Positions 1 to 64,000 of a stretch of 64,000 nucleotides of DNA are shown piece by piece; within the stretch, counting starts at the first letter, position 1; each line of letters begins with the position of its first letter. The stretch comes from Euglena gracilis (lineage: Eukaryota). The notes beneath the pieces were generated by a model. It worked only from the letters and a program-made list of their open reading frames with translations. It ran no database searches and was not told the origin of the DNA. The position numbers and the translations under genes are program-made. The stretch is taken from assembly GCA_039621445.1 (NCBI GenBank), contig CP154954.1:35263703-35327702 (forward strand), written 5' to 3'.

Positions 1-3000
1 GGTCGAATGCACCCATCTAAATCTGCTCATTTCTTGCAACCAACATTCCCGCTGCATGTTTTTCTTACCATTAAACCACGACAATCATGAAACCAACGGG
101 TCCCCTGACTTTGGAGGCCTCCTGGAACACCCATTCGGTTACTCGGAGTAAGGCCCAATTTGGTCCATTTTTACATGGTAACCTGGGCTGACCAGGTAAA
201 TGTCCACCGGAATGGTCGAATGCACCCATCTAAATCTGCTCATTTCTTGCAACCAACATTCCCGCTGCATGTTTTTCTTACCATTAAACCACGACAATCA
301 TGAAACCAACGGGTCCCCTGACTTTGGAGGCCTCCTGGAACACCCATTCCGTAACTCGGAGTAAGGCCCAATTTGGTCCATTTTTACATGGTAACCTGGG
401 CTGACCTGGTAAATGTCCCCCGGAATGGTCGAATGCACCCATCTAAATCTGCTCATTTCTTGCAACCAACATTCCCGCTGCATGTTGTTCTTACCATTAA
501 ACCACGACAATCATGAAACCAACGGGTCCCCTGACTTTGGAGGCCTCCTGGAACACCCATTCGGTTACTCGGAGTAAGGCCCAATTTGGTCCATTTTTAC
601 ATGGTAACCTGGGCTGACCTGGTAAATGTCTCCCGGAATGGTCGAATGCACCCATCTAAATCTGCTCATTTCAAGCAACCAACCTTCCGGTTGCATGTTT
701 TTCTTACCATTAAACCACGACAATCATGAAACCAACGGGTCCCCTGACTTTGGAGGCCTCCTGGAACACCCGTTCCGTAAACTCGGAGTAAGGCCCAATT
801 TGCTCCATTTTTACATGGTAACCTGGGCTGACCTGGTAAATGTCCCCCGGAATGGTCGAATGCACCCATCTAAATCTGCTCATTTCTTGCAACCAACATT
901 CCCGCTGCATGTTTTTCTTACCATTAAACCACGACAATCATGAAACCAACGGGTCCCCTGGCTTTGGAGGCCTCCTGGAACACCCATTCGGTTACTCGGA
1001 GTAAGGCCCAATTTGGTCCAGTTTTACATGGTAACCTGGGCTGACCTGGTAAATGTCCGCCGGAATGGTCGAATGCACCCATCTAAATCTGCTCATTTCT
1101 TGCAACCAACATGCCCGCTGCATGTTTTTCTTACCATTAAACCACGACAATCATGAAACCAACGGGTCCCCTGACTTTGGAGGCCTCCTCGAACACCCAT
1201 TCGGTTACTCGGAGTTTGGTCCATTTTTACATGGTAACCGGGGCTGACCTGGTAAATGTCCCCCGGAATGGTCGAATGCACCCATCTAAATCTGCTCATT
1301 TCTTGCAACCAACATTCCCGCTGCATGTTTTTCTTACCATTAAACCACGACAATCATGAAACCAACGGGTCCCCTGACTATGGAGGCCTCCTGGAACACC
1401 CATTCGGTTACTCGGAGTAAGGCCCAATTTGGTCCATTTTTACATGGTAACCTGGGCTGACCAGGTAAATGTCCGCCGGAATGGTCGAATGCACCCATCT
1501 TAATCAGCTCATTTCTTGCAACCAACATTCCCGCTGCATGTTTTTCTTACCATTAAACCACGACAATCATGAAACCAACGGGTCCCCTGACCTTGGAGGC
1601 CTCCTCGAACACCCATTCGGTTACTCGGAGTTTGGTCCATTTTTACATGGTAACCGGGGCTGACCTGGTAAATGTCCCCGGGAATGGTCGAATGCACCCA
1701 TCTAAATCTGCTCATTTCTTGCAACCAACCTTCCGGTTGCATGTTTTTCTTGCCATTAAACCACGACAATCATGAAACCAACGGGTCCCCTGACTTTGGA
1801 GGCCTCCTGGAACACCCATTCGGCTACTCGGAGTAAGGCCCAATTTGGTCCATTTTTACATGTTAATTTGGGCTGACCTGGTAAATGTCCCCCGGAATGG
1901 TCGAATGCACCCATCTAAATCTGCTCATTTCCTGCAACCAACCTACCGGCTGCATGTTTTTCTTACCATTAAACCACGACAATCATGAAACCAACGGGTC
2001 CCCTGACTTTGGAGGCCTCCTCGAACACCCATTCGGTTACTCGGAGTAAGGCCCAATTTGGTCCATTTTTACATGGTAACCTGGGCTGACCAGGTAAATG
2101 TCCACCGGAATGGTCGAATGCACCCATCTATATCTGCTCATTTCTTGCAACCAACATTCCCGCTGCATGTTTTTCTTACCATTAAACCACGACAATCATG
2201 AAACCAACGGGTCCCCTGACTTTGGAGGCCTCCTGGAACACCCATTCGGTTACTCGGAGTAAGGCCCAAATGTCCCCCGGAATGGTCGAATGCACCCACC
2301 TAAATGTGCTCATTTCTTGCAACCAACATTCCCGCTGCATGTTTTTCTTACTAATAAACCACTGAAATCATGAAACCAACGGGTCCCCTGACTTTGGAGG
2401 CCTCCTGGAACACCCATTCGGTTACTCGGAGTAAGGCCCAACTGGGTCCATTTTTACATGGTAACCTGGGCTGACCTGGTAAATGTCCCCCGGAATGGTC
2501 GAATGCACCCAACTAAATCTGCTCATTTCTTGCAACCAACATTCCCGCTGCATGTTGTTCTTACCATTAAACCACGACAATCATGAAACCAACGGGTCCC
2601 CTGACTTTGGAGGCCTCCTGGAACACCCATTCGGTAACTCGGAGTAAGGCCCAATTTGGTCCATTTTTACATGGTAACCTGGGCTGACCTGGTAAATGTC
2701 CCCCGGAATGGTCGAATGCACCCATCTAAATCTGCTCATTTCTTGCAACCAACATTCCCGCTGCATGTTGTTCTTACCATTAAACCACGACAATCATGAA
2801 ACCAACGGGTCCCCTGACTTTGGAGGCCTCCTGGAACACCCATTCGGTTACTCGGAGTAAGGCCCAATTTGGTCCATTTTTACATGGTAACCTGGGCTGA
2901 CCTGGTAAATGTCCCCCGGAATGGTCGAATGCACCCAACTAAATCTGCTCATTTCTTGCAACCAACATTCCCGCTGCATGTTGTTCTTACCATTAAACCA

Positions 3001-6000
3001 CGACAATCATGAAACCAACGGGTCCCCTGACTTTGGAGGCCTCCTGGAACACCCATTCGGTTACTCGGAGTAAGGCCCAACTGGGTCCATTTTTACATGG
3101 TAACCTGGGCTGACCTGGTAAATGTCCCCCGGAATGGTCAAATGCACCCAACTAAATCTGCTCATTTCTTGCAACCAACATTCCCGCTGCATGTTGTTCT
3201 TACCATTAAACCACGACAATCATGAAACCAACGGGTCCCCTGACTTTGGAGGCCTCCTGGAACACCCATTCGGTAACTCGGAGTAAGGCCCAATTTGGTC
3301 CATTTTTACATGGTAACCTGGGCTGACCTGGTAAATGTCCCCCGGAATGGTCGAATGCACCCATCTAAATCTGCTCATTTCTTGCAACCAACATTCCCGC
3401 TGCATGTTTTTCTTACAATTAAACCACGACAATCATGAAACCAACGGGTCCCCTGACTTTGGAGGCCTCCTGGAACACCCATTCGGTTACTCGGAGTAAG
3501 GCCCAATTTGGTCCATTTTTGCATGGTAACCTGGGCTGACCTGGTAAATGTCCCCCGGAATGGTCGAATGCACCCAACTAAATCTGCTCATTTCTTGAAA
3601 CCAACATTCCCGCTGCATGTTGTTCTTACCATTAAACCACGACAATCATGAAACCAACGGGTCCCCTGACTTTGGAGGCCTCCTGGAACACCCATTCGGT
3701 AACTCGGAGTAAGGCCCAATTTGGTCCATTTTTGCATGGTAACCTGGGCTGACCTGGTAAATGTCCCCCGGAATGGTCGAATGCACCCATCTAAATGTGC
3801 TCATTTCTTGCAACCAACATTCCCGCTGCATGTTTTTCTTACCATTAAACCACTGAAATCATGAAACCAACGGGTCCCCTGACTTTGGAGGCCTCCTGGA
3901 ACACCCATTTGGTTACTCGGAGTAAGGCCCAACTGGGTCCATTTTTACATGGTAACCTGGGCTGACCTGGTAAATGTCCCCCGGAATGGTCGAATGCACC
4001 CATCTAAATGTGCTCATTTCTTGCAACCAACATTCCCGCTGCATGTTGTTCTTACCATTAAACCACGACAATCATGACACCAACGGGTCCCCTGACTTTG
4101 GAGGCCTCCTGGAACACCCATTCGGTAACTCGGAGTAAGGCCCAATTTGGTCCATTTTTGCATGGTAACCTGGGCTGACCTGGTAAATGTCCCCCGGAAT
4201 GGTCGAATGCACCCATCTAAATGTGCTCATTTCTTGCAACCAACATTCCCGCTGCATGTTTTTCTTACCATTAAACCACGACAATCATGAAACCAACGGG
4301 TCCCCTGACTTTGGAGGCCTCCTGGAACACCCATTCGGTAACTCGGAGTAAGGCCCAATTTGGTCCTTTTTTGCATGGTAACCTGGGCTGACCTGGTAAA
4401 TGTCCCCCGGAATGGTCGAATGCACCCACCTAAATGTGCTCATTTCTTGCCACCAACATTCCCGCTGCATGTTTTTCTTACCATTAAACCACGACAATCA
4501 TGAAACCAACGGGTCCCCTGACTTTGGAGGCCTCCTGGAACACCCATTCGGTTACTCGGAGTAAAGCCCAATTTGGTCCATTTTTACATGGTAACCTGGG
4601 CTGACCTGGTAAATGTCCCCCGGAATGGTCGAATGCACCCATCTAAATCTGCTCATTTCTTGCAACCAACATTCCCGCTGCATGTTTTTCTTACAATTAA
4701 ACCACGACAATCATGAAACCAACGGGTCCCCTGACTTTGGAGGCCCCCTGGAACACCCATTCGGTAACTCGGAGTAAGGCCCAATTTGGTCCATTTTTGC
4801 ATGGTAACCTGGGCTGACCTGGTGAATGTCCCCCGGAATGGTCGAATGCACACATCTAAATGTGCTCATTTCTTGCAACCAACATTCCCGCTGCATGTTT
4901 TTCTTACCATTAAACCACGACAATCATGACACCAACGGGTCCCCTGACTTTGGAGGCCTCCTGGAACACCCATTCGGTAACTCGGAGTAAGGCCCAATTT
5001 GGTCCATTTTTGCATGGTAACCTGGGCTGACCTGGTAAATGTCCCCCGGAATGGTCGAATGCACCCACCTAAATGTGCTCATTTCTTGCAACCAACATTC
5101 CCGCTGCATGTTTTTCTTACCATTAAACCACGACAATCATGAAACCAACGGGTCCCCTGACTTTGGAGGCCTCCTGGAACACCCATTCGGTTACTCGGAG
5201 TAAAGCCCAATTTGGTCCATTTTTACATGGTAACCTGGGCTGACCTGGTGAATGTCCCCCGGAATGGTCGAATGCACCCATCTAAATGTGCTCATTTCTT
5301 GCAACCAACATTCCCGCTGCATGTTTTTCTTACCGTTAAACCACGACAATCATGACACCAACGGGTCCCCTGACTTTGGAGGCCTCCTGGAACACCCATT
5401 CGGTAACTCGGAGTAAGGCCCAATTTGGTCCATTTTTGCATGGTAACCTGGGCTGACCTGGTAAATGTCCCCCGGAATGGTCGAATGCACCCATCTAAAT
5501 GTGCTCATTTCTTGCAACCAACATTCCCGCTGCATGTTTTTCTTACCATTAAACCACGACAATCATGACACCAACGGGTCCCCTGACTTTGGAGGCCTCC
5601 TGGAACACCCATTCAGTTACTCGGAGTAAGGCCCAATTTGGTCCATTTTGCATGGTAACCTGGGCTGACCTGGTAAATGTCCCCCGGAATGGTCGAATGC
5701 ACCCACCTAAATGTGCTCATTTCTTGCAACCAACATTCCCGCTGCATGTTTTTCTTACCATTAAACCACGACAATCATAAAACCAACGGGTCCCCTGACT
5801 TTGGAGGCCTCCTGGAACACCCATTCGGTTACTCGGAGTAAGGCCCAATTTGGTCCATTTTTACATGGTAACCTGGGCTGACCTGGTAAATGTCCCCCGG
5901 AATGGTCGAATGCACCCATCTAAATGTGCTCATTTCTTGCAACCAACATTCCCGCTGCATGTTTTTCTTACCATTAAACCACGACAATCATGAAACCAAC

Positions 6001-9000
6001 GGGTCCCCTGACTTTGGAGGCCTCCTGGAACACCCATTCGGTAACTCGGAGTAAGGCCCAATTTGGTCCATTTTTGCATGGTAACCTGGGCTGACCTGGT
6101 AAATGTCCCCCGGAATGGTCGAATGCACCCACCTAAATGTGCTCATTTCTTGCAACCAACATTCCCGCTGCATGTTTTTCTTACCATTAAACCACGACAA
6201 TCATGAAACCAACGGGTCCCCTGACTTTGGAGGCCTCCTGGAACACCCATTCGGTTACTCGGAGTAAAGCCCAATTTGGTCCATTTTTACATGGTAACCT
6301 GGGCTGACCTGGTAAATGTCCCCCGGAATGGTCGAATGCACCCATCTAAATCTGCTCATTTCTTGCAACCAACATTCCCGCTGCATGTTTTTCTTACCAT
6401 TAAACCACGACAATCATGAAACCAACGGGTCCGCTGACTTTGGAGGCCTCCTGGAACACCCATTCGGTAACTCTGAGTACGGCCCAATTTGGTCCATTTT
6501 TGCATGGTAACCTGGGCTGACCTGGTAAATGTCCCCCGGAATGGTCGAATGCACCCATCAAAATGTGCTCATTTCTTGCAACCAACATTCCCGCTGCATG
6601 TTTTTCTTACCATTAAACCACGACAATCATGAAACCAACAGGTCCCCTGACTTTGGAGGCCTCCTGGAACACCCATTCGGTTACTCGGAGTAAGGCCCAA
6701 TTTGGTCAATTTTTGCATGGTAACCTGGGCTGACCTGGTAAATGTCCCCCGGAATGGTCGAATGCACCCATCTAAATCTGCTCATTTCTTGCAACCAACA
6801 TTCCCGCTGCATGTTTTTCTTACCATTAAACCACGACAATCATGAAACCAACGGGTCCCCTGACTTTGGAGGCCTCCTGGAACACCCATTCGGTTACTCG
6901 GAGTAAGGCCCAATTTGGTCAATTTTTGCATGGTAACCTGGGCTGACCTGGTAAATGTCCCCCGGAATGGTCGAATGCACCCATCTAAATCTGCTCATTT
7001 CTTGCAACCAACATTCCCGCTGCATGTTTTTCTTACCATTGAACCACGACAATCATGAAACCAACGGGTCCCCTGACTTTGGAGGCCTCCTGGAACACCC
7101 ATTCGGTTACTCGGAGTAAGGCCCAATTTGGTCAATTTTTGCATGGTAACCTGGGCTGACCTGGTAAATGTCCCCCGGAATGGTCGAATGCACCCATCTA
7201 AATCTGCTCATTTCTTGCAATTAACATTCCCGCTGCATGTTTTTCTTACCATTAAACCACGACAATCATGAAACCAACGGGTCCCCTGACTTTGGAGGCC
7301 TCCTGGAACACCCATTCGGTTACTCGGAGTAAGGCCCAATTTGGTCCATTTTTACATGGTAACCTGGGCTGACCTGGTAAATGTCCCCCGGAATGGTCGA
7401 ATGCACCCATCTAAATCTGCTCATTTCTTGCAACCAACATTCCCGCTGCATGTTTTTCTTACCATTAAACCACGACAATTATGAAACCAACGGGTCCCCT
7501 GACTTTGGAGGCCTCCTGGAACACCCATTCGGTAACTCGGAGTAAGGCCCAATTTGGTCCATTTTTGCATGGTAACCTGGGCTGACCTGGTAAATGTCCC
7601 CCGGAATGGTCGAATGCACCCACCTAAATGTGCTCATTTCTTGCAACCAACATTCCCGCTGCATGTTTTTCTTACCATTAAACCACGACAATCATGAAAC
7701 CAACGGGTCCCCTGACTTTGGAGGCCTCCTGGAACACCCATTCGGTTACTCGGAGTAAAGCCCAATTTGGTCCATTTTTACATGGTAACCTGGGCTGACC
7801 TGGTGAATGTCCCCCGGAATGGTCGAATGCACCCATCTAAATGTGCTCATTTCTTGCAACCAACATTCCCGCTGCATGTTTTTCTTACCATTAAACCACG
7901 ACAATCATGACACCAACGGGTCCCCTGACTTTGGAGGCCTCCTGGAACACCCATTCGGTAACTCGGAGTAAGGCCCAATTTGGTCCATTTTTGCATGGTA
8001 ACCTGGGCTGACCTGGTAAATGTCCCCCGGAATGGTCGAATGCACCCATCTAAATGTGCTCATTTCTTGCAACCAACATTCCCGCTGCATGTTTTTCTTA
8101 CCATTAAACCACGACAATCATGACACCAACGGGTCCCCTGACTTTGGAGGCCTCCTGGAACACCCATTCGGTAACTCGGAGTAAGGCCCAATTTGGTCCA
8201 TTTTTGCATGGTAACCTGGGCTGACCTGGTAAATGTCCCCCGGAATGGTCGAATGCACCCACCTAAATGTGCTCATTTCTTGCAACCAACATTCCCGCTG
8301 CATGTTTTTCTTACCATTAAACCACGACAATCATGAAACCAACGGGTCCCCTGACTTTGGAGGCCTCCTGGAACACCCATTCGGTTACTCGGAGTAAGGC
8401 CCAATTTGGTCCATTTTTACATGGTAACCTGGGCTGACCTGGTAAATGTCCCCCGGAATGGTCGAATGCACCCATCTAAATGTGCTCATTTCTTGCAACC
8501 AACATTCCCGCTGCATGTTTTTCTTACCATTAAACCACGACAATCATGACACCAACGGGTCCCCTGACTTTGGAGGCCTCCTGGAACACCCATTCGGTAA
8601 CTCGGAGTACGGCCCAATTTGGTCCATTTTTGCATGGTAACCTGGGCTGACCTGGTAAATGTCCCCCGGAATGGTCGAATGCACCCACCTAAATGTGCTC
8701 ATTTCTTGCAACCAACATTCCCGCTGCATGTTTTTCTTACCATTAAACCACGACAATCATGAAACCAACGGGTCCCCTGACTTTGGAGGCCTCCTGGAAC
8801 ACCCATTCGGTTACTCGGAGTAAGGCCCAATTTGGTCCATTTTTACATGGTAACCTGGGCTGACCTGGTAAATGTCCCCCGGAATGGTCGAATGCACCCA
8901 TCTAAATCTGCTCATTTCTTGCAACCAACATTCCCGCTGCATGTTTTTCTTACAATTAAACCACGACAATCATGAAACCAACGGGTCCGCTGACTTTGGA

Positions 9001-9408
9001 GGCCTCCTGGAACACCCATTCGGTAACTCGGAGTACGGCCCAATTTGGTCCATTTTTACATGGTAACCTGGGCTGACCTGGTAAATGTCCCCCGGAATGG
9101 TCGAATGCACCCACAAAAATGTGCTCATTTCTTGCAACCAACATTCCCGCTGCATGTTTTTCTTACCATTAAACCACGACAATCATGAAACCAACGGGTC
9201 CCCTGACTTTGGAGGCCTCCTGGAACACCCATTCGGTTACTCGGAGTAAGGCCCAATTTGGTCCATTTTTTGCATGGTAACCTGGGCTGACCTGGTAAAT
9301 GTCCCCCGGAATGGTCGAATGCACCCATCTAAATCTGCTCATTTCTTGCAACCAACATTCCCGCTGCATGTTTTTCTTACCATTAAACCACGACAATCAT
9401 GAAACCAA
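1..9408 (+). repeat. Satellite block 1, forward orientation (defined by the monomer at position 1)
   Basis: Continuous head-to-tail monomers ending ...CATGAAACCAA at 9408. Confidence 0.97.
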
Positions 9409-9649
9409 GGAGGCCTCCAAAGTCAGGGGACCCGTTGGTTTCATGATTGTCGTGGTTTAATGGTAAGAAAAACATGCAGCGGGAATGTTGGTTGCAAGAA
9501 ATGAGCAGATTTAGATGGGTGCATTCGACCATTCCGGGGGACATTTACCAGGTCAGCCCAGGTTACCATGCAAAAATTGACCAAATTGGGCCTTACTCCG
9601 AGTAACCGAATGGGTGTTCCAGGAGGCCTCCAAAGTCAGGGGACCCGTT
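9409..9649 (-). repeat. Short inverted satellite segment (~241 bp)
   Basis: GGAGGCCTCCAAAGTCAGGGG...GGACCCGTT is the reverse complement of the monomer. Forward sequence resumes with AACACCCATTC at 9650. Confidence 0.95.
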
Positions 9650-12600
9650 AACACCCATTCGGTTACTCGGAGTAAAGCCCAATTTGGTCCATTTTTACAT
9701 GGTAACCTGGGCTGACCTGGTAAATGTCCCCCGGAATGGTCGAATGCACCCATCTAAATCTGCTCATTTCTTGCAATTGAACATTCCCGCTGCATGTTTT
9801 TCTTACCATTAAACCACGACAATCATGAAACCAACGGGTCCCCTGACTTTGGAGGCCTCCTGGAACACCCATTCGGTTACTCGGAGTAAGGCCCAATTTG
9901 GTCCATTTTTACATGGTAACCTGGGCTGACCTGGTAAATGTCCCCCGGAATGGTCGAATGCACCCATCTAAATCTGCTCATTTCTTGCAACCAACATTCC
10001 CGCTGCATGTTTTTCTTACAATTAAACCACGACAATTATGAAACCAACGGGTCCCCTGACTTTGGAGGCCTCCTGGAACACCCATTCGGTAACTCGGAGT
10101 AAGGCCCAATTTGGTCCATTTTTACATGGTAACCTGGGCTGACCTGGTAAATGTCCCCCGGAATGGTCGAATGCACCCATCTAAGTCTGCTCATTTCTTG
10201 CAACCAACATTCCCGCTGCATGTTTTTCTTACCATTAAACCACGACAATCATGAAACCAACGGGTTCCCTGACTTTGGAGGCCTCCTGGAACACCCATTC
10301 GGTTACTCGGAGTAAGGCCCAATTTGGTCCATTTTTGCATGGTAACCTGGGCTGACCTGGTAAATGTCCCCCGGAATGGTCGAGTGCACCCATCTAAATG
10401 TGCTCATTTCTTGCAACCAACATTCCCGCTGCATGTTTTTCTTACGATTAAACCACGACAATCATGAAACCAACGGGTCCCCTGACTTTGGAGGCCTCCT
10501 GGAACACCCATTCGGTTACTCGGAGTAAGGCCCAATTTGGTCCATTTTTACATGGTAACCTGGGCTGACCTGGTAAATGTCCCCCGGAATGGTCGAATGC
10601 ACCCATATAAATGTGCTCATTTCTTGAAACCAACATTCCCGCTGCATGTTTTTCTTACCATTAAACCACGACAATCATGAATCCAACGGGTCCCCTGACT
10701 TTGGAGGCCTCCTGGAACACCCATTCGGTTACTCGGAGTAAAGCCCAATTTGGTCCATTTTTACATGGTAACCTGGGCTGACCTGGTAAATGTCCCCCGG
10801 AATGGTCGAATGCACCCATCTAAATCTGCTCATTTCTTGCAACCAACATTCCCGCTGCATGTTTTTCTTACAATTAAACCACGACAATCATGAAACCAAC
10901 GGGTCCCCTGACTTTGGAGGCCTCCTGGAACACCCATTCGGTTACTCGGAGTAAGGCCCAATTTGGTCCATTTTTGCATGGTAACCTGGGCTGACCTGGT
11001 GAATGTCCCCCGGAATGGTCGAATGCACCCATCTAAATGTGCTCATTTCTTGCAACCAACATTCCCGCTGCATGTTTTTCTTACCATTAAACCACGACAA
11101 TCATGACACCAACGGGTCCCCTGACTTTGGAGGCCTCCTGGAACACCCATTCGGTAACTCGGAGTAAGGCCCAATTTGGTCCATTTTTGCATGGTAACCT
11201 GGGCTGACCTGGTAAATGTCCCCCGGAATGGTCGAATGCACCCACCTAAATGTGCTCATTTCTTGCAACCATCATTCCCGCTGCATGTTTTTCTTACCAT
11301 TAAACCACGACAATCATGAAACCAACGGGTCCCCCGACTTTGGAGGCCTCCTGGAACACCCATTCGGTAACTCGGAGTAAGGCCCAATTTGGTCCATTTT
11401 TACATGGTAACCTGGGCTGACCTGGTAAATGTCCCCCGGAATGGTCGAATGCACCCATCTAAATTTGCTCATTTCTTGCAACCAACCTTCCCGCTGCATG
11501 TTTTTCTTACCATTAAACCACGACAATCATGAAACCAACGGGTCCCCTGACTTTGGAGGCCTCCTGGAACACCCATTCGGTAACTCGGAGTAAGGCCCAA
11601 TTTGGTCCATTTTTGCATGGTAACCTGGGCTGACCTGGTAAATGTCCCCCTGAATGGTCGAATGCACCCACCTAAATGTGCTCATTTTTTGCAACCAACA
11701 TTCCCGCTGCATGTTTTTCTTACCATTAAACCACGACAATCATGAAACCAACGGGTCCCCTGACTTTGGAGGCCTCCTGGAACACCCATTCGGTTACTCG
11801 GAGTAAGGCCCAATTTGGTCAATTTTTGCATGGTAACCTGGGCTGACCTGGTAAATGTCCCCCGGAATGGTCGAATGCACCCATCTAAATCTGCTCATTT
11901 CTTGCAACCAACATTCCCGCTGCATGTTTTTCTTACCATTAAACCACGACAATCATGAAACCAACGGGTCCCCTGACTTTGGAGGCCTCCTGGAACACCC
12001 ATTCGGTTACTCGGAGTAAGGCCCAATTTGGTCCATTTTTACATGGTAACCTGGGCTGACATGGTAAATGTCCCCCGGAATGGTCGAATGCACCCATCTA
12101 AATCTGCTCATTTCTTGCAACCAACATTCCCGCTGCATGTTTTTCTTACCATTAAACCACGACAATCATGAAACCAACGGGTCCCCTGACTTTGGAGGCC
12201 TCCTGGAACACCCATTCGGTTACTCGGAGTAAGGCCCAATTTGGTCCATTTTTACATGGTAACCTGGGCTGACCTGGTAAATGTCCCCCGGAATGGTCGA
12301 ATGCACCCATCTAAATCTGCTCATTTCTTGCAACCAACATTCCCGCTGCATGTTTTTCTTACCATTAAACCACGACAATCATGAAACCAACGGGTCCCCT
12401 GACTTTGGAGGCCTCCTGGAACACCCATTCGGTTACTCGGAGTAAGGCCCAATTTGGTCCATTTTTACATGGTAACCTGGGCTGACCTGGTAAATGTCCC
12501 CCGGAATGGTCGAGTGCACCCATCTAAATGTGCTCATTTCTTGCAACCAACATTCCCGCTGCATGTTATTCTTACCATTAAACCACGACAATCATGAAAC

Positions 12601-15600
12601 CAACGGGTCCCCTGACTTTGGAGGCCTCCTGGAACACCCATTCGGTTACTCGGAGTAAGGCCCAATTTGGTCCATTTTTACATGGTAACCTGGGCTGACC
12701 TGGTAAATGTCCCCCGGAATGGTCGAATGCACCCATATAAATGTGCTCATTTCTTGAAACCAACATTCCCGCTGCATGTTTTTCTTACCATTAAACCACG
12801 ACAATCATGAATCCAACGGGTCCCCTGACTTTGGAAGCCTCCTGGAACACCCATTCGGTAACTCGGAGTAAGGCCCAATTTGGTCCATTTTTACATGGTA
12901 ACCTGGGCTGACCTGGTAAATGTCCCCCGGAATGGTCGAATGCACCCATCTAAGTCTGCTCATTTCTTGCAACCAACATTCCCGCTGCATGTTTTTCTTA
13001 CCATTAAACCACGACAATCATGAAACCAACGGGTCCCCTGACTTTGGAGGCCTCCTGGAACACCCATTCGGTTACTCGGAGTAAGGCCCAATTTGGTCCA
13101 TTTTTGCATGGTAACCTGGGCTGACCTGGTAAATGTCCCCCGGAATGGTCGAGTGCACCCATCTAAATGTGCTCATTTCTTGCAACCAACATTCCCGCTG
13201 CATGTTTTTCTTACCATTAAACCACGACAATCATGAATCCAACGGGTCCCCTGACTTTGGAGGCCTCCTGGAACACCCATTCGGTTACTCGGAGTAAGGC
13301 CCAATTTGGTCCATTTTTGCATGGTAACCTGGGCTGACCTGGTGAATGTCCCCCGGAATGGTCGAATGCACCCATCTAAATCTGCTCATTTCTTGCAACC
13401 AACATTCCCGCTGCATGTTTTTCTTACAATTAAACCACGACGATCATGAAACCAACGGGTCCCCTGACTTTGGAGGCCTCCTGGAACACCCATTCGGTTA
13501 CTCGGAGTAAGGCCCAATTTGGTCCATTTTTGCATGGTAACCTGGGCTGACCTGGTGAATGTCCCCCGGAATGGTCGAATGCACCCATCTAAATGTGCTC
13601 ATTTCTTGCAACCAACATTCCCGCTGCATGTTTTTCTTACCATTAAACCACGACAATCATGAAACCAACGGGTCCCCTGACTTTGGAGGCCTCCTGGAAC
13701 ACCCATTCGGTAACTCGGAGTAAGGCCCAATTTGGTCCATTTTTGCATGGTAACCTGGGCTGACCTGGTAAATGTCCCCCGGAATGGTCGAATGCACCCA
13801 CCTAAATGTGCTCATTTCTTGCAACCAACATTCCCGCTGCATGTTTTTCTTACCATTAAACCACGACAATCATGAAACCAACGGGTCCCCTGACTTTGGA
13901 GGCCTCCTGGAACACCCATTCGGTTACTCGGAGTAAGGCCCAATTTGGTCCATTTTTACATGGTAACCTGGGCTGACCTGGTAAATGTCCCCCGGAATGG
14001 TCGAATGCACCCATCTAAATTTGCTCATTTCTTGCAACCAACCTTCCCGCTGCATGTTTTTCTTACCATTAAACCACGACAATCATGAAACCAACGGGTC
14101 CCCTGACTTTGGAGGCCTCCTGGAACACCCATTCGGTAACTCGGAGTAAGGCCCAATTTGGTCCATTTTTGCATGGTAACCTGGGCTGACCTGGTAAATG
14201 TCCCCCGGAATGGTCGAATGCACCCACCTAAATGTGCTCATTTCTTGCAACCAACATTCCCGCTGCATGTTTTTCTTACCATTAAACCACGACAATCATG
14301 AAACCAACGGGTCCCCTGACTTTGGAGGCCTCCTGGAACACCCATTCGGTTACTCGGAGTAAGGCCCAACTGGGTCCATTTTTACATGGTAACCTGGGCT
14401 GACCTGGTAAATGTCCCCCGGAATGGTCGAATGCACCCATCTAAATCTGCTCATTTCTTGCAACCAACATTCCCGCTGCATGTTTTTCTTACCATTAAAC
14501 CACGACAATCATGAAACCAACGGGTCCCCTGACTTTGGAGGCCTCCTGGAACACCCATTCGGTTACTCGGAGTAAGGCCCAATTTGGTCAATTTTTGCAT
14601 GGTAACCTGGGCTGACCTGGTAAATGTCCCCCGGAATGGTCGAATGCACCCATCTAAATCTGCTCATTTCTTGCAACCAACATTCCCGCTGCATGTTTTT
14701 CTTACCATTAAACCACGACAATCATGAAACCAACGGGTCCCCTGACTTTGGAGGCCTCCTGGAACACCCATTCGGTAACTCGGAGTAAGGCCCAATTTGG
14801 TCCATTTTTGCATGGTAACCTGGGCTGACCTGGTAAATGTCCCCCTGAATGGTCGAATGCACCCACCTAAATGTGCTCATTTCTTGCAACCAACATTCCC
14901 GCTGAGTGTTTTTCTTACCATTAAACCACAGAAATCATGAAACCAACGGGTCCCCTGACTTTGGAGGCCTCCTGGAACACCCATTCGGTTACTCGGAGTA
15001 AGGCCCAACTGGGTCCATTTTTACATGGTAACCTGGGCTGACCTGGTAAATGTCCCCCGGAATGGTCGAATGCACCCATCTAAATCTGCTCATTTCTTGC
15101 AACCAACATTCCCGCTGCATGTTTTTCTTACCATTAAACCACGACAATCATGAAACCAACGGGTCCCCTGACTTTGGAGGCCTCCTGGAACACCCATTCG
15201 GTTACTCGGAGTAAGGCCCAATTTGGTCAATTTTTGCATGGTAACCTGGGCTGACCTGGTAAATGTCCCCCGGAATGGTCGAATGCACCCATCTAAATCT
15301 GCTCATTTCTTGCAACCAACATTCCCGCTGCATGTTTTTCTTACCATTAAACCACGACAATCATGAAACCAACGGGTCCCCTGACTTTGGAGGCCTCCTG
15401 GAACACCCATTCGGTTACTCGGAGTAAGGCCCAATTTGGTCCATTTTTGCATGGTAACCTGGGCTGACCTGGTAAATGTCCCCCGGAATGGTCGAATGCA
15501 CCCATCTAAATCTGCTCATTTATTGCAACCAACATTCCCGCTGCATGTTTTTCTTACCATTAAACCACGACAATCATGAAACCAACGGGTCCCCTGACTT

Positions 15601-18600
15601 TGCAGGCCTCCTGGAACACCCATTCGGTTACTCGGAGTAAGGCCCAATTTGGTCCATTTTTACATGGTAACCTGGGCTGACCTGGTAAATGTCCCCCGGA
15701 ATGGTCGAATGCACCCATCTAAATGTGCTCATTTCTTGCAACCAACATTCCCGCTGCATGTTTTTCTTACCATTAAACCACGACAATCATGACACCAACG
15801 GGTCCCCTGACTTTGGAGGCCTCCTGGAACACCCATTCGGTTACTCGGAGTAAGGCCCAATTTGGTCCATTTTTGCATGGTAACCTGGGCTGACCTGGTA
15901 AATGTCCCCCGGAATGGTCGAATGCACCCATCTAAATGTGCTCATTTCTTGCAACCAACATTCCCGCTGCATGTTTTTCTTACCATTAAAACCACGACAA
16001 TCATGAAACCAACGGGTCCCCTGACTTTGGAGGCCTCCTGGAACACCCATTCGGTAACTCGGAGTAAGGCCCAATTTGGTCCATTTTTACATGGTAACCT
16101 GGGCTGACCTGGTAAATGTCCCCCGGAATGGTCGAATGCACCCATCTAAATTTGCTCATTTCTTGCAACCAACCTTCCCGCTGCATGTTTTTCTTACCAT
16201 TAAACCACGACAATCATGAAACCAACGGGTCCCCTGACTTTGGAGGCCTCCTGGAACACCCATTCGGTAACTCGGAGTAAGGCCCAATTTGGTCCATTTT
16301 TGCATGGTAACCTGGGCTGACCTGGTAAATGTCCCCCAGAATGGTCGAATGCACCCATCTAAATGTGCTCATTTCTTGCAACCAACATTCCCGCTGCATG
16401 TTTTTCTTACCATTAAACCACATAAATCATGAAACCAACGGGTCCCCTGACTTTGGAGGCCTCCTGGAACACCCATTCGGTTACTCGGAGTAAGGCCCAA
16501 CTGGGTCCATTTTTACATGGTAACCTGGGCTGACCTGGTAAATGTCCCCCGGAATGGTCGAATGCACCCATCTAGATTCTGCTCATTTCTTGCAACCAAC
16601 ATTCCCGCTGCATGTTTTTCTTACCATTAAACCACGACAATCATGAAACCAACGGGTCCCCTGACTTTGGAGGCCTCCTGGAACACCCATTCGGTTACTC
16701 GGAGTAAGGCCCAATTTGGTCAATTTTTACATGGTAACCTGGGCTGACCTGGTAAATGTCCCCCGGAATGGTCGAATGCACCCATCTAAATCTGCTCATT
16801 CTTGCAACCAACATTCCCGCTGCATGTTTTTCTTACCATTAAACCACGACAATCATGAAACCAACGGGTCCCCTGACTTTGGAGGCCTCCTGGAACACCC
16901 ATTCGGTTACTCGGAGTAAGGCCCAATTTCGTCCATTTTTGCATGGTAACCTGGGCTGTCCTGGTAAATGTCCCCGGAATGGTCGAATGCACCCATCTAA
17001 ATCTGCTCATTTCTTGCAACCAACATTCCCGCTGCATGTTTTTCTTACCATTAAACCACGACAATCATGAAACCAACGGGTCCCCTGACTTTGGAGGCCT
17101 CCTGGAACACCCATTCGGTTACTCGGAGTAAGGCCCAACTGGGTCCATTTTTACATGGTAACCTGGGCTGACCTGGTAAATGTCCCCCGGAATGGTCGAA
17201 TGCACCCATCTAAATCTGCTCATTTCTTGCAACCAACATTCCCGCTGCATGTTTTTCTTACCATTAACCACGACAATCATGAAACCAACGGGTCCCCTGA
17301 CTTTGGAGGCCTCCTGGAACACCCATTCGGTTACTCGGAGTAAGGCCCAATTTGGTCCATTTTTACATGGTAACCTGGGCTGACCTGGTAAATGTCCCCC
17401 GGAATGGTCGAATGCACCCATCTAAATGTGCTCATTTCTTGCAACCAACATTCCCGCTGCATGTTTTTCTTACCATTAAACCACGACAATCATGAAACCA
17501 ACGGGTCCCCTGACTTTGGAGGCCTCCTGGAACACCCATTTGGTAACTCGGAGTAAGGCCCAATTTGGTCCATTTTTACATGGTAACCTGGGCTGACCTG
17601 GTAAATGTCCCCCGGAATGGTCGAATGCACCCATCTAAATCTGCTCATTTCTTGCAACCAACATTCCCGCTGCATGTTTTTCTTACCATTAAACCACGAC
17701 AATCATGAAACCAACGGGTCCCCTGACTTTGGAGGCCTCCTGGAACACCCATTCGGTTACTCGGAGTAAGGCCCAATTTGGTCCATTTTTGCATGGTAAC
17801 CTGGGCTGACCTGGTAAATGTCCCCCGGAATGGTCGAATGCACCCATCTAAATGTGCTCATTTCTTGCAACCAACATTCCCGCTGCATGTTTTTCTTACC
17901 ATTAAACCACGAAAATCATGAAACCAACGGGTCCTGGAACACCCATTCGGTTACTTGGAGTAAGGCCCAATTTGGTCCATTTTTACATGGTAACCTGGGC
18001 TGACCTGGTAAATGTCCCCCGGAATGGTCGAATGCACCCATCTAAATGTGTTCATTTCTTGCAACCAACACTCCCGCTGCATGTTTTTCTTACCATTAAA
18101 CCACGACAATCATGAAACCAACGGGTCCCCTGACTTTGGAGGCCTCCTGGAACACCCATTCGGTTACTCGGAGTAAGGCCCAATTTGGTCCATTTTTACA
18201 TGGTAACCTGGGCTGACCTGGTAAATGTCCCCCGGAATGGTCGAATGCACCCATCTAAATCTGCTCATTTCTTGCAACCAACATTCCCGCTGCATGTTTT
18301 TCTTACAATTACACCACGAAAATCATAAAACCAACGGGTCCCCTGACTTTGGAGGCCTCCTGGAACACCCATTCGGTTACTCGGAGTAAGGCCCAATTTG
18401 GTCCATTTTTACATGGTAACCTGGGCTGACCTGGTAAATGTCCCCCGGAATGGTCGAATGCACCCATCTAAATCTGCTCATTTCTTGCAACCAACATTCC
18501 CGCTGCATGTTTTTCTTACCATTAAACCACGACAATCATGAAACCAACGGGTCCCCTGACTTTGGAGGCCTCCTGGAACACCCATTCGGTTACTCGGAGT

Positions 18601-19803
18601 AAGGCCCAATTTGGTCAATTTTTGCATGGTAACCTGGGCTGACCTGGTAAATGTCCCCCGGAATGGTCGAATGCACCCATCTAAATCTGCTCATTCTTGC
18701 AACCAACATTCCCGCTGCATGTTTTTCTTACCATTAAACCACGACAATCATGAAACCAACGGGTCCCCTGACTTTGGAGGCCTCCTGGAACACCCATTCG
18801 GTTACTCGGAGTAAGGCCCAATTTGGTCCATTTTTACATGGTAACCTGGGCTGACCTGGTAAATGTCCCCCGGAATGGTCGAATGCACCCATCTAAATCT
18901 GCTCATTTCTTGCAACCAACATTCCCGCTGCATGTTTTTCTTACCATTAAACCACAGAAATCATGAAACCAACGGGTCCCCTGACTTTGGAGGCCTCCTG
19001 GAACACCCATTCGGTTACTCGGAGTAAGGCCCAATTTGGTCCATTTTTACATGGTAACCTGGGCTGACCTGGTAAATGTCCCCCGGAATGGTCGAATGCA
19101 CCCATCTAAATCTGCTCATTTCTTGCAACCAACATTCCCGCTGCATGTTTTTCTTACCATTAAACCACGACAATCATGAAACCAACGGGTCCCCTGACTT
19201 TGGAGGCCTCCTGGAACACCCATTCGGTTACTCGGAGTAAGGCCCAATTTGGTCCATTTTTACATGGTAACCTGGGCTGACCTGGTAAATGTCCCCCGGA
19301 ATGGTCGAATGCACCCATCTAAATCTGCTCATTTCTTGCAACCAACATTCCCGCTGCATGTTTTTCTTACCATTAAACCACGACAATCATGAAACCAACG
19401 GGTCCCCTGACTTTGGAGGCCTCCTGGAACACCCATTCGGTTACTCGGAGTAAGGCCCAATTTGGTCCATTTTTACATGGTAACCTGGGCTGACCTGGTA
19501 AATGTCCCCCGGAATGGTCGAATGCACCCATCTAAATGTGCTCATTTCTTGCAACCAACATTCCCGCTGCATGTTTTTCTTAACATTAAACCACGACAAT
19601 CACGAACTGACTTTGGAGGCCTCCTGGAACACCCATTCGGTTACTCGGAGTAAGGCCCAATTTGGTCCATTTTTACATGGTAACCTGGGCTGACCTGGTA
19701 AATGTCCCCCGGAATGGTCGAATGCACTCATCTAAATGTGCTCATTTCTTGCAACCAACCTTCCGGCTGCATGTTTTTCTACCATTAAACCACGACAATC
19801 ATG
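9650..19803 (+). repeat. Satellite block 2, forward
   Basis: Forward monomers up to ...CACGACAATCATG at 19803. Confidence 0.97.
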
Positions 19804-19805
19804 CA

Positions 19806-22800
19806 TGCATTCGACCATTCCGGGGGACATTTACCAGGTCAGCCAAGGTTACCATGTAAAAATGGACCAAATTGGGCCTTACTCCGAGTTACCGAATGGG
19901 TGTTCCAGGAGGCCTCCAAAGTCAGGGGACCCGTTGGTTTCATGATTGTCGTGGTTTAATGGTAAGAAAAACATGCAGCCGGAAGGTTGGTTGCAAGAAA
20001 TGAGCAGATTTAGATGGGTGCATTCGACCATTCCGGGGGACATTTACCAGGTCAGCCCAGGTTACCATGTAAAAATGGACCAAATTGGGCCTTACTCCGA
20101 GTAACCGAATGGGTGTTCCAGGAGGCCTCCAAAGTCAGGGGACCCGTTGGTTTCATGATTCTCGTGGTTTAATGGTAAAAAATACATGCAGCAGGAAGGT
20201 TGGTTGCAAGAAAGGAGCAGATTTAGACGGGTGCATTCGACCATTCCGGGGGACATTTACCAGGTCAGCCCAGGTTACCATGTAAAAATGGACCAAATTG
20301 GGCCTTACTCCGAGTAACCGAATGGGTGTTCCAGGAGGCCTCCAAAGTCAGGGGACCCGTTGGTTTCATGATTGTCGTGGTTTAATGGTAAGAAAAACAT
20401 GCAGCCGGAAGGTTGGTTGCAAGAAATGAGCAGATTTAGATGGGTGCATTCGACCATTCCGGGGGACATTTACCAGGTCAGCCCAGGTTACCATGCAAAA
20501 ATGGACCAAATTGGGCCTTACTCCGAGTAACCGAATGGGTGTTCCAGGAGGCCTCCAAAGTCAGGGGACCCGTTGGTTTCATGATTGTCGTGGTTTAATG
20601 GTAAGAAAAACATGCAGCGGGAAGGTTGGTTGCAAGAAATGAGCAGATTTAGATGGGTGCATTCGACCATTCCGGGGGACATTTACCAGGTCAGCCCAGG
20701 TTACCATGTAAAAATGGACCAAATTGGGCCTTACTCCGAGTTACCGAATGGGTGTTCCAGGAGGCCTCCAAAGTCAGGGGACCCGTTGGTTTCATGATTG
20801 TCGTGGTTTAATGGTAAGAAAAACATGCAGCCGGAAGGTTGGTTGCAAGAAATGAGCAGATTTAGATGGGTGCATTCGACCATTCCGGGGGACATTTACC
20901 AGGTCAGCCCAGGTTACCATGCAAAAAAATGGACCAAATTGGGCCTTACTCCGAGTAACCGAATGGGTGTTCCAGGAGGCCTCCAAAGTCAGGGGACCCG
21001 TTGGTTTCATGATTGTCGTGGTTTAATGGTAAGAAAAACATGCAGGCGGAAGGTTGGTTGCAAGAAATGAGCAGATTTAGATGGGTGCATTCGACCATTC
21101 CGGGGGACATTTACCAGGTCAGCCCAGGTTACCATGTAAAAATGGACCAAATTGGGCCTTACTCCGAGTTACCGAATGGGTGTTCCAGGAGGCCTCCAAA
21201 GTCAGGGGACCCGTTGGTTTCATGATTGTCGTGGTTTAATGGTAAGAAAAACATGCAGCGGGAAGGTTGGTTGCAAGAAATGAGCAGATTTAGATGGGTG
21301 CATTCGACCATTCCGGGGGACATTTACCAGGTCAGCCCAGGTTACCATGTAAAAATGGACCAAATTGGGCCTTACTCCGAGTTACCGAATGGGTGTTCCA
21401 GGAGGCCTCCAAAGTCAGGGGACCCGTTGGTTTCATGATTGTCGTGGTTTAATGGTAAGAAAAACATGCAGCCGGAAGGTTGGTTGCAAGAAATGAGCAG
21501 ATTTAGATGGGTGCATTCGACCATTCCGGGGGGACATTTACCAGGTCAGCCCAGGTTACCATGTAAAAATGGACCAAATTGGGCCTTACTCCGAGTCACC
21601 GAATGGGTGTTCCAGGAGGCCTCCAAAGTCAGGGGACCCGTTGGTTTCATGATTGTCGTGGTTTAATGGTAAGAAAAACATGCAGCCGGAAGGTTGGTTG
21701 CAAGAAATGAGCAGATTTAGATGGGTGCATTCGACCATTCCGGGGGACATTTACCAGGTCAGCCCAGGTTACCATGTAAAAATGGACCAAATTGGGCCTT
21801 ACTCCGAGTTACCGAATGGGTGTTCCAGGAGGCCTCCAAAGTCAGGGGACCCGTTGGTTTCATGATTGTCGTGGTTTCATGGTAAGAAAAACATGCAGCA
21901 GGAAGGTTGGTTGCAAGAAATGAGCAGATTTAGATGGGTGCATTCGACCATTCCGGGGGACATTTACCAGGTCAGCCCAGGTTACCATGTAAAAATGGAC
22001 CAAATTGGGCCTTACTCCGAGTCACCGAATGGGTGTTCCAGGAGGCCTCCAAAGTCAGGGGACCCGTTGGTTTCATGATTGTCGTGGTTTAATGGTAAGA
22101 AAAACATGCAGCCGGAAGGTTGGTTGCAAGAAATGAGCAGATTTAGATGGGTGCATTCGACCATTCCGGGGGACATTTACCAGGTCAGCCCAGGTTACCA
22201 TGCAAAAATGGATCAAAATGGGCCTTACTCCGAGTAACCGAATGGGTGTTCCAGGAGGCCTCCAAAGTCAGGGGACCCGTTGGTTTCATGATTGTCGTGG
22301 TTTAATGGTAAGAAAAACATGCAGCAGGAAGGTTGGTTGCAAGAAATGAGCAGATTTAGATGGGTGCATTCGACCATTCCGGGGGACATTTACCAGGTCA
22401 GCCCAGGTTACCATGTAAAAATGGACCAAATTGGGCCTTACTCCGAGTTACCGAATGGGTGTTCCAGGAGGCCTCCAAAGTCAGGGGACCCGTTGGTTTC
22501 ATGATTGTCGTGGTTTAATGGTAAGAAAAACATGCAGCGGGAATTTTGGTTGCAAGAAATGAGCAGATTTAGATGGGTGCATTCGACCATTCCGGGGGAC
22601 ATTTACCAGGTCAGCCCAGGTTACCATGTAAAAATGGACCAAATTGGGCCTTACTCCGAGTTACCGAATGGGTGTTCCAGGAGGCCTCCAAAGTCAGGGG
22701 ACCCGTTTTCATGATTGTCGTGGTTTAATGGTAAGAAAAACATGCAGCCGGAAGGTTGGTTGCAAGAAATGAGCAGATTTAGATGGGTGCATTCGACCAT

Positions 22801-25800
22801 TCCGGGGGACATTTACCAGGTCAGCCCAGGTTACCATGTAAAAATGGACCAAATTGGGCCTTACTCCGAGGTACCGAATGGGTGTTCCAGGAGGCCTCCA
22901 AAGTCAGGGGACCCGTTGGTTTCATGATTGTCGTGGTTTAATGGTAAGAAAAACATGCAGCGGGAATGTTGGTTGCAAGAAATGAGCAGATTTAGATGGG
23001 TGCATTCGACCATTCCGGGGGACATTTACCAGGTCAGCCCAGGTTACCATGTATAAATGGACCAAATTGGGCCTTACTCCGAGTCACCGAATGGGTGTTC
23101 CAGGAGGCCTCCAAAGTCAGGGGACCCGTTGGTTTCATGATTGTCGTGGTTTAATGGTAAGAAAAACATGCAGCCGGAAGGTTGGTTGCAAGAAATGAGC
23201 AGATTTAGATGGGTGCATTCGACCATTCCGGGGGACATTTACCAGGTCAGCCCAGGTTACCATGTAAAAATGGACCAAATTGGGCCTTACTCCGAGTTAC
23301 CGAATGGGTGTTCCAGGAGGCCTCCAAAGTCAGGGGACCCGTTGGTTTCATGATGGTCGTGGTTTAATGGTAAGAAAAACATGCAGCGGGAATGTTGGTT
23401 GCAAGAAATGAGCAGATTTAGATGGGTGCATTCGACCATTCCGGGGGACATTTACCAGGTCAGCCCAGGTTACCATGTAAAAATGGACCAAATTGGGCCT
23501 TACTCCGAGTTACCGAATGGGTGTTCCAGGAGGCCTCCAAAGTCAGGGGACCCGTTGGTTTCATGATTGTCGTGGTTTAATGGTAAGAAAAACATGCAGC
23601 CGGAAGGTTGGTTGCAAGAAATGAGCAGATTTAGATGGGTGCATTCGACCATTCCGGGGGACATTTACCAGGTCAGCCCAGGTTACCATGTAAAAATGGA
23701 CCAAATTGGGCCTTACTCCGAGTCACCGAATGGGTGTTCCAGGAGGCCTCCAAAGTCAGGGGACCCGTTGGTTTCATGATTGTCGTGGTTTAATGGTAAG
23801 AAAAACATGCAGCCGGAAGGTTGGTTGCAAGAAATGAGCAGATTTAGATGGGTGCATTCGACCATTCCGGGGGACATTTACCAGGTCAGCCCAGGTTACC
23901 ATGTAAAAATGGACCAAATTGGGCCTTACTCCGAACCTACCGAATGGGTGTTCCAGGAGGCCTCCAAAGTCAGGGGACCCGTTGATTTCATGATTGTCGT
24001 GGTTTAATGGTAAGAAAAACATGCAGCGGAAGGTTGGTTGCAAGAAATGAGCAGATTTAGATGGGTGCATTCGACCATTCCGGGGGACATTTACCAGGTC
24101 AGCCCAGGTTACCATGTAAAAATGGACCAAATTGGGCCTTACTCCGAGTTACCGAATGGGTGTTCCAGGAGGCCTCCAAAGTCAGGGGACCCGTTGGTTT
24201 CATGATTGTCGTGGTTTAATGGTAAGAAAACATGCAGCCGGAATGTTGGTTGCAAGAAATGAGCAGATTTAGATGGGTGCATTCGACCATTCCGGGGGAC
24301 ATTTACCAGGTCAGCCCAGGTTACCATGTAAAAATGGACCAAATTGGGCCTTACTCCGAGTTACCGAATGGGTGTTCCAGGAGGCCTCCAAAGTCAGGGG
24401 ACCCGTTGGTTTCATGATTGTCGTGGTTTAATGGTAAGAAAAACATGCAGCGGGAATGTTGGTTGCAAGAAATGAGCAGATTTAGATGGGTGCATTCGAC
24501 CATTCCGGGGGACATTTACCAGGTCAGCCCAGGTTACCATGTAAAAATGGACCAAATTGGGCCTTACTCCGAGTTACCGAATGGGTGTTCCAGGAGGCCT
24601 CCAAAGTCAGGGGACCCGTTGGTTTCATGATTGTCGTGGTTTAATGGTAAGAAAAACATGCAGCGGGAATGTTGGTTGCAAGAAATGAGCAGATTTAGAT
24701 GGGTGCATTCGACCATTCCGGGGGACATTTACCAGGTCAGCCCAGGTTACCATGTAAAAATGGACCAAATTGGGCCTTACTCCGAGTAACCGAATGGGTG
24801 TTCCAGGAGGCCTCCAAAGTCAGGGGACCCGTTGGTTTCATGATTGTCGTGGTTTAATGGTAAGAAAAACATGCAGCCGGAAGGTTGGTTGCAAGAAATG
24901 AGCAGATTTAGATGGGTGCATTCGACCATTCCGGGGGACATTTACCAGGTCAGCCCAGGTTACCATGTAAAAATGGACCAAATTGGGCCTTACTCCGAGT
25001 TACCGAATGGGTGTTCCAGGAGGCCTCCAAAGTCAGGGGACCCGTTGGTTTCATGATTGTCGTGGTTTAATGGTAAGAAAAACATGCAGCGGATGTTGGT
25101 TGCAAGAAATGAGCAGATTTAGATGGGTGCATTCGACCATTCCGGGGGACATTTACCAGGTCAGCCCAGGTTACCATGTAAAAATGGACCAAATTGGGCC
25201 TTACTCCGAGTAACCGAATGGGTGTTCCAGGAGGCCTCCAAAGTCAGGGGACCCGTTGGTTTCATGATTGTCGTGGTTTAATGGTAAGAAAAACATGCAG
25301 CCGGAAGGTTGGTTGCAAGAAATGAGCAGATTTAGATGGGTGCATTCGACCATTCCGGGGGACATTTACCAGGTCAGCCCAGGTTACCATGTAAAAATGG
25401 ACCAAATTGGGCCTTACTCCGAGTAACCGAATGGGTGTTCCAGGAGGCCTCCAAAGTCAGGGGACCCGTTGGTTTCATGATTGTCGTGGTTTAATGGTAA
25501 GAAAAACATGCAGCGGAATGTTGGTTGCAAGAAATGAGCAGATTTAGATGGGTGCATTCGACCATTCCGGGGGACATTTACCAGGTCAGCCCAGGTTACC
25601 ATGTATAAATGGACCAAATTGGGCCTTACTCAGAGTCACCGATTGGGTGCTCCAGGAGGCCTCCAAAGTCCAGGGGACCCGTTGGTTTCATGATTGTCGT
25701 GGTTTAATGGTAAGAAAAACATGCACCGGGAATGTTGGTTGCAAGAAATGAGCAGATTTAGATGGGTGCATTCGACCATTCCGGGGGACATTTACCAGGT

Positions 25801-28800
25801 CAGCCCAGGTTACCATGTAAAAATGGACCAAATTGGGCCTTACTCCGAGTTACCGAATGGGTGTTCCAGGAGGCCTCCAAAGTCAGGGGACCCGTTGGTT
25901 TCATGATTGTCGTGGTTTAATGGTAAGAAAAACATGCAGCGGAAATGTTGGTTGCAAGAAATGAGCAGATTTAGATGGGTGCATTCGACCATTCCTTGGG
26001 ACATTTACCAGGTCAGCCCAGGTTACCATGTAAAAATGGACCAAATTGGGCCTTTCATCGAGTTACCGAATGGGTGTTCCAGGAGGCCTCCAAAGTCAGG
26101 GGACCCGTTGGTTTCATGATTGTCGTGGTTTAATGGTAAGAAAAACATGCAGCGGGAATGTTGGTTGCAAGAAATGAGCAGATTTAGATGGGTGCATTCG
26201 ACCATTCCGGGGGACATTTACCAGGTCAGCCCAGGTTACCATGTAAAAATGGACCAAATTGGGCCTTACTCCGAGTAACCGAATGGGTGTTCCAGGAGGC
26301 CTCCAAAGTCAGGGGACCCGTTGGTTTCATGATTGTCGTGGTTTAATGGTAAGAAAAACATGCAGCCGGAAGGTTGGTTGCAAGAAATGAGCAGATTTAG
26401 ATGGGTGCATTCGACCATTCCGGGGGACATTTACCAGGTCAGCCCAGGTTACCATGTAAAAATGGACCAAATTGGGCCTTACTCCGAGTCACCGAATGGG
26501 TGTTCCAGGAGGCCTCCAAAGTCAGGGGACCCGTTGGTTTCATGATTGTCGTGGTCTAATGGTAAGAAAAACATGCAGCGGGAATGTTGGTTGCAAGAAA
26601 GGAGCAGGTTTAGATGGGTGTATTCGACCATTCCGGGGGACATTTACCAGGTCAGCCCAGGTTACCATGCAAAAATGGACCAAAATGGGCCTTACTCCGA
26701 GTCACCGAATGGGTGTTCCAGGAGGCCTCCAAAGTCAGGGGACCCGTTGGTTTCATGATTGTCGTGGTTTAATGGTAAGAAGAACATACAGCCGGAAGGT
26801 TGGTTGCAAGAAATGAGCAGATTTAGATGGGTGCATTCGACCATTCCGGGGGACATTTACCAGGTCAGCCCAGGTTACCATGTAAAAATGGACCAAATTG
26901 GGCCTTACTCCGAGTTACCGAATGGGTGTTCCAGGAGGCCTCCAAAGTCAGGGGACCCGTTGGTTTCATGATTGTCGTGGTTTAATGGTAAGAAAAACAT
27001 GCAGCCGGAAGGTTGGTTGCAAGAAATGAGCAGATTTAGATGGGTGCATTCGACCATTCCGGGGGACATTTACCAGGTCAGCCCAGGTTACCATGTAAAA
27101 ATGGACCAAATTGGGCCTTACTCCGAGTAACCGAATGGGTGTTCCAGGAGGCCTCCAAAGTCAGGGGACCCGTTGGTTTCATGATTGTCGTGGTTTAATG
27201 GTAAGAAAAACATGCAGCCGGAAGGTTGGTTGCAAGAAATGAGCAGATTTAGATGGGTGCATTCGACCATTCCGGGGGACATTTACCAGGTCAGCCCAGG
27301 TTACCATGCAAAAATGGATCAAAATGGGCCTTACTCCGAGTAACCGAATGGGTGTTCCAGGAGGCCTCCAAAGTCAGGGGACCCGTTGGTTTCATGATTG
27401 TCGTGGTTTAATGGTAAGAAAAACATGCAGCGGGAATGTTGGTTGCAAGAAATGAGCAGATTTAGATGGGTGCATTCGACCATTCCGGGGGACATTTACC
27501 AGGTCAGCCCAGGTTACCATGTAAAAATGGACCAAATTGGGCCTTACTCCGAGTTACCGAATGGGTGTTCCAGGAGGCCTCCAAAGTCAGGGGACCCGTT
27601 GGTTTCATGATTGTCGTGGTTTAATGGTAAGAAAAACATGCAGCCGGAAGGTTGGTTGCAAGAAATGAGCAGATTTAGATGGGTGCATTCGACCATTCCG
27701 GGGGACATTTACCAGGTCAGCCCAGGTTACCATGTAAAAATGGACAAAATTGGGCCTTACTCCGAGTAACCGAATGGGTGTTCCAGGAGGCCTCCAAAGT
27801 CAGGGGACCCGTTGGTTTCATGATTGTCGTGGTTTAATGGTAAGAAAAACATGCAGCCGGAAGGTTGGTTGCAAGAAATGAGCAGATTTAGATGGGTGCA
27901 TTCGACCATTCCGGGGGACATTTACCAGGTCAGCCCAGGTTACCATGTAAAAATGGACCAAATTGGGCCTTACTCCGAGTAACCGAATGGGTGTTCCAGG
28001 AGGCCTCCAAAGTCAGGGGACCCGTTGGTTTCATGATTGTCGTGGTTTAATGGTAAGAAAAACATGCAGCGGGAATTTTGGTTGCAAGAAATGAGCAGAT
28101 TTAGATGGGTGCATTCGACCATTCCGGGGGACATTTACCAGGTCAGCCCAGGTTACCATGTAAAAATGGACCAAATTGGGCCTTACTCCGAGTTACCGAA
28201 TGGGTGTTCCAGGAGGCCTCCAAAGTCAGGGGACCCGTTGGTTTCATGATTGTCGTGGTTTAATGGTAAGAAAAACATGCAGCCGGAAGGTTGGTTGCAA
28301 GAAATGAGCAGATTTAGATGGGTGCATTCGACCATTCCGGGGGACATTTACCAGGTCAGCCCAGGTTACCATGTAAAAATGGACCAAATTGGGCCTTACT
28401 CCGAGTCACCGAATGGGTGTTCCAGGAGGCCTCCAAAGTCAGGGGACCCGTTGGTTTCATGATTGTCGTGGTTTAATGGTAAGAAAAACATGCAGCGGGA
28501 ATGTTGGTTGCAAGAAATGAGCAGATTTAGATGGGTGCATTCGACCATTCCGGGGGACATTTACCAGGTCAGCCCAGGTTACCATGTAAAAATGGACCAA
28601 ATTGGGCCTTACTCCGAGTAACCGAATGGGTGTTCCAGGAGGCCTCCAAAGTCAGGGGACCCGTTGGTTTCATGATTGTCGTGGTTTAATGGTAATAAAA
28701 ACATGCAGCGGAAGGTTGGTTGCAAGAAATGAGCAGATTTAGATGGGTGCATTCGACCATTCCGGGGGACATTTACCAGGTCAGCCCAGGTTACCATGTA

Positions 28801-31800
28801 AAAATGGACCAAATTGGGCCTTACTCCGAGTTACCGAATGGGTGTTCCAGGAGGCCTCCAAAGTCAGGGGACCCGTTGGTTTCATGATTGTCGTGGTTTA
28901 ATGGTAAGAAAAACATGCAGCGGAAGGTTGGTTGCAAGAAATGAGCAGATTTAGATGGGTGCATTCGACCATTCCGGGGGACATTTACCAGGTCAGCCCA
29001 GGTTACCATGTAAAAATGGACCAAACTGGGCATTACTCCGAGTAACCGAATGGGTGTTCCAGGAGGCCTCCAAAGTCAGGGGACCCGTTGGTTTCATGAT
29101 TGTCGTGGTTTAATGGTAAGAAAAACATGCAGCCGGAAGGTTGGTTGCAAGAAATGAGCAGATTTAGATGGGTGCATTCGACCATTCCGGGGGACATTTA
29201 CCAGGTCAGCCCAGGTTACCATGCAAAAAGTGGACCAAATTGGGCCTTACTCCGAGTAACCGAATGGGTGTTCCAGGAGGCCTCCAAAGTCAGGGGACCC
29301 GTTGGTTTCATGATTGTCGTGGTTTAATGGTAAGAAAAACATGCAGCCGGAAGGTTGGTTGCAAGAAATGAGCAGATTTAGATGGGTGCATTCGACCATT
29401 CCGGGGGACATTTACCAGGTCAGCCCAGGTTACCATGTAAAAATGGACCAAATTGGGCCTTACTCCGAGTTACCGAATGGGTGTTCCAGGAGGCCTCCAA
29501 AGTCAGGGGACCCGTTGGTTTCATGATTGTCGTGGTTTAATGGTAAGAAAAACATGCCGGGGGGAAGTTGGTTGCAAGAAATGAGCAGATTTAGATGGGT
29601 GCATTCGACCATTCCGGGGGACATTTACCAGGTCAGCCCAGGTTACCATGTAAAAATGGACCAAATTGGGCCTTACTCCGAGTTACCGAATGGGTGTTCC
29701 AGGAGGCCTCCAAAGTCAGGGGACCCGTTGTTTCATGATTGTCGTGGTTTAATGGTAAGAAAAACATGCAGCCGGAAGGTTGGTTGCAAGAAATGAGCAG
29801 ATTTAGATGGGTGCATTCGACCATTCCGGGGGACATTTACCAGGTCAGCCCAGGTTACCATGTAAAAATGGACCAAATTGGGCCTTACTCCGAGTCACCG
29901 AATGGGTGTTCCAGGAGGCCTCCAAAGTCAGGGGACCCGTTGGTTTCATGATTGTCGTGGTTTAATGGTAAGAAAAACATGCAGCGGGAATGTTGGTTGG
30001 AAGAAATGAGCAGATTTAGATGGGTGCATTCGACCATTCCGGGGGACATTTACCAGGTCAGCCCAGGTTACCATGTAAAAATGGACCAAATTGGGCCTTA
30101 CTCCGAGTTTCGAATGGGTGTTCCAGGAGGCCTCCAAAGTCAGGGGACCCGTTGGTTTCATGATTGTCGTGGTTTAATGGTAAGAAAAACATGCAGCCGG
30201 AAGGTTGGTTGCAAGAAATGAGCAGATTTAGATGGGTGCATTCGACCAATCCGGGGGACATTTACCAGGTCAGCCCAGGTTACCATGTAAAAATGGACCA
30301 AATTGGGCCTTACTCCGAGTTACCGAATGGGTGTTCCAGGAGGCCTCCAAAGTCAGGGGACCCGTTGGTTTCATGATTGTCGTGGTTTAATGGTAAGAAA
30401 AACATGCAGCGGGAATGTTGGTTGCAAGAAATGAGCAGATTTAGATGGGTGCATTCGACCATTCCGGGGGACATTTACCAGGTCAGCCCAGGTTACCATG
30501 TAAAAATGGACCAAATTGGGCCTTACTCCGAGTAACCGAATGGGTGTTCCAGGAGGCCTCCAAAGTCAGGGGACCCGTTGGTTTCATGATTGTCGTGGTT
30601 TAATGGTAAGAAAAACATGCAGCCGGAAGGTTGGTTGCAAGAAATGAGCAGATTTAGATGGGTGCATTCGACCATTCCGGGGGACATTTACCAGGTCAGC
30701 CCAGGTTACCATGTAAAAATGGACCAAATTGGGCCTTACTCCGAGTTACCGAATGGGTGTTCCAGGAGGCCTCCAAAGTCAGGGGACCCGTTGGTTTCAT
30801 GATTGTCGTGGTTTAATGGTAAGAAAAACATGCAGCGGGAATGGTTGGTTGCAAGAAATGAGCAGATTTAGATGGGTGCATTCGACCATTCCGGGGGACA
30901 TTTACCAGGTCAGCCCAGGTTACCATGTAAAAATGGACCAAATTGGGCCTTACTCCGAGTTACCGAATGGGTGTTCCAGGAGGCCTCCAAAGTCAGGGGA
31001 CCCGTTGGTTTCATGATTGTCGTGGTTTAATGGTAAGAAAAACATGCAGCCGGGAATGTTGGTTGCAAGAAATGAGCAGATTTAGATGGGTGCATTCGAC
31101 CATTCCGGGGGACATTTACCAGGTCAGCCCAGGTTACCATGTAAAAATGGACCAAATTGGGCCTTACTCCGAGTTACCGAATGGGTGTTCCAGGAGGCCT
31201 CCAAAGTCAGGGGACCCGTTGGTTTCATGATTGTCGTGGTTTAATGGTAAGAAAAACATGCAGCGGGAATGTTGGTTGCAAGAAATGAGCAGATTTAGAT
31301 GGGTGCATTCGACCATTCCGGGGGACATTTACCAGGTCAGCCCAGGTTACCATGTAAAAATGGACCAAATTGGGCCTTACTCCGAGTTACCGAATGGGTG
31401 TTCCAGGAGGCCTCCAAAGTCAGGGGACCCGTTGGTTTCATGATTGTCGTGGTTTAATGGTAAGAAAAACATGCAGGGGGAATGTTGGTTGCAAGAAATG
31501 AGCAGATTTAGATGGGTGCATTCGACCATTCCGGGGGACATTTACCAGGTCAGCCCAGGTTACCATGTAAAAATGGACCAAATTGGGCCTTACTCCGAGA
31601 TACCGAATGGGTGTTCCAGGAGGCCTCCAAAGTCAGGGGACCCGTTGGTTTCATGATTGTCGTGGTTTAATGGTAAGAAATACATTGCAGCTGGAATGTT
31701 GGTTGCAAGAAATGAGCAGATTTAGATGGGTGCATTCGACCATTCCGGGGGACATTTACCAGGTCAGCCCAGGTTACCATGTAAAAATGGACCAAATTGG

Positions 31801-34171
31801 GCCTTACTCCGAGTTACCGAATGGGTGTTCCAGGAGGCCTCCAAAGTCAGGGGACCCGTTGGTTTCATGATTGTCGTGGTTTAATGGTAAGAAAAACATG
31901 CAGCGGGAAGGTTGGTTGCAAGAAATGAGCAGATTTAGATGGGTGCATTCGACCATTCCGGGGGACATTTACCAGGTCAGCCCAGGTTACCATGTAAAAA
32001 TGGACCAAATTGGGCCTTACTCCGAGTAACCGAATGGGTGTTCCAGGAGGCCTCCAAAGTCAGGGGACCCGTTGGTTTCATGATTGTCGTGGTTTAATGG
32101 TAAGAAAAACATGCAGCCGGAATGTTGGTTGCAAGAAATGAGCAGATTTAGATGGGTGCATTCGACCATTCCGGGGGACATTTACCAGGTCAGCCCAGGT
32201 TACCATGTAAAAATGGACCAAATTGGGCCTTACTCCGAGTAACCGAATGGGTGTTCCAGGAGGCCTCCAAAGTCAGGGGACCCGTTGGTTTCATGATTGT
32301 CGTGGTTTAATGGTAAGAAAAAACATGCAGCGGGAATGTTGGTTGCAAGAAATGAGCAGATTTAGATGGGTGCATTCGACCATTCCGGGGGACATTTACC
32401 AGGTCAGCCCAGGTTACCATGTAAAAATGGACCAAATTGGGCCTTACTCCGAGTAACCGAATGGGTGTTCCAGGAGGCCTCCAAAGTCAGGGGACCCGTT
32501 GGTTTCATGATTGTCGTGGTTTAATGGTAAGAAAAACATGCAGCGGGAATGTTGGTTGCAAGAAATGAGCAGATTTAGATGGGTGCATTCGACCATTCCG
32601 GGGGACATTTACCAGGTCAGCCCAGGTTACCATGTAAAAATGGACCAAATTGGGCCTTACTCCGAGTTACCGAATGGGTGTTCCAGGAGGCCTCCAAAGT
32701 CAGGGGACCCGTTGGTTTCATGATTGTCGTGGTTTAATGGTAAGAAAAACATGCAGCGGGAATGTTGGTTGCAAGAAATGAGCACATTTAGATGGGTGCA
32801 TTCGACCATTCCGGGGGACATTTACCAGGTCAGCCCAGGTTACCATGTAAAAATGGACCAAATTGGGCCTTGCTCCGAGTAACCGAATGGGTGTTCCAGG
32901 AGGCCTCCAAAGTCAGGGAACCCGTTAGTTTCATGATTGTCGTGGTTTAATGGTAAGAAACACATGCAGCGGGAATGTTGGTTGCAAGAAATGAGCAGAT
33001 TTAGATGGGTGCATTCGACCATTCCGGGGGACACTTACCAGGTCAGCCCAGGTTACCATGTAAAAATGGACCAAATTGGGCCTTACTCCGAGTTACCGAA
33101 TGGGTGTTCCAGGAGGCCTCCAAAGTCAGGGGACCCGTTGGTTTCATGATTGTCGTGGTTTAATTGTAAGAAGAATATGCAGCCGGAAGGTTGGTTGCAA
33201 GAAATTAGCAGATTTAGATGGGTGCATTCGACCATTCCGGGGGGCATTTACCAGGTCAGACCAGGTTACCATGTAAAAATGGACCAAATTGGGCCTTACT
33301 CCGAGTTACCGAATGGGTGTTCCAGGAGGCCTCCAAAGTCAGGGGACCCGTTGGTTTCATGATTGTCGTGGTTTAATGGTAAGAAAAACATGCAGCTGGA
33401 ATGTTGGTTGCAAGAAATGAGCAGATTTAGTTGGGTGCATTCGACCATTCCGGGGGACATTTACCAGGTCAGCCCAGGTTACCATGCAAAAATGGACCAA
33501 ATTGGGCCTTACTCCGAGTAACCGAATGGGTGTTCCAGGAGGCCTCCAAAGTCAGGGGACCCGTTGGTTTCATGATTGTCGTGGTTTAATGGTAAGAAAA
33601 AACATGCAGCGGGAATGTTGGTTGCAAGAAATGAGCAGATTTAGATGGGTGCATTCGACCATTCCGGGGGACATTTACCAGGTCAGCCCAGGTTACCATG
33701 TAAAAATGGACCAAATTGGGCCTTACTCCGAGTTACCGAATGGGTGTTCCAGGAGGCCTCCAAAGTCAGGGGACCCGTTGGTTTCATGATTGTCGTGGTT
33801 TAATGGTAAGAAAAACATGCAGCGGGAATGTTGGTTGCAAGAAATGAGCAGATTTAGATGGGTGCATTCGACCATTCCGGGGGACATTTACCAGGTCAGC
33901 CCAGGTTACCATGTAAAAACGGACCAAATTGGGTCTTACTCCGAGTAACCGAATGGGTGTTCCAGGAGGCCTCCAAAGTCAGGGGACCCGTTGGTTTCAT
34001 GATTGTCGTGGTTTAATGGTAAGAAAAAACATGCAGCGGGAATGTTGGTTGCAAGAAATGAGCAGATTTAGATGGGTGCATTCGACCATTCCGGGGGACA
34101 TTTACCAGGTCAGCCCAGGTTACCATGTAAAAATGGACCAAATTGGGCCGTACTCCGAGTAACCGAATGGG
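19806..34171 (-). repeat. Satellite block 3, reverse
   Basis: Starts TGCATTCGACCATTCCGGGGG after the junction ATGCATGCAT and ends ...AACCGAATGGG at 34171. Confidence 0.97.
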
Positions 34172-35613
34172 CACCCAAATCTACTCATTTCTTGCAACCA
34201 ACATTCCGGCTGCATGTTTTTCTTACCATTAAACCACGACTATCATGAAACCAACGGGTCCCCTGTCTTTGGAGGCCTCCTGGAACACCCATTCGGTTAC
34301 TCGGAGTAAGGCCCAAATTGGTCCATTTTTACATGGTAACCTGGGCTGACCTGGTAAATGTCCCCAGGAATGGTCGAATGCACCCATCTAAATATCCTCG
34401 TTTCTTGCACCAACATTCCGCTGCATGTTTTTCTTACCATTAAACCACGACAATCATGAAACCAACGGGTCCCCTGACTTTGGAGGCCTCCTGGAACACC
34501 CATTCGGTAACTCGGAGTAAGGCCCAATTTGGTCCATTTTTACATGGTAACCTGGGCTGACCTGGTAAATGTCCCCAGGAATGGTCGAATGCACCCATCT
34601 AAATCTGCTCATTTCTTGCAACCAACGTTCCTGCTGCATGTTTTTCTTACCATTAAACCACGACAATCATGAAACCAACGCTGACATTTGTGGACTCCTG
34701 GAACACTCATTCGGTTACTAGGAGGACGGCCCCATTTGGTCCATTTTTACATGGTAACCTGGCCTAACCTGCTAAACGTCCCCCGTAATCGGCGAATCCA
34801 CCCATCTCAATCTGCTCATTTCTTGCACCCAAATTCCGGCTGCCTGTTTTTCTTACCATTAAACCACGCCAATCACGAAACCAACGGGTCCCCTGACTTT
34901 GGAGGCCTCCTGGAACACCCATTCGGACTCGGAGTGAGGCCCAAATGGTCCATTTTTACATGGTAACCTGGGCTGACCTGGTAAATGTCCCCCGGAATGG
35001 TCGAATGCACCCATCTAAATCTGCTCATTCTTGACCAACCGGCTGCATGTTTTTCTTACCATTAAACCACGACAATCATGAAACCAACGGGTCCCCTGAC
35101 TTGGAGGCCTCCAACACCCATTCGGTTACTCGGAGTAAGGCCCAATTGGTCCATTTTTACATGGTAACCTGGGCTGACCTGGTAAATGTCCCCCGGAATG
35201 GTCGAATGCAATCTAAATGCTCATTTCTTGTACACCTTCCGGCTGCATGTTTTTCTTACCATTACCACGACAATCATGAAACCAACGGGCCCCTGACTTT
35301 AGAGGCCTCCTGGAACACCCATTCGGTTACTCGGATTAAGGCCCAATTTGGTCCATTTTTACATGGTAACCTGGGGACCTGGTAAATGATTGTCGGAATG
35401 GTCGAATGAATCTAAATGCACTCATTTCTTGCAAGAAATGAGCATGTTTTTCTTACCATTAAACCACGACTATCATGAAACCAACGGGTCCCCTGACTTT
35501 GGAGGCCTCCTGGAACACCCATTCGGTTACTCGGAGTAAGGCCCAAATTGGTCCATTTTTACATGGTAACCTGGGCTGACCTGGTAAATGTCCCCCGGAA
35601 TGGTCGAATGCAC
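34172..35613 (+). repeat. Satellite block 4, forward, noisy or degenerate (~7 monomers)
   Basis: Forward monomers with many indels and embedded reverse-strand fragments, ending GGTCGAATGCAC at 35613. Confidence 0.9.
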
Positions 35614-38600
35614 GCCTCCAAAGTCTGGGGACCCGTTGGTTTCATGATTGTCGTGGTTTAATGGTAAGAAAAACATGCAGCGGGAATGTTGGTTGCAAGA
35701 AATGAGCAGATTTAGATGGGTGCATTCGACCATTCCGGGGGGACATTTACCAGGTCAGCCCAGGTTACCATGTAAAAAATGGACCAAATTGGGCCTTACT
35801 CCGAGTAACCGAATGGGTGTTCCAGGAGGCCTCCAAAGTCAGGGGACCCGTTGGTTTCATGATTGTCGTGGTTTAATGGTAAGAAAAACATGCAGCGGGA
35901 ATGTTGGTTGCAAGAAATGAGCAGATTTAGATGGGTGCATTCGACCATTCCGGGGGACATTTACCAGGTCAGCCCAGGTTACCATGTAAAAATGGACCAA
36001 ATTGGGCCTTACTCCGAGTACCCGAATGGGTGTTCCAGGAGGCCTCCAAAGTCAGGGGACCTGTTGGTTTCATGATTGTCGTGGTTTAATGGTAGAGAAA
36101 AATGCAACCGGGATGGCTGGTTGCAAGAAATGAGCAGATTTAGATGGGTGCATTCGACCATTCCGGGGGACATTTACCAGGTCAGCCCAGGTTACCATGT
36201 AAAAATGGACCAAATTGGGCCTTACTCCGAGTAACCGAATGGGTGTTCCAGGAGGCCTCCAAAGTCAGGGGACCCGTTGGTTTCATGATTGTCGTGGTTT
36301 AATGGTAAGAAAAACATGCAGCCGGAAGGTTGGTTGCAAGAAATGAGCAGATTTAGATGGGTGCATTCGACCATTCCGGGGGACATTTACCAGGTCAGCC
36401 CAGGTTACCATGTAAAAATGGACCAAATTGGGCCTTACTCCGAGTAACCGAATGGGTGTTCCAGGAGGCCTCCAAAGTCAGGGGACCCGTTGGTTTCATG
36501 ATTGTCGTGGTTTAATGGTAAGAAAAACATGCAGCGGAATGTTGGTTGCAAGAAATGAGCAGATTTAGATGGGTGCATTCGACCATTCCGGGGGACATTT
36601 ACCAGGTCAGCCCAGGTTACCATGTAAAAATGGACCAAATTGGGCCTTACTCCGAGTTACGAATGGGTGTTCCAGGAGGCCTCCAAAGTCAGGGGACCCG
36701 TTGGTTTCATGATTGTCGTGGTTTAATGGTAAGAAAAACATGCAGCCGGAAGGTTGGTTGCAAGAAATGAGCAGATTTAGATGGGTGCATTCGACCATTC
36801 CGGGGGACATTTACCAGGTCAGCCCAGGTTACCATGCAAAAAATGGACCAAATTGGGCCTTACTCCGAGTAACCGAATGGGTGTTCCAGGAGGCCTCCAA
36901 AGTCAGGGGACCCGTTGGTTTCATGATTGTCGTGGTTTAATGGTAAGAAAAACATGCAGCGGGAAGGTTGGTTGCAAGAAATGAGCAGATTTAGATGGGT
37001 GCATTCGACCATTCCGGGGGACATTTACCAGGTCAGCCCAGGTTACCATGTAAAAATGGACCAAATTGGGCCTTACTCCGAGTAACCGAATGGGTGTTCC
37101 AGGAGGCCTCCAAAGTCAGGGGACCCGTTGGTTTCATGATTGTCGTGGTTTAATGGTAAGAAAAACATGCAGCGGGAAGGTTGGTTGCAAGAAATGAGCA
37201 GATTTAGATGGGTGCATTCGACCATTCCGGGGGACATTTACCAGGTCAGCCCAGGTTACCATGTAAAAATGGACCAAATTGGGCCTTACTCCGAGTAACC
37301 GAATGGGTGTTCCAGGAGGCCTCCAAAGTCAGGGGACCCGTTGGTTTCATGATTGTCGTGGTTTAATGGTAAGAAAAACATGCAGCGGGAATGTTGGTTG
37401 CAAGAAATGAGCAGATTTAGATGGGTGCATTCGACCATTCCGGGGGACATTTACCAGGTCAGCCCAGGTTACCATGTAAAAATGGACCAAATTGGGCCTT
37501 ACTCCGAGTAACCGAATGGGTGTTCCAGGAGGCCTCCAAAGTCAGGGGACCCGTTGGTTTCATGATTGTCGTGGTTTAATGGTAAGAAAAACATGCAGCG
37601 GGAATGTTGGTTGCAAGAAATGAGCAGATTTAGATGGGTGCATTCGACCATTCCGGGGGACATTTACCAGGTCAGCCCAGGTTACCATGTAAAAATGGAC
37701 CAAATTGGGCCTTACTCCGAGTAACCGAATGGGTGTTCCAGGAGGCCTCCAAAGTCAGGGGACCCGTTGGTTTCATGATTGTCGTGGTTTAATGGTAAGA
37801 AAAACATGCAGCGAGAAGGTTGGTTGCAAGAAATGAGCAGATTTAGATGGGTGCATTCGACCATTCCGGGGGACATTTACCAGGTCAGCCCAGGTTACCA
37901 TGTAAAAATGGACCAAATTGGGCCTTACTCCGAGTAACCGAATGGGTGTTCCAGGAGGCCTCCAAAGTCAGGGGACCCGTTGGTTTCATGATTGTCGTGG
38001 TTTAATGGTAAGAAAAACATGCAGGCGGAAGGTTGGTTGCAAGAAATGAGCAGATTTAGATGGGTGCATTCGACCATTCCGGGGGACATTTACCAGGTCA
38101 GCCCAGGTTACCATGTAAAAATGGACCAAATTGGGCCTTACTCCGAGTAACCGAATGGGTGTTCCAGGAGGCCTCCAAAGTCAGGGGACCCGTTGGTTTC
38201 ATGATTGTCGTGGTTTAATGGTAAGAAAAACATGCAGCGGGAAGGTTGGTTGCAAGAAATGAGCAGATTTAGATGGGTGCATTCGACCATTCCGGGGGAC
38301 ATTTACCAGGTCAGCCCAGGTTACCATGTAAAAATGGACCAAATTGGGCCTTACTCCGAGTAACCGAATGGGTGTTCCAGGAGGCCTCCAAAGTCAGGGG
38401 ACCCGTTGGTTTCATGATTGTCGTGGTTTAATGGTAAGAAAAACATGCAGCGGGAATGTTGGTTGCAAGAAATGAGCAGATTTAGATGGGTGCATTCGAC
38501 CATTCCGGGGGACATTTACCAGGTCAGCCCAGGTTACCATGTAAAAATGGACCAAATTGGGCCTTACTCCGAGTAACCGAATGGGTGTTCCAGGAGGCCT

Positions 38601-41600
38601 CCAAAGTCAGGGGACCCGTTGGTTTCCCTGATTGCCGTGGTTTAATGGTAAGAAAAACATGCAGCGGGAATGTTGGTTGCAAGAAATGAGCAGATTTAGA
38701 TGGGTGCATTCGACCATTCCGGGGGACATTTACCAGGTCAGCCCAGGTTACCATGTAAAAATGGACCAAATTGGGCCTTACTCCGAGTAACCGAATGGGT
38801 GTTCCAGGAGGCCTCCAAAGTCAGGGGACCCGTTGGTTTCATGATTGTCGTGGTTTAATGGTAAGAAAAACATGCAGGCGGAAGGTTGGTTGCAAGAAAT
38901 GAGCAGATTTAGATGGGTGCATTCGACCATTCCGGGGGACATTTACCAGGTCAGCCCAGGTTACCATGTAAAAATGGACCAAATTGGGCCTTACTCCGAG
39001 TAACCGAATGGGTGTTCCAGGAGGCCTCCAAAGTCAGGGGACCCGTTGGTTTCATGATTGTCGTGGTTTAATGGTAAGAAAAACATGCAGCCGGAAGGTT
39101 GGTTGCAAGAAATGAGCAGATTTAGATGGGTGCATTCGACCATTCCGGGGGACATTTACCAGGTCAGCCCAGGTTACCATGTAAAAATGGACCAAATTGG
39201 GCCTTACTCCGAGTAACCGAATGGGTGTTCCAGGAGGCCTCCAAAGTCAGGGGACCCGTTGGTTTCATGATTGTCGTGGTTTAATGGTAAGAAAAACATG
39301 CAGCCGGAAGGTTGGTTGCAAGAAATGAGCAGATTTAGATGGGTGCATTCGACCATTCCGGGGGACATTTACCAGGTCAGCCCAGGTTACCATGTAAAAA
39401 TGGACCAAATTGGGCCTTACTCCGAGTAACCGAATGGGTGTTCCAGGAGGCCTCCAAAGTCAGGGGACCCGTTGGTTTCATGATTGTCGTGGTTTAATGG
39501 TAAGAAAAACATGCAGCCGGAAGGTTGGTTGCAAGAAATGAGCAGATTTAGATGGGTGCATTCGACCATTCCGGGGGACATTTACCAGGTCAGCCCAGGT
39601 TACCATGTAAAAATGGACCAAATTGGGCCTTACTCCGAGTAACCGAATGGGTGTTCCAGGAGGCCTCCAAAGTCAGGGGACCCGTTGGTTTCATGATTGT
39701 CGTGGTTTAATGGTAAGAAAAACATGCAGCGGGAATGTTGGTTGCAAGAAATGAGCAGATTTAGATGGGTGCATTCGACCATTCCGGGGGACATTTACCA
39801 GGTCAGCCCAGGTTACCATGTAAAAATGGACCAAATTGGGCCTTACTCCGAGTAACCGAATGGGTGTTCCAGGAGGCCTCCAAAGTCAGGGGACCCGTTG
39901 GTTTCATGATTGTCGTGGTTTAATGGTAAGAAAAACATGCAGCCGGAAGGTTGGTTGCAAGAAATGAGCAGATTTAGATGGGTGCATTCGACCATTCCGG
40001 GGGACATTTACCAGGTCAGCCCAGGTTACCATGTAAAAATGGACCAAATTGGGCCTTACTCCGAGTAACCGAATGGGTGTTCCAGGAGGCCTCCAAAGTC
40101 AGGGGACCCGTTGGTTTCATGATTGTCGTGGTTTAATGGTAAGAAAAACATGCAGCGGGAATGTTGGTTGCAAGAAATGAGCAGATTTAGATGGGTGCAT
40201 TCGACCATTCCGGGGGACATTTACCAGGTCAGCCCAGGTTACCATGTAAAAATGGACCAAATTGGGCCTTACTCCGAGTAACCGAATGGGTGTTCCAGGA
40301 GGCCTCCAAAGTCAGGGGACCCGTTGGTTTCATGATTGTCGTGGTTTAATGGTAAGAAAAACATGCAGCCGGAAGGTTGGTTGCAAGAAATGAGCAGATT
40401 TAGATGGGTGCATTCGACCATTCCGGGGGACATTTACCAGGTCAGCCCAGGTTACCATGTAAAAATGGACCAAGTTGGGCCTTACTCCGAGTTACCGAAT
40501 GGGTGTTCCAGGAGGCCTCCAAAGTCAGGGGACCCGTTGGTTTCATGATTGTCGTGGTTTTAATGGGAAGAAAAACATGCAGCGGGGCATGTTGGTTGCA
40601 AGAAATGAGCAGATTTAGATGGGTGCATTCGACCATTCCGGGGGACATTTACCAGGTCAGCCCAGGTTACCATGTAAAAATGGACCAAATTGGGCCTTAC
40701 TCCGAGTAACCGAATGGGTGTTCCAGGAGGCCTCCAAAGTCAGGGGACCCGTTGGTTTCATGATTGTCGTGGTTTAATGGTAAGAAAAACATGCAGCCGG
40801 AAGGTTGGTTGCAAGAAATGAGCAGATTTAGATGGGTGCATTCGACCATTCCGGGGGACATTTACCAGGTCAGCCCAGGTTACCATGTAAAAATGGACCA
40901 AATTGGGCCTTACTCCGAGTAACCGAATGGGTGTTCCAGGAGGCCTCCAAAGTCAGGGGACCCGTTGGTTTCATGATTGTCGTGGTTTAATGGTAAGAAA
41001 AACATGCAGCCGGAAGGTTGGTTGCAAGAAATGAGCAGATTTAGATGGGTGCATTCGACCATTCCGGGGGACATTTACCAGGTCAGCCCAGGTTACCATG
41101 TAAAAATGGACCAAATTGGGCCTTACTCCGAGTAACCGAATGGGTGTTCCAGGAGGCCTCCAAAGTCAGGGGACCCGTTGGTTTCATGATTGTCGTGGTT
41201 TAATGGTAAGAAAAACATGCAGCGGGAAGGTTGGTTGCAAGAAATGAGCAGATTTAGATGGGGGCATTCGACCATTCCGGGGGACATTTACCAGGTCAGC
41301 CCAGGTTACCATGTAAAAATGGACCAAATTGGGCCTTACTCCGAGTAACCGAATGGGTGTTCCAGGAGGCCTCCAAAGTCAGGGGACCCGTTGGTTTCAT
41401 GATTGTCGTGGTTTAATGGTAAGAAAAACATGCAGCCGGAAGGTTGGTTGCAAGAAATGAGCAGATTTAGATGGGTGCATTCGACCATTCCGGGGGACAT
41501 TTACCAGGTCAGCCCAGGTTACCATGTAAAAATGGACCAAATTGGGCCTTACTCCGAGTAACCGAATGGGTGTTCCAGGAGGCCTCCAAAGTCAGGGGAC

Positions 41601-44600
41601 CCGTTGGTTTCATGATTGTCGTGGTTTAATGGTAAGAAAAACATGCAGCCGGAAGGTTGGTTGCAAGAAATGAGCAGATTTAGATGGGTGCATTCGACCA
41701 TTCCGGGGGACATTTACCAGGTCAGCCCAGGTTACCATGTAAAAATGGACCAAATTGGGCCTTACTCCGAGTAACCGAATGGGTGTTCCAGGAGGCCTCC
41801 AAAGTCAGGGGACCCGTTGGTTTCATGATTGTCGTGGTTTAATGGTAAGAAAAACATGCAGCCGGAAGGTTGGTTGCAAGAAATGAGCAGATTTAGATGG
41901 GTGCATTCGACCATTCCGGGGGACATTTACCAGGTCAGCCCAGGTTACCATGTAAAAATGGACCAAATTGGGCCTTACTCCGAGTAACCGAATGGGTGTT
42001 CCAGGAGGCCTCCAAAGTCAGGGGACCCGTTGGTTTCATGATTGTCGTGGTTTAATGGTAAGAAAAACATGCAGCCGGAAGGTTGGTTGCAAGAAATGAG
42101 CAGATTTAGATGGGTGCATTCGACCATTCCGGGGGACATTTACCAGGTCAGCCCAGGTTACCATGTAAAAATGGACCAAATTGGGCCTTACTCCGAGTAA
42201 CCGAATGGGTGTTCCAGGAGGCCTCCAAAGTCAGGGGACCCGTTGGTTTCATGATTGTCGTGGTTTAATGGTAAGAAAAACATGCAGCCGGAAGGTTGGT
42301 TGCAAGAAATGAGCAGATTTAGATGGGTGCATTCGACCATTCCGGGGGACATTTACCAGGTCAGCCCAGGTTACCATGTAAAAATGGACCAAATTGGGCC
42401 TTACTCCGAGTAACCGAATGGGTGTTCCAGGAGGCCTCCAAAGTCAGGGGACCCGTTGGTTTCATGATTGTCGTGGTTTAATGGTAAGAAAAACATGCAG
42501 CCGGAAGGTTGGTTGCAAGAAATGAGCAGATTTAGATGGGTGCATTCGACCATTCCGGGGGACATTTACCAGGTCAGCCCAGGTTACCATGTAAAAATGG
42601 ACCAAATTGGGCCTTACTCCGAGTAACCGAATGGGTGTTCCAGGAGGCCTCCAAAGTCAGGGGACCCGTTGGTTTCATGATTGTCGTGGTTTAATGGTAA
42701 GAAAAACATGCAGCCGGAAGGTTGGTTGCAAGAAATGAGCAGATTTAGATGGGTGCATTCGACCATTCCGGGGGACATTTACCAGGTCAGCCCAGGTTAC
42801 CATGTAAAAATGGACCAAATTGGGCCTTACTCCGAGTAACCGAATGGGTGTTCCAGGAGGCCTCCAAAGTCAGGGGACCCGTTGGTTTCATGATTGTCGT
42901 GGTTTAATGGTAAGAAAAACATGCAGCCGGAAGGTTGGTTGCAAGAAATGAGCAGATTTAGATGGGTGCATTCGACCATTCCGGGGGACATTTACCAGGT
43001 CAGCCCAGGTTACCATGTAAAAATGGACCAAATTGGGCCTTACTCCGAGTAACCGAATGGGTGTTCCAGGAGGCCTCCAAAGTCAGGGGACCCGTTGGTT
43101 TCATGATTGTCGTGGTTTAATGGTAAGAAAAACATGCAGCCGGAAGGTTGGTTGCAAGAAATGAGCAGATTTAGATGGGTGCATTCGACCATTCCGGGGG
43201 ACATTTACCAGGTCAGCCCAGGTTACCATGTAAAAATGGACCAAATTGGGCCTTACTCCGAGTAACCGAATGGGTGTTCCAGGAGGCCTCCAAAGTCAGG
43301 GGACCCGTTGGTTTCATGATTGTCGTGGTTTAATGGTAAGAAAAACATGCAGCCGGAAGGTTGGTTGCAAGAAATGAGCAGATTTAGATGGGTGCATTCG
43401 ACCATTCCGGGGGACATTTACCAGGTCAGCCCAGGTTACCATGTAAAAATGGACCAAATTGGGCCTTACTCCGAGTAACCGAATGGGTGTTCCAGGAGGC
43501 CTCCAAAGTCAGGGGACCCGTTGGTTTCATGATTGTCGTGGTTTAATGGTAAGAAAAACATGCAGCCGGAAGGTTGGTTGCAAGAAATGAGCAGATTTAG
43601 ATGGGTGCATTCGACCATTCCGGGGGACATTTACCAGGTCAGCCCAGGTTACCATGTAAAAATGGACCAATTGGGCCTTACTCCGAGTAACCGAATGGGT
43701 GTTCCAGGAGGCCTCCAAAGTCAGGGGACCCGTTGGTTTCATGATTGTCGTGGTTTAATGGTAAGAAAAACATGCAGCGGAAGGTTGGTTGCAAGAAATG
43801 AGCAGATTTAGATGGGTGCATTCGACCATTCCGGGGGACATTTACCAGGTCAGCCCAGGTTACCATGTAAAAATGGACCAAATTGGGCCTTACTCCGAGT
43901 AACCGAATGGGTGTTCCAGGAGGCCTCCAAAGTCAGGGGACCCGTTGGTTTCATGATTGTCGTGGTTTAATGGTAAGAAAAACATGCAGCCGGAAGGTTG
44001 GTTGCAAGAAATGAGCAGATTTAGATGGGTGCATTCGACCATTCCGGGGGACATTTACCAGGTCAGCCCAGGTTACCATGTAAAAATGGACCAAATTGGG
44101 CCTTACTCCGAGTAACCGAATGGGTGTTCCAGGAGGCCTCCAAAGTCAGGGGACCCGTTGGTTTCATGATTGTCGTGGTTTAATGGTAAGAAAAACATGC
44201 AGCCGGAAGGTTGGTTGCAAGAAATGAGCAGATTTAGATGGGTGCATTCGACCATTCCGGGGGACATTTACCAGGTCAGCCCAGGTTACCATGTAAAAAT
44301 GGACCAAATTGGGCCTTACTCCGAGTAACCGAATGGGTGTTCCAGGAGGCCTCCAAAGTCAGGGGACCCGTTGGTTTCATGATTGTCGTGGTTTAATGGT
44401 AAGAAAAACATGCAGCCGGAAGGTTGGTTGCAAGAAATGAGCAGATTTAGATGGGTGCATTCGACCATTCCGGGGGACATTTACCAGGTCAGCCCAGGTT
44501 ACCATGTAAAAATGGACCAAATTGGGCCTTACTCCGAGTAACCGAATGGGTGTTCCAGGAGGCCTCCAAAGTCAGGGGACCCGTTGGTTTCATGAGTGTC

Positions 44601-46492
44601 GTTGTTTAATGGTAAGAAAAACATGCAGCCGGAAGGTTGGGTGCAAGACATAAAAAAACCAAAAACAAAAAGACAAAAAAACAAAAAAAAACAATCACAA
44701 AACAAATACAAAAAACAAAAAAAAACCAAGTGGGCGTGCAAGAAATGAGCAGATTTAGATGGGTGCATTCGACCATTCCGGGGGACATTTACCAGGTCAG
44801 CCCAGGTTACCATGTAAAAATGGACCAAATTGGGCCTTACTCCGAGTAACCGAATGGGTGTTCCAGGAGGCCTCCAAAGTCAGGGGACCCGTTGGTTTCA
44901 TGATTGTCGTGGTTTAATGGTAAGAAAAACATGCAGCGGGAATGTTGGTTGCAAGAAATGAGCACATTTAGATGGGTGCATTCGACCATTCCGGGGGACA
45001 TTTACCAGGTCAGCCCAGGTTACCATGCAAAAATGGACCAAATTGGGCCTTACTCCGAGTAACCGGATGGGTGTTCCAGGAGGCCTCCAAAGTTAGGGGA
45101 CCCGTTGGTTTCATGATTTTCGTGGTTTAATGGTAAGAAAAACATGCAGCGGGAATGTTGGTTGCAAGAAATGAGCACATTTAGATGGGTGCATTCGACC
45201 ATTCCGGGGGACATTTACCAGGTCAGCCCAGGTTACCATGCAAAAATGGACCAAATTGGGCCTTACTCCGAGTAACCGGATGGGTGTTCCAGGAGGCCTC
45301 CAAAGTCAGGGGACCCGCTGGTTTCATGATTGTCGTGGTTTAATGGTAAGAAAAGCATGCAGCGGGAATGTTGGTTGCAAGAAATGAGCACATTTAGATG
45401 GGTGCATTCGACCATTCCGGGGGACATTTACCAGGTCAGCCCAGGTTACCATGCAAAAATGGACCAAATTGGGCCTTACTCCGAGTAACCGGATGGGTGT
45501 TCCAGGAGGCCTCCAAAGTTAGGGGACCCGTTGGTTTCATGATTTTCGTGGTTTAATTGTAAGAAAAACATGCAGCGGGAATGTTGGTTGCAAGAAATGA
45601 GCACATTTAGATGGGTGCATTCGACCATTCCGGGGGACATTTACCAGGTCAGCCCAGGTTACCATGCAAAAATGGACCAAATTGGGCCTTACTCCGAGTA
45701 ACCGGATGGGTGTTCCAGGAGGCCTCCAAAGTTAGGGGACCCGTTGGTTTCATGATTTTCGTGGTTTAATGGTAAGAAAAACATGCAGCGGGAATGTTGG
45801 TTGCAAGAAATGAGCACATTTAGATGGGTGCATTCGACCATTCCGGGGGACATTTACCAGGTCAGCCCAGGTTACCATGTAAAAATGGACCAAGTTGGGC
45901 CTTACTCCGAGTAACCGAATGGGTGTTCCAGGAGGCCTCCAAAGTCAGAGGACCCGTTCGTTTCATGATTGTCGTGGTTAAATGGTAAGAAAAACATGCA
46001 GCGGGAATGTTGGTTGCACGAAATGAGCAGATTTATATGGGTGCATTCGACCATTCCGGGGGACATTTACCAGGTCAGCCCAGGTTACCATGTAAAAATG
46101 GACCAAGTTGGGCCTTACTCCGAGTAACCGGATGGGTGTTCCAGGAGGCCTCCAAAGTTAGGGGACCCGTTGGTTTCATGATTTTCGTGGTTTAATGGTA
46201 AGAAAAACATGCAGCGGGAATGTTGGTTGCAAGAAACGAGCACATTTAGATGGGTGCATTCGACCATTCCGGGGGACATTTACCAGGTCAGTCCAGGTTA
46301 CCATGCAAAAATGGACCAAATTGGGCCTTACTCCGAGTAACCGGATGGCTGTTCCAGGAGGCCTCCAAAGTTAGGGGACCCGTTGGTTTCATGATTTTCG
46401 TGGTTTAATGGTAAGAAAAACATGCAGCGGGAATGTTGGTTGCAAGAAATGAGCACATTTAGATGGGTGCATTCGACCATTCCGGGGGACAT
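35614..46492 (-). repeat. Satellite block 5, reverse
   Basis: Starts GCCTCCAAAGTC at 35614 and ends CCGGGGGACAT at 46492. Interrupted at ~44649-44735. Confidence 0.97.
44649..44735. other. A-rich low-complexity insertion in the satellite
   Basis: CATAAAAAAACCAAAAACAAAAAG... between two copies of GTGCAAGA (44641-44648 and 44736-44743). Confidence 0.85.
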
Positions 46493-46494
46493 AA

Positions 46495-49400
46495 GGAGTA
46501 AGGCCCAATTTGGTCCATTTTTACATGGTAACCTGGGCTGACCTGCTAAATGTCCCCCGGAATGGTCGAATGCACCCATCTAAATGTTCTCATTTCTTGC
46601 AACCAACATTCCTGCAGCATGTTTTTTATCTAATACCACGACAATCATGAAAACCCACGGGTCCCCTCTGACTTTGGAGGCCTCCTGGAACACCCATTCG
46701 GTTACTCGGAGAAAGGCCCAATTTGGTCCATTTTTTACATGGTAACCTGGGCTGACCTGGTAAATGTCCCCCGGAATGGTCGAATGCAACCCATTTAAAT
46801 GTGCTCATTTCTTGCAACCAACCTTCCCGCTGCATGTGGTTCTTACCATTAAACCACGACAATAATGAAACCAAAAGGTCCCCTGACTTTGGATGGAGGC
46901 CTCCTGTAACACCCATTCGGTTCGTCGGAGTAAGGCCCAATTTGGTCCATTTTTACATGGTAACCTGGGCTGACCTGGTAAATGTCCCCCGGAATGGTCG
47001 AATGCACCCATCTAAATCTGCTCATTTCTTGCAACCAACATTCCCGCTGCATGGTTTTTCTTCCATTAAACCACGACAATCATGAAACCAACGGGTCCCC
47101 TGACTTTGGAGGCCTCCTGGAACACCCATTCGGTTACTCGGAGTAAGGCCCAATTTGGTCCATTTTTACATGGTAACCTGGGCTGACCTGGTAAATGTCC
47201 CCGGTATGGTCGAATGCACCCATCTAAATCTGCTCATTTCTTGAAACCAACATTCCCGCTGCATGGTTTTCTTTACATTAAACCCACACCATCCTTAAAC
47301 CCACGGGTTCCCCTGACTTTGGAGGCCTCCTGGAACACCCATTCGGTTAACGGGGAGTAGGGCCCAATTTGGTCCATTTTTACATAGTAACCTGGGCTGA
47401 CCTGGTAAATGTCCCCGGGAAAGGTCGAATGCACCCATCTAAATCTGCTCATTTCTTGAAACCAACATTCCCGCTGCATGGTTTTTCTTTCATTAAACCA
47501 CGACAATCATGAAACCAACGGGTCCCCTGACTTTGGAGGCCTCCTGGAACACCCATTCGGTTACTCGGAGTAAGGCACAATTTGGTCCATTTTTACATGG
47601 TAACCTGGGCTGACCTGGTAAATGTCCCCGGGAATGGTCGAATGCACCCATCTAAATCTGCTCATTTCTTGCAACCAACATTCCCGCTGCATGGTTTTTC
47701 TTCCATTAAACCACGACAATCATGAAACCAACGGGTCCCCTGACTTTGGAGGCCTCCTGGAACACCCATTCGGTTACTCGGAGTAAGGCCCAATTTGGTC
47801 CATTTTTACATGGTAACCTGGGCTGACCTGGTAAATGTCCCCCGGAATGGTCGAATGCACCCATCTAAATGTGCTCATTTCTTGCAACCAACATTCCTGC
47901 TGCATGTTTTTTCTACCATTAAACCACGACAATCATGAAACCAACGGGTCCCCTGACTTTGGAGGCCTCCTGGAACACCCATTCGGTTACTCGGAGTAAG
48001 GCCCAATTTGGTCCATTTTTACGTGGTAACCTGGGCTGACCTGGTAAATGTCCCCCGGAACGGTCGAATGCACCCATCTAAATGTGCGAATTTCTTGCAA
48101 AAAACGTTCCCGCTGCATGATTTTCTTACCATTAAACCACGAAAATCATGAAACCAACGGGTCCCCTGACTTTGGAGGCCTCCTGGAACACCCATTCGGT
48201 TACTCGGAGTAAGGCCCAATTTGGTCCATTTTTACATGGTAACCTGGGCTGACCTTGTAAATGTCCCCCGGAATGGTCGAATGCACCCATCTAAATGTGC
48301 TCATTTCTTGCAACCAACATTCCCGCTGCATGTTTTTCTTACCATTAAACCACGACAATCATGAAACCAACGGGTCCCCTGACTTTGGAGGCCTCCTGGA
48401 ACACCCATTCGGTTACTCGGAGTAAGGCCCAACGTGGTCCATTTTTACATGGTAACCTGGGCTGGCCTGGTAAATGTCCCCCGGAATGGTCGAATGCAGC
48501 CATCTAAATGTGCTCATTTACTGCAACCAACATTCCCACTGCATGTTTTGCTTACCATTAAACCACGACAATCATGAAACTAACGGGTCCCCTGACTTTG
48601 GAGGCCTCCTGGAACACCCATTCGGTTACTCGGAGTAAGGCCCAATTTGGTCCATTTTTACATGGTAACCTGGGCTGACCTGGTAAATGTCCCCCGGAAT
48701 GGTCGAATGCACCCATCTAAATGTGCTTGTTTCTTGCAACCAACATTGTCCTGCATGTTTTTCTTACCATTAAACCACGACAATCATGAAACCAACGGGT
48801 CCCCTGACTTTGGAGGCCTCCTGGAACACCCATTCGGTTACTCGGAGTAAGGCCCAATTTGGTCCATTTTTACATGGTAACCTGGGCTGACCTGGTAAAT
48901 GTCCCCCGGAATGGTCGAATGCACCAACTAAATGTGCTCATTTCTTGCAACCAACATTCCCGCTGCATGTTTTTCTTACCATTAAACCACGACAATCATG
49001 AAACCAACGGGTCCCCTGACTTTGGAGGCCTCCTGGAACACCCATTCGGTTACTCGGAGTAAGGCCCAATTTGGTCCATTTTTACATGGTAACCTGGGCT
49101 GACCTGGTAAATGTCCCCCGGAATGGTCGAATGCACCCATCTAAATGTGCTCATTTCTTGCAACCAACATTCCCGCTGCATGTTTTTCTTACCATTAAAC
49201 CACGACAATCATGAAACCAACGGGTCCCCTGACTTTGGAGGCCTCCTGGAACACCCATTCGGTTACTCGGAGTAAGGCCCATTTGGTCCATTTTTACATG
49301 GTAACCTGGGCTGACCTGGTAAATGTCCCCGGTATGGTCGAATGCACCCATCTAAATGTGCTCATTTCCTGCAACCAACATTCCCGCTGCATGTTTTTCT

Positions 49401-52400
49401 TACCATTAAACCACGACAATCATGAAACCAACGGGTCCCCTGACTTTGGAGGCCTCCTGGAACACCCTTTTGGTTACTCAGAGTAAGGCCCATTTTGGTC
49501 CATTTTTACATGGTAACCTGGGCTGACCTGGTAAATGTCCCCCGGAATGGTCGAATGCACCCATCTAAATGTGCTCATTTCTTGCAACCAACATTCCCGC
49601 TGCATGTTTTTCTTATCATTAAACCACGACAATCATGAAACCAACGGGTCCCCTGACTTTGGAGGCCTCCTGGAACACCCATTCGGTTACTCGGAGTAAG
49701 GCCCAATTTGGTCCATTTTTACATGGTAACCTGGGCTGACCTGGTAAATGTCCCCCGAATGGTCGAATGCACCCATCTAAATCTGCTCATTTCTTGCAAC
49801 CAACATTCCCGCTGCATGTTTTTCTTACCATTAAACCACGACAATCATGAAACCAACGGGTCCCCTGACTTTGGAGGCCTCCTGGAACACCCATTCGGTT
49901 ACTCGGAGTAAGGCCCAATTTGGTCCATTTTTACATGGTAACCTGGGCTGACCTGGTAAATGTCCCCCGGAATGGTCGAATGCACCCATCTAAATGTGCT
50001 CATTTCTTGCAACCAACATTCCCGCTGCATGTTTTTCTTACCATTAAACCACGACAATCATGAAACCAACGGGTCCCCTGACTTTGGAGGCCTCCTGGAA
50101 CACCCATTCGGTTACTCGGAGTAAGGCCCAATTTGGTCCATTTTTACATGGTAACCTGGGCTGACCTGGTAAATGTCCCCCGGAATGGTCGAATGCACCC
50201 ATCTAAATGTGCTCATTTCTTGCAACCAACATTCCGCTGCATGTTTTTCTTACCATTAAACCACGACAATCATGAAACCAACGGGTCCCCTGACTTTGGA
50301 GGCCTCCTGGAACACCCATTCGGTTACTCGGAGTAAGGCCCAATTTGGTCCATTTTTACATGGTAACCTGGGCTGACCTGGTAAATGTCCCCCGGAATGG
50401 TCGAATGCACCCATCTAAATGTGCTCATTTCTTGCAACCAACATTCCCGCTGCATGTTTTTCTTACCATTAAACCACGACAATCATGAAACCAACGGGTC
50501 CCCTGACTTTGGAGGCCTCCTGGAACACCCATTCGGTTACTCGGAGTAAGGCCCATTTTGGTCCATTTTTACATGGTAACCTGGGCTGACCTGGTAAATG
50601 TCCCCCGGAATGGTCGAATGCACCCATCTAAATGTGCTCATTTCTTGCAACCAACATTCCGCTGCATGTTTTTCTTACCATTAAACCACGACAATCATGA
50701 AACCAACGGGTCCCCTGACTTTGGAGGCCTCCTGGAACACCCATTCGGTTACTCGGAGTAAGGCCCAATTTGGTCCATTTTTTACATGGTAACCTGGGCT
50801 GACCTGGTAAATGTCCCCCGGAATGGTCGAATGCACCCATCTAAATGTGCTCATTTCTTGCAACCAACCTTCCCGCCTCATTTTTTTTCTTACCATTAAA
50901 CCACGACAATCATTGAACCAACGGGTCCCCTGACTTTGGAGGCCTCCTGGAACACCCATTCGGTTACTCGGAGTAAGGCCCAATTTGGTCCATTTTTACA
51001 TGGTAACCTGGGCTGACCTGGTAAATGTCCCCCCGGAATGGTCGAATGCACCCATCTAAATGTGCTCATTTCTTGCAACCAACATTCCCGCTGCATTTTT
51101 TCTTACCATTAAACCACGACAATCATGAAACCAACGGGTCCCCTGACTTTGGAGGCCTCCTGGAACACCCATTCGGTTACTCGGAGTAAGGCCCAATTTG
51201 GTCCATTTTTACATGGTAACCTGGGCTGACCTGGTAAATGTCCCCCGGAATGGTCGAATGCACCCATCTAAATGTGCTCATTTCATTTCTTGCAACCAAC
51301 ATTCCCGCTGCATGTTTTTCTTACCATTAAACCACGACAATCATGAAACCAACGGGTCCCCTGACTTTGGAGGCCTCCTGGAACACCCATTCGGTTACTC
51401 GGAGTAAGGCCCAATTTGGTCCATTTTTACATGGTAACCTGGGCTGACCTGGTAAATGTCCCCCGGAATGGTCGAATGCACCCATCTAAATGTGCTCATT
51501 TCTTGCAACCAACATTCCCGCTGCATGTTTTTTCTTACCATTAAACCACGACAATCATGAAACCAACGGGTCCCCTGACTTTGGAGGCCTCCTGGAACAC
51601 CCATTCGGTTACTCGGAGTAAGGCCCAATTTGGTCCATTTTTACATGGTAACCTGGGCTGACCTGGTAAATGTCCCCCGGAATGGTCGAATGCACCCATC
51701 TAAATGTGCTCATTTCTTGCAACCAACATTCCGGCTGCATGTTTTTCTTACCATTAAACCACGACAATCATGAAACCAACGGGTCCCCTGACTTTGGAGG
51801 CCTCCTGGAACACCCATTCGGTTACTCGGAGTAAGGCCCATTTGGTCCATTTTTACATGGTAACCTGGGCTGACCTGGTAAATGTCCCCCGGAATGGTCG
51901 AATGCACCCATCTAAATGTGCTCATTTCTTGCAACCAACATTCCCGCTGCATGTTTTTCTTACCATTAAACCACGACAATCATGAAACCAACGGGTCCCC
52001 TGACTTTGGAGGCCTCCTGGAACACCCATTCGGTTACTCGGAGTAAGGCCCAATTTGGTCCATTTTTACATGGTAACCTGGGCTGACCTGGTAAATGTCC
52101 CCCGGAATGGTCGAATGCACCCATCTAAATGTGCTCATTTCTTGCAACCAACCTTCCGCTGCATGTTTTTCTTACCATTAAACCACGACAATCTCATGAA
52201 ACCAACGGGTCCCCTGACTTTGGAGGCTCCTGGAACACCCATTCGGTTACTCGGAGTAAGGCCCAATTTGGTCCATTTTTACATGGTAACCTTGGCTGAC
52301 CTGGTAAATGTCCCCCGGAATGGTCGAATGCACCCATCTAAATGTGCTCATTTCTTGCAAATAAACCTTTCGGCTGCATGTTTTTCTTACCATTAAACCA

Positions 52401-53247
52401 CTACAATCATGAAACCAACGGGTCCCCTGACTTTTCAGGCCACCTGGAACACCCATTCGGTTACTCGGAGTAAGGCCCAATTTTGGTCCATTTTTACATG
52501 GTAACCTGGGCTGACCTGGTAAATGTGCCCTCGAATGATAGAATGCACCCATCTAAATCTGCTCATTTCTTGCAAATAAACCTTTCGGCTGCATGTTTTT
52601 CTTACCATTAAACCACGACAATCATGAAACCAACGGGTCCCCTGACTTTGGAGGCCTCCTGGAACACCCATTCGGTTACTCGGAGTAAGGCCCAATTTGG
52701 TCCATTTTACATGGTAACCTGGGCTGACCTGGTAATGTCCCCGGAATTGTCGAATGCACCCATCTAAATGGGCTCATTTTCTTGCAACAACCTTCCGGCT
52801 GCATGTTTTTCTTACCATTAAACCACGACATCATGAAACCAACGGTCCCCGCTTTGATGGCCTCCTGGAACACCCATTCGGTTACTCGGAGTAAGGCCCA
52901 ATTTGGTCCATTTTTACATGGTAACCTGGGCTGACCTGGTAAATGTCCCCGGAAAGGGTCGAATGCACCCATCTAAATGTGCTCATTTCTTGCAACCAAC
53001 CTTCCGGCTGCATGTTTTTCTTACATTAAACCACGACAATCATGAAACCAACGGTCCCCTGACTTTGGAGCCTCCTGGAACACCCATTCGGTTACTCGAG
53101 TAAGGCCCAATTTGTCCATTTTTACATGGTACACTGGGCTGACCTGGTAAATGTCCCCCAAAAGGTCGAATTGCACCCATATAAATCTGCTCATTACTTG
53201 CAACCAACCTTCCGGCTGCATGTTTTTCTTAACAGTGAAACCACGAC
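46495..53247 (+). repeat. Satellite block 6, forward, degenerating toward the retroelement
   Basis: Starts GGAGTAAGGCCC at 46495. Indel density rises after ~52.2 kb. The last clear motif, AAACCACGAC, ends at 53247; satellite-like remnants persist to ~53315. Confidence 0.95.
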
Positions 53248-53534
53248 CCATTTCTCCTGGGCTCGGACTCTGAGTAACCAATTTGGTCATTTTTATCAAC
53301 CTGGTGACCAGGAAACCTTGCAAGCATTTTGGTACAAGTTTGCTCCAAATTGAGGAAGCGTGAATCGGAATGCCGATCCATGCAAGATGGTTTCTCGGTT
53401 GGATGACCGTTTTCTGCGTTGTGTGGAAAAGCCAACCGCGGAAATTCCTCACCACCGTGGAAACCCCCACCAAGTCACTCCACCAATTGCAACCGTCTCA
53501 AATGCGGTGAGCGCTTGCGGGTCAACTCCGGAAT

Positions 53535-54467
53535 GTGGAGGAGTCCCAAGGAAATCTTGCCCAAGAATTACACTTGGTTTCTGAAAAGTTGCCACACTTG
53601 GAAGATTTTTTCCCGTTACCCAAACGCATTAGGCATTTGGAGAATGAGGTTGACCGTATTGCGGCCAACTCCAGTTGGTGGAACATTTGGAAGAAACGGT
53701 GCATGACTTGTCCCGCGAGTCTGATAAAATGTCCCCTCCGGTACCGGTTGTGCCACCACCTACCGCGGTAAGCGCTGCGGTTGGTATTCCAAATGTCCCG
53801 GAATCGCGTTCTCAAATTACCATTTCCGGAGTAGGAATCCCTACATCCATCCACCGCGAATTTGGTACAACCACCCGCGAAAACGCGAATTGTACCACCT
53901 TTGCATTTGCCAACACCACAAACTCATTTTTCACACACATTTCCGATGAGGAAATGACCCCCACTGGAAAATTCGAGTCTCCACCAAGAAATTCAAACTT
54001 CCAACCTTGTACGAGTTATGAGCCAACACCACACACCTGGTATTGGTCATGTGTCGCATTGGCGCTCATCCCATTCACGAAAGGGGTCTGGATTAACGAA
54101 TTACCCATTGGGTTTTCGGCGGGAAACCCCCGCCCACCGGGAGAATTTTCACCATTTTTTCGCAAATCCCGCAGGAAAATCCTGCAACCTTACACTTGGT
54201 GCGGGAAATCCTGCACGGGTTAGACATGGAGCGGAAAAAATCCGCGAAACGCGTTTGGTGTTAAGAATTACCCTGACCCAAACCCCTGGAATACCACCGA
54301 GGGTCAGCGGGTTACACAGAGAGACTTCAAGGGCACCATCGCAATCGCGAACAAGGTGAAGCCCCAATGGGACGGGGATCCAACCACATGGAGACAATTT
54401 TTTCTGGACTGGGAGGGCTATTGCACTCAAGTGACCCACCCAAGACCCGAATCCCGAGGTAGTCAAG
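53535..54467 (+). pseudogene. gag: Probable frameshifted N-terminal part of gag
   Basis: Overlapping + strand fragments join by frameshifts: a coiled-coil-like stretch (EESQGNLAQELHLVSEKL...RIRHLENEVDRIAAN / LVEHLEETVHDLSRE), a Pro-rich stretch, then KPQWDGDPTTWRQFFLDWEGY at ~54359-54421. The last resembles the retrotransposon capsid N-terminal motif and lies one frameshift upstream of the 54468 ORF. Confidence 0.55.
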
Positions 54468-55733
54468 ATGGAATTCATCGATTGCCTACCGAGGGAGGAG
54501 CGAGAACGCGCACGTAATTTGGTGATACGTAATGGCGTATCATTCGATGACCTGGTTGAGCAATACGCTTCAACCAATTCAAGTTTGGTCACCAGGATTA
54601 CCCTGGAGAAGAAGTGGCGACAAAGCGCGCCATCGGATCGCAAAGGGAAATCCATTGACCGTGGGTATGGCAAATGGTTAGCACTTGCTTCCGAAGTTGA
54701 TGAACTCAGCGAGAAGCAAATGCGCGAACAATTCGATGCGGTGTTGTTGCATTTCACACCATCCCTCGTGAAGGATATCCATCGCGAGGATTTGTTAGGG
54801 CATGAGATGACTCTTGCCCAACGTTGGAATTATGTGTCAAAGCAACTCAAGCTCACACAAGTTTTGGGACAAATTCAGTCCGCCTTCCAAACGCATCCCA
54901 CCGCGGGAATCCCTGCGGGTGCGGTTAACGCGTTGCAAAAATCACCCATGTCACCAAGATCACCCACTACGGGATCGAAAACGCGGAATCAGCGTTCTTC
55001 GGACCAAGGCACGGATAAACTGTGCTTTTTGTGCAACAAATCTGGTCACATGTCTCGGGAATGCCCGAATCCCGATGCGCGAAAGCGTATTGGAAGCCCA
55101 AGGGGCTCGACCTCCTCACGGAGATCGGGTTCCTCAGCGTTTTCACGTCAATCGGGAGTTTCACGGTCTTTGGAGAACCGCTTTAGCAGTAGTAGGCCCA
55201 AGTCACCATCGCGTGATGGTCGGGAAACCCGTCCTTCTCGCGGTCGGTCACCTGGCCCCCCTGCCCGAAAACGGGATTTCAATCGCGATTCTTCACGATC
55301 TCGTTCGCGAAGTGGATCATCCTCTTCACGCGAGTCAACGGGGAAGTCCCGATACACCGGTCATGGTCGACGGGAAACCCGTTCACCACGACGGTTTGAC
55401 GGTCGAACGGAATACCGTTCCCCTCGTTATGCGGAATCCCGCCACAAATCCCGTTGTTCACTCTTCGGTTCCAAAGATCACCACGCATCCAAATGTCCCA
55501 GATCTCGTTCCCCCCCCCGGCCCGGTACGGACCGTGGTTACTCCTCCAACCGGCAAAAGGTCGGTTTCAAGATATCTTGTTTGGAGGAGGACACCCCGGC
55601 TTCGGGCAGGGAGGGGGATGAGACCTCGGACGGGGAATTTAATGAGGCCCGAATGGCGGTGCGCTCATTGAATTCCATCTATTCCACCAAAAAGTCCGTT
55701 GCCGGCTATGCGGCCGGTTCGGACTTGGAGTAG
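54468..55733 (+). CDS. gag: Gag (capsid-like region and nucleocapsid zinc knuckles); true start probably upstream
   Basis: CFLCNKSGHMSREC is a CX2CX4HX4C knuckle (55023-55064). A second degenerate knuckle CSLFGSKDHHASKC lies at 55455-55496, with an RS-rich tract between. Ends in a TAG in frame with pol. Confidence 0.88.
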   Translation: MEFIDCLPREERERARNLVIRNGVSFDDLVEQYASTNSSLVTRITLEKKWRQSAPSDRKGKSIDRGYGKWLALASEVDELSEKQMREQFDAVLLHFTPSLVKDIHREDLLGHEMTLAQRWNYVSKQLKLTQVLGQIQSAFQTHPTAGIPAGAVNALQKSPMSPRSPTTGSKTRNQRSSDQGTDKLCFLCNKSGHMSRECPNPDARKRIGSPRGSTSSRRSGSSAFSRQSGVSRSLENRFSSSRPKSPSRDGRETRPSRGRSPGPPARKRDFNRDSSRSRSRSGSSSSRESTGKSRYTGHGRRETRSPRRFDGRTEYRSPRYAESRHKSRCSLFGSKDHHASKCPRSRSPPRPGTDRGYSSNRQKVGFKISCLEEDTPASGREGDETSDGEFNEARMAVRSLNSIYSTKKSVAGYAAGSDLE

Positions 55734-55769
55734 GGGAGCCCGAGGTCCGAGGGCACGGACCTCTGGGCT
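55731..55769 (+). promoter_or_regulatory. Candidate gag-pol UAG readthrough signal (stop plus 3' stem-loop)
   Basis: TAG GGG then AGCCC-GAGGTCCG-[AGGGCA]-CGGACCTC-T-GGGCT, a 13-bp stem with one bulge. gag (54468) and pol (55779) share a frame with no other stop between them. Confidence 0.65.
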
Positions 55770-58700
55770 GATGAACAGATGGAGGTAAGACCTGATCAAC
55801 CTTACCCCCCCTGCCCATCCGCCTTCACGGTCAGTACCCGGAATTATTTCGGGTCCCCTAACCCCCACTCCACATTTCCGCTCGGAATGCTGAGCAAAGT
55901 AGGAAAGGGTTCATGGGAGAGCTGGCATGCAAACGTATTTCCGCCAGACCCTTCACTTTGCGTACCACCAATGGAATTACTCGTCCAAGCGGAAATCCGC
56001 ATCCAAAATTTCTCCACTAAAGTTAAAATTCTCATTGACACTGGTTGTCGCATTGCACTGCTCTTTCGGTTGGGGTTGATACCGACCCCGCTCTTGGTAA
56101 GCGCCAAGAAACCGATCAAAATTACAACCGCGGATAACACCTCCATGTGTGGTGGTGATTTGGGATGTGTGCTCGGAATACTCTTGCCCATCATTCCGAA
56201 GCATCACTCACAACCCCCACAATTACAACATTTCACCAATATTTGGGGTTACGAGTCCGGAATTCACGGGTCTGACGTAATTTTGGGATACCCATTTTTA
56301 CGCCAGTACCGATTGGTTGTGGATTGCCACTCCCACGGTTTGCGCACAGCACCCACCACTTCATTGACACCCAAACCACCATCACCGTTGTCATCCACTA
56401 TGATGACCACCGCTTTGCCCACACCGTTACCCACAATGGCAACACCGTTACCCACCACACCAACAACCGTTTTCCACACCCGGGGTACGGAGAAAGCCTC
56501 CCCCCTGCCCAATGACACACCAACATGCGTTCCACATGAGGCAGGGCAAGCGAGTAGCGGTACCCCCGCCGTTTCACTGGGTTACAAGACGAAAGCCCAA
56601 AGGCCTGAAGTAATTACGGTGTCGAGTAGTCGCCCAGCTACACCACCACTCCGTTTCCCACCAGTTGTGCCGAATCCAGGCACACCTGTACAAGACTCCC
56701 CGGCTAATGCCATCGACACCCACTTTCACGCACACCCGTCACACCATCACACTTCCTTCCAATGTGTGCACTGCAGGAGAATTTCCAGCCAATCGGATTT
56801 CGATTGTGGATGTTTAGTTCAAAATCCGACACTAATCGCAATTCCGAAAACGGAATCCACCCCCCATGATACACTTGGTTGTAGCCCTCAATGCGCGGAG
56901 ATACACCGAGTACTCCAACAACGCGGATTAGCCTCGTTGTTCGGAAACGCGAAAAGCGCGATTCCTAATTACAATCGCGATCACACTTGGTACGGATTTG
57001 ATGCGGAATGGGGAAACCCCCAACCTGTCCAAACTCCCTTGGGATTAACCCTTGTGGTAGTGGAAGACAGCCCGCATGTTTGTGGATCCATTCATTGTTT
57101 TTCTACCCTTCAACCCGAAAATCGGGTGCATGAATACGCGAAACGTGTATGGAATGCTTTCAATTTCGGTCAATATCGCATTTTGGAACGATGGTTTTCA
57201 AAAATTGCGACATTGGCAGATTCTTTTGATTTGGCATTGGAAATCGATGCCTTCTCATCCAATGCACATGCCCGTTTGCCACGTCATTGGTCACAACACT
57301 CCAACACATTTGATAAATTTTGGGGTGATACGGTGTTATGGATGCACCCCCCCCAAAACTTATCGAATGTGCGGTTGAGAAAATTCTGCGGGATGAAGCC
57401 CGTGGAGTTTTTCTCATACCCATCATTCCGGAAGCGGAATGGTTCACCCAACTATCGTATGTATGTTTTTATTGGTGGGATTTACCCACTAATGTACCGA
57501 TTTTTGAGGATTTTTGTGGTAAAATATTACCACCCTTGCAAGAAATCATTTTTCGCGTATGTTTCTTCGATGCATTCGGAATGTCCGAATTCGCGGTGCC
57601 GAGGAAGCTCGGTAGCCCCAGGGATACAATGGCGGTTTCCGCAGTCATCGAGAGTGCAGGTCAGCATCCTAAATCAGCCGAATTCTGTTCGCGGATTACC
57701 CGCGAATTCCACGGTGTGCTGGAAAATCCAGTATACGCGTGCGACATCGACCCCGCGATACGCGGTCCGTTCGGTGTTTGCAAGATCGAGCTTAAGGATG
57801 GAGCCAAACCAATGCACCGAAAATTTTTTCGTTGTTCGGGAGAACGCGAACAAGCTCTCAATGAAATGATTGAGAAGCTTATTCAGCGAGTGGATTGTAC
57901 CCTCGAAAAGCGAGTGGACATCCCAGGCATTTGTTGTTCCTAAACCCCCAGACCCCTCAGGTCAGAAGAAATGGAGGCTGGTGCTGGATTACCGGTACCT
58001 GAACTCCCAAACAAGGGATGATCCCTTCCCGCTCCCCTGATCGAGGATTTGATCACCAAACAATCGGAAAACCGGTTGTGGTCAATTTTCGATCTGGAGG
58101 ACGGTTTTCACCAAATGCACTTACACCCTGACTCCCAACCATACACGGCATTCGTGACATCCAAGGGTGTGTACCAATGGACGGTACTCCCCATGGGTGT
58201 TAAGAATGGCCCAGCCATGTTTCAGCGCATGATACAATGGGTTCTACGCGATTTACCGTTTGCCATTGTGTACATTGATGATGTGCTGGTGGGAACACCA
58301 CCACCATCCGCAAAATCGAGCGAGGATATCCTCGTCACACACTTCCACCATGTTTGCGCGGTATTAACCGCTTTTCAAAAACATGTGCTTTTCGCGAAAG
58401 GCGCGAAAATGCATTTGTTTCGGATACTTATAAAATTTTGTGGTCACATCCTCAGCAATGGACAGCGGAAAGCCGCTCCGAGTAAACTCGAAGCCATTAA
58501 GAAATGGACCCCTGAGGTAATCAAAACGATTACTCACCTCAAAGGATTTTTGGGATTAGCCCAATACTACGCGATTTATATGAAGGACTTCGCGAAAATC
58601 GCGGTGCCCCTCACCAAACAGCTCAAAAACCGGGCTGTTGACAACACCAAAGTCATTTGGGATGACCAAATGCGCGAGGCCCTTGAGAAAATCAAGGTTT

Positions 58701-60830
58701 TGCTTTTGGAGAATGTTGTCCTCGAAATCGCGGACCCGTACAAACCATACGTGTTGGAAGTCGACAGCAGCGATTACGCTGTTGGCGGAGTTCTTAGCCA
58801 GCATAATGCGGCGAATGAGCTCCGACCTGTGGCTTTCTTCAGCAGAAAGTTACAGGGCGACGATGGAAAAGGTCAAGTCAAATGGAGTATACGCGAGAAG
58901 GAAACCTACGCAATCGTGCTTATACTCCAGAAATTCCGAAGCTGGGTAGCCAGCAGTCTCGTCCAGATCCTCGTCAAGACCGACCATGAGAGTCTCCAAC
59001 ACTGGTACACCGAGGATTTGAACAAGGCCATGTCATCGGTCGGAAGGCGATGCAGATGGCATGAGTTCTTGAGTCAATTCAACCTTGTGGTTATCTATAC
59101 CCCTGGTCACACACAAAAAGTAGCGGATCCGCTCAGTCGGGCCCCTTGGTATTACCCTGGGAACCCGGATGAGGGAGACGCGACTTTTCATGGAAGTCAG
59201 GAAGCTGACGACTACGCACGTCGAAACGACGCTGCGGATAATCTTTTGGATTCTTTTCCCGTTTCACAACTATTCCTGGTCGCACCAGTGCGAGGAAGGC
59301 GCCGACGTGGAAGCACGTCCGGGCCCCGGCGTATTACGCGCACGGAGTCCCCTTCCCCACTGTTCTTTCGCGAATGGGATTATAGTCGTGATCCGGTGTA
59401 TGACACCATTGTCACCAGACTTCGTAATGGCGAAGTGCTGGACAATTACACTCTTTCACCTTTACGGTTGGTTTTTCGCAATGAATCGGGTTACAAATAT
59501 TGTATCCCCCAGGACCTGGTTGATGATGTGATTTTGTGTTATCACAACCATGGTCACCCTGGGGCCCCCAAACTTCTTTCGTTGGTGGGCCGCAGGTACT
59601 GCACAACCCTGAGCGAGAAAGAGCTTTACTCACGCTGTTTGCGAATAGCGCAACGGTGTCAAATTTGTCAAGCGGTAAAACCCCGCAGAGGTACCCCCCC
59701 TGGTACGATGGACTTTTTCCCCGTACCCCCTGACATTTTTACATCCCTCTGCATGGATTTTCTGGAATTAGGAATCTTTCAGAGGAACTTACGACATAAT
59801 TTACTATTACGTTTTTGTTGTCGTCTGCAGGCTTAGTTGGTACATTGTAGCCATTCCATGCCAGAAGTCAGGGTTGACTGCCCAAAGTTTGGCAGCTATA
59901 TTTTTGGAGAAATGCATTTGCTTGATGGGTTTACCGAATGAAATTGTGAGTGATCAAGACCATTTGATTTCTTCAAGGTTTTTCACCACTTTGTGCGGTT
60001 TACTCGGAATCGAGCAACATTTTTCCATTATATACCGACCCAAAGGCAATGGTAGAGCCGAGGCAGCCGTGAAATCCGTCGTGAATATGCTTCGCCTTTC
60101 ACTGGCTGACTCGCGCAGCAACTGGATATCAGTTCTACCATGGTCTTTGTTTTATATCAATACCCTACCAGGGTTGGTTTTACCTCACTCCCCCTATAAA
60201 TTAGTTTTCGGACGGGACCCTCCGGCCATAGGGGATGTCCCTTCGGAGAGACCCGCCCGAACGAGTGTCAGTTGCGAGACCTGGTTTGCGGAAGTAGAAA
60301 ATCTACGTTCTGCAGTCCAGAAGCGCGTGACTGATATTCATGCAGCAAAACGGAAATCGTTTTTGCAGAATTTCAAGTCACCTGTGTATAGTCCTGGCGA
60401 CCGCGTGTGGGTACGGAATAGCCGTACTCGCATGCAGTCTTCCAAGCTGGACCCCCTCTGGCTCGGCCCCTGTGAAATCCTAGAAAGACTAGGTACCAGC
60501 GGGCGTTACAAGGTTGCATTACCGAATGGTGTTGAGGACGTTCATATGGACGACTTCAAACCATACCTGTCGCCACCGGATGGGAAACCCATCCCGTGTT
60601 TGCACTTCAAACCCCGTTCCAGATTACCTGAGACGGACGACTTTGTAGTCGATAAAATTATCGATCACAAAATCGACAAAGGTATGCACCTTTGGAAGGT
60701 CCGCTGGAAAGGGTATGGGCCCGAGGAGGACACTTGGGAGCCAGCAACCAGTTTTGTTGGGTATGTCCAGCAAGATTGGAAGCTGTGGAACAAGAAACAT
60801 AACATTGATGTTTCCATGACAAGTTTTTGA
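55734..60830 (+). CDS. pol: Pol polyprotein PR-[insert + MTase-like]-RT-RNase H-IN-chromodomain, interrupted by four small frameshifts (~57350, ~57890, ~58038, ~59771)
   Basis: Track ORFs 55779-57869, 57338-57943, 58049-59836 and 59874-60830, plus a bridging frame at 57891-58038 (WIVPSKSEWTSQAFVVPKP...KWRLVLDYRYLNSQTRDDPFPLP), join into one canonical Pol. Confidence 0.93.
55980..56320 (+). other. Retropepsin aspartic protease domain
   Basis: KILIDTGC (DTG at 56037-56045) and the C-terminal DVILGYPFL motif. Confidence 0.9.
57160..57580 (+). other. Dam/DIRS-type N6-adenine DNA methyltransferase-like domain within Pol
   Basis: EIDAFSSNAHARLPRHWS...NTFDKFWGDTVLWMHPP / (frameshift in the C-run) PKLIECAVEKILRDEARGVFLIPIIPEAEWF. 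By eye this matches the IDxFAS...DAF...W...[N/F]PP..LI..V..KI..D.A..I.I.P.W....WF pattern of DIRS-type and phage Dam-like MTases. Confidence 0.75.
57770..58460 (+). other. Reverse transcriptase domain (two small frameshifts)
   Basis: WRLVLDYRYLN, FDLEDGFHQM, TAFVT, LPMGVKNGPAMFQR, YIDD (58271-58282) and FCGHIL. Confidence 0.97.
58745..59140 (+). other. Ty3/gypsy RNase H domain
   Basis: EVDSSDYAVGGVLSQ, RPVAFFSRKL, EKETYAIV, TDHESL, RW..FLSQF and ADPLSR. Confidence 0.95.
59540..60570 (+). other. Integrase (HHCC, D,D35E core, GPY/F-like module)
   Basis: HNHGH...CQIC (59543-59668), MDF (D at 59756), VSDQD (D at 59952), NGRAE (E at 60060, 35 residues after the second D), and KLDPLWLGPCEI. Confidence 0.95.
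60636..60830 (+). other. C-terminal chromodomain of the integrase
   Basis: FVVDKIIDHK...LWKVRWKGYGPEEDTWEP, a canonical chromodomain with aromatic residues F, W and Y retained. Confidence 0.93.
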
Positions 60831-60850
60831 GAACGCATGGGAAACCCATG

Positions 60851-60901
60851 TTGTTTTCTCTTCTTTTTATCATTGATTCTTATCATTCTTTCTTTCCGCA
60901 G
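60851..60901 (+). promoter_or_regulatory. Polypyrimidine tract plus CAG: candidate 3' splice (or trans-splice) acceptor for the downstream ORF
   Basis: TTGTTTTCTCTTCTTTTTATCATTGATTCTTATCATTCTTTCTTTCCGCAG. The first downstream ATG is at 60993. Confidence 0.5.
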
Positions 60902-60992
60902 ACTTTTTACCAAATAATACTCAAGCGGTTACCCTCACACACCTTACAACCAACAACCCAAACATCCCACCGTACCGACCCCGGGCTGTATT

Positions 60993-62259
60993 ATGCTGCC
61001 CGGCGGAAGGGAGCCAGGCGGAGGACCGCCTTACCCCCCCACCACTCACCCTCAACCTGACCAGTATGCGTACCGATACGGTACGCAGCCACCTGCACGG
61101 ACTGCGGCTCAGGGAAACCCTGAAGCCAGCAGCAGTAGCAGGATGACCCAGATGCCCGCGGAAGCGCGGCCATCTCAGCCATCAGGCTCTCGTCGCCTCC
61201 CACCGTATGCGGGTGTGATGATCCACCGCACGGCGGAGACGATGAACCGGGTTATGCGTATGAGCGCAAACCCGGCACCAGACCAACTCACACAGGCATT
61301 GTGGGATGACCACTGCCGTAAAGTTTTGACCATCGCGAATACCCCTCCAGCCCTGTGGTGTATGTGCGCCCAGGCGACGATGACCGGTCTGGTGTATTAC
61401 ACCGACCCGGACGCGTCGGGATTCGCGGCAGACATTACCATGCGTGACCTGGGCGTGGAAGTCCCGCCACAGGTCGCGCAGGCAGGTACCACCAGTTGGC
61501 ACTTACACTGCACATTTTCGTGCTCACTCCCCCGGATTACCCGAGGAAGAGACGGTGGAAGCACCTGTCCGGAGTGAACACCCACGTGTGAAAGAAAGTA
61601 TTTTTCGATCCCCTGAGCGCATGCCCCGGCGGGATTATCCTGCGCAGGAGCCTGTGTCTCAGTATACCGTCTCTGGGGATTACCCCCAGGAGGCGCCAAT
61701 GCCACGGGATCAGTACGTATATCCACCTCAACCCCACCCAACCATACCTGACCCTATCCCACGACGTCCTGCGGAGGGAAATCCTCCCCCGACGTCTGAC
61801 TCTGCCCGAAGCGCTCGTCCGCGGGAAGCCGCGACAGCGCCTCGTGCGGCACCAGTTCCCCCGGCACGGGATGAACCCGTTAACCCGTGGACTGGTCGGC
61901 CGTTCGAGACTGAGGAGGACCGTCAACAGTATGAATATGCTGTGACGATCCAACGACAAATCGCACGTCGCCCCCCTGTTTCCGCTGGCCAGGGATACCC
62001 TGCCCGGGCGGAAATGACACGGGAAGAGCGCCAGCAGTATGATGCTGCTGTGTCGGCTCTCACAGGAGTCCCAGCTCCATCACGGTTAAGTCAACCAGCG
62101 CGACAGCGGGACGTGGCTGTGGCGGAAGCGCCACCAGCACGACCCACAAGCTCTGCCGCCGGCAAACGTGACCGCGGCCCGGAAAATCTGACGCCGCAGC
62201 CACAACGCCGCTCGCCGAGGTCGGAAAATCCGCCCGGCGGCGATGCACGTCGACGCTGA
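60993..62259 (+). CDS. Extra ORF downstream of pol, N-terminal Pro-rich part (two overlapping frames, 60993-61577 and 61444-62259, probably one frameshifted ORF); function unknown
   Basis: Overlapping same-strand ORFs with similar Pro/Ala/Arg/Gln-rich composition. A switch near 61480 (EVPPQVAQ / QVPPVG) is plausible. Confidence 0.5.
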
Positions 62260-64000
62260 GGAGGAAGCTCCGCCAGCGCCCGACGTGACGGCAGAACGGG
62301 CACGTCGGGAAACCCGACCATCCCCAGTCGCACCGGTTTACTCGAATCGTGGTGATGCTGAGCAGGAATTTGCTCGAACACCAAGCACGGAATCCGTGAC
62401 TTATCCTGTGTATACAGAAGAAGACCCAGAATACTGGGAATATTGGGACCCATATCGGGCGACGATAGAATGGCTGTCCAACACGAAGGGCAAGGGTAAA
62501 GGAAAAGGCAAGGGTAAGGGTAAAGGTAAAGGCCAGGAGAAAGGTGGGAAAGCCCCATCTGGGAAAGGCGGAAAACCCGCTGGACCAGCTCCAGGCAAAG
62601 GCGGAAAATCTGCCGGACCCCCGACAGGAAAAGGCGGAAAAGCCGCCGACCCTTCGAAAACGAAGGATTACGACGTTAACCAGGTGTTCGACTACCTGGA
62701 TGAGATCTGGCCGAAAATTAAAGAAAATCTTCAGCAGTACACGCGTGCAGGTAACGTCATCCACCGACCACCGGAAGCGGTGCTCGAAGTGGTACAGGAT
62801 CGTATGTACGATCACTGCAAGCGATTTTTCTACAGTTCTGAACTTCATGCATTTGAGGGATACCCTCATTCGAATGAAGTCGTCCTGGACCGGATGCCCG
62901 GTTTCTGGGAGCTGTGGTTCTGGTTGGGATACCCCTGCCAGAACTTCGGCATCTTTACTGACCGAAACGGTCAGTCGTACGTGAACTGTTTGGGAACATG
63001 TCCTGACGATGAAACGTTCGTCGCACAGTTGAAGGAAATCTTCAACCACATGTATTCCGTCAGCGCACTGGGAATCCAGTGGAAGTATTACCCCCTGCCG
63101 GAGAAACTCCAGGTGCAGGCTGCGGTAATGTTCACGAACAACCTCCAAGTATTCTTGGATAGCATGTATGGCATGCTGTTCAAGGTACTGGACGTGGACC
63201 TCGCCTATCCTCAACGATACAAGCTGGAATGCCAGTTTTGCAAAGAGCAACACATTGTTGATTTCTGGGGTTTCGGTGAGCGTGGAAAACCGCCTCCGAC
63301 TGCCGAGAATGCCGGCAGCCCACTGACCAGGAGATTTCTCCTGCATCAGTGCCGAAAGCCCCAGATCGGAACGCAAGATCGAAAGGTGCTGAAACAGCAC
63401 CGGCAGAAAATATTTCTGCTTCAACAATACTGGCACAGGGCGTGGATTACCTACGTCCTGGAGGTGTACATTTATTTCCTGGAGTACATGACCACTGATG
63501 TGAATATTCACAGGAAGTGGTTACCTCGGGGATACACCGAGGAAGAAGCCAGACCGAATGACCAAGACCGACGCAGGATGAACCTGCGGCCGGACTGGTA
63601 CGAGGCCGAAATCGGTCTTCCGAAGCACATGGAAAACCAGTTCGGGAATATCCTGATCTGGGAAGATTTCCAGTCCTTCTACGCAGCAGACGTGGAAAAA
63701 CAGCCACGTTATGCCTTGCCGCTGCCAGCCTTCCTGGAAGACACAGGAGAACGTGGCATGAGCTGGGATCGGCGAATGCAGTGGGAAGACCTCTGCCGTA
63801 ACAACGAGGACGAGCCAGAGCCCTTACCCGGAAGCTGGGTAAGACCGTCATGGCCACCCCCATATCCCAACTCTGACAGGAGCGAAAGTATTAGCTTTTT
63901 CCGCCTGTCAGACGCACAGGGGTGCTACAGAACCGGGGAAGACCCGCGTTCTGCAGCACAGCTACACACAGAGGACTCACCTCCGGAAGCGGAGGAGACG
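62243..64000 (+). CDS. Extra ORF, C-terminal part, about 586 codons and open at the window end; unknown function; absent from the ORF track
   Basis: Manual translation from ATG 62243 (frame open from 62192) shows no stop to 64000: MHVDAEEEAPP...EYWEYWDPY...(KG)8 QEKGGKAPSGKGGKP...DYDVNQVFDYLDEIWPKIKENL...ECQFCKEQH...HQC...WEDLCRNN. Confidence 0.8.
   Translation, partial: MHVDAEEEAPPAPDVTAERARRETRPSPVAPVYSNRGDAEQEFARTPSTESVTYPVYTEEDPEYWEYWDPYRATIEWLSNTKGKGKGKGKGKGKGKGQEKGGKAPSGKGGKPAGPAPGKGGKSAGPPTGKGGKAADPSKTKDYDVNQVFDYLDEIWPKIKENLQQYTRAGNVIHRPPEAVLEVVQDRMYDHCKRFFYSSELHAFEGYPHSNEVVLDRMPGFWELWFWLGYPCQNFGIFTDRNGQSYVNCLGTCPDDETFVAQLKEIFNHMYSVSALGIQWKYYPLPEKLQVQAAVMFTNNLQVFLDSMYGMLFKVLDVDLAYPQRYKLECQFCKEQHIVDFWGFGERGKPPPTAENAGSPLTRRFLLHQCRKPQIGTQDRKVLKQHRQKIFLLQQYWHRAWITYVLEVYIYFLEYMTTDVNIHRKWLPRGYTEEEARPNDQDRRRMNLRPDWYEAEIGLPKHMENQFGNILIWEDFQSFYAADVEKQPRYALPLPAFLEDTGERGMSWDRRMQWEDLCRNNEDEPEPLPGSWVRPSWPPPYPNSDRSESISFFRLSDAQGCYRTGEDPRSAAQLHTEDSPPEAEET

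Follow-up and report, generated by a model that had tools for sequence, protein, structure and literature searches.

Organisation of the locus

The window, by which we mean the whole 64,000-nucleotide stretch of DNA analysed, contains a long satellite array followed by retrotransposon sequence and further open reading frames:

1..53247, strand not assigned: 213-bp satellite array (Tandem Repeats Finder)
53248..53315, strand not assigned: degenerate terminal satellite piece (monomer alignment)
53316..54225, +: non-satellite stretch before gag, candidate 5' LTR and leader (from sequence)
54226..55733, +: gag (ORFs, zf-CCHC, frame views)
55731..55769, +: UAG, GGG spacer and 13-bp hairpin, candidate readthrough signal
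55734..60830, +: pol, ending in TGA (tblastn of intact relatives, frame views)
60831..60992, +: 162-nt spacer after the pol stop (sequence view)
60993..62259, +: ORF-X, with TGA at 62257-62259 (ORFs, codon model, frame views)
62243..64000, +: ORF3, open at the window end (homologues, alignments)

From about 53316 onwards, the modules follow one another on the forward strand in the order gag, UAG, hairpin, protease, insert, reverse transcriptase (RT), RNase H, integrase and chromodomain. The Pfam order protease-RT-RNase H-integrase is that of Ty3/gypsy elements (Metaviridae), the whole of pol is collinear with its relatives in tblastn alignments, and the best solved relative of the family RT/RNase H profile is the Ty3 RT/RNase H (E 1e-78). 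This domain order, the Ty3 match and a Pfam Chromo match support the gypsy element with a chromodomain integrase described in a first-pass annotation of this DNA. The features listed in that annotation are real, except that the second zinc knuckle of Gag, the continuity of gag-pol and the single third ORF need correction. The observations comprise the set of domains, the stop codon, the hairpin and the breaks in frame; as the best explanation of the locus we propose, and consider probable, a single copy of a Ty3/gypsy LTR-type retrotransposon that carries a Dam-like domain and a chromodomain and that includes both the readthrough junction and the downstream ORFs.

The 5' region, gag and the gag-pol junction

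The stretch at 53316..54225 may represent a 5' LTR plus leader, and a TGG-led stretch within it (about 54197-54215) is a candidate PBS. Its codon signal is weak, with frames poorly resolved by the codon-usage model, a Pfam search of it gave no match, a repeat search found no second copy of it in the window, and a tRNA-gene search returned none to compare with a PBS. The gag region that follows is made up of these parts:

54226, +: candidate ATG (frame 1)
54224-54517, +: gag, frame 2
54435-55733, +: gag, frame 0, ending in TAG
55023-55064, +: Gag zinc knuckle 1, canonical (motif coordinates)
55455-55496, +: Gag zinc knuckle 2, imperfect, with Phe in place of the second Cys

The ORF at 54435-55733 matches Pfam zf-CCHC with 23.7 bits against a cut-off of 20.8, which identifies it as Gag by its CCHC nucleocapsid, and Arg and Ser make up 43.5% of residues 215-400 in the Gag tail; no capsid family was detected. 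Of the RS-rich, two-knuckle Gag that had been reported, the Arg/Ser tail and knuckle 1 stand, whereas knuckle 2 lacks its second Cys.

An in-frame TAG (55731-55733) parts two ORFs of the same frame and is followed, after 3 nt, by a 13-bp hairpin with one bulge (55737-55769), confirming the UAG-plus-hairpin junction noticed in the first pass. The hairpin is more stable than expected (z -4.17; none of 200 shuffles was equally stable) and ranks second in stability among the 3550 windows of 36 nt that span 53316-64000. In all three relatives that reach upstream of the protease, the predicted ORF starts no further than about 15 codons from the place of this UAG, and an Rfam search of the junction found nothing. 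The hairpin is predicted from this single sequence. We infer readthrough of the UAG at the gag-pol junction: Gag would terminate at this codon, and some ribosomes would pass it, aided by the G that follows the codon and by the stable hairpin that begins 3 nt later, to give a Gag-Pol product with protease, Cys motif, Dam-like domain, RT, RNase H, integrase and chromodomain. Gammaretrovirus-type gag-pol readthrough involves a UAG, a G at +4 and a downstream structure after a spacer of about 8 nt. The junction in the window is similar in its in-frame UAG, following G, stable downstream structure and pol in the gag frame, but its spacer measures 3 nt and, unlike the gammaretrovirus-type site, it has a hairpin that is only predicted and no pseudoknot.

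Pol, the chromodomain and the frame changes

The pol region contains the following segments and domains, all on the forward strand:

55734-57353 (frame 0), 57347-57886 (frame 2), 57888-58031 (frame 0), 58040-59770 (frame 2), 59799-60830 (frame 0), +: pol frame segments
56037..56045, +: protease Asp-Thr-Gly active site, aligning with the protease region of relatives P0091, P0119 and P0053
56763..56813, +: Cys-x2-Cys ... Cys-x-Cys motif between the protease and the Dam-like domain (motif coordinates)
57174..57580, +: Dam-like (PF05869) domain, split by a frame change in an eight-C run at about 57345
57339-57353, +: motif IV, His-Pro-Pro, degenerate relative to the catalytic Asn-Pro-Pro
57764..59100, +: RT and RNase H (Pfam), with YIDD at 58271-58282
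59543..60600, +: integrase, including an SH3-like domain (Pfam, motifs)
59543-59668 (HHCC), 59750-59761 (D), 59949-59960 (D), 60048-60062 (E), +: integrase motifs
60636..60743, +: chromodomain (Pfam Chromo, E 1.3e-10)

Pfam matches to RVT_1, two RNase H models, Integrase_H2C2, rve, SH3_Tf2-1 and Chromo range in E from 1e-6 to 3e-24, and DTG, YIDD, HHCC and D, D, E are all present, leaving the catalytic motifs of protease, RT and integrase intact. A motif similar to the Cys-x2-Cys ... Cys-x-Cys stretch is visible in P0091 and P0119. Chromoviruses are Ty3/gypsy elements with a chromodomain, and the position of Chromo after rve and SH3_Tf2-1 is the chromovirus arrangement. Among solved structures the chromodomain best matches those of MPP8 and HP1 (E 2e-9), and Phe, Trp and Tyr occupy the positions that we take to be those of the aromatic cage, which would thus be intact.

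As assembled, gag-pol changes frame at least five times, near 54435, 57345, 57888, 58033 and 59780, with one further change in gag, at an A6 run, if gag starts at the ATG at 54226. The continuous readthrough Gag-Pol of the first-pass annotation is therefore not what the assembly contains, and a copy with these breaks would make no Pol unless the breaks are assembly errors. That the copy is a dead relic, i.e. an inactive fossil in heterochromatin whose frame changes are real mutations, is compatible with our explanation of the family and deserves serious consideration, although we think it somewhat less likely than not. The frame changes in gag-pol, another in ORF-X, the Cys missing from knuckle 2 and the degenerate motif IV all agree with it, as does the position next to a satellite, an environment in which dead copies tend to build up. 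It is opposed by the complete absence of internal stops from the 3186 codons of the inferred frames (the gag UAG aside), by the intact catalytic motifs, by a CpG observed/expected ratio of 0.9-1.1, which leaves no decay signature, and by an independent protein that is 97% identical over 441 aa. Furthermore, the localisable breaks lie mostly in homopolymer runs (A6, C runs and C8), the kind of site at which long-read assembly errors usually arise.

Coding sequence downstream of pol

The spacer after pol has pyrimidine runs at 60854-60868 and 60886-60897 and then a CAG, an acceptor-like arrangement that may mark a splice acceptor. Beyond the pol stop, open frames extend over 60918-61577, 61384-62259 and 62192 to beyond 64000, in three different frames, and a codon-usage model trained on the gag-pol of the window picks frames 0, 1 and 2 successively with clear separation. 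The sense coding sequence after pol, put at more than 3 kb in the first pass, is thus present at about 3 kb, but the 'large third ORF' consists of three ORFs in three frames. ORF-X is Pro/Arg/Ala-rich, passes from frame 0 to frame 1 near 61480-61530, and has no Pfam match and no known family. ORF3 begins with a Lys/Gly-rich stretch, continues into a conserved core, YPQ..Y...C..C....DFWGF, and has a later H-x-C; Pfam and fold searches with it gave no match. An exhaustive search found seven ORF3 homologues in addition to P0128, which is identical to ORF3 at 232 of 281 positions (83%) without gaps. Two of the four close homologues match the window in two different frames, suggesting a repeat with decayed copies and not a single-copy host gene, and the distant homologues are free-standing proteins of 332-689 aa with their own start Met. 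Judged by these alignments, ORF3 is a member of a rare conserved family. An errantivirus-like, env-bearing third ORF was considered and rejected: in the visible part (the C-terminus of ORF3 lies beyond the window) there is neither a Pfam or fold match nor a transmembrane-like segment, the top 19-residue Kyte-Doolittle mean being 1.16 in ORF3 and 0.91 in ORF-X.

ORF-X and ORF3 share their strand with gag-pol, lie 162 nt from it and fit its codon usage in frame; it is likely that they belong to the element, as accessory genes that would possibly be expressed from processed RNA. Against a one-element view, nothing joins the two ORFs physically to other copies of the element. The 3' end of the element would lie beyond the window, so that the search for LTRs and a PPT covers the window part only.

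Somewhat unlikely, in our judgement, is a composite locus, in which a Dam-chromovirus copy without its 3' LTR, and perhaps without its 5' LTR too, is followed by ORF-X and ORF3 from an unrelated gene or repeat. Such a locus would agree with the absence of a visible LTR pair from 53200-64000, where the longest direct repeat is no more than 33 nt, with the stand-alone distant homologues of ORF3, with its few relatives when pol has at least 375, and with the GC content of the ORF-X region (60%, against 49.5% in pol). Moreover, the pol of the window and of both relatives that reach the end (P0010 and P0018) stops about 14-17 residues past the same conserved post-chromodomain motif, with nothing fused to it. 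However, the shared strand and short spacer, the codon usage and the frame-broken ORF3 copies elsewhere, which suggest a repeat, all argue against a composite, and a break exactly at the pol stop would have to be a coincidence. Nor is there any sign of an element end after pol: from the pol stop up to 64000, no purine run of 11 or more lies outside coding sequence, and the repeat search found neither a second occurrence of the 5' region nor another LTR-like repeat.

A stronger form of the one-element explanation, in which this is an intact copy from a Dam-chromovirus lineage that has gone unsampled, with frame breaks that are assembly errors, a pseudo-methyltransferase, UAG readthrough and two extra sense genes between pol and the 3' LTR, we regard as unlikely. 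If true, ORF3 would found a new conserved family with a Cys-x2-Cys ... His-x-Cys motif, and the locus would represent a satellite-edge retrotransposon of five modules, exceeding in complexity those in the main text of Fernandez-Moreno et al. (10.64898/2026.05.21.726589).

The Dam-like domain

The insert between protease and RT, first put at about 480 aa, measures about 455 aa and includes a domain that resembles a bacterial-style adenine methyltransferase. Its methyltransferase-like character, also proposed in the first pass, is supported by the Dam-like stretch itself, by PF05869 in relatives and by a predicted fold. The window fragment scores 18 bits against PF05869 (E 0.0024) and is sub-threshold at a cut-off of 28.1 bits, which is exceeded in two intact relatives, P0053 (36.8 bits) and P0019 (35.4 bits). 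The fragment is also weaker than the 1e-5 hmmsearch threshold given in 10.64898/2026.05.21.726589. The predicted model of P0065, with a pLDDT of about 80-89 in the Dam region, matches a phage N6-adenine methyltransferase (E 6.8e-8) at rank 45, behind 44 matches that are nearly all reverse transcriptases.

An RT/RNase H tree of 75 rows, its references being named matches only, places the window in a 39-row clade of unnamed proteins, which a branch with 100% SH-aLRT splits from the clade with plant chromoviruses (Paspalum chromodomain elements) and all other named matches. A family HMM detects the Dam-like domain in 13 proteins out of 128, of which 6 served as its seeds. When the comparison is limited to proteins with 300 aa or more ahead of the RT anchor, the domain occurs in five of eight rows of the window clade, compared with none of ten rows of the named-reference clade; the other three clade members have room for it and no HMM match. 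We propose that it is inherited across this RT lineage.

At motif IV, ten relatives have NPP (three), HPP (three), NPH, CPP, HAP or LAP, and the window has HPP. Since most members, including the window copy, are without the catalytic Asn-Pro-Pro, a non-catalytic role is more likely, and the domain would serve here as a nucleic-acid-binding or structural module rather than as a 6mA writer. We consider it improbable that the domain methylates adenines of the cDNA or new insertion to establish permissive, 6mA-marked chromatin, as proposed by Fernandez-Moreno et al. (10.64898/2026.05.21.726589). According to that study, Dam-LTR insertions carry more 6mA in two ichthyosporeans and in Euglena, and in the window lineage a DAF(A/S)S-type N-terminal motif and the domain as a whole are well conserved, with Asn-Pro-Pro kept in 3 of 10 relatives. 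On the other hand, Asn-Pro-Pro is absent from the window and the remaining seven, eukaryotic DAMs expressed in E. coli raised no 6mA (10.64898/2026.05.21.726589), and a heterochromatin-reading chromodomain at a satellite edge would be at odds with a permissive-chromatin strategy.

Comparison with known elements

LTR retrotransposons joining a Dam-like adenine methyltransferase domain and a chromodomain were described in a bioRxiv preprint of May 2026 by Fernandez-Moreno et al. (10.64898/2026.05.21.726589), who distinguish five Dam-LTR lineages and assign 30.9% of all Dam-carrying transposable elements to the chromodomain-bearing class. The example presented here is new, but the kind of element is already known from that preprint; the lineage had been called possibly undescribed, which does not hold for the combination of Dam and chromodomain, and the described layout is shared in part. 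Both have a Ty3/gypsy-type pol with a PF05869-like Dam domain and a C-terminal chromodomain. They differ in the Asn-Pro-Pro triplet, present in almost all DAMs of the preprint, whereas the window has His-Pro-Pro and 7 of its 10 relatives are without NPP. The protease-Dam-RT order, the readthrough junction, the post-pol ORFs and the satellite find no mention in the main text of 10.64898/2026.05.21.726589, where protease, satellite, centromer- and readthrough have no occurrences.

The EpiLTRs of Cymbomonas and Euglena, as described in 10.64898/2026.05.21.726589, are like the window in having a chromodomain and Dam in one LTR element with extra 3' coding sequence, but they also carry a cytosine DNA methyltransferase, whereas none of the window ORFs matched a DNA-methylase family (Pfam, E up to 0.01 or 1). 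Unlike in the EpiLTRs so described, the extra ORFs of the window are separate from pol and have no known family. With chromoviruses, the window shares protease-RT-RNase H-integrase and a cage-type chromodomain at the integrase C-terminus; in addition it has the Dam-like insert and, possibly, two further ORFs.

A methyltransferase domain is also found in DIRS1-like tyrosine-recombinase retrotransposons. The Dam-like domain is of the same family, but the window combines a DDE integrase with a pol of gypsy type in which the domain lies between protease and RT, in contrast to the tyrosine recombinase of the DIRS1-like elements. Capture of the Dam-like domain by LTR elements from DIRS-like elements has been inferred in 10.64898/2026.05.21.726589. 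Extra coding sequence 3' of pol is likewise reported for Retand, a plant Ty3/gypsy lineage with several kb of additional sequence, some of it coding, downstream of pol and ahead of the 3' LTR (PMC11963269). According to the same source, Retand is a non-chromovirus whose extra ORFs are antisense and contain a TRP28 domain, whereas the window ORFs are in sense and of a different, unnamed family.

The satellite edge

The satellite arrays over 1-53247 have 87-98% matches to the 213-bp period (Tandem Repeats Finder), and their orientation flips near 19.8, 34.2, 35.6 and 46.5 kb, as seen from GC-skew sign changes and repeat rows. The final well-preserved monomer stops at 53247. Beyond it, a 53-nt remnant (53263-53315) matches the satellite monomer at 92.5% over 53 columns, which places the beginning of non-satellite DNA at about 53316, in agreement with the start given in the first-pass annotation. 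The element copy thus borders the 53-kb satellite array directly, as had been described. A chromodomain with an aromatic cage would anchor the integrase on chromatin with methyl-lysine of the H3K9me type, which fits this location, and we infer chromatin targeting of this type. The element is possibly heterochromatin-resident, as the first pass proposed, the one basis for this being a single copy beside a single array.

It is very improbable that satellite and element were misjoined in the assembly, or the element stitched from different copies: satellite edges are hard to assemble and the last monomer (53002-53247) has six 1-nt gaps against the reference monomer (five in the window row), but the junction runs through a progressively degenerate monomer and the 53-nt remnant, like natural array edges, and the pol domain order is collinear with intact relatives throughout. 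Over most of the array, indels amount to 0-1%, fewer than in the last monomer.

A new member of a recently described kind of element

Retrotransposons with chromatin tools of their own reveal in what ways mobile DNA adjusts to the epigenome of its host, and the class of interest here was described only in 2026. Dam-carrying LTR retrotransposons are the subject of a preprint (bioRxiv 10.64898/2026.05.21.726589), and since its main text already describes the kind, our element is a new example of it and not a new kind. The first-pass annotation had proposed a possibly undescribed lineage; what it observed is largely real, and the kind is already known from that text. According to the same text, 30.9% of the transposable elements that carry Dam are LTR elements with a chromodomain, five lineages are distinguished (two chlorophyte-related, one ichthyosporean, one Pyropia and one Euglena), and elements adding a cytosine methyltransferase are termed ‘EpiLTRs’. 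The words protease, satellite, centromer- and readthrough do not occur in its main text, and a literature search on the topic returned no further paper.

Less ordinary are an apparently lineage-wide degenerate catalytic motif, a candidate readthrough-type junction and two putative extra ORFs, and the present copy contributes three testable points. A Dam fold kept while the catalytic triplet is apparently lost in the lineage bears on whether such domains write 6mA. At the edge of a satellite, a Dam module joined to a chromodomain of the heterochromatin type sits uneasily with a ‘permissive chromatin’ model. The two ORFs downstream of pol, ORF-X and ORF3, form a candidate accessory gene pair of no known family. 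If these ORFs were unrelated to the element and the copy dead, it would be nothing more than a fossil from a class already known.

The Dam-like insert

The insert between protease (PR) and RT, first put at ~480 aa, is present and does hold a Dam-like stretch, its length being about 455 aa. The broken ORF of the window gave no Pfam match for it at E 0.01; the fragment 57126-57353 matches PF05869 (Dam) at 18 bits (E 0.0024), and two intact relatives exceed the 28.1-bit cut-off, P0053 with 36.8 bits and P0019 with 35.4 bits; P0091 scores 20.7 bits. The AlphaFold model of a further relative, P0065 (mean pLDDT 66.5, about 80-89 in the Dam region), matches a phage DNA N-6-adenine-methyltransferase in BFVD with E 6.8e-8, at rank 45 behind 44 matches that are nearly all reverse transcriptases. 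An HMM built from six relatives detects the domain in seven further proteins of a set of 128. Upstream of it, at 56763-56813, the window shares a Cys-x2-Cys...Cys-x-Cys motif with P0091 and P0119.

Motif IV of this domain is degenerate: it reads NPP in three of ten relatives and HPP (three times), NPH, CPP, HAP or LAP in the other seven, the window having HPP, whereas the main text of the preprint reports Asn-Pro-Pro to be conserved in almost all DAMs (bioRxiv 10.64898/2026.05.21.726589). The residues flanking motif IV and an N-terminal DAF(A/S)S motif remain conserved. In the same text, expression of eukaryotic DAMs in E. coli brought no rise in 6mA.

In a 75-row RT/RNase H tree (quick IQ-TREE run, LG+G4, SH-aLRT support only), the window groups with unnamed proteins in a clade of 39 rows. 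This clade is set apart, with 100% support for the separating branch, from the one holding all 13 named matches, which come from grass chromodomain elements, Chara, Silene, Telopea, Phytophthora, a chytrid and two fishes. When the count is limited to proteins that have 300 aa or more ahead of the RT anchor, the Dam-like domain was found in five of eight rows of the window clade versus none of ten in the other, which makes the PR-Dam-RT layout a trait of the lineage.

The gag/pol junction

Features of gag and its junction with pol
54435-55733, +, gag ORF (stop-to-stop ORFs, standard code)
55023-55064, +, canonical CCHC knuckle (Pfam zf-CCHC, 23.7 bits, cut-off 20.8)
55455-55496, +, second knuckle-like motif, Phe replacing the second Cys
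55737-55769, +, 13-bp hairpin with one bulge, beginning 3 nt past the TAG

Gag had been read as RS-rich with two knuckles. Its 186-residue tail is indeed 43.5% Arg plus Ser and one knuckle is canonical, the second lacking its second Cys; against PDB sequences gag gave weak knuckle matches (E about 0.4-1), two unrelated chance matches and nothing else. An additional frame change lies near 54435, among C runs, and the sole candidate start for the N-terminal gag frame, ATG 54226, is separated from that frame by a shift at an A6 run. Further upstream, P0121, a homologue of ORF3, weakly matches 54100-54261 (tblastn E 0.001, 34% over 56 residues), which may be chance. No tRNA genes were found for comparison with a PBS.

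The junction itself was correctly recognised as a UAG followed by a hairpin: gag ends at TAG 55731-55733, and a 711-codon ORF continues in the same frame. Folded as a 39-nt segment, the hairpin at 55737-55769 has -25.2 kcal/mol (z -4.17, 0/200 shuffles as stable), and in a 76-nt context a z of -3.03 (1/200 shuffles as stable); it ranks second in stability among 3550 windows of 36 nt across the element. Three relatives, P0091, P0119 and P0053, have predicted proteins extending upstream of the protease, and as all three have projected starts no more than about 15 codons from the TAG (tblastn), the gag/pol border is a feature of the family and not a private nonsense mutation. We rejected the idea that UAG codes for an amino acid: among 3186 in-frame codons TAG occurs once, precisely where gag meets pol, and both pol and ORF-X end in TGA.

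A second stable hairpin lies directly upstream of the UAG (55692-55727, -23.4 kcal/mol, z -4.63), so that the stop is flanked by structure on both sides. Directly after the candidate readthrough hairpin, 55783-55792 contains a donor-like GAG/GTAAGA. Rfam gave no match over 53200-64000 at E up to 1.

Integrity of the copy

Pol segments (tblastn of intact relatives)
55752-57353, +, frame 0
57347-57877, +, frame 2
57852-58037, +, frame 0
58022-59770, +, frame 2
59799-60818, +, frame 0

Pol is thus read in five segments. One of the frame changes is in a C8 run, one in a C4 run and one beside a short G context; for the fourth, inspection of the frames pinned down no homopolymer run. Intact relatives read continuously through the domain with the C8 run, which led us to reject programmed frameshifting there. 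Long neutral decay fits less well than error in the long-read assembly, given that the breaks are concentrated in homopolymers and nonsense codons are absent (0 internal stops in 3186 codons of the inferred frames). The DTG, YIDD, HHCC and D/D/E residues are all kept in pol, CpG observed/expected is 0.9-1.12 across 53316-64000 with no depletion anywhere in the element, and P0001, a protein from an independent source, shows 97% identity across 441 aa. A further strong hairpin is found at 60403-60436 (z -5.58).

Two ORFs downstream of pol

Pol stops at TGA 60828-60830, and the relatives that reach its end, P0010 and P0018, stop about 14-17 residues past a shared post-chromodomain motif. The 162-nt spacer that follows has two pyrimidine runs and then CAG, which by inference only could be acceptor-like. 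From the end of pol to the window end there is no copy of the 5' region, and no purine run of at least 11 except one inside coding sequence.

A codon model trained on gag-pol chose frame 0 for 60930-61400, frame 1 for 61410-62100 and frame 2 for 62130-64000, each well separated from its alternatives. The large third ORF of the first-pass annotation stands as ~3 kb of sense coding sequence, which we read as two ORFs.

ORFs downstream of pol
ATG 60993 to TGA 62257-62259, +, ORF-X, Pro/Arg/Ala-rich, one frame change near 61480-61530
ATG 62243 to beyond 64000, +, ORF3, 17-nt overlap with the end of ORF-X

We lean towards both ORFs belonging to the element. The ORF-X region has a GC content of 60% and pol 49.5%. 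No local hairpin anywhere in the element is stronger than the one at 61441-61481 (-31.5 kcal/mol, z -6.69, 0/200 shuffles as stable), which falls in the zone where ORF-X passes from frame 0 to frame 1, and another strong one lies at 63922-63959 (z -5.66). Strong hairpins near the other ORF junctions were dropped as recoding signals because significance is lacking for the one ahead of the ORF3 start codon (z -2.45) and the ranking is confounded by the high GC content of the ORF-X region.

A shared-word search found no ORF3 homologue among 7999 candidates and, redone with the ORF3 family alignment, one protein, P0128; the candidate lists were probably flooded by low-complexity words rich in Lys and Gly. 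An exhaustive HMMER search found seven. P0128 is identical to ORF3 at 232/281 positions without gaps and continues 38 residues beyond the last complete codon of the window. The distant members P0123, P0124, P0126 and P0127, aligned at about 23-26% identity, share the core YPQ.Y...C..C....DFWGF and a later H-x-C, and two of these four, P0123 and P0127, also have the Lys/Gly-rich stretch. The close homologues number four; for two, P0122 and P0125, the match to the window is split over two frames, the pattern expected from decayed repeat copies.

Neither ORF3 and its homologues nor ORF-X and the upstream ORFs drew anything beyond sub-threshold noise from Pfam at E up to 1, and the ORF3 profile matched no PDB sequence. 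The structure model of ORF3 is poor (mean pLDDT 45.5, reaching 72-84 only at about residues 125-215), and Foldseek against PDB and BFVD returned no match at E 0.001 or better; the top PDB fold match, a 30-residue NrdR zinc ribbon, has E 2.2 and was not taken as evidence. As the part of ORF3 within the window has no transmembrane-like segment, the predicted protein is not env-like over that portion. Antisense to ORF3, the minus strand holds a 486-codon open frame (62060-63520), probably a by-product of composition, since the homologues match the plus strand only and the codon model shows no preference for the minus strand there.

Chromodomain and satellite edge

The chromodomain matches Pfam Chromo with E 1.3e-10, and its best solved matches are MPP8 and HP1 (E about 2e-9). 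The alignment puts Phe, Trp and Tyr at the presumed aromatic-cage positions, which we take to be the methyl-lysine cage. The domain is consistent with targeting to chromatin of the H3K9me type and with the position beside a satellite; a single copy is no proof of a preference.

The 213-bp arrays occupy 1-53247 with 87-98% matches (Tandem Repeats Finder). The last good unit, aligned to the monomer, stops at 53247 and a 53-nt remnant that is 92.5% like the monomer occupies 53263-53315, so the element start originally set at 53316 is right. From the gradual decay of its last units, the satellite end looks like a natural array edge and not a mis-join. The last full monomer (53002-53247) has six 1-nt gaps against the reference monomer, five of them in the window row and mostly in short G/C runs, and indels in most of the array amount to 0-1%; the gaps point either to array-edge decay or to a locally poorer assembly.

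Within the array, the sign of the GC skew changes near 19805, 34175, 35613 and 46494, marking flips of orientation. The block 34177-35613 shows greater divergence, with 87% matches and 5% indels, and at 44649-44730 the satellite is interrupted by an A-rich low-complexity insert of ~80 nt, perhaps a poly(A)-like remnant, perhaps an artefact of assembly.
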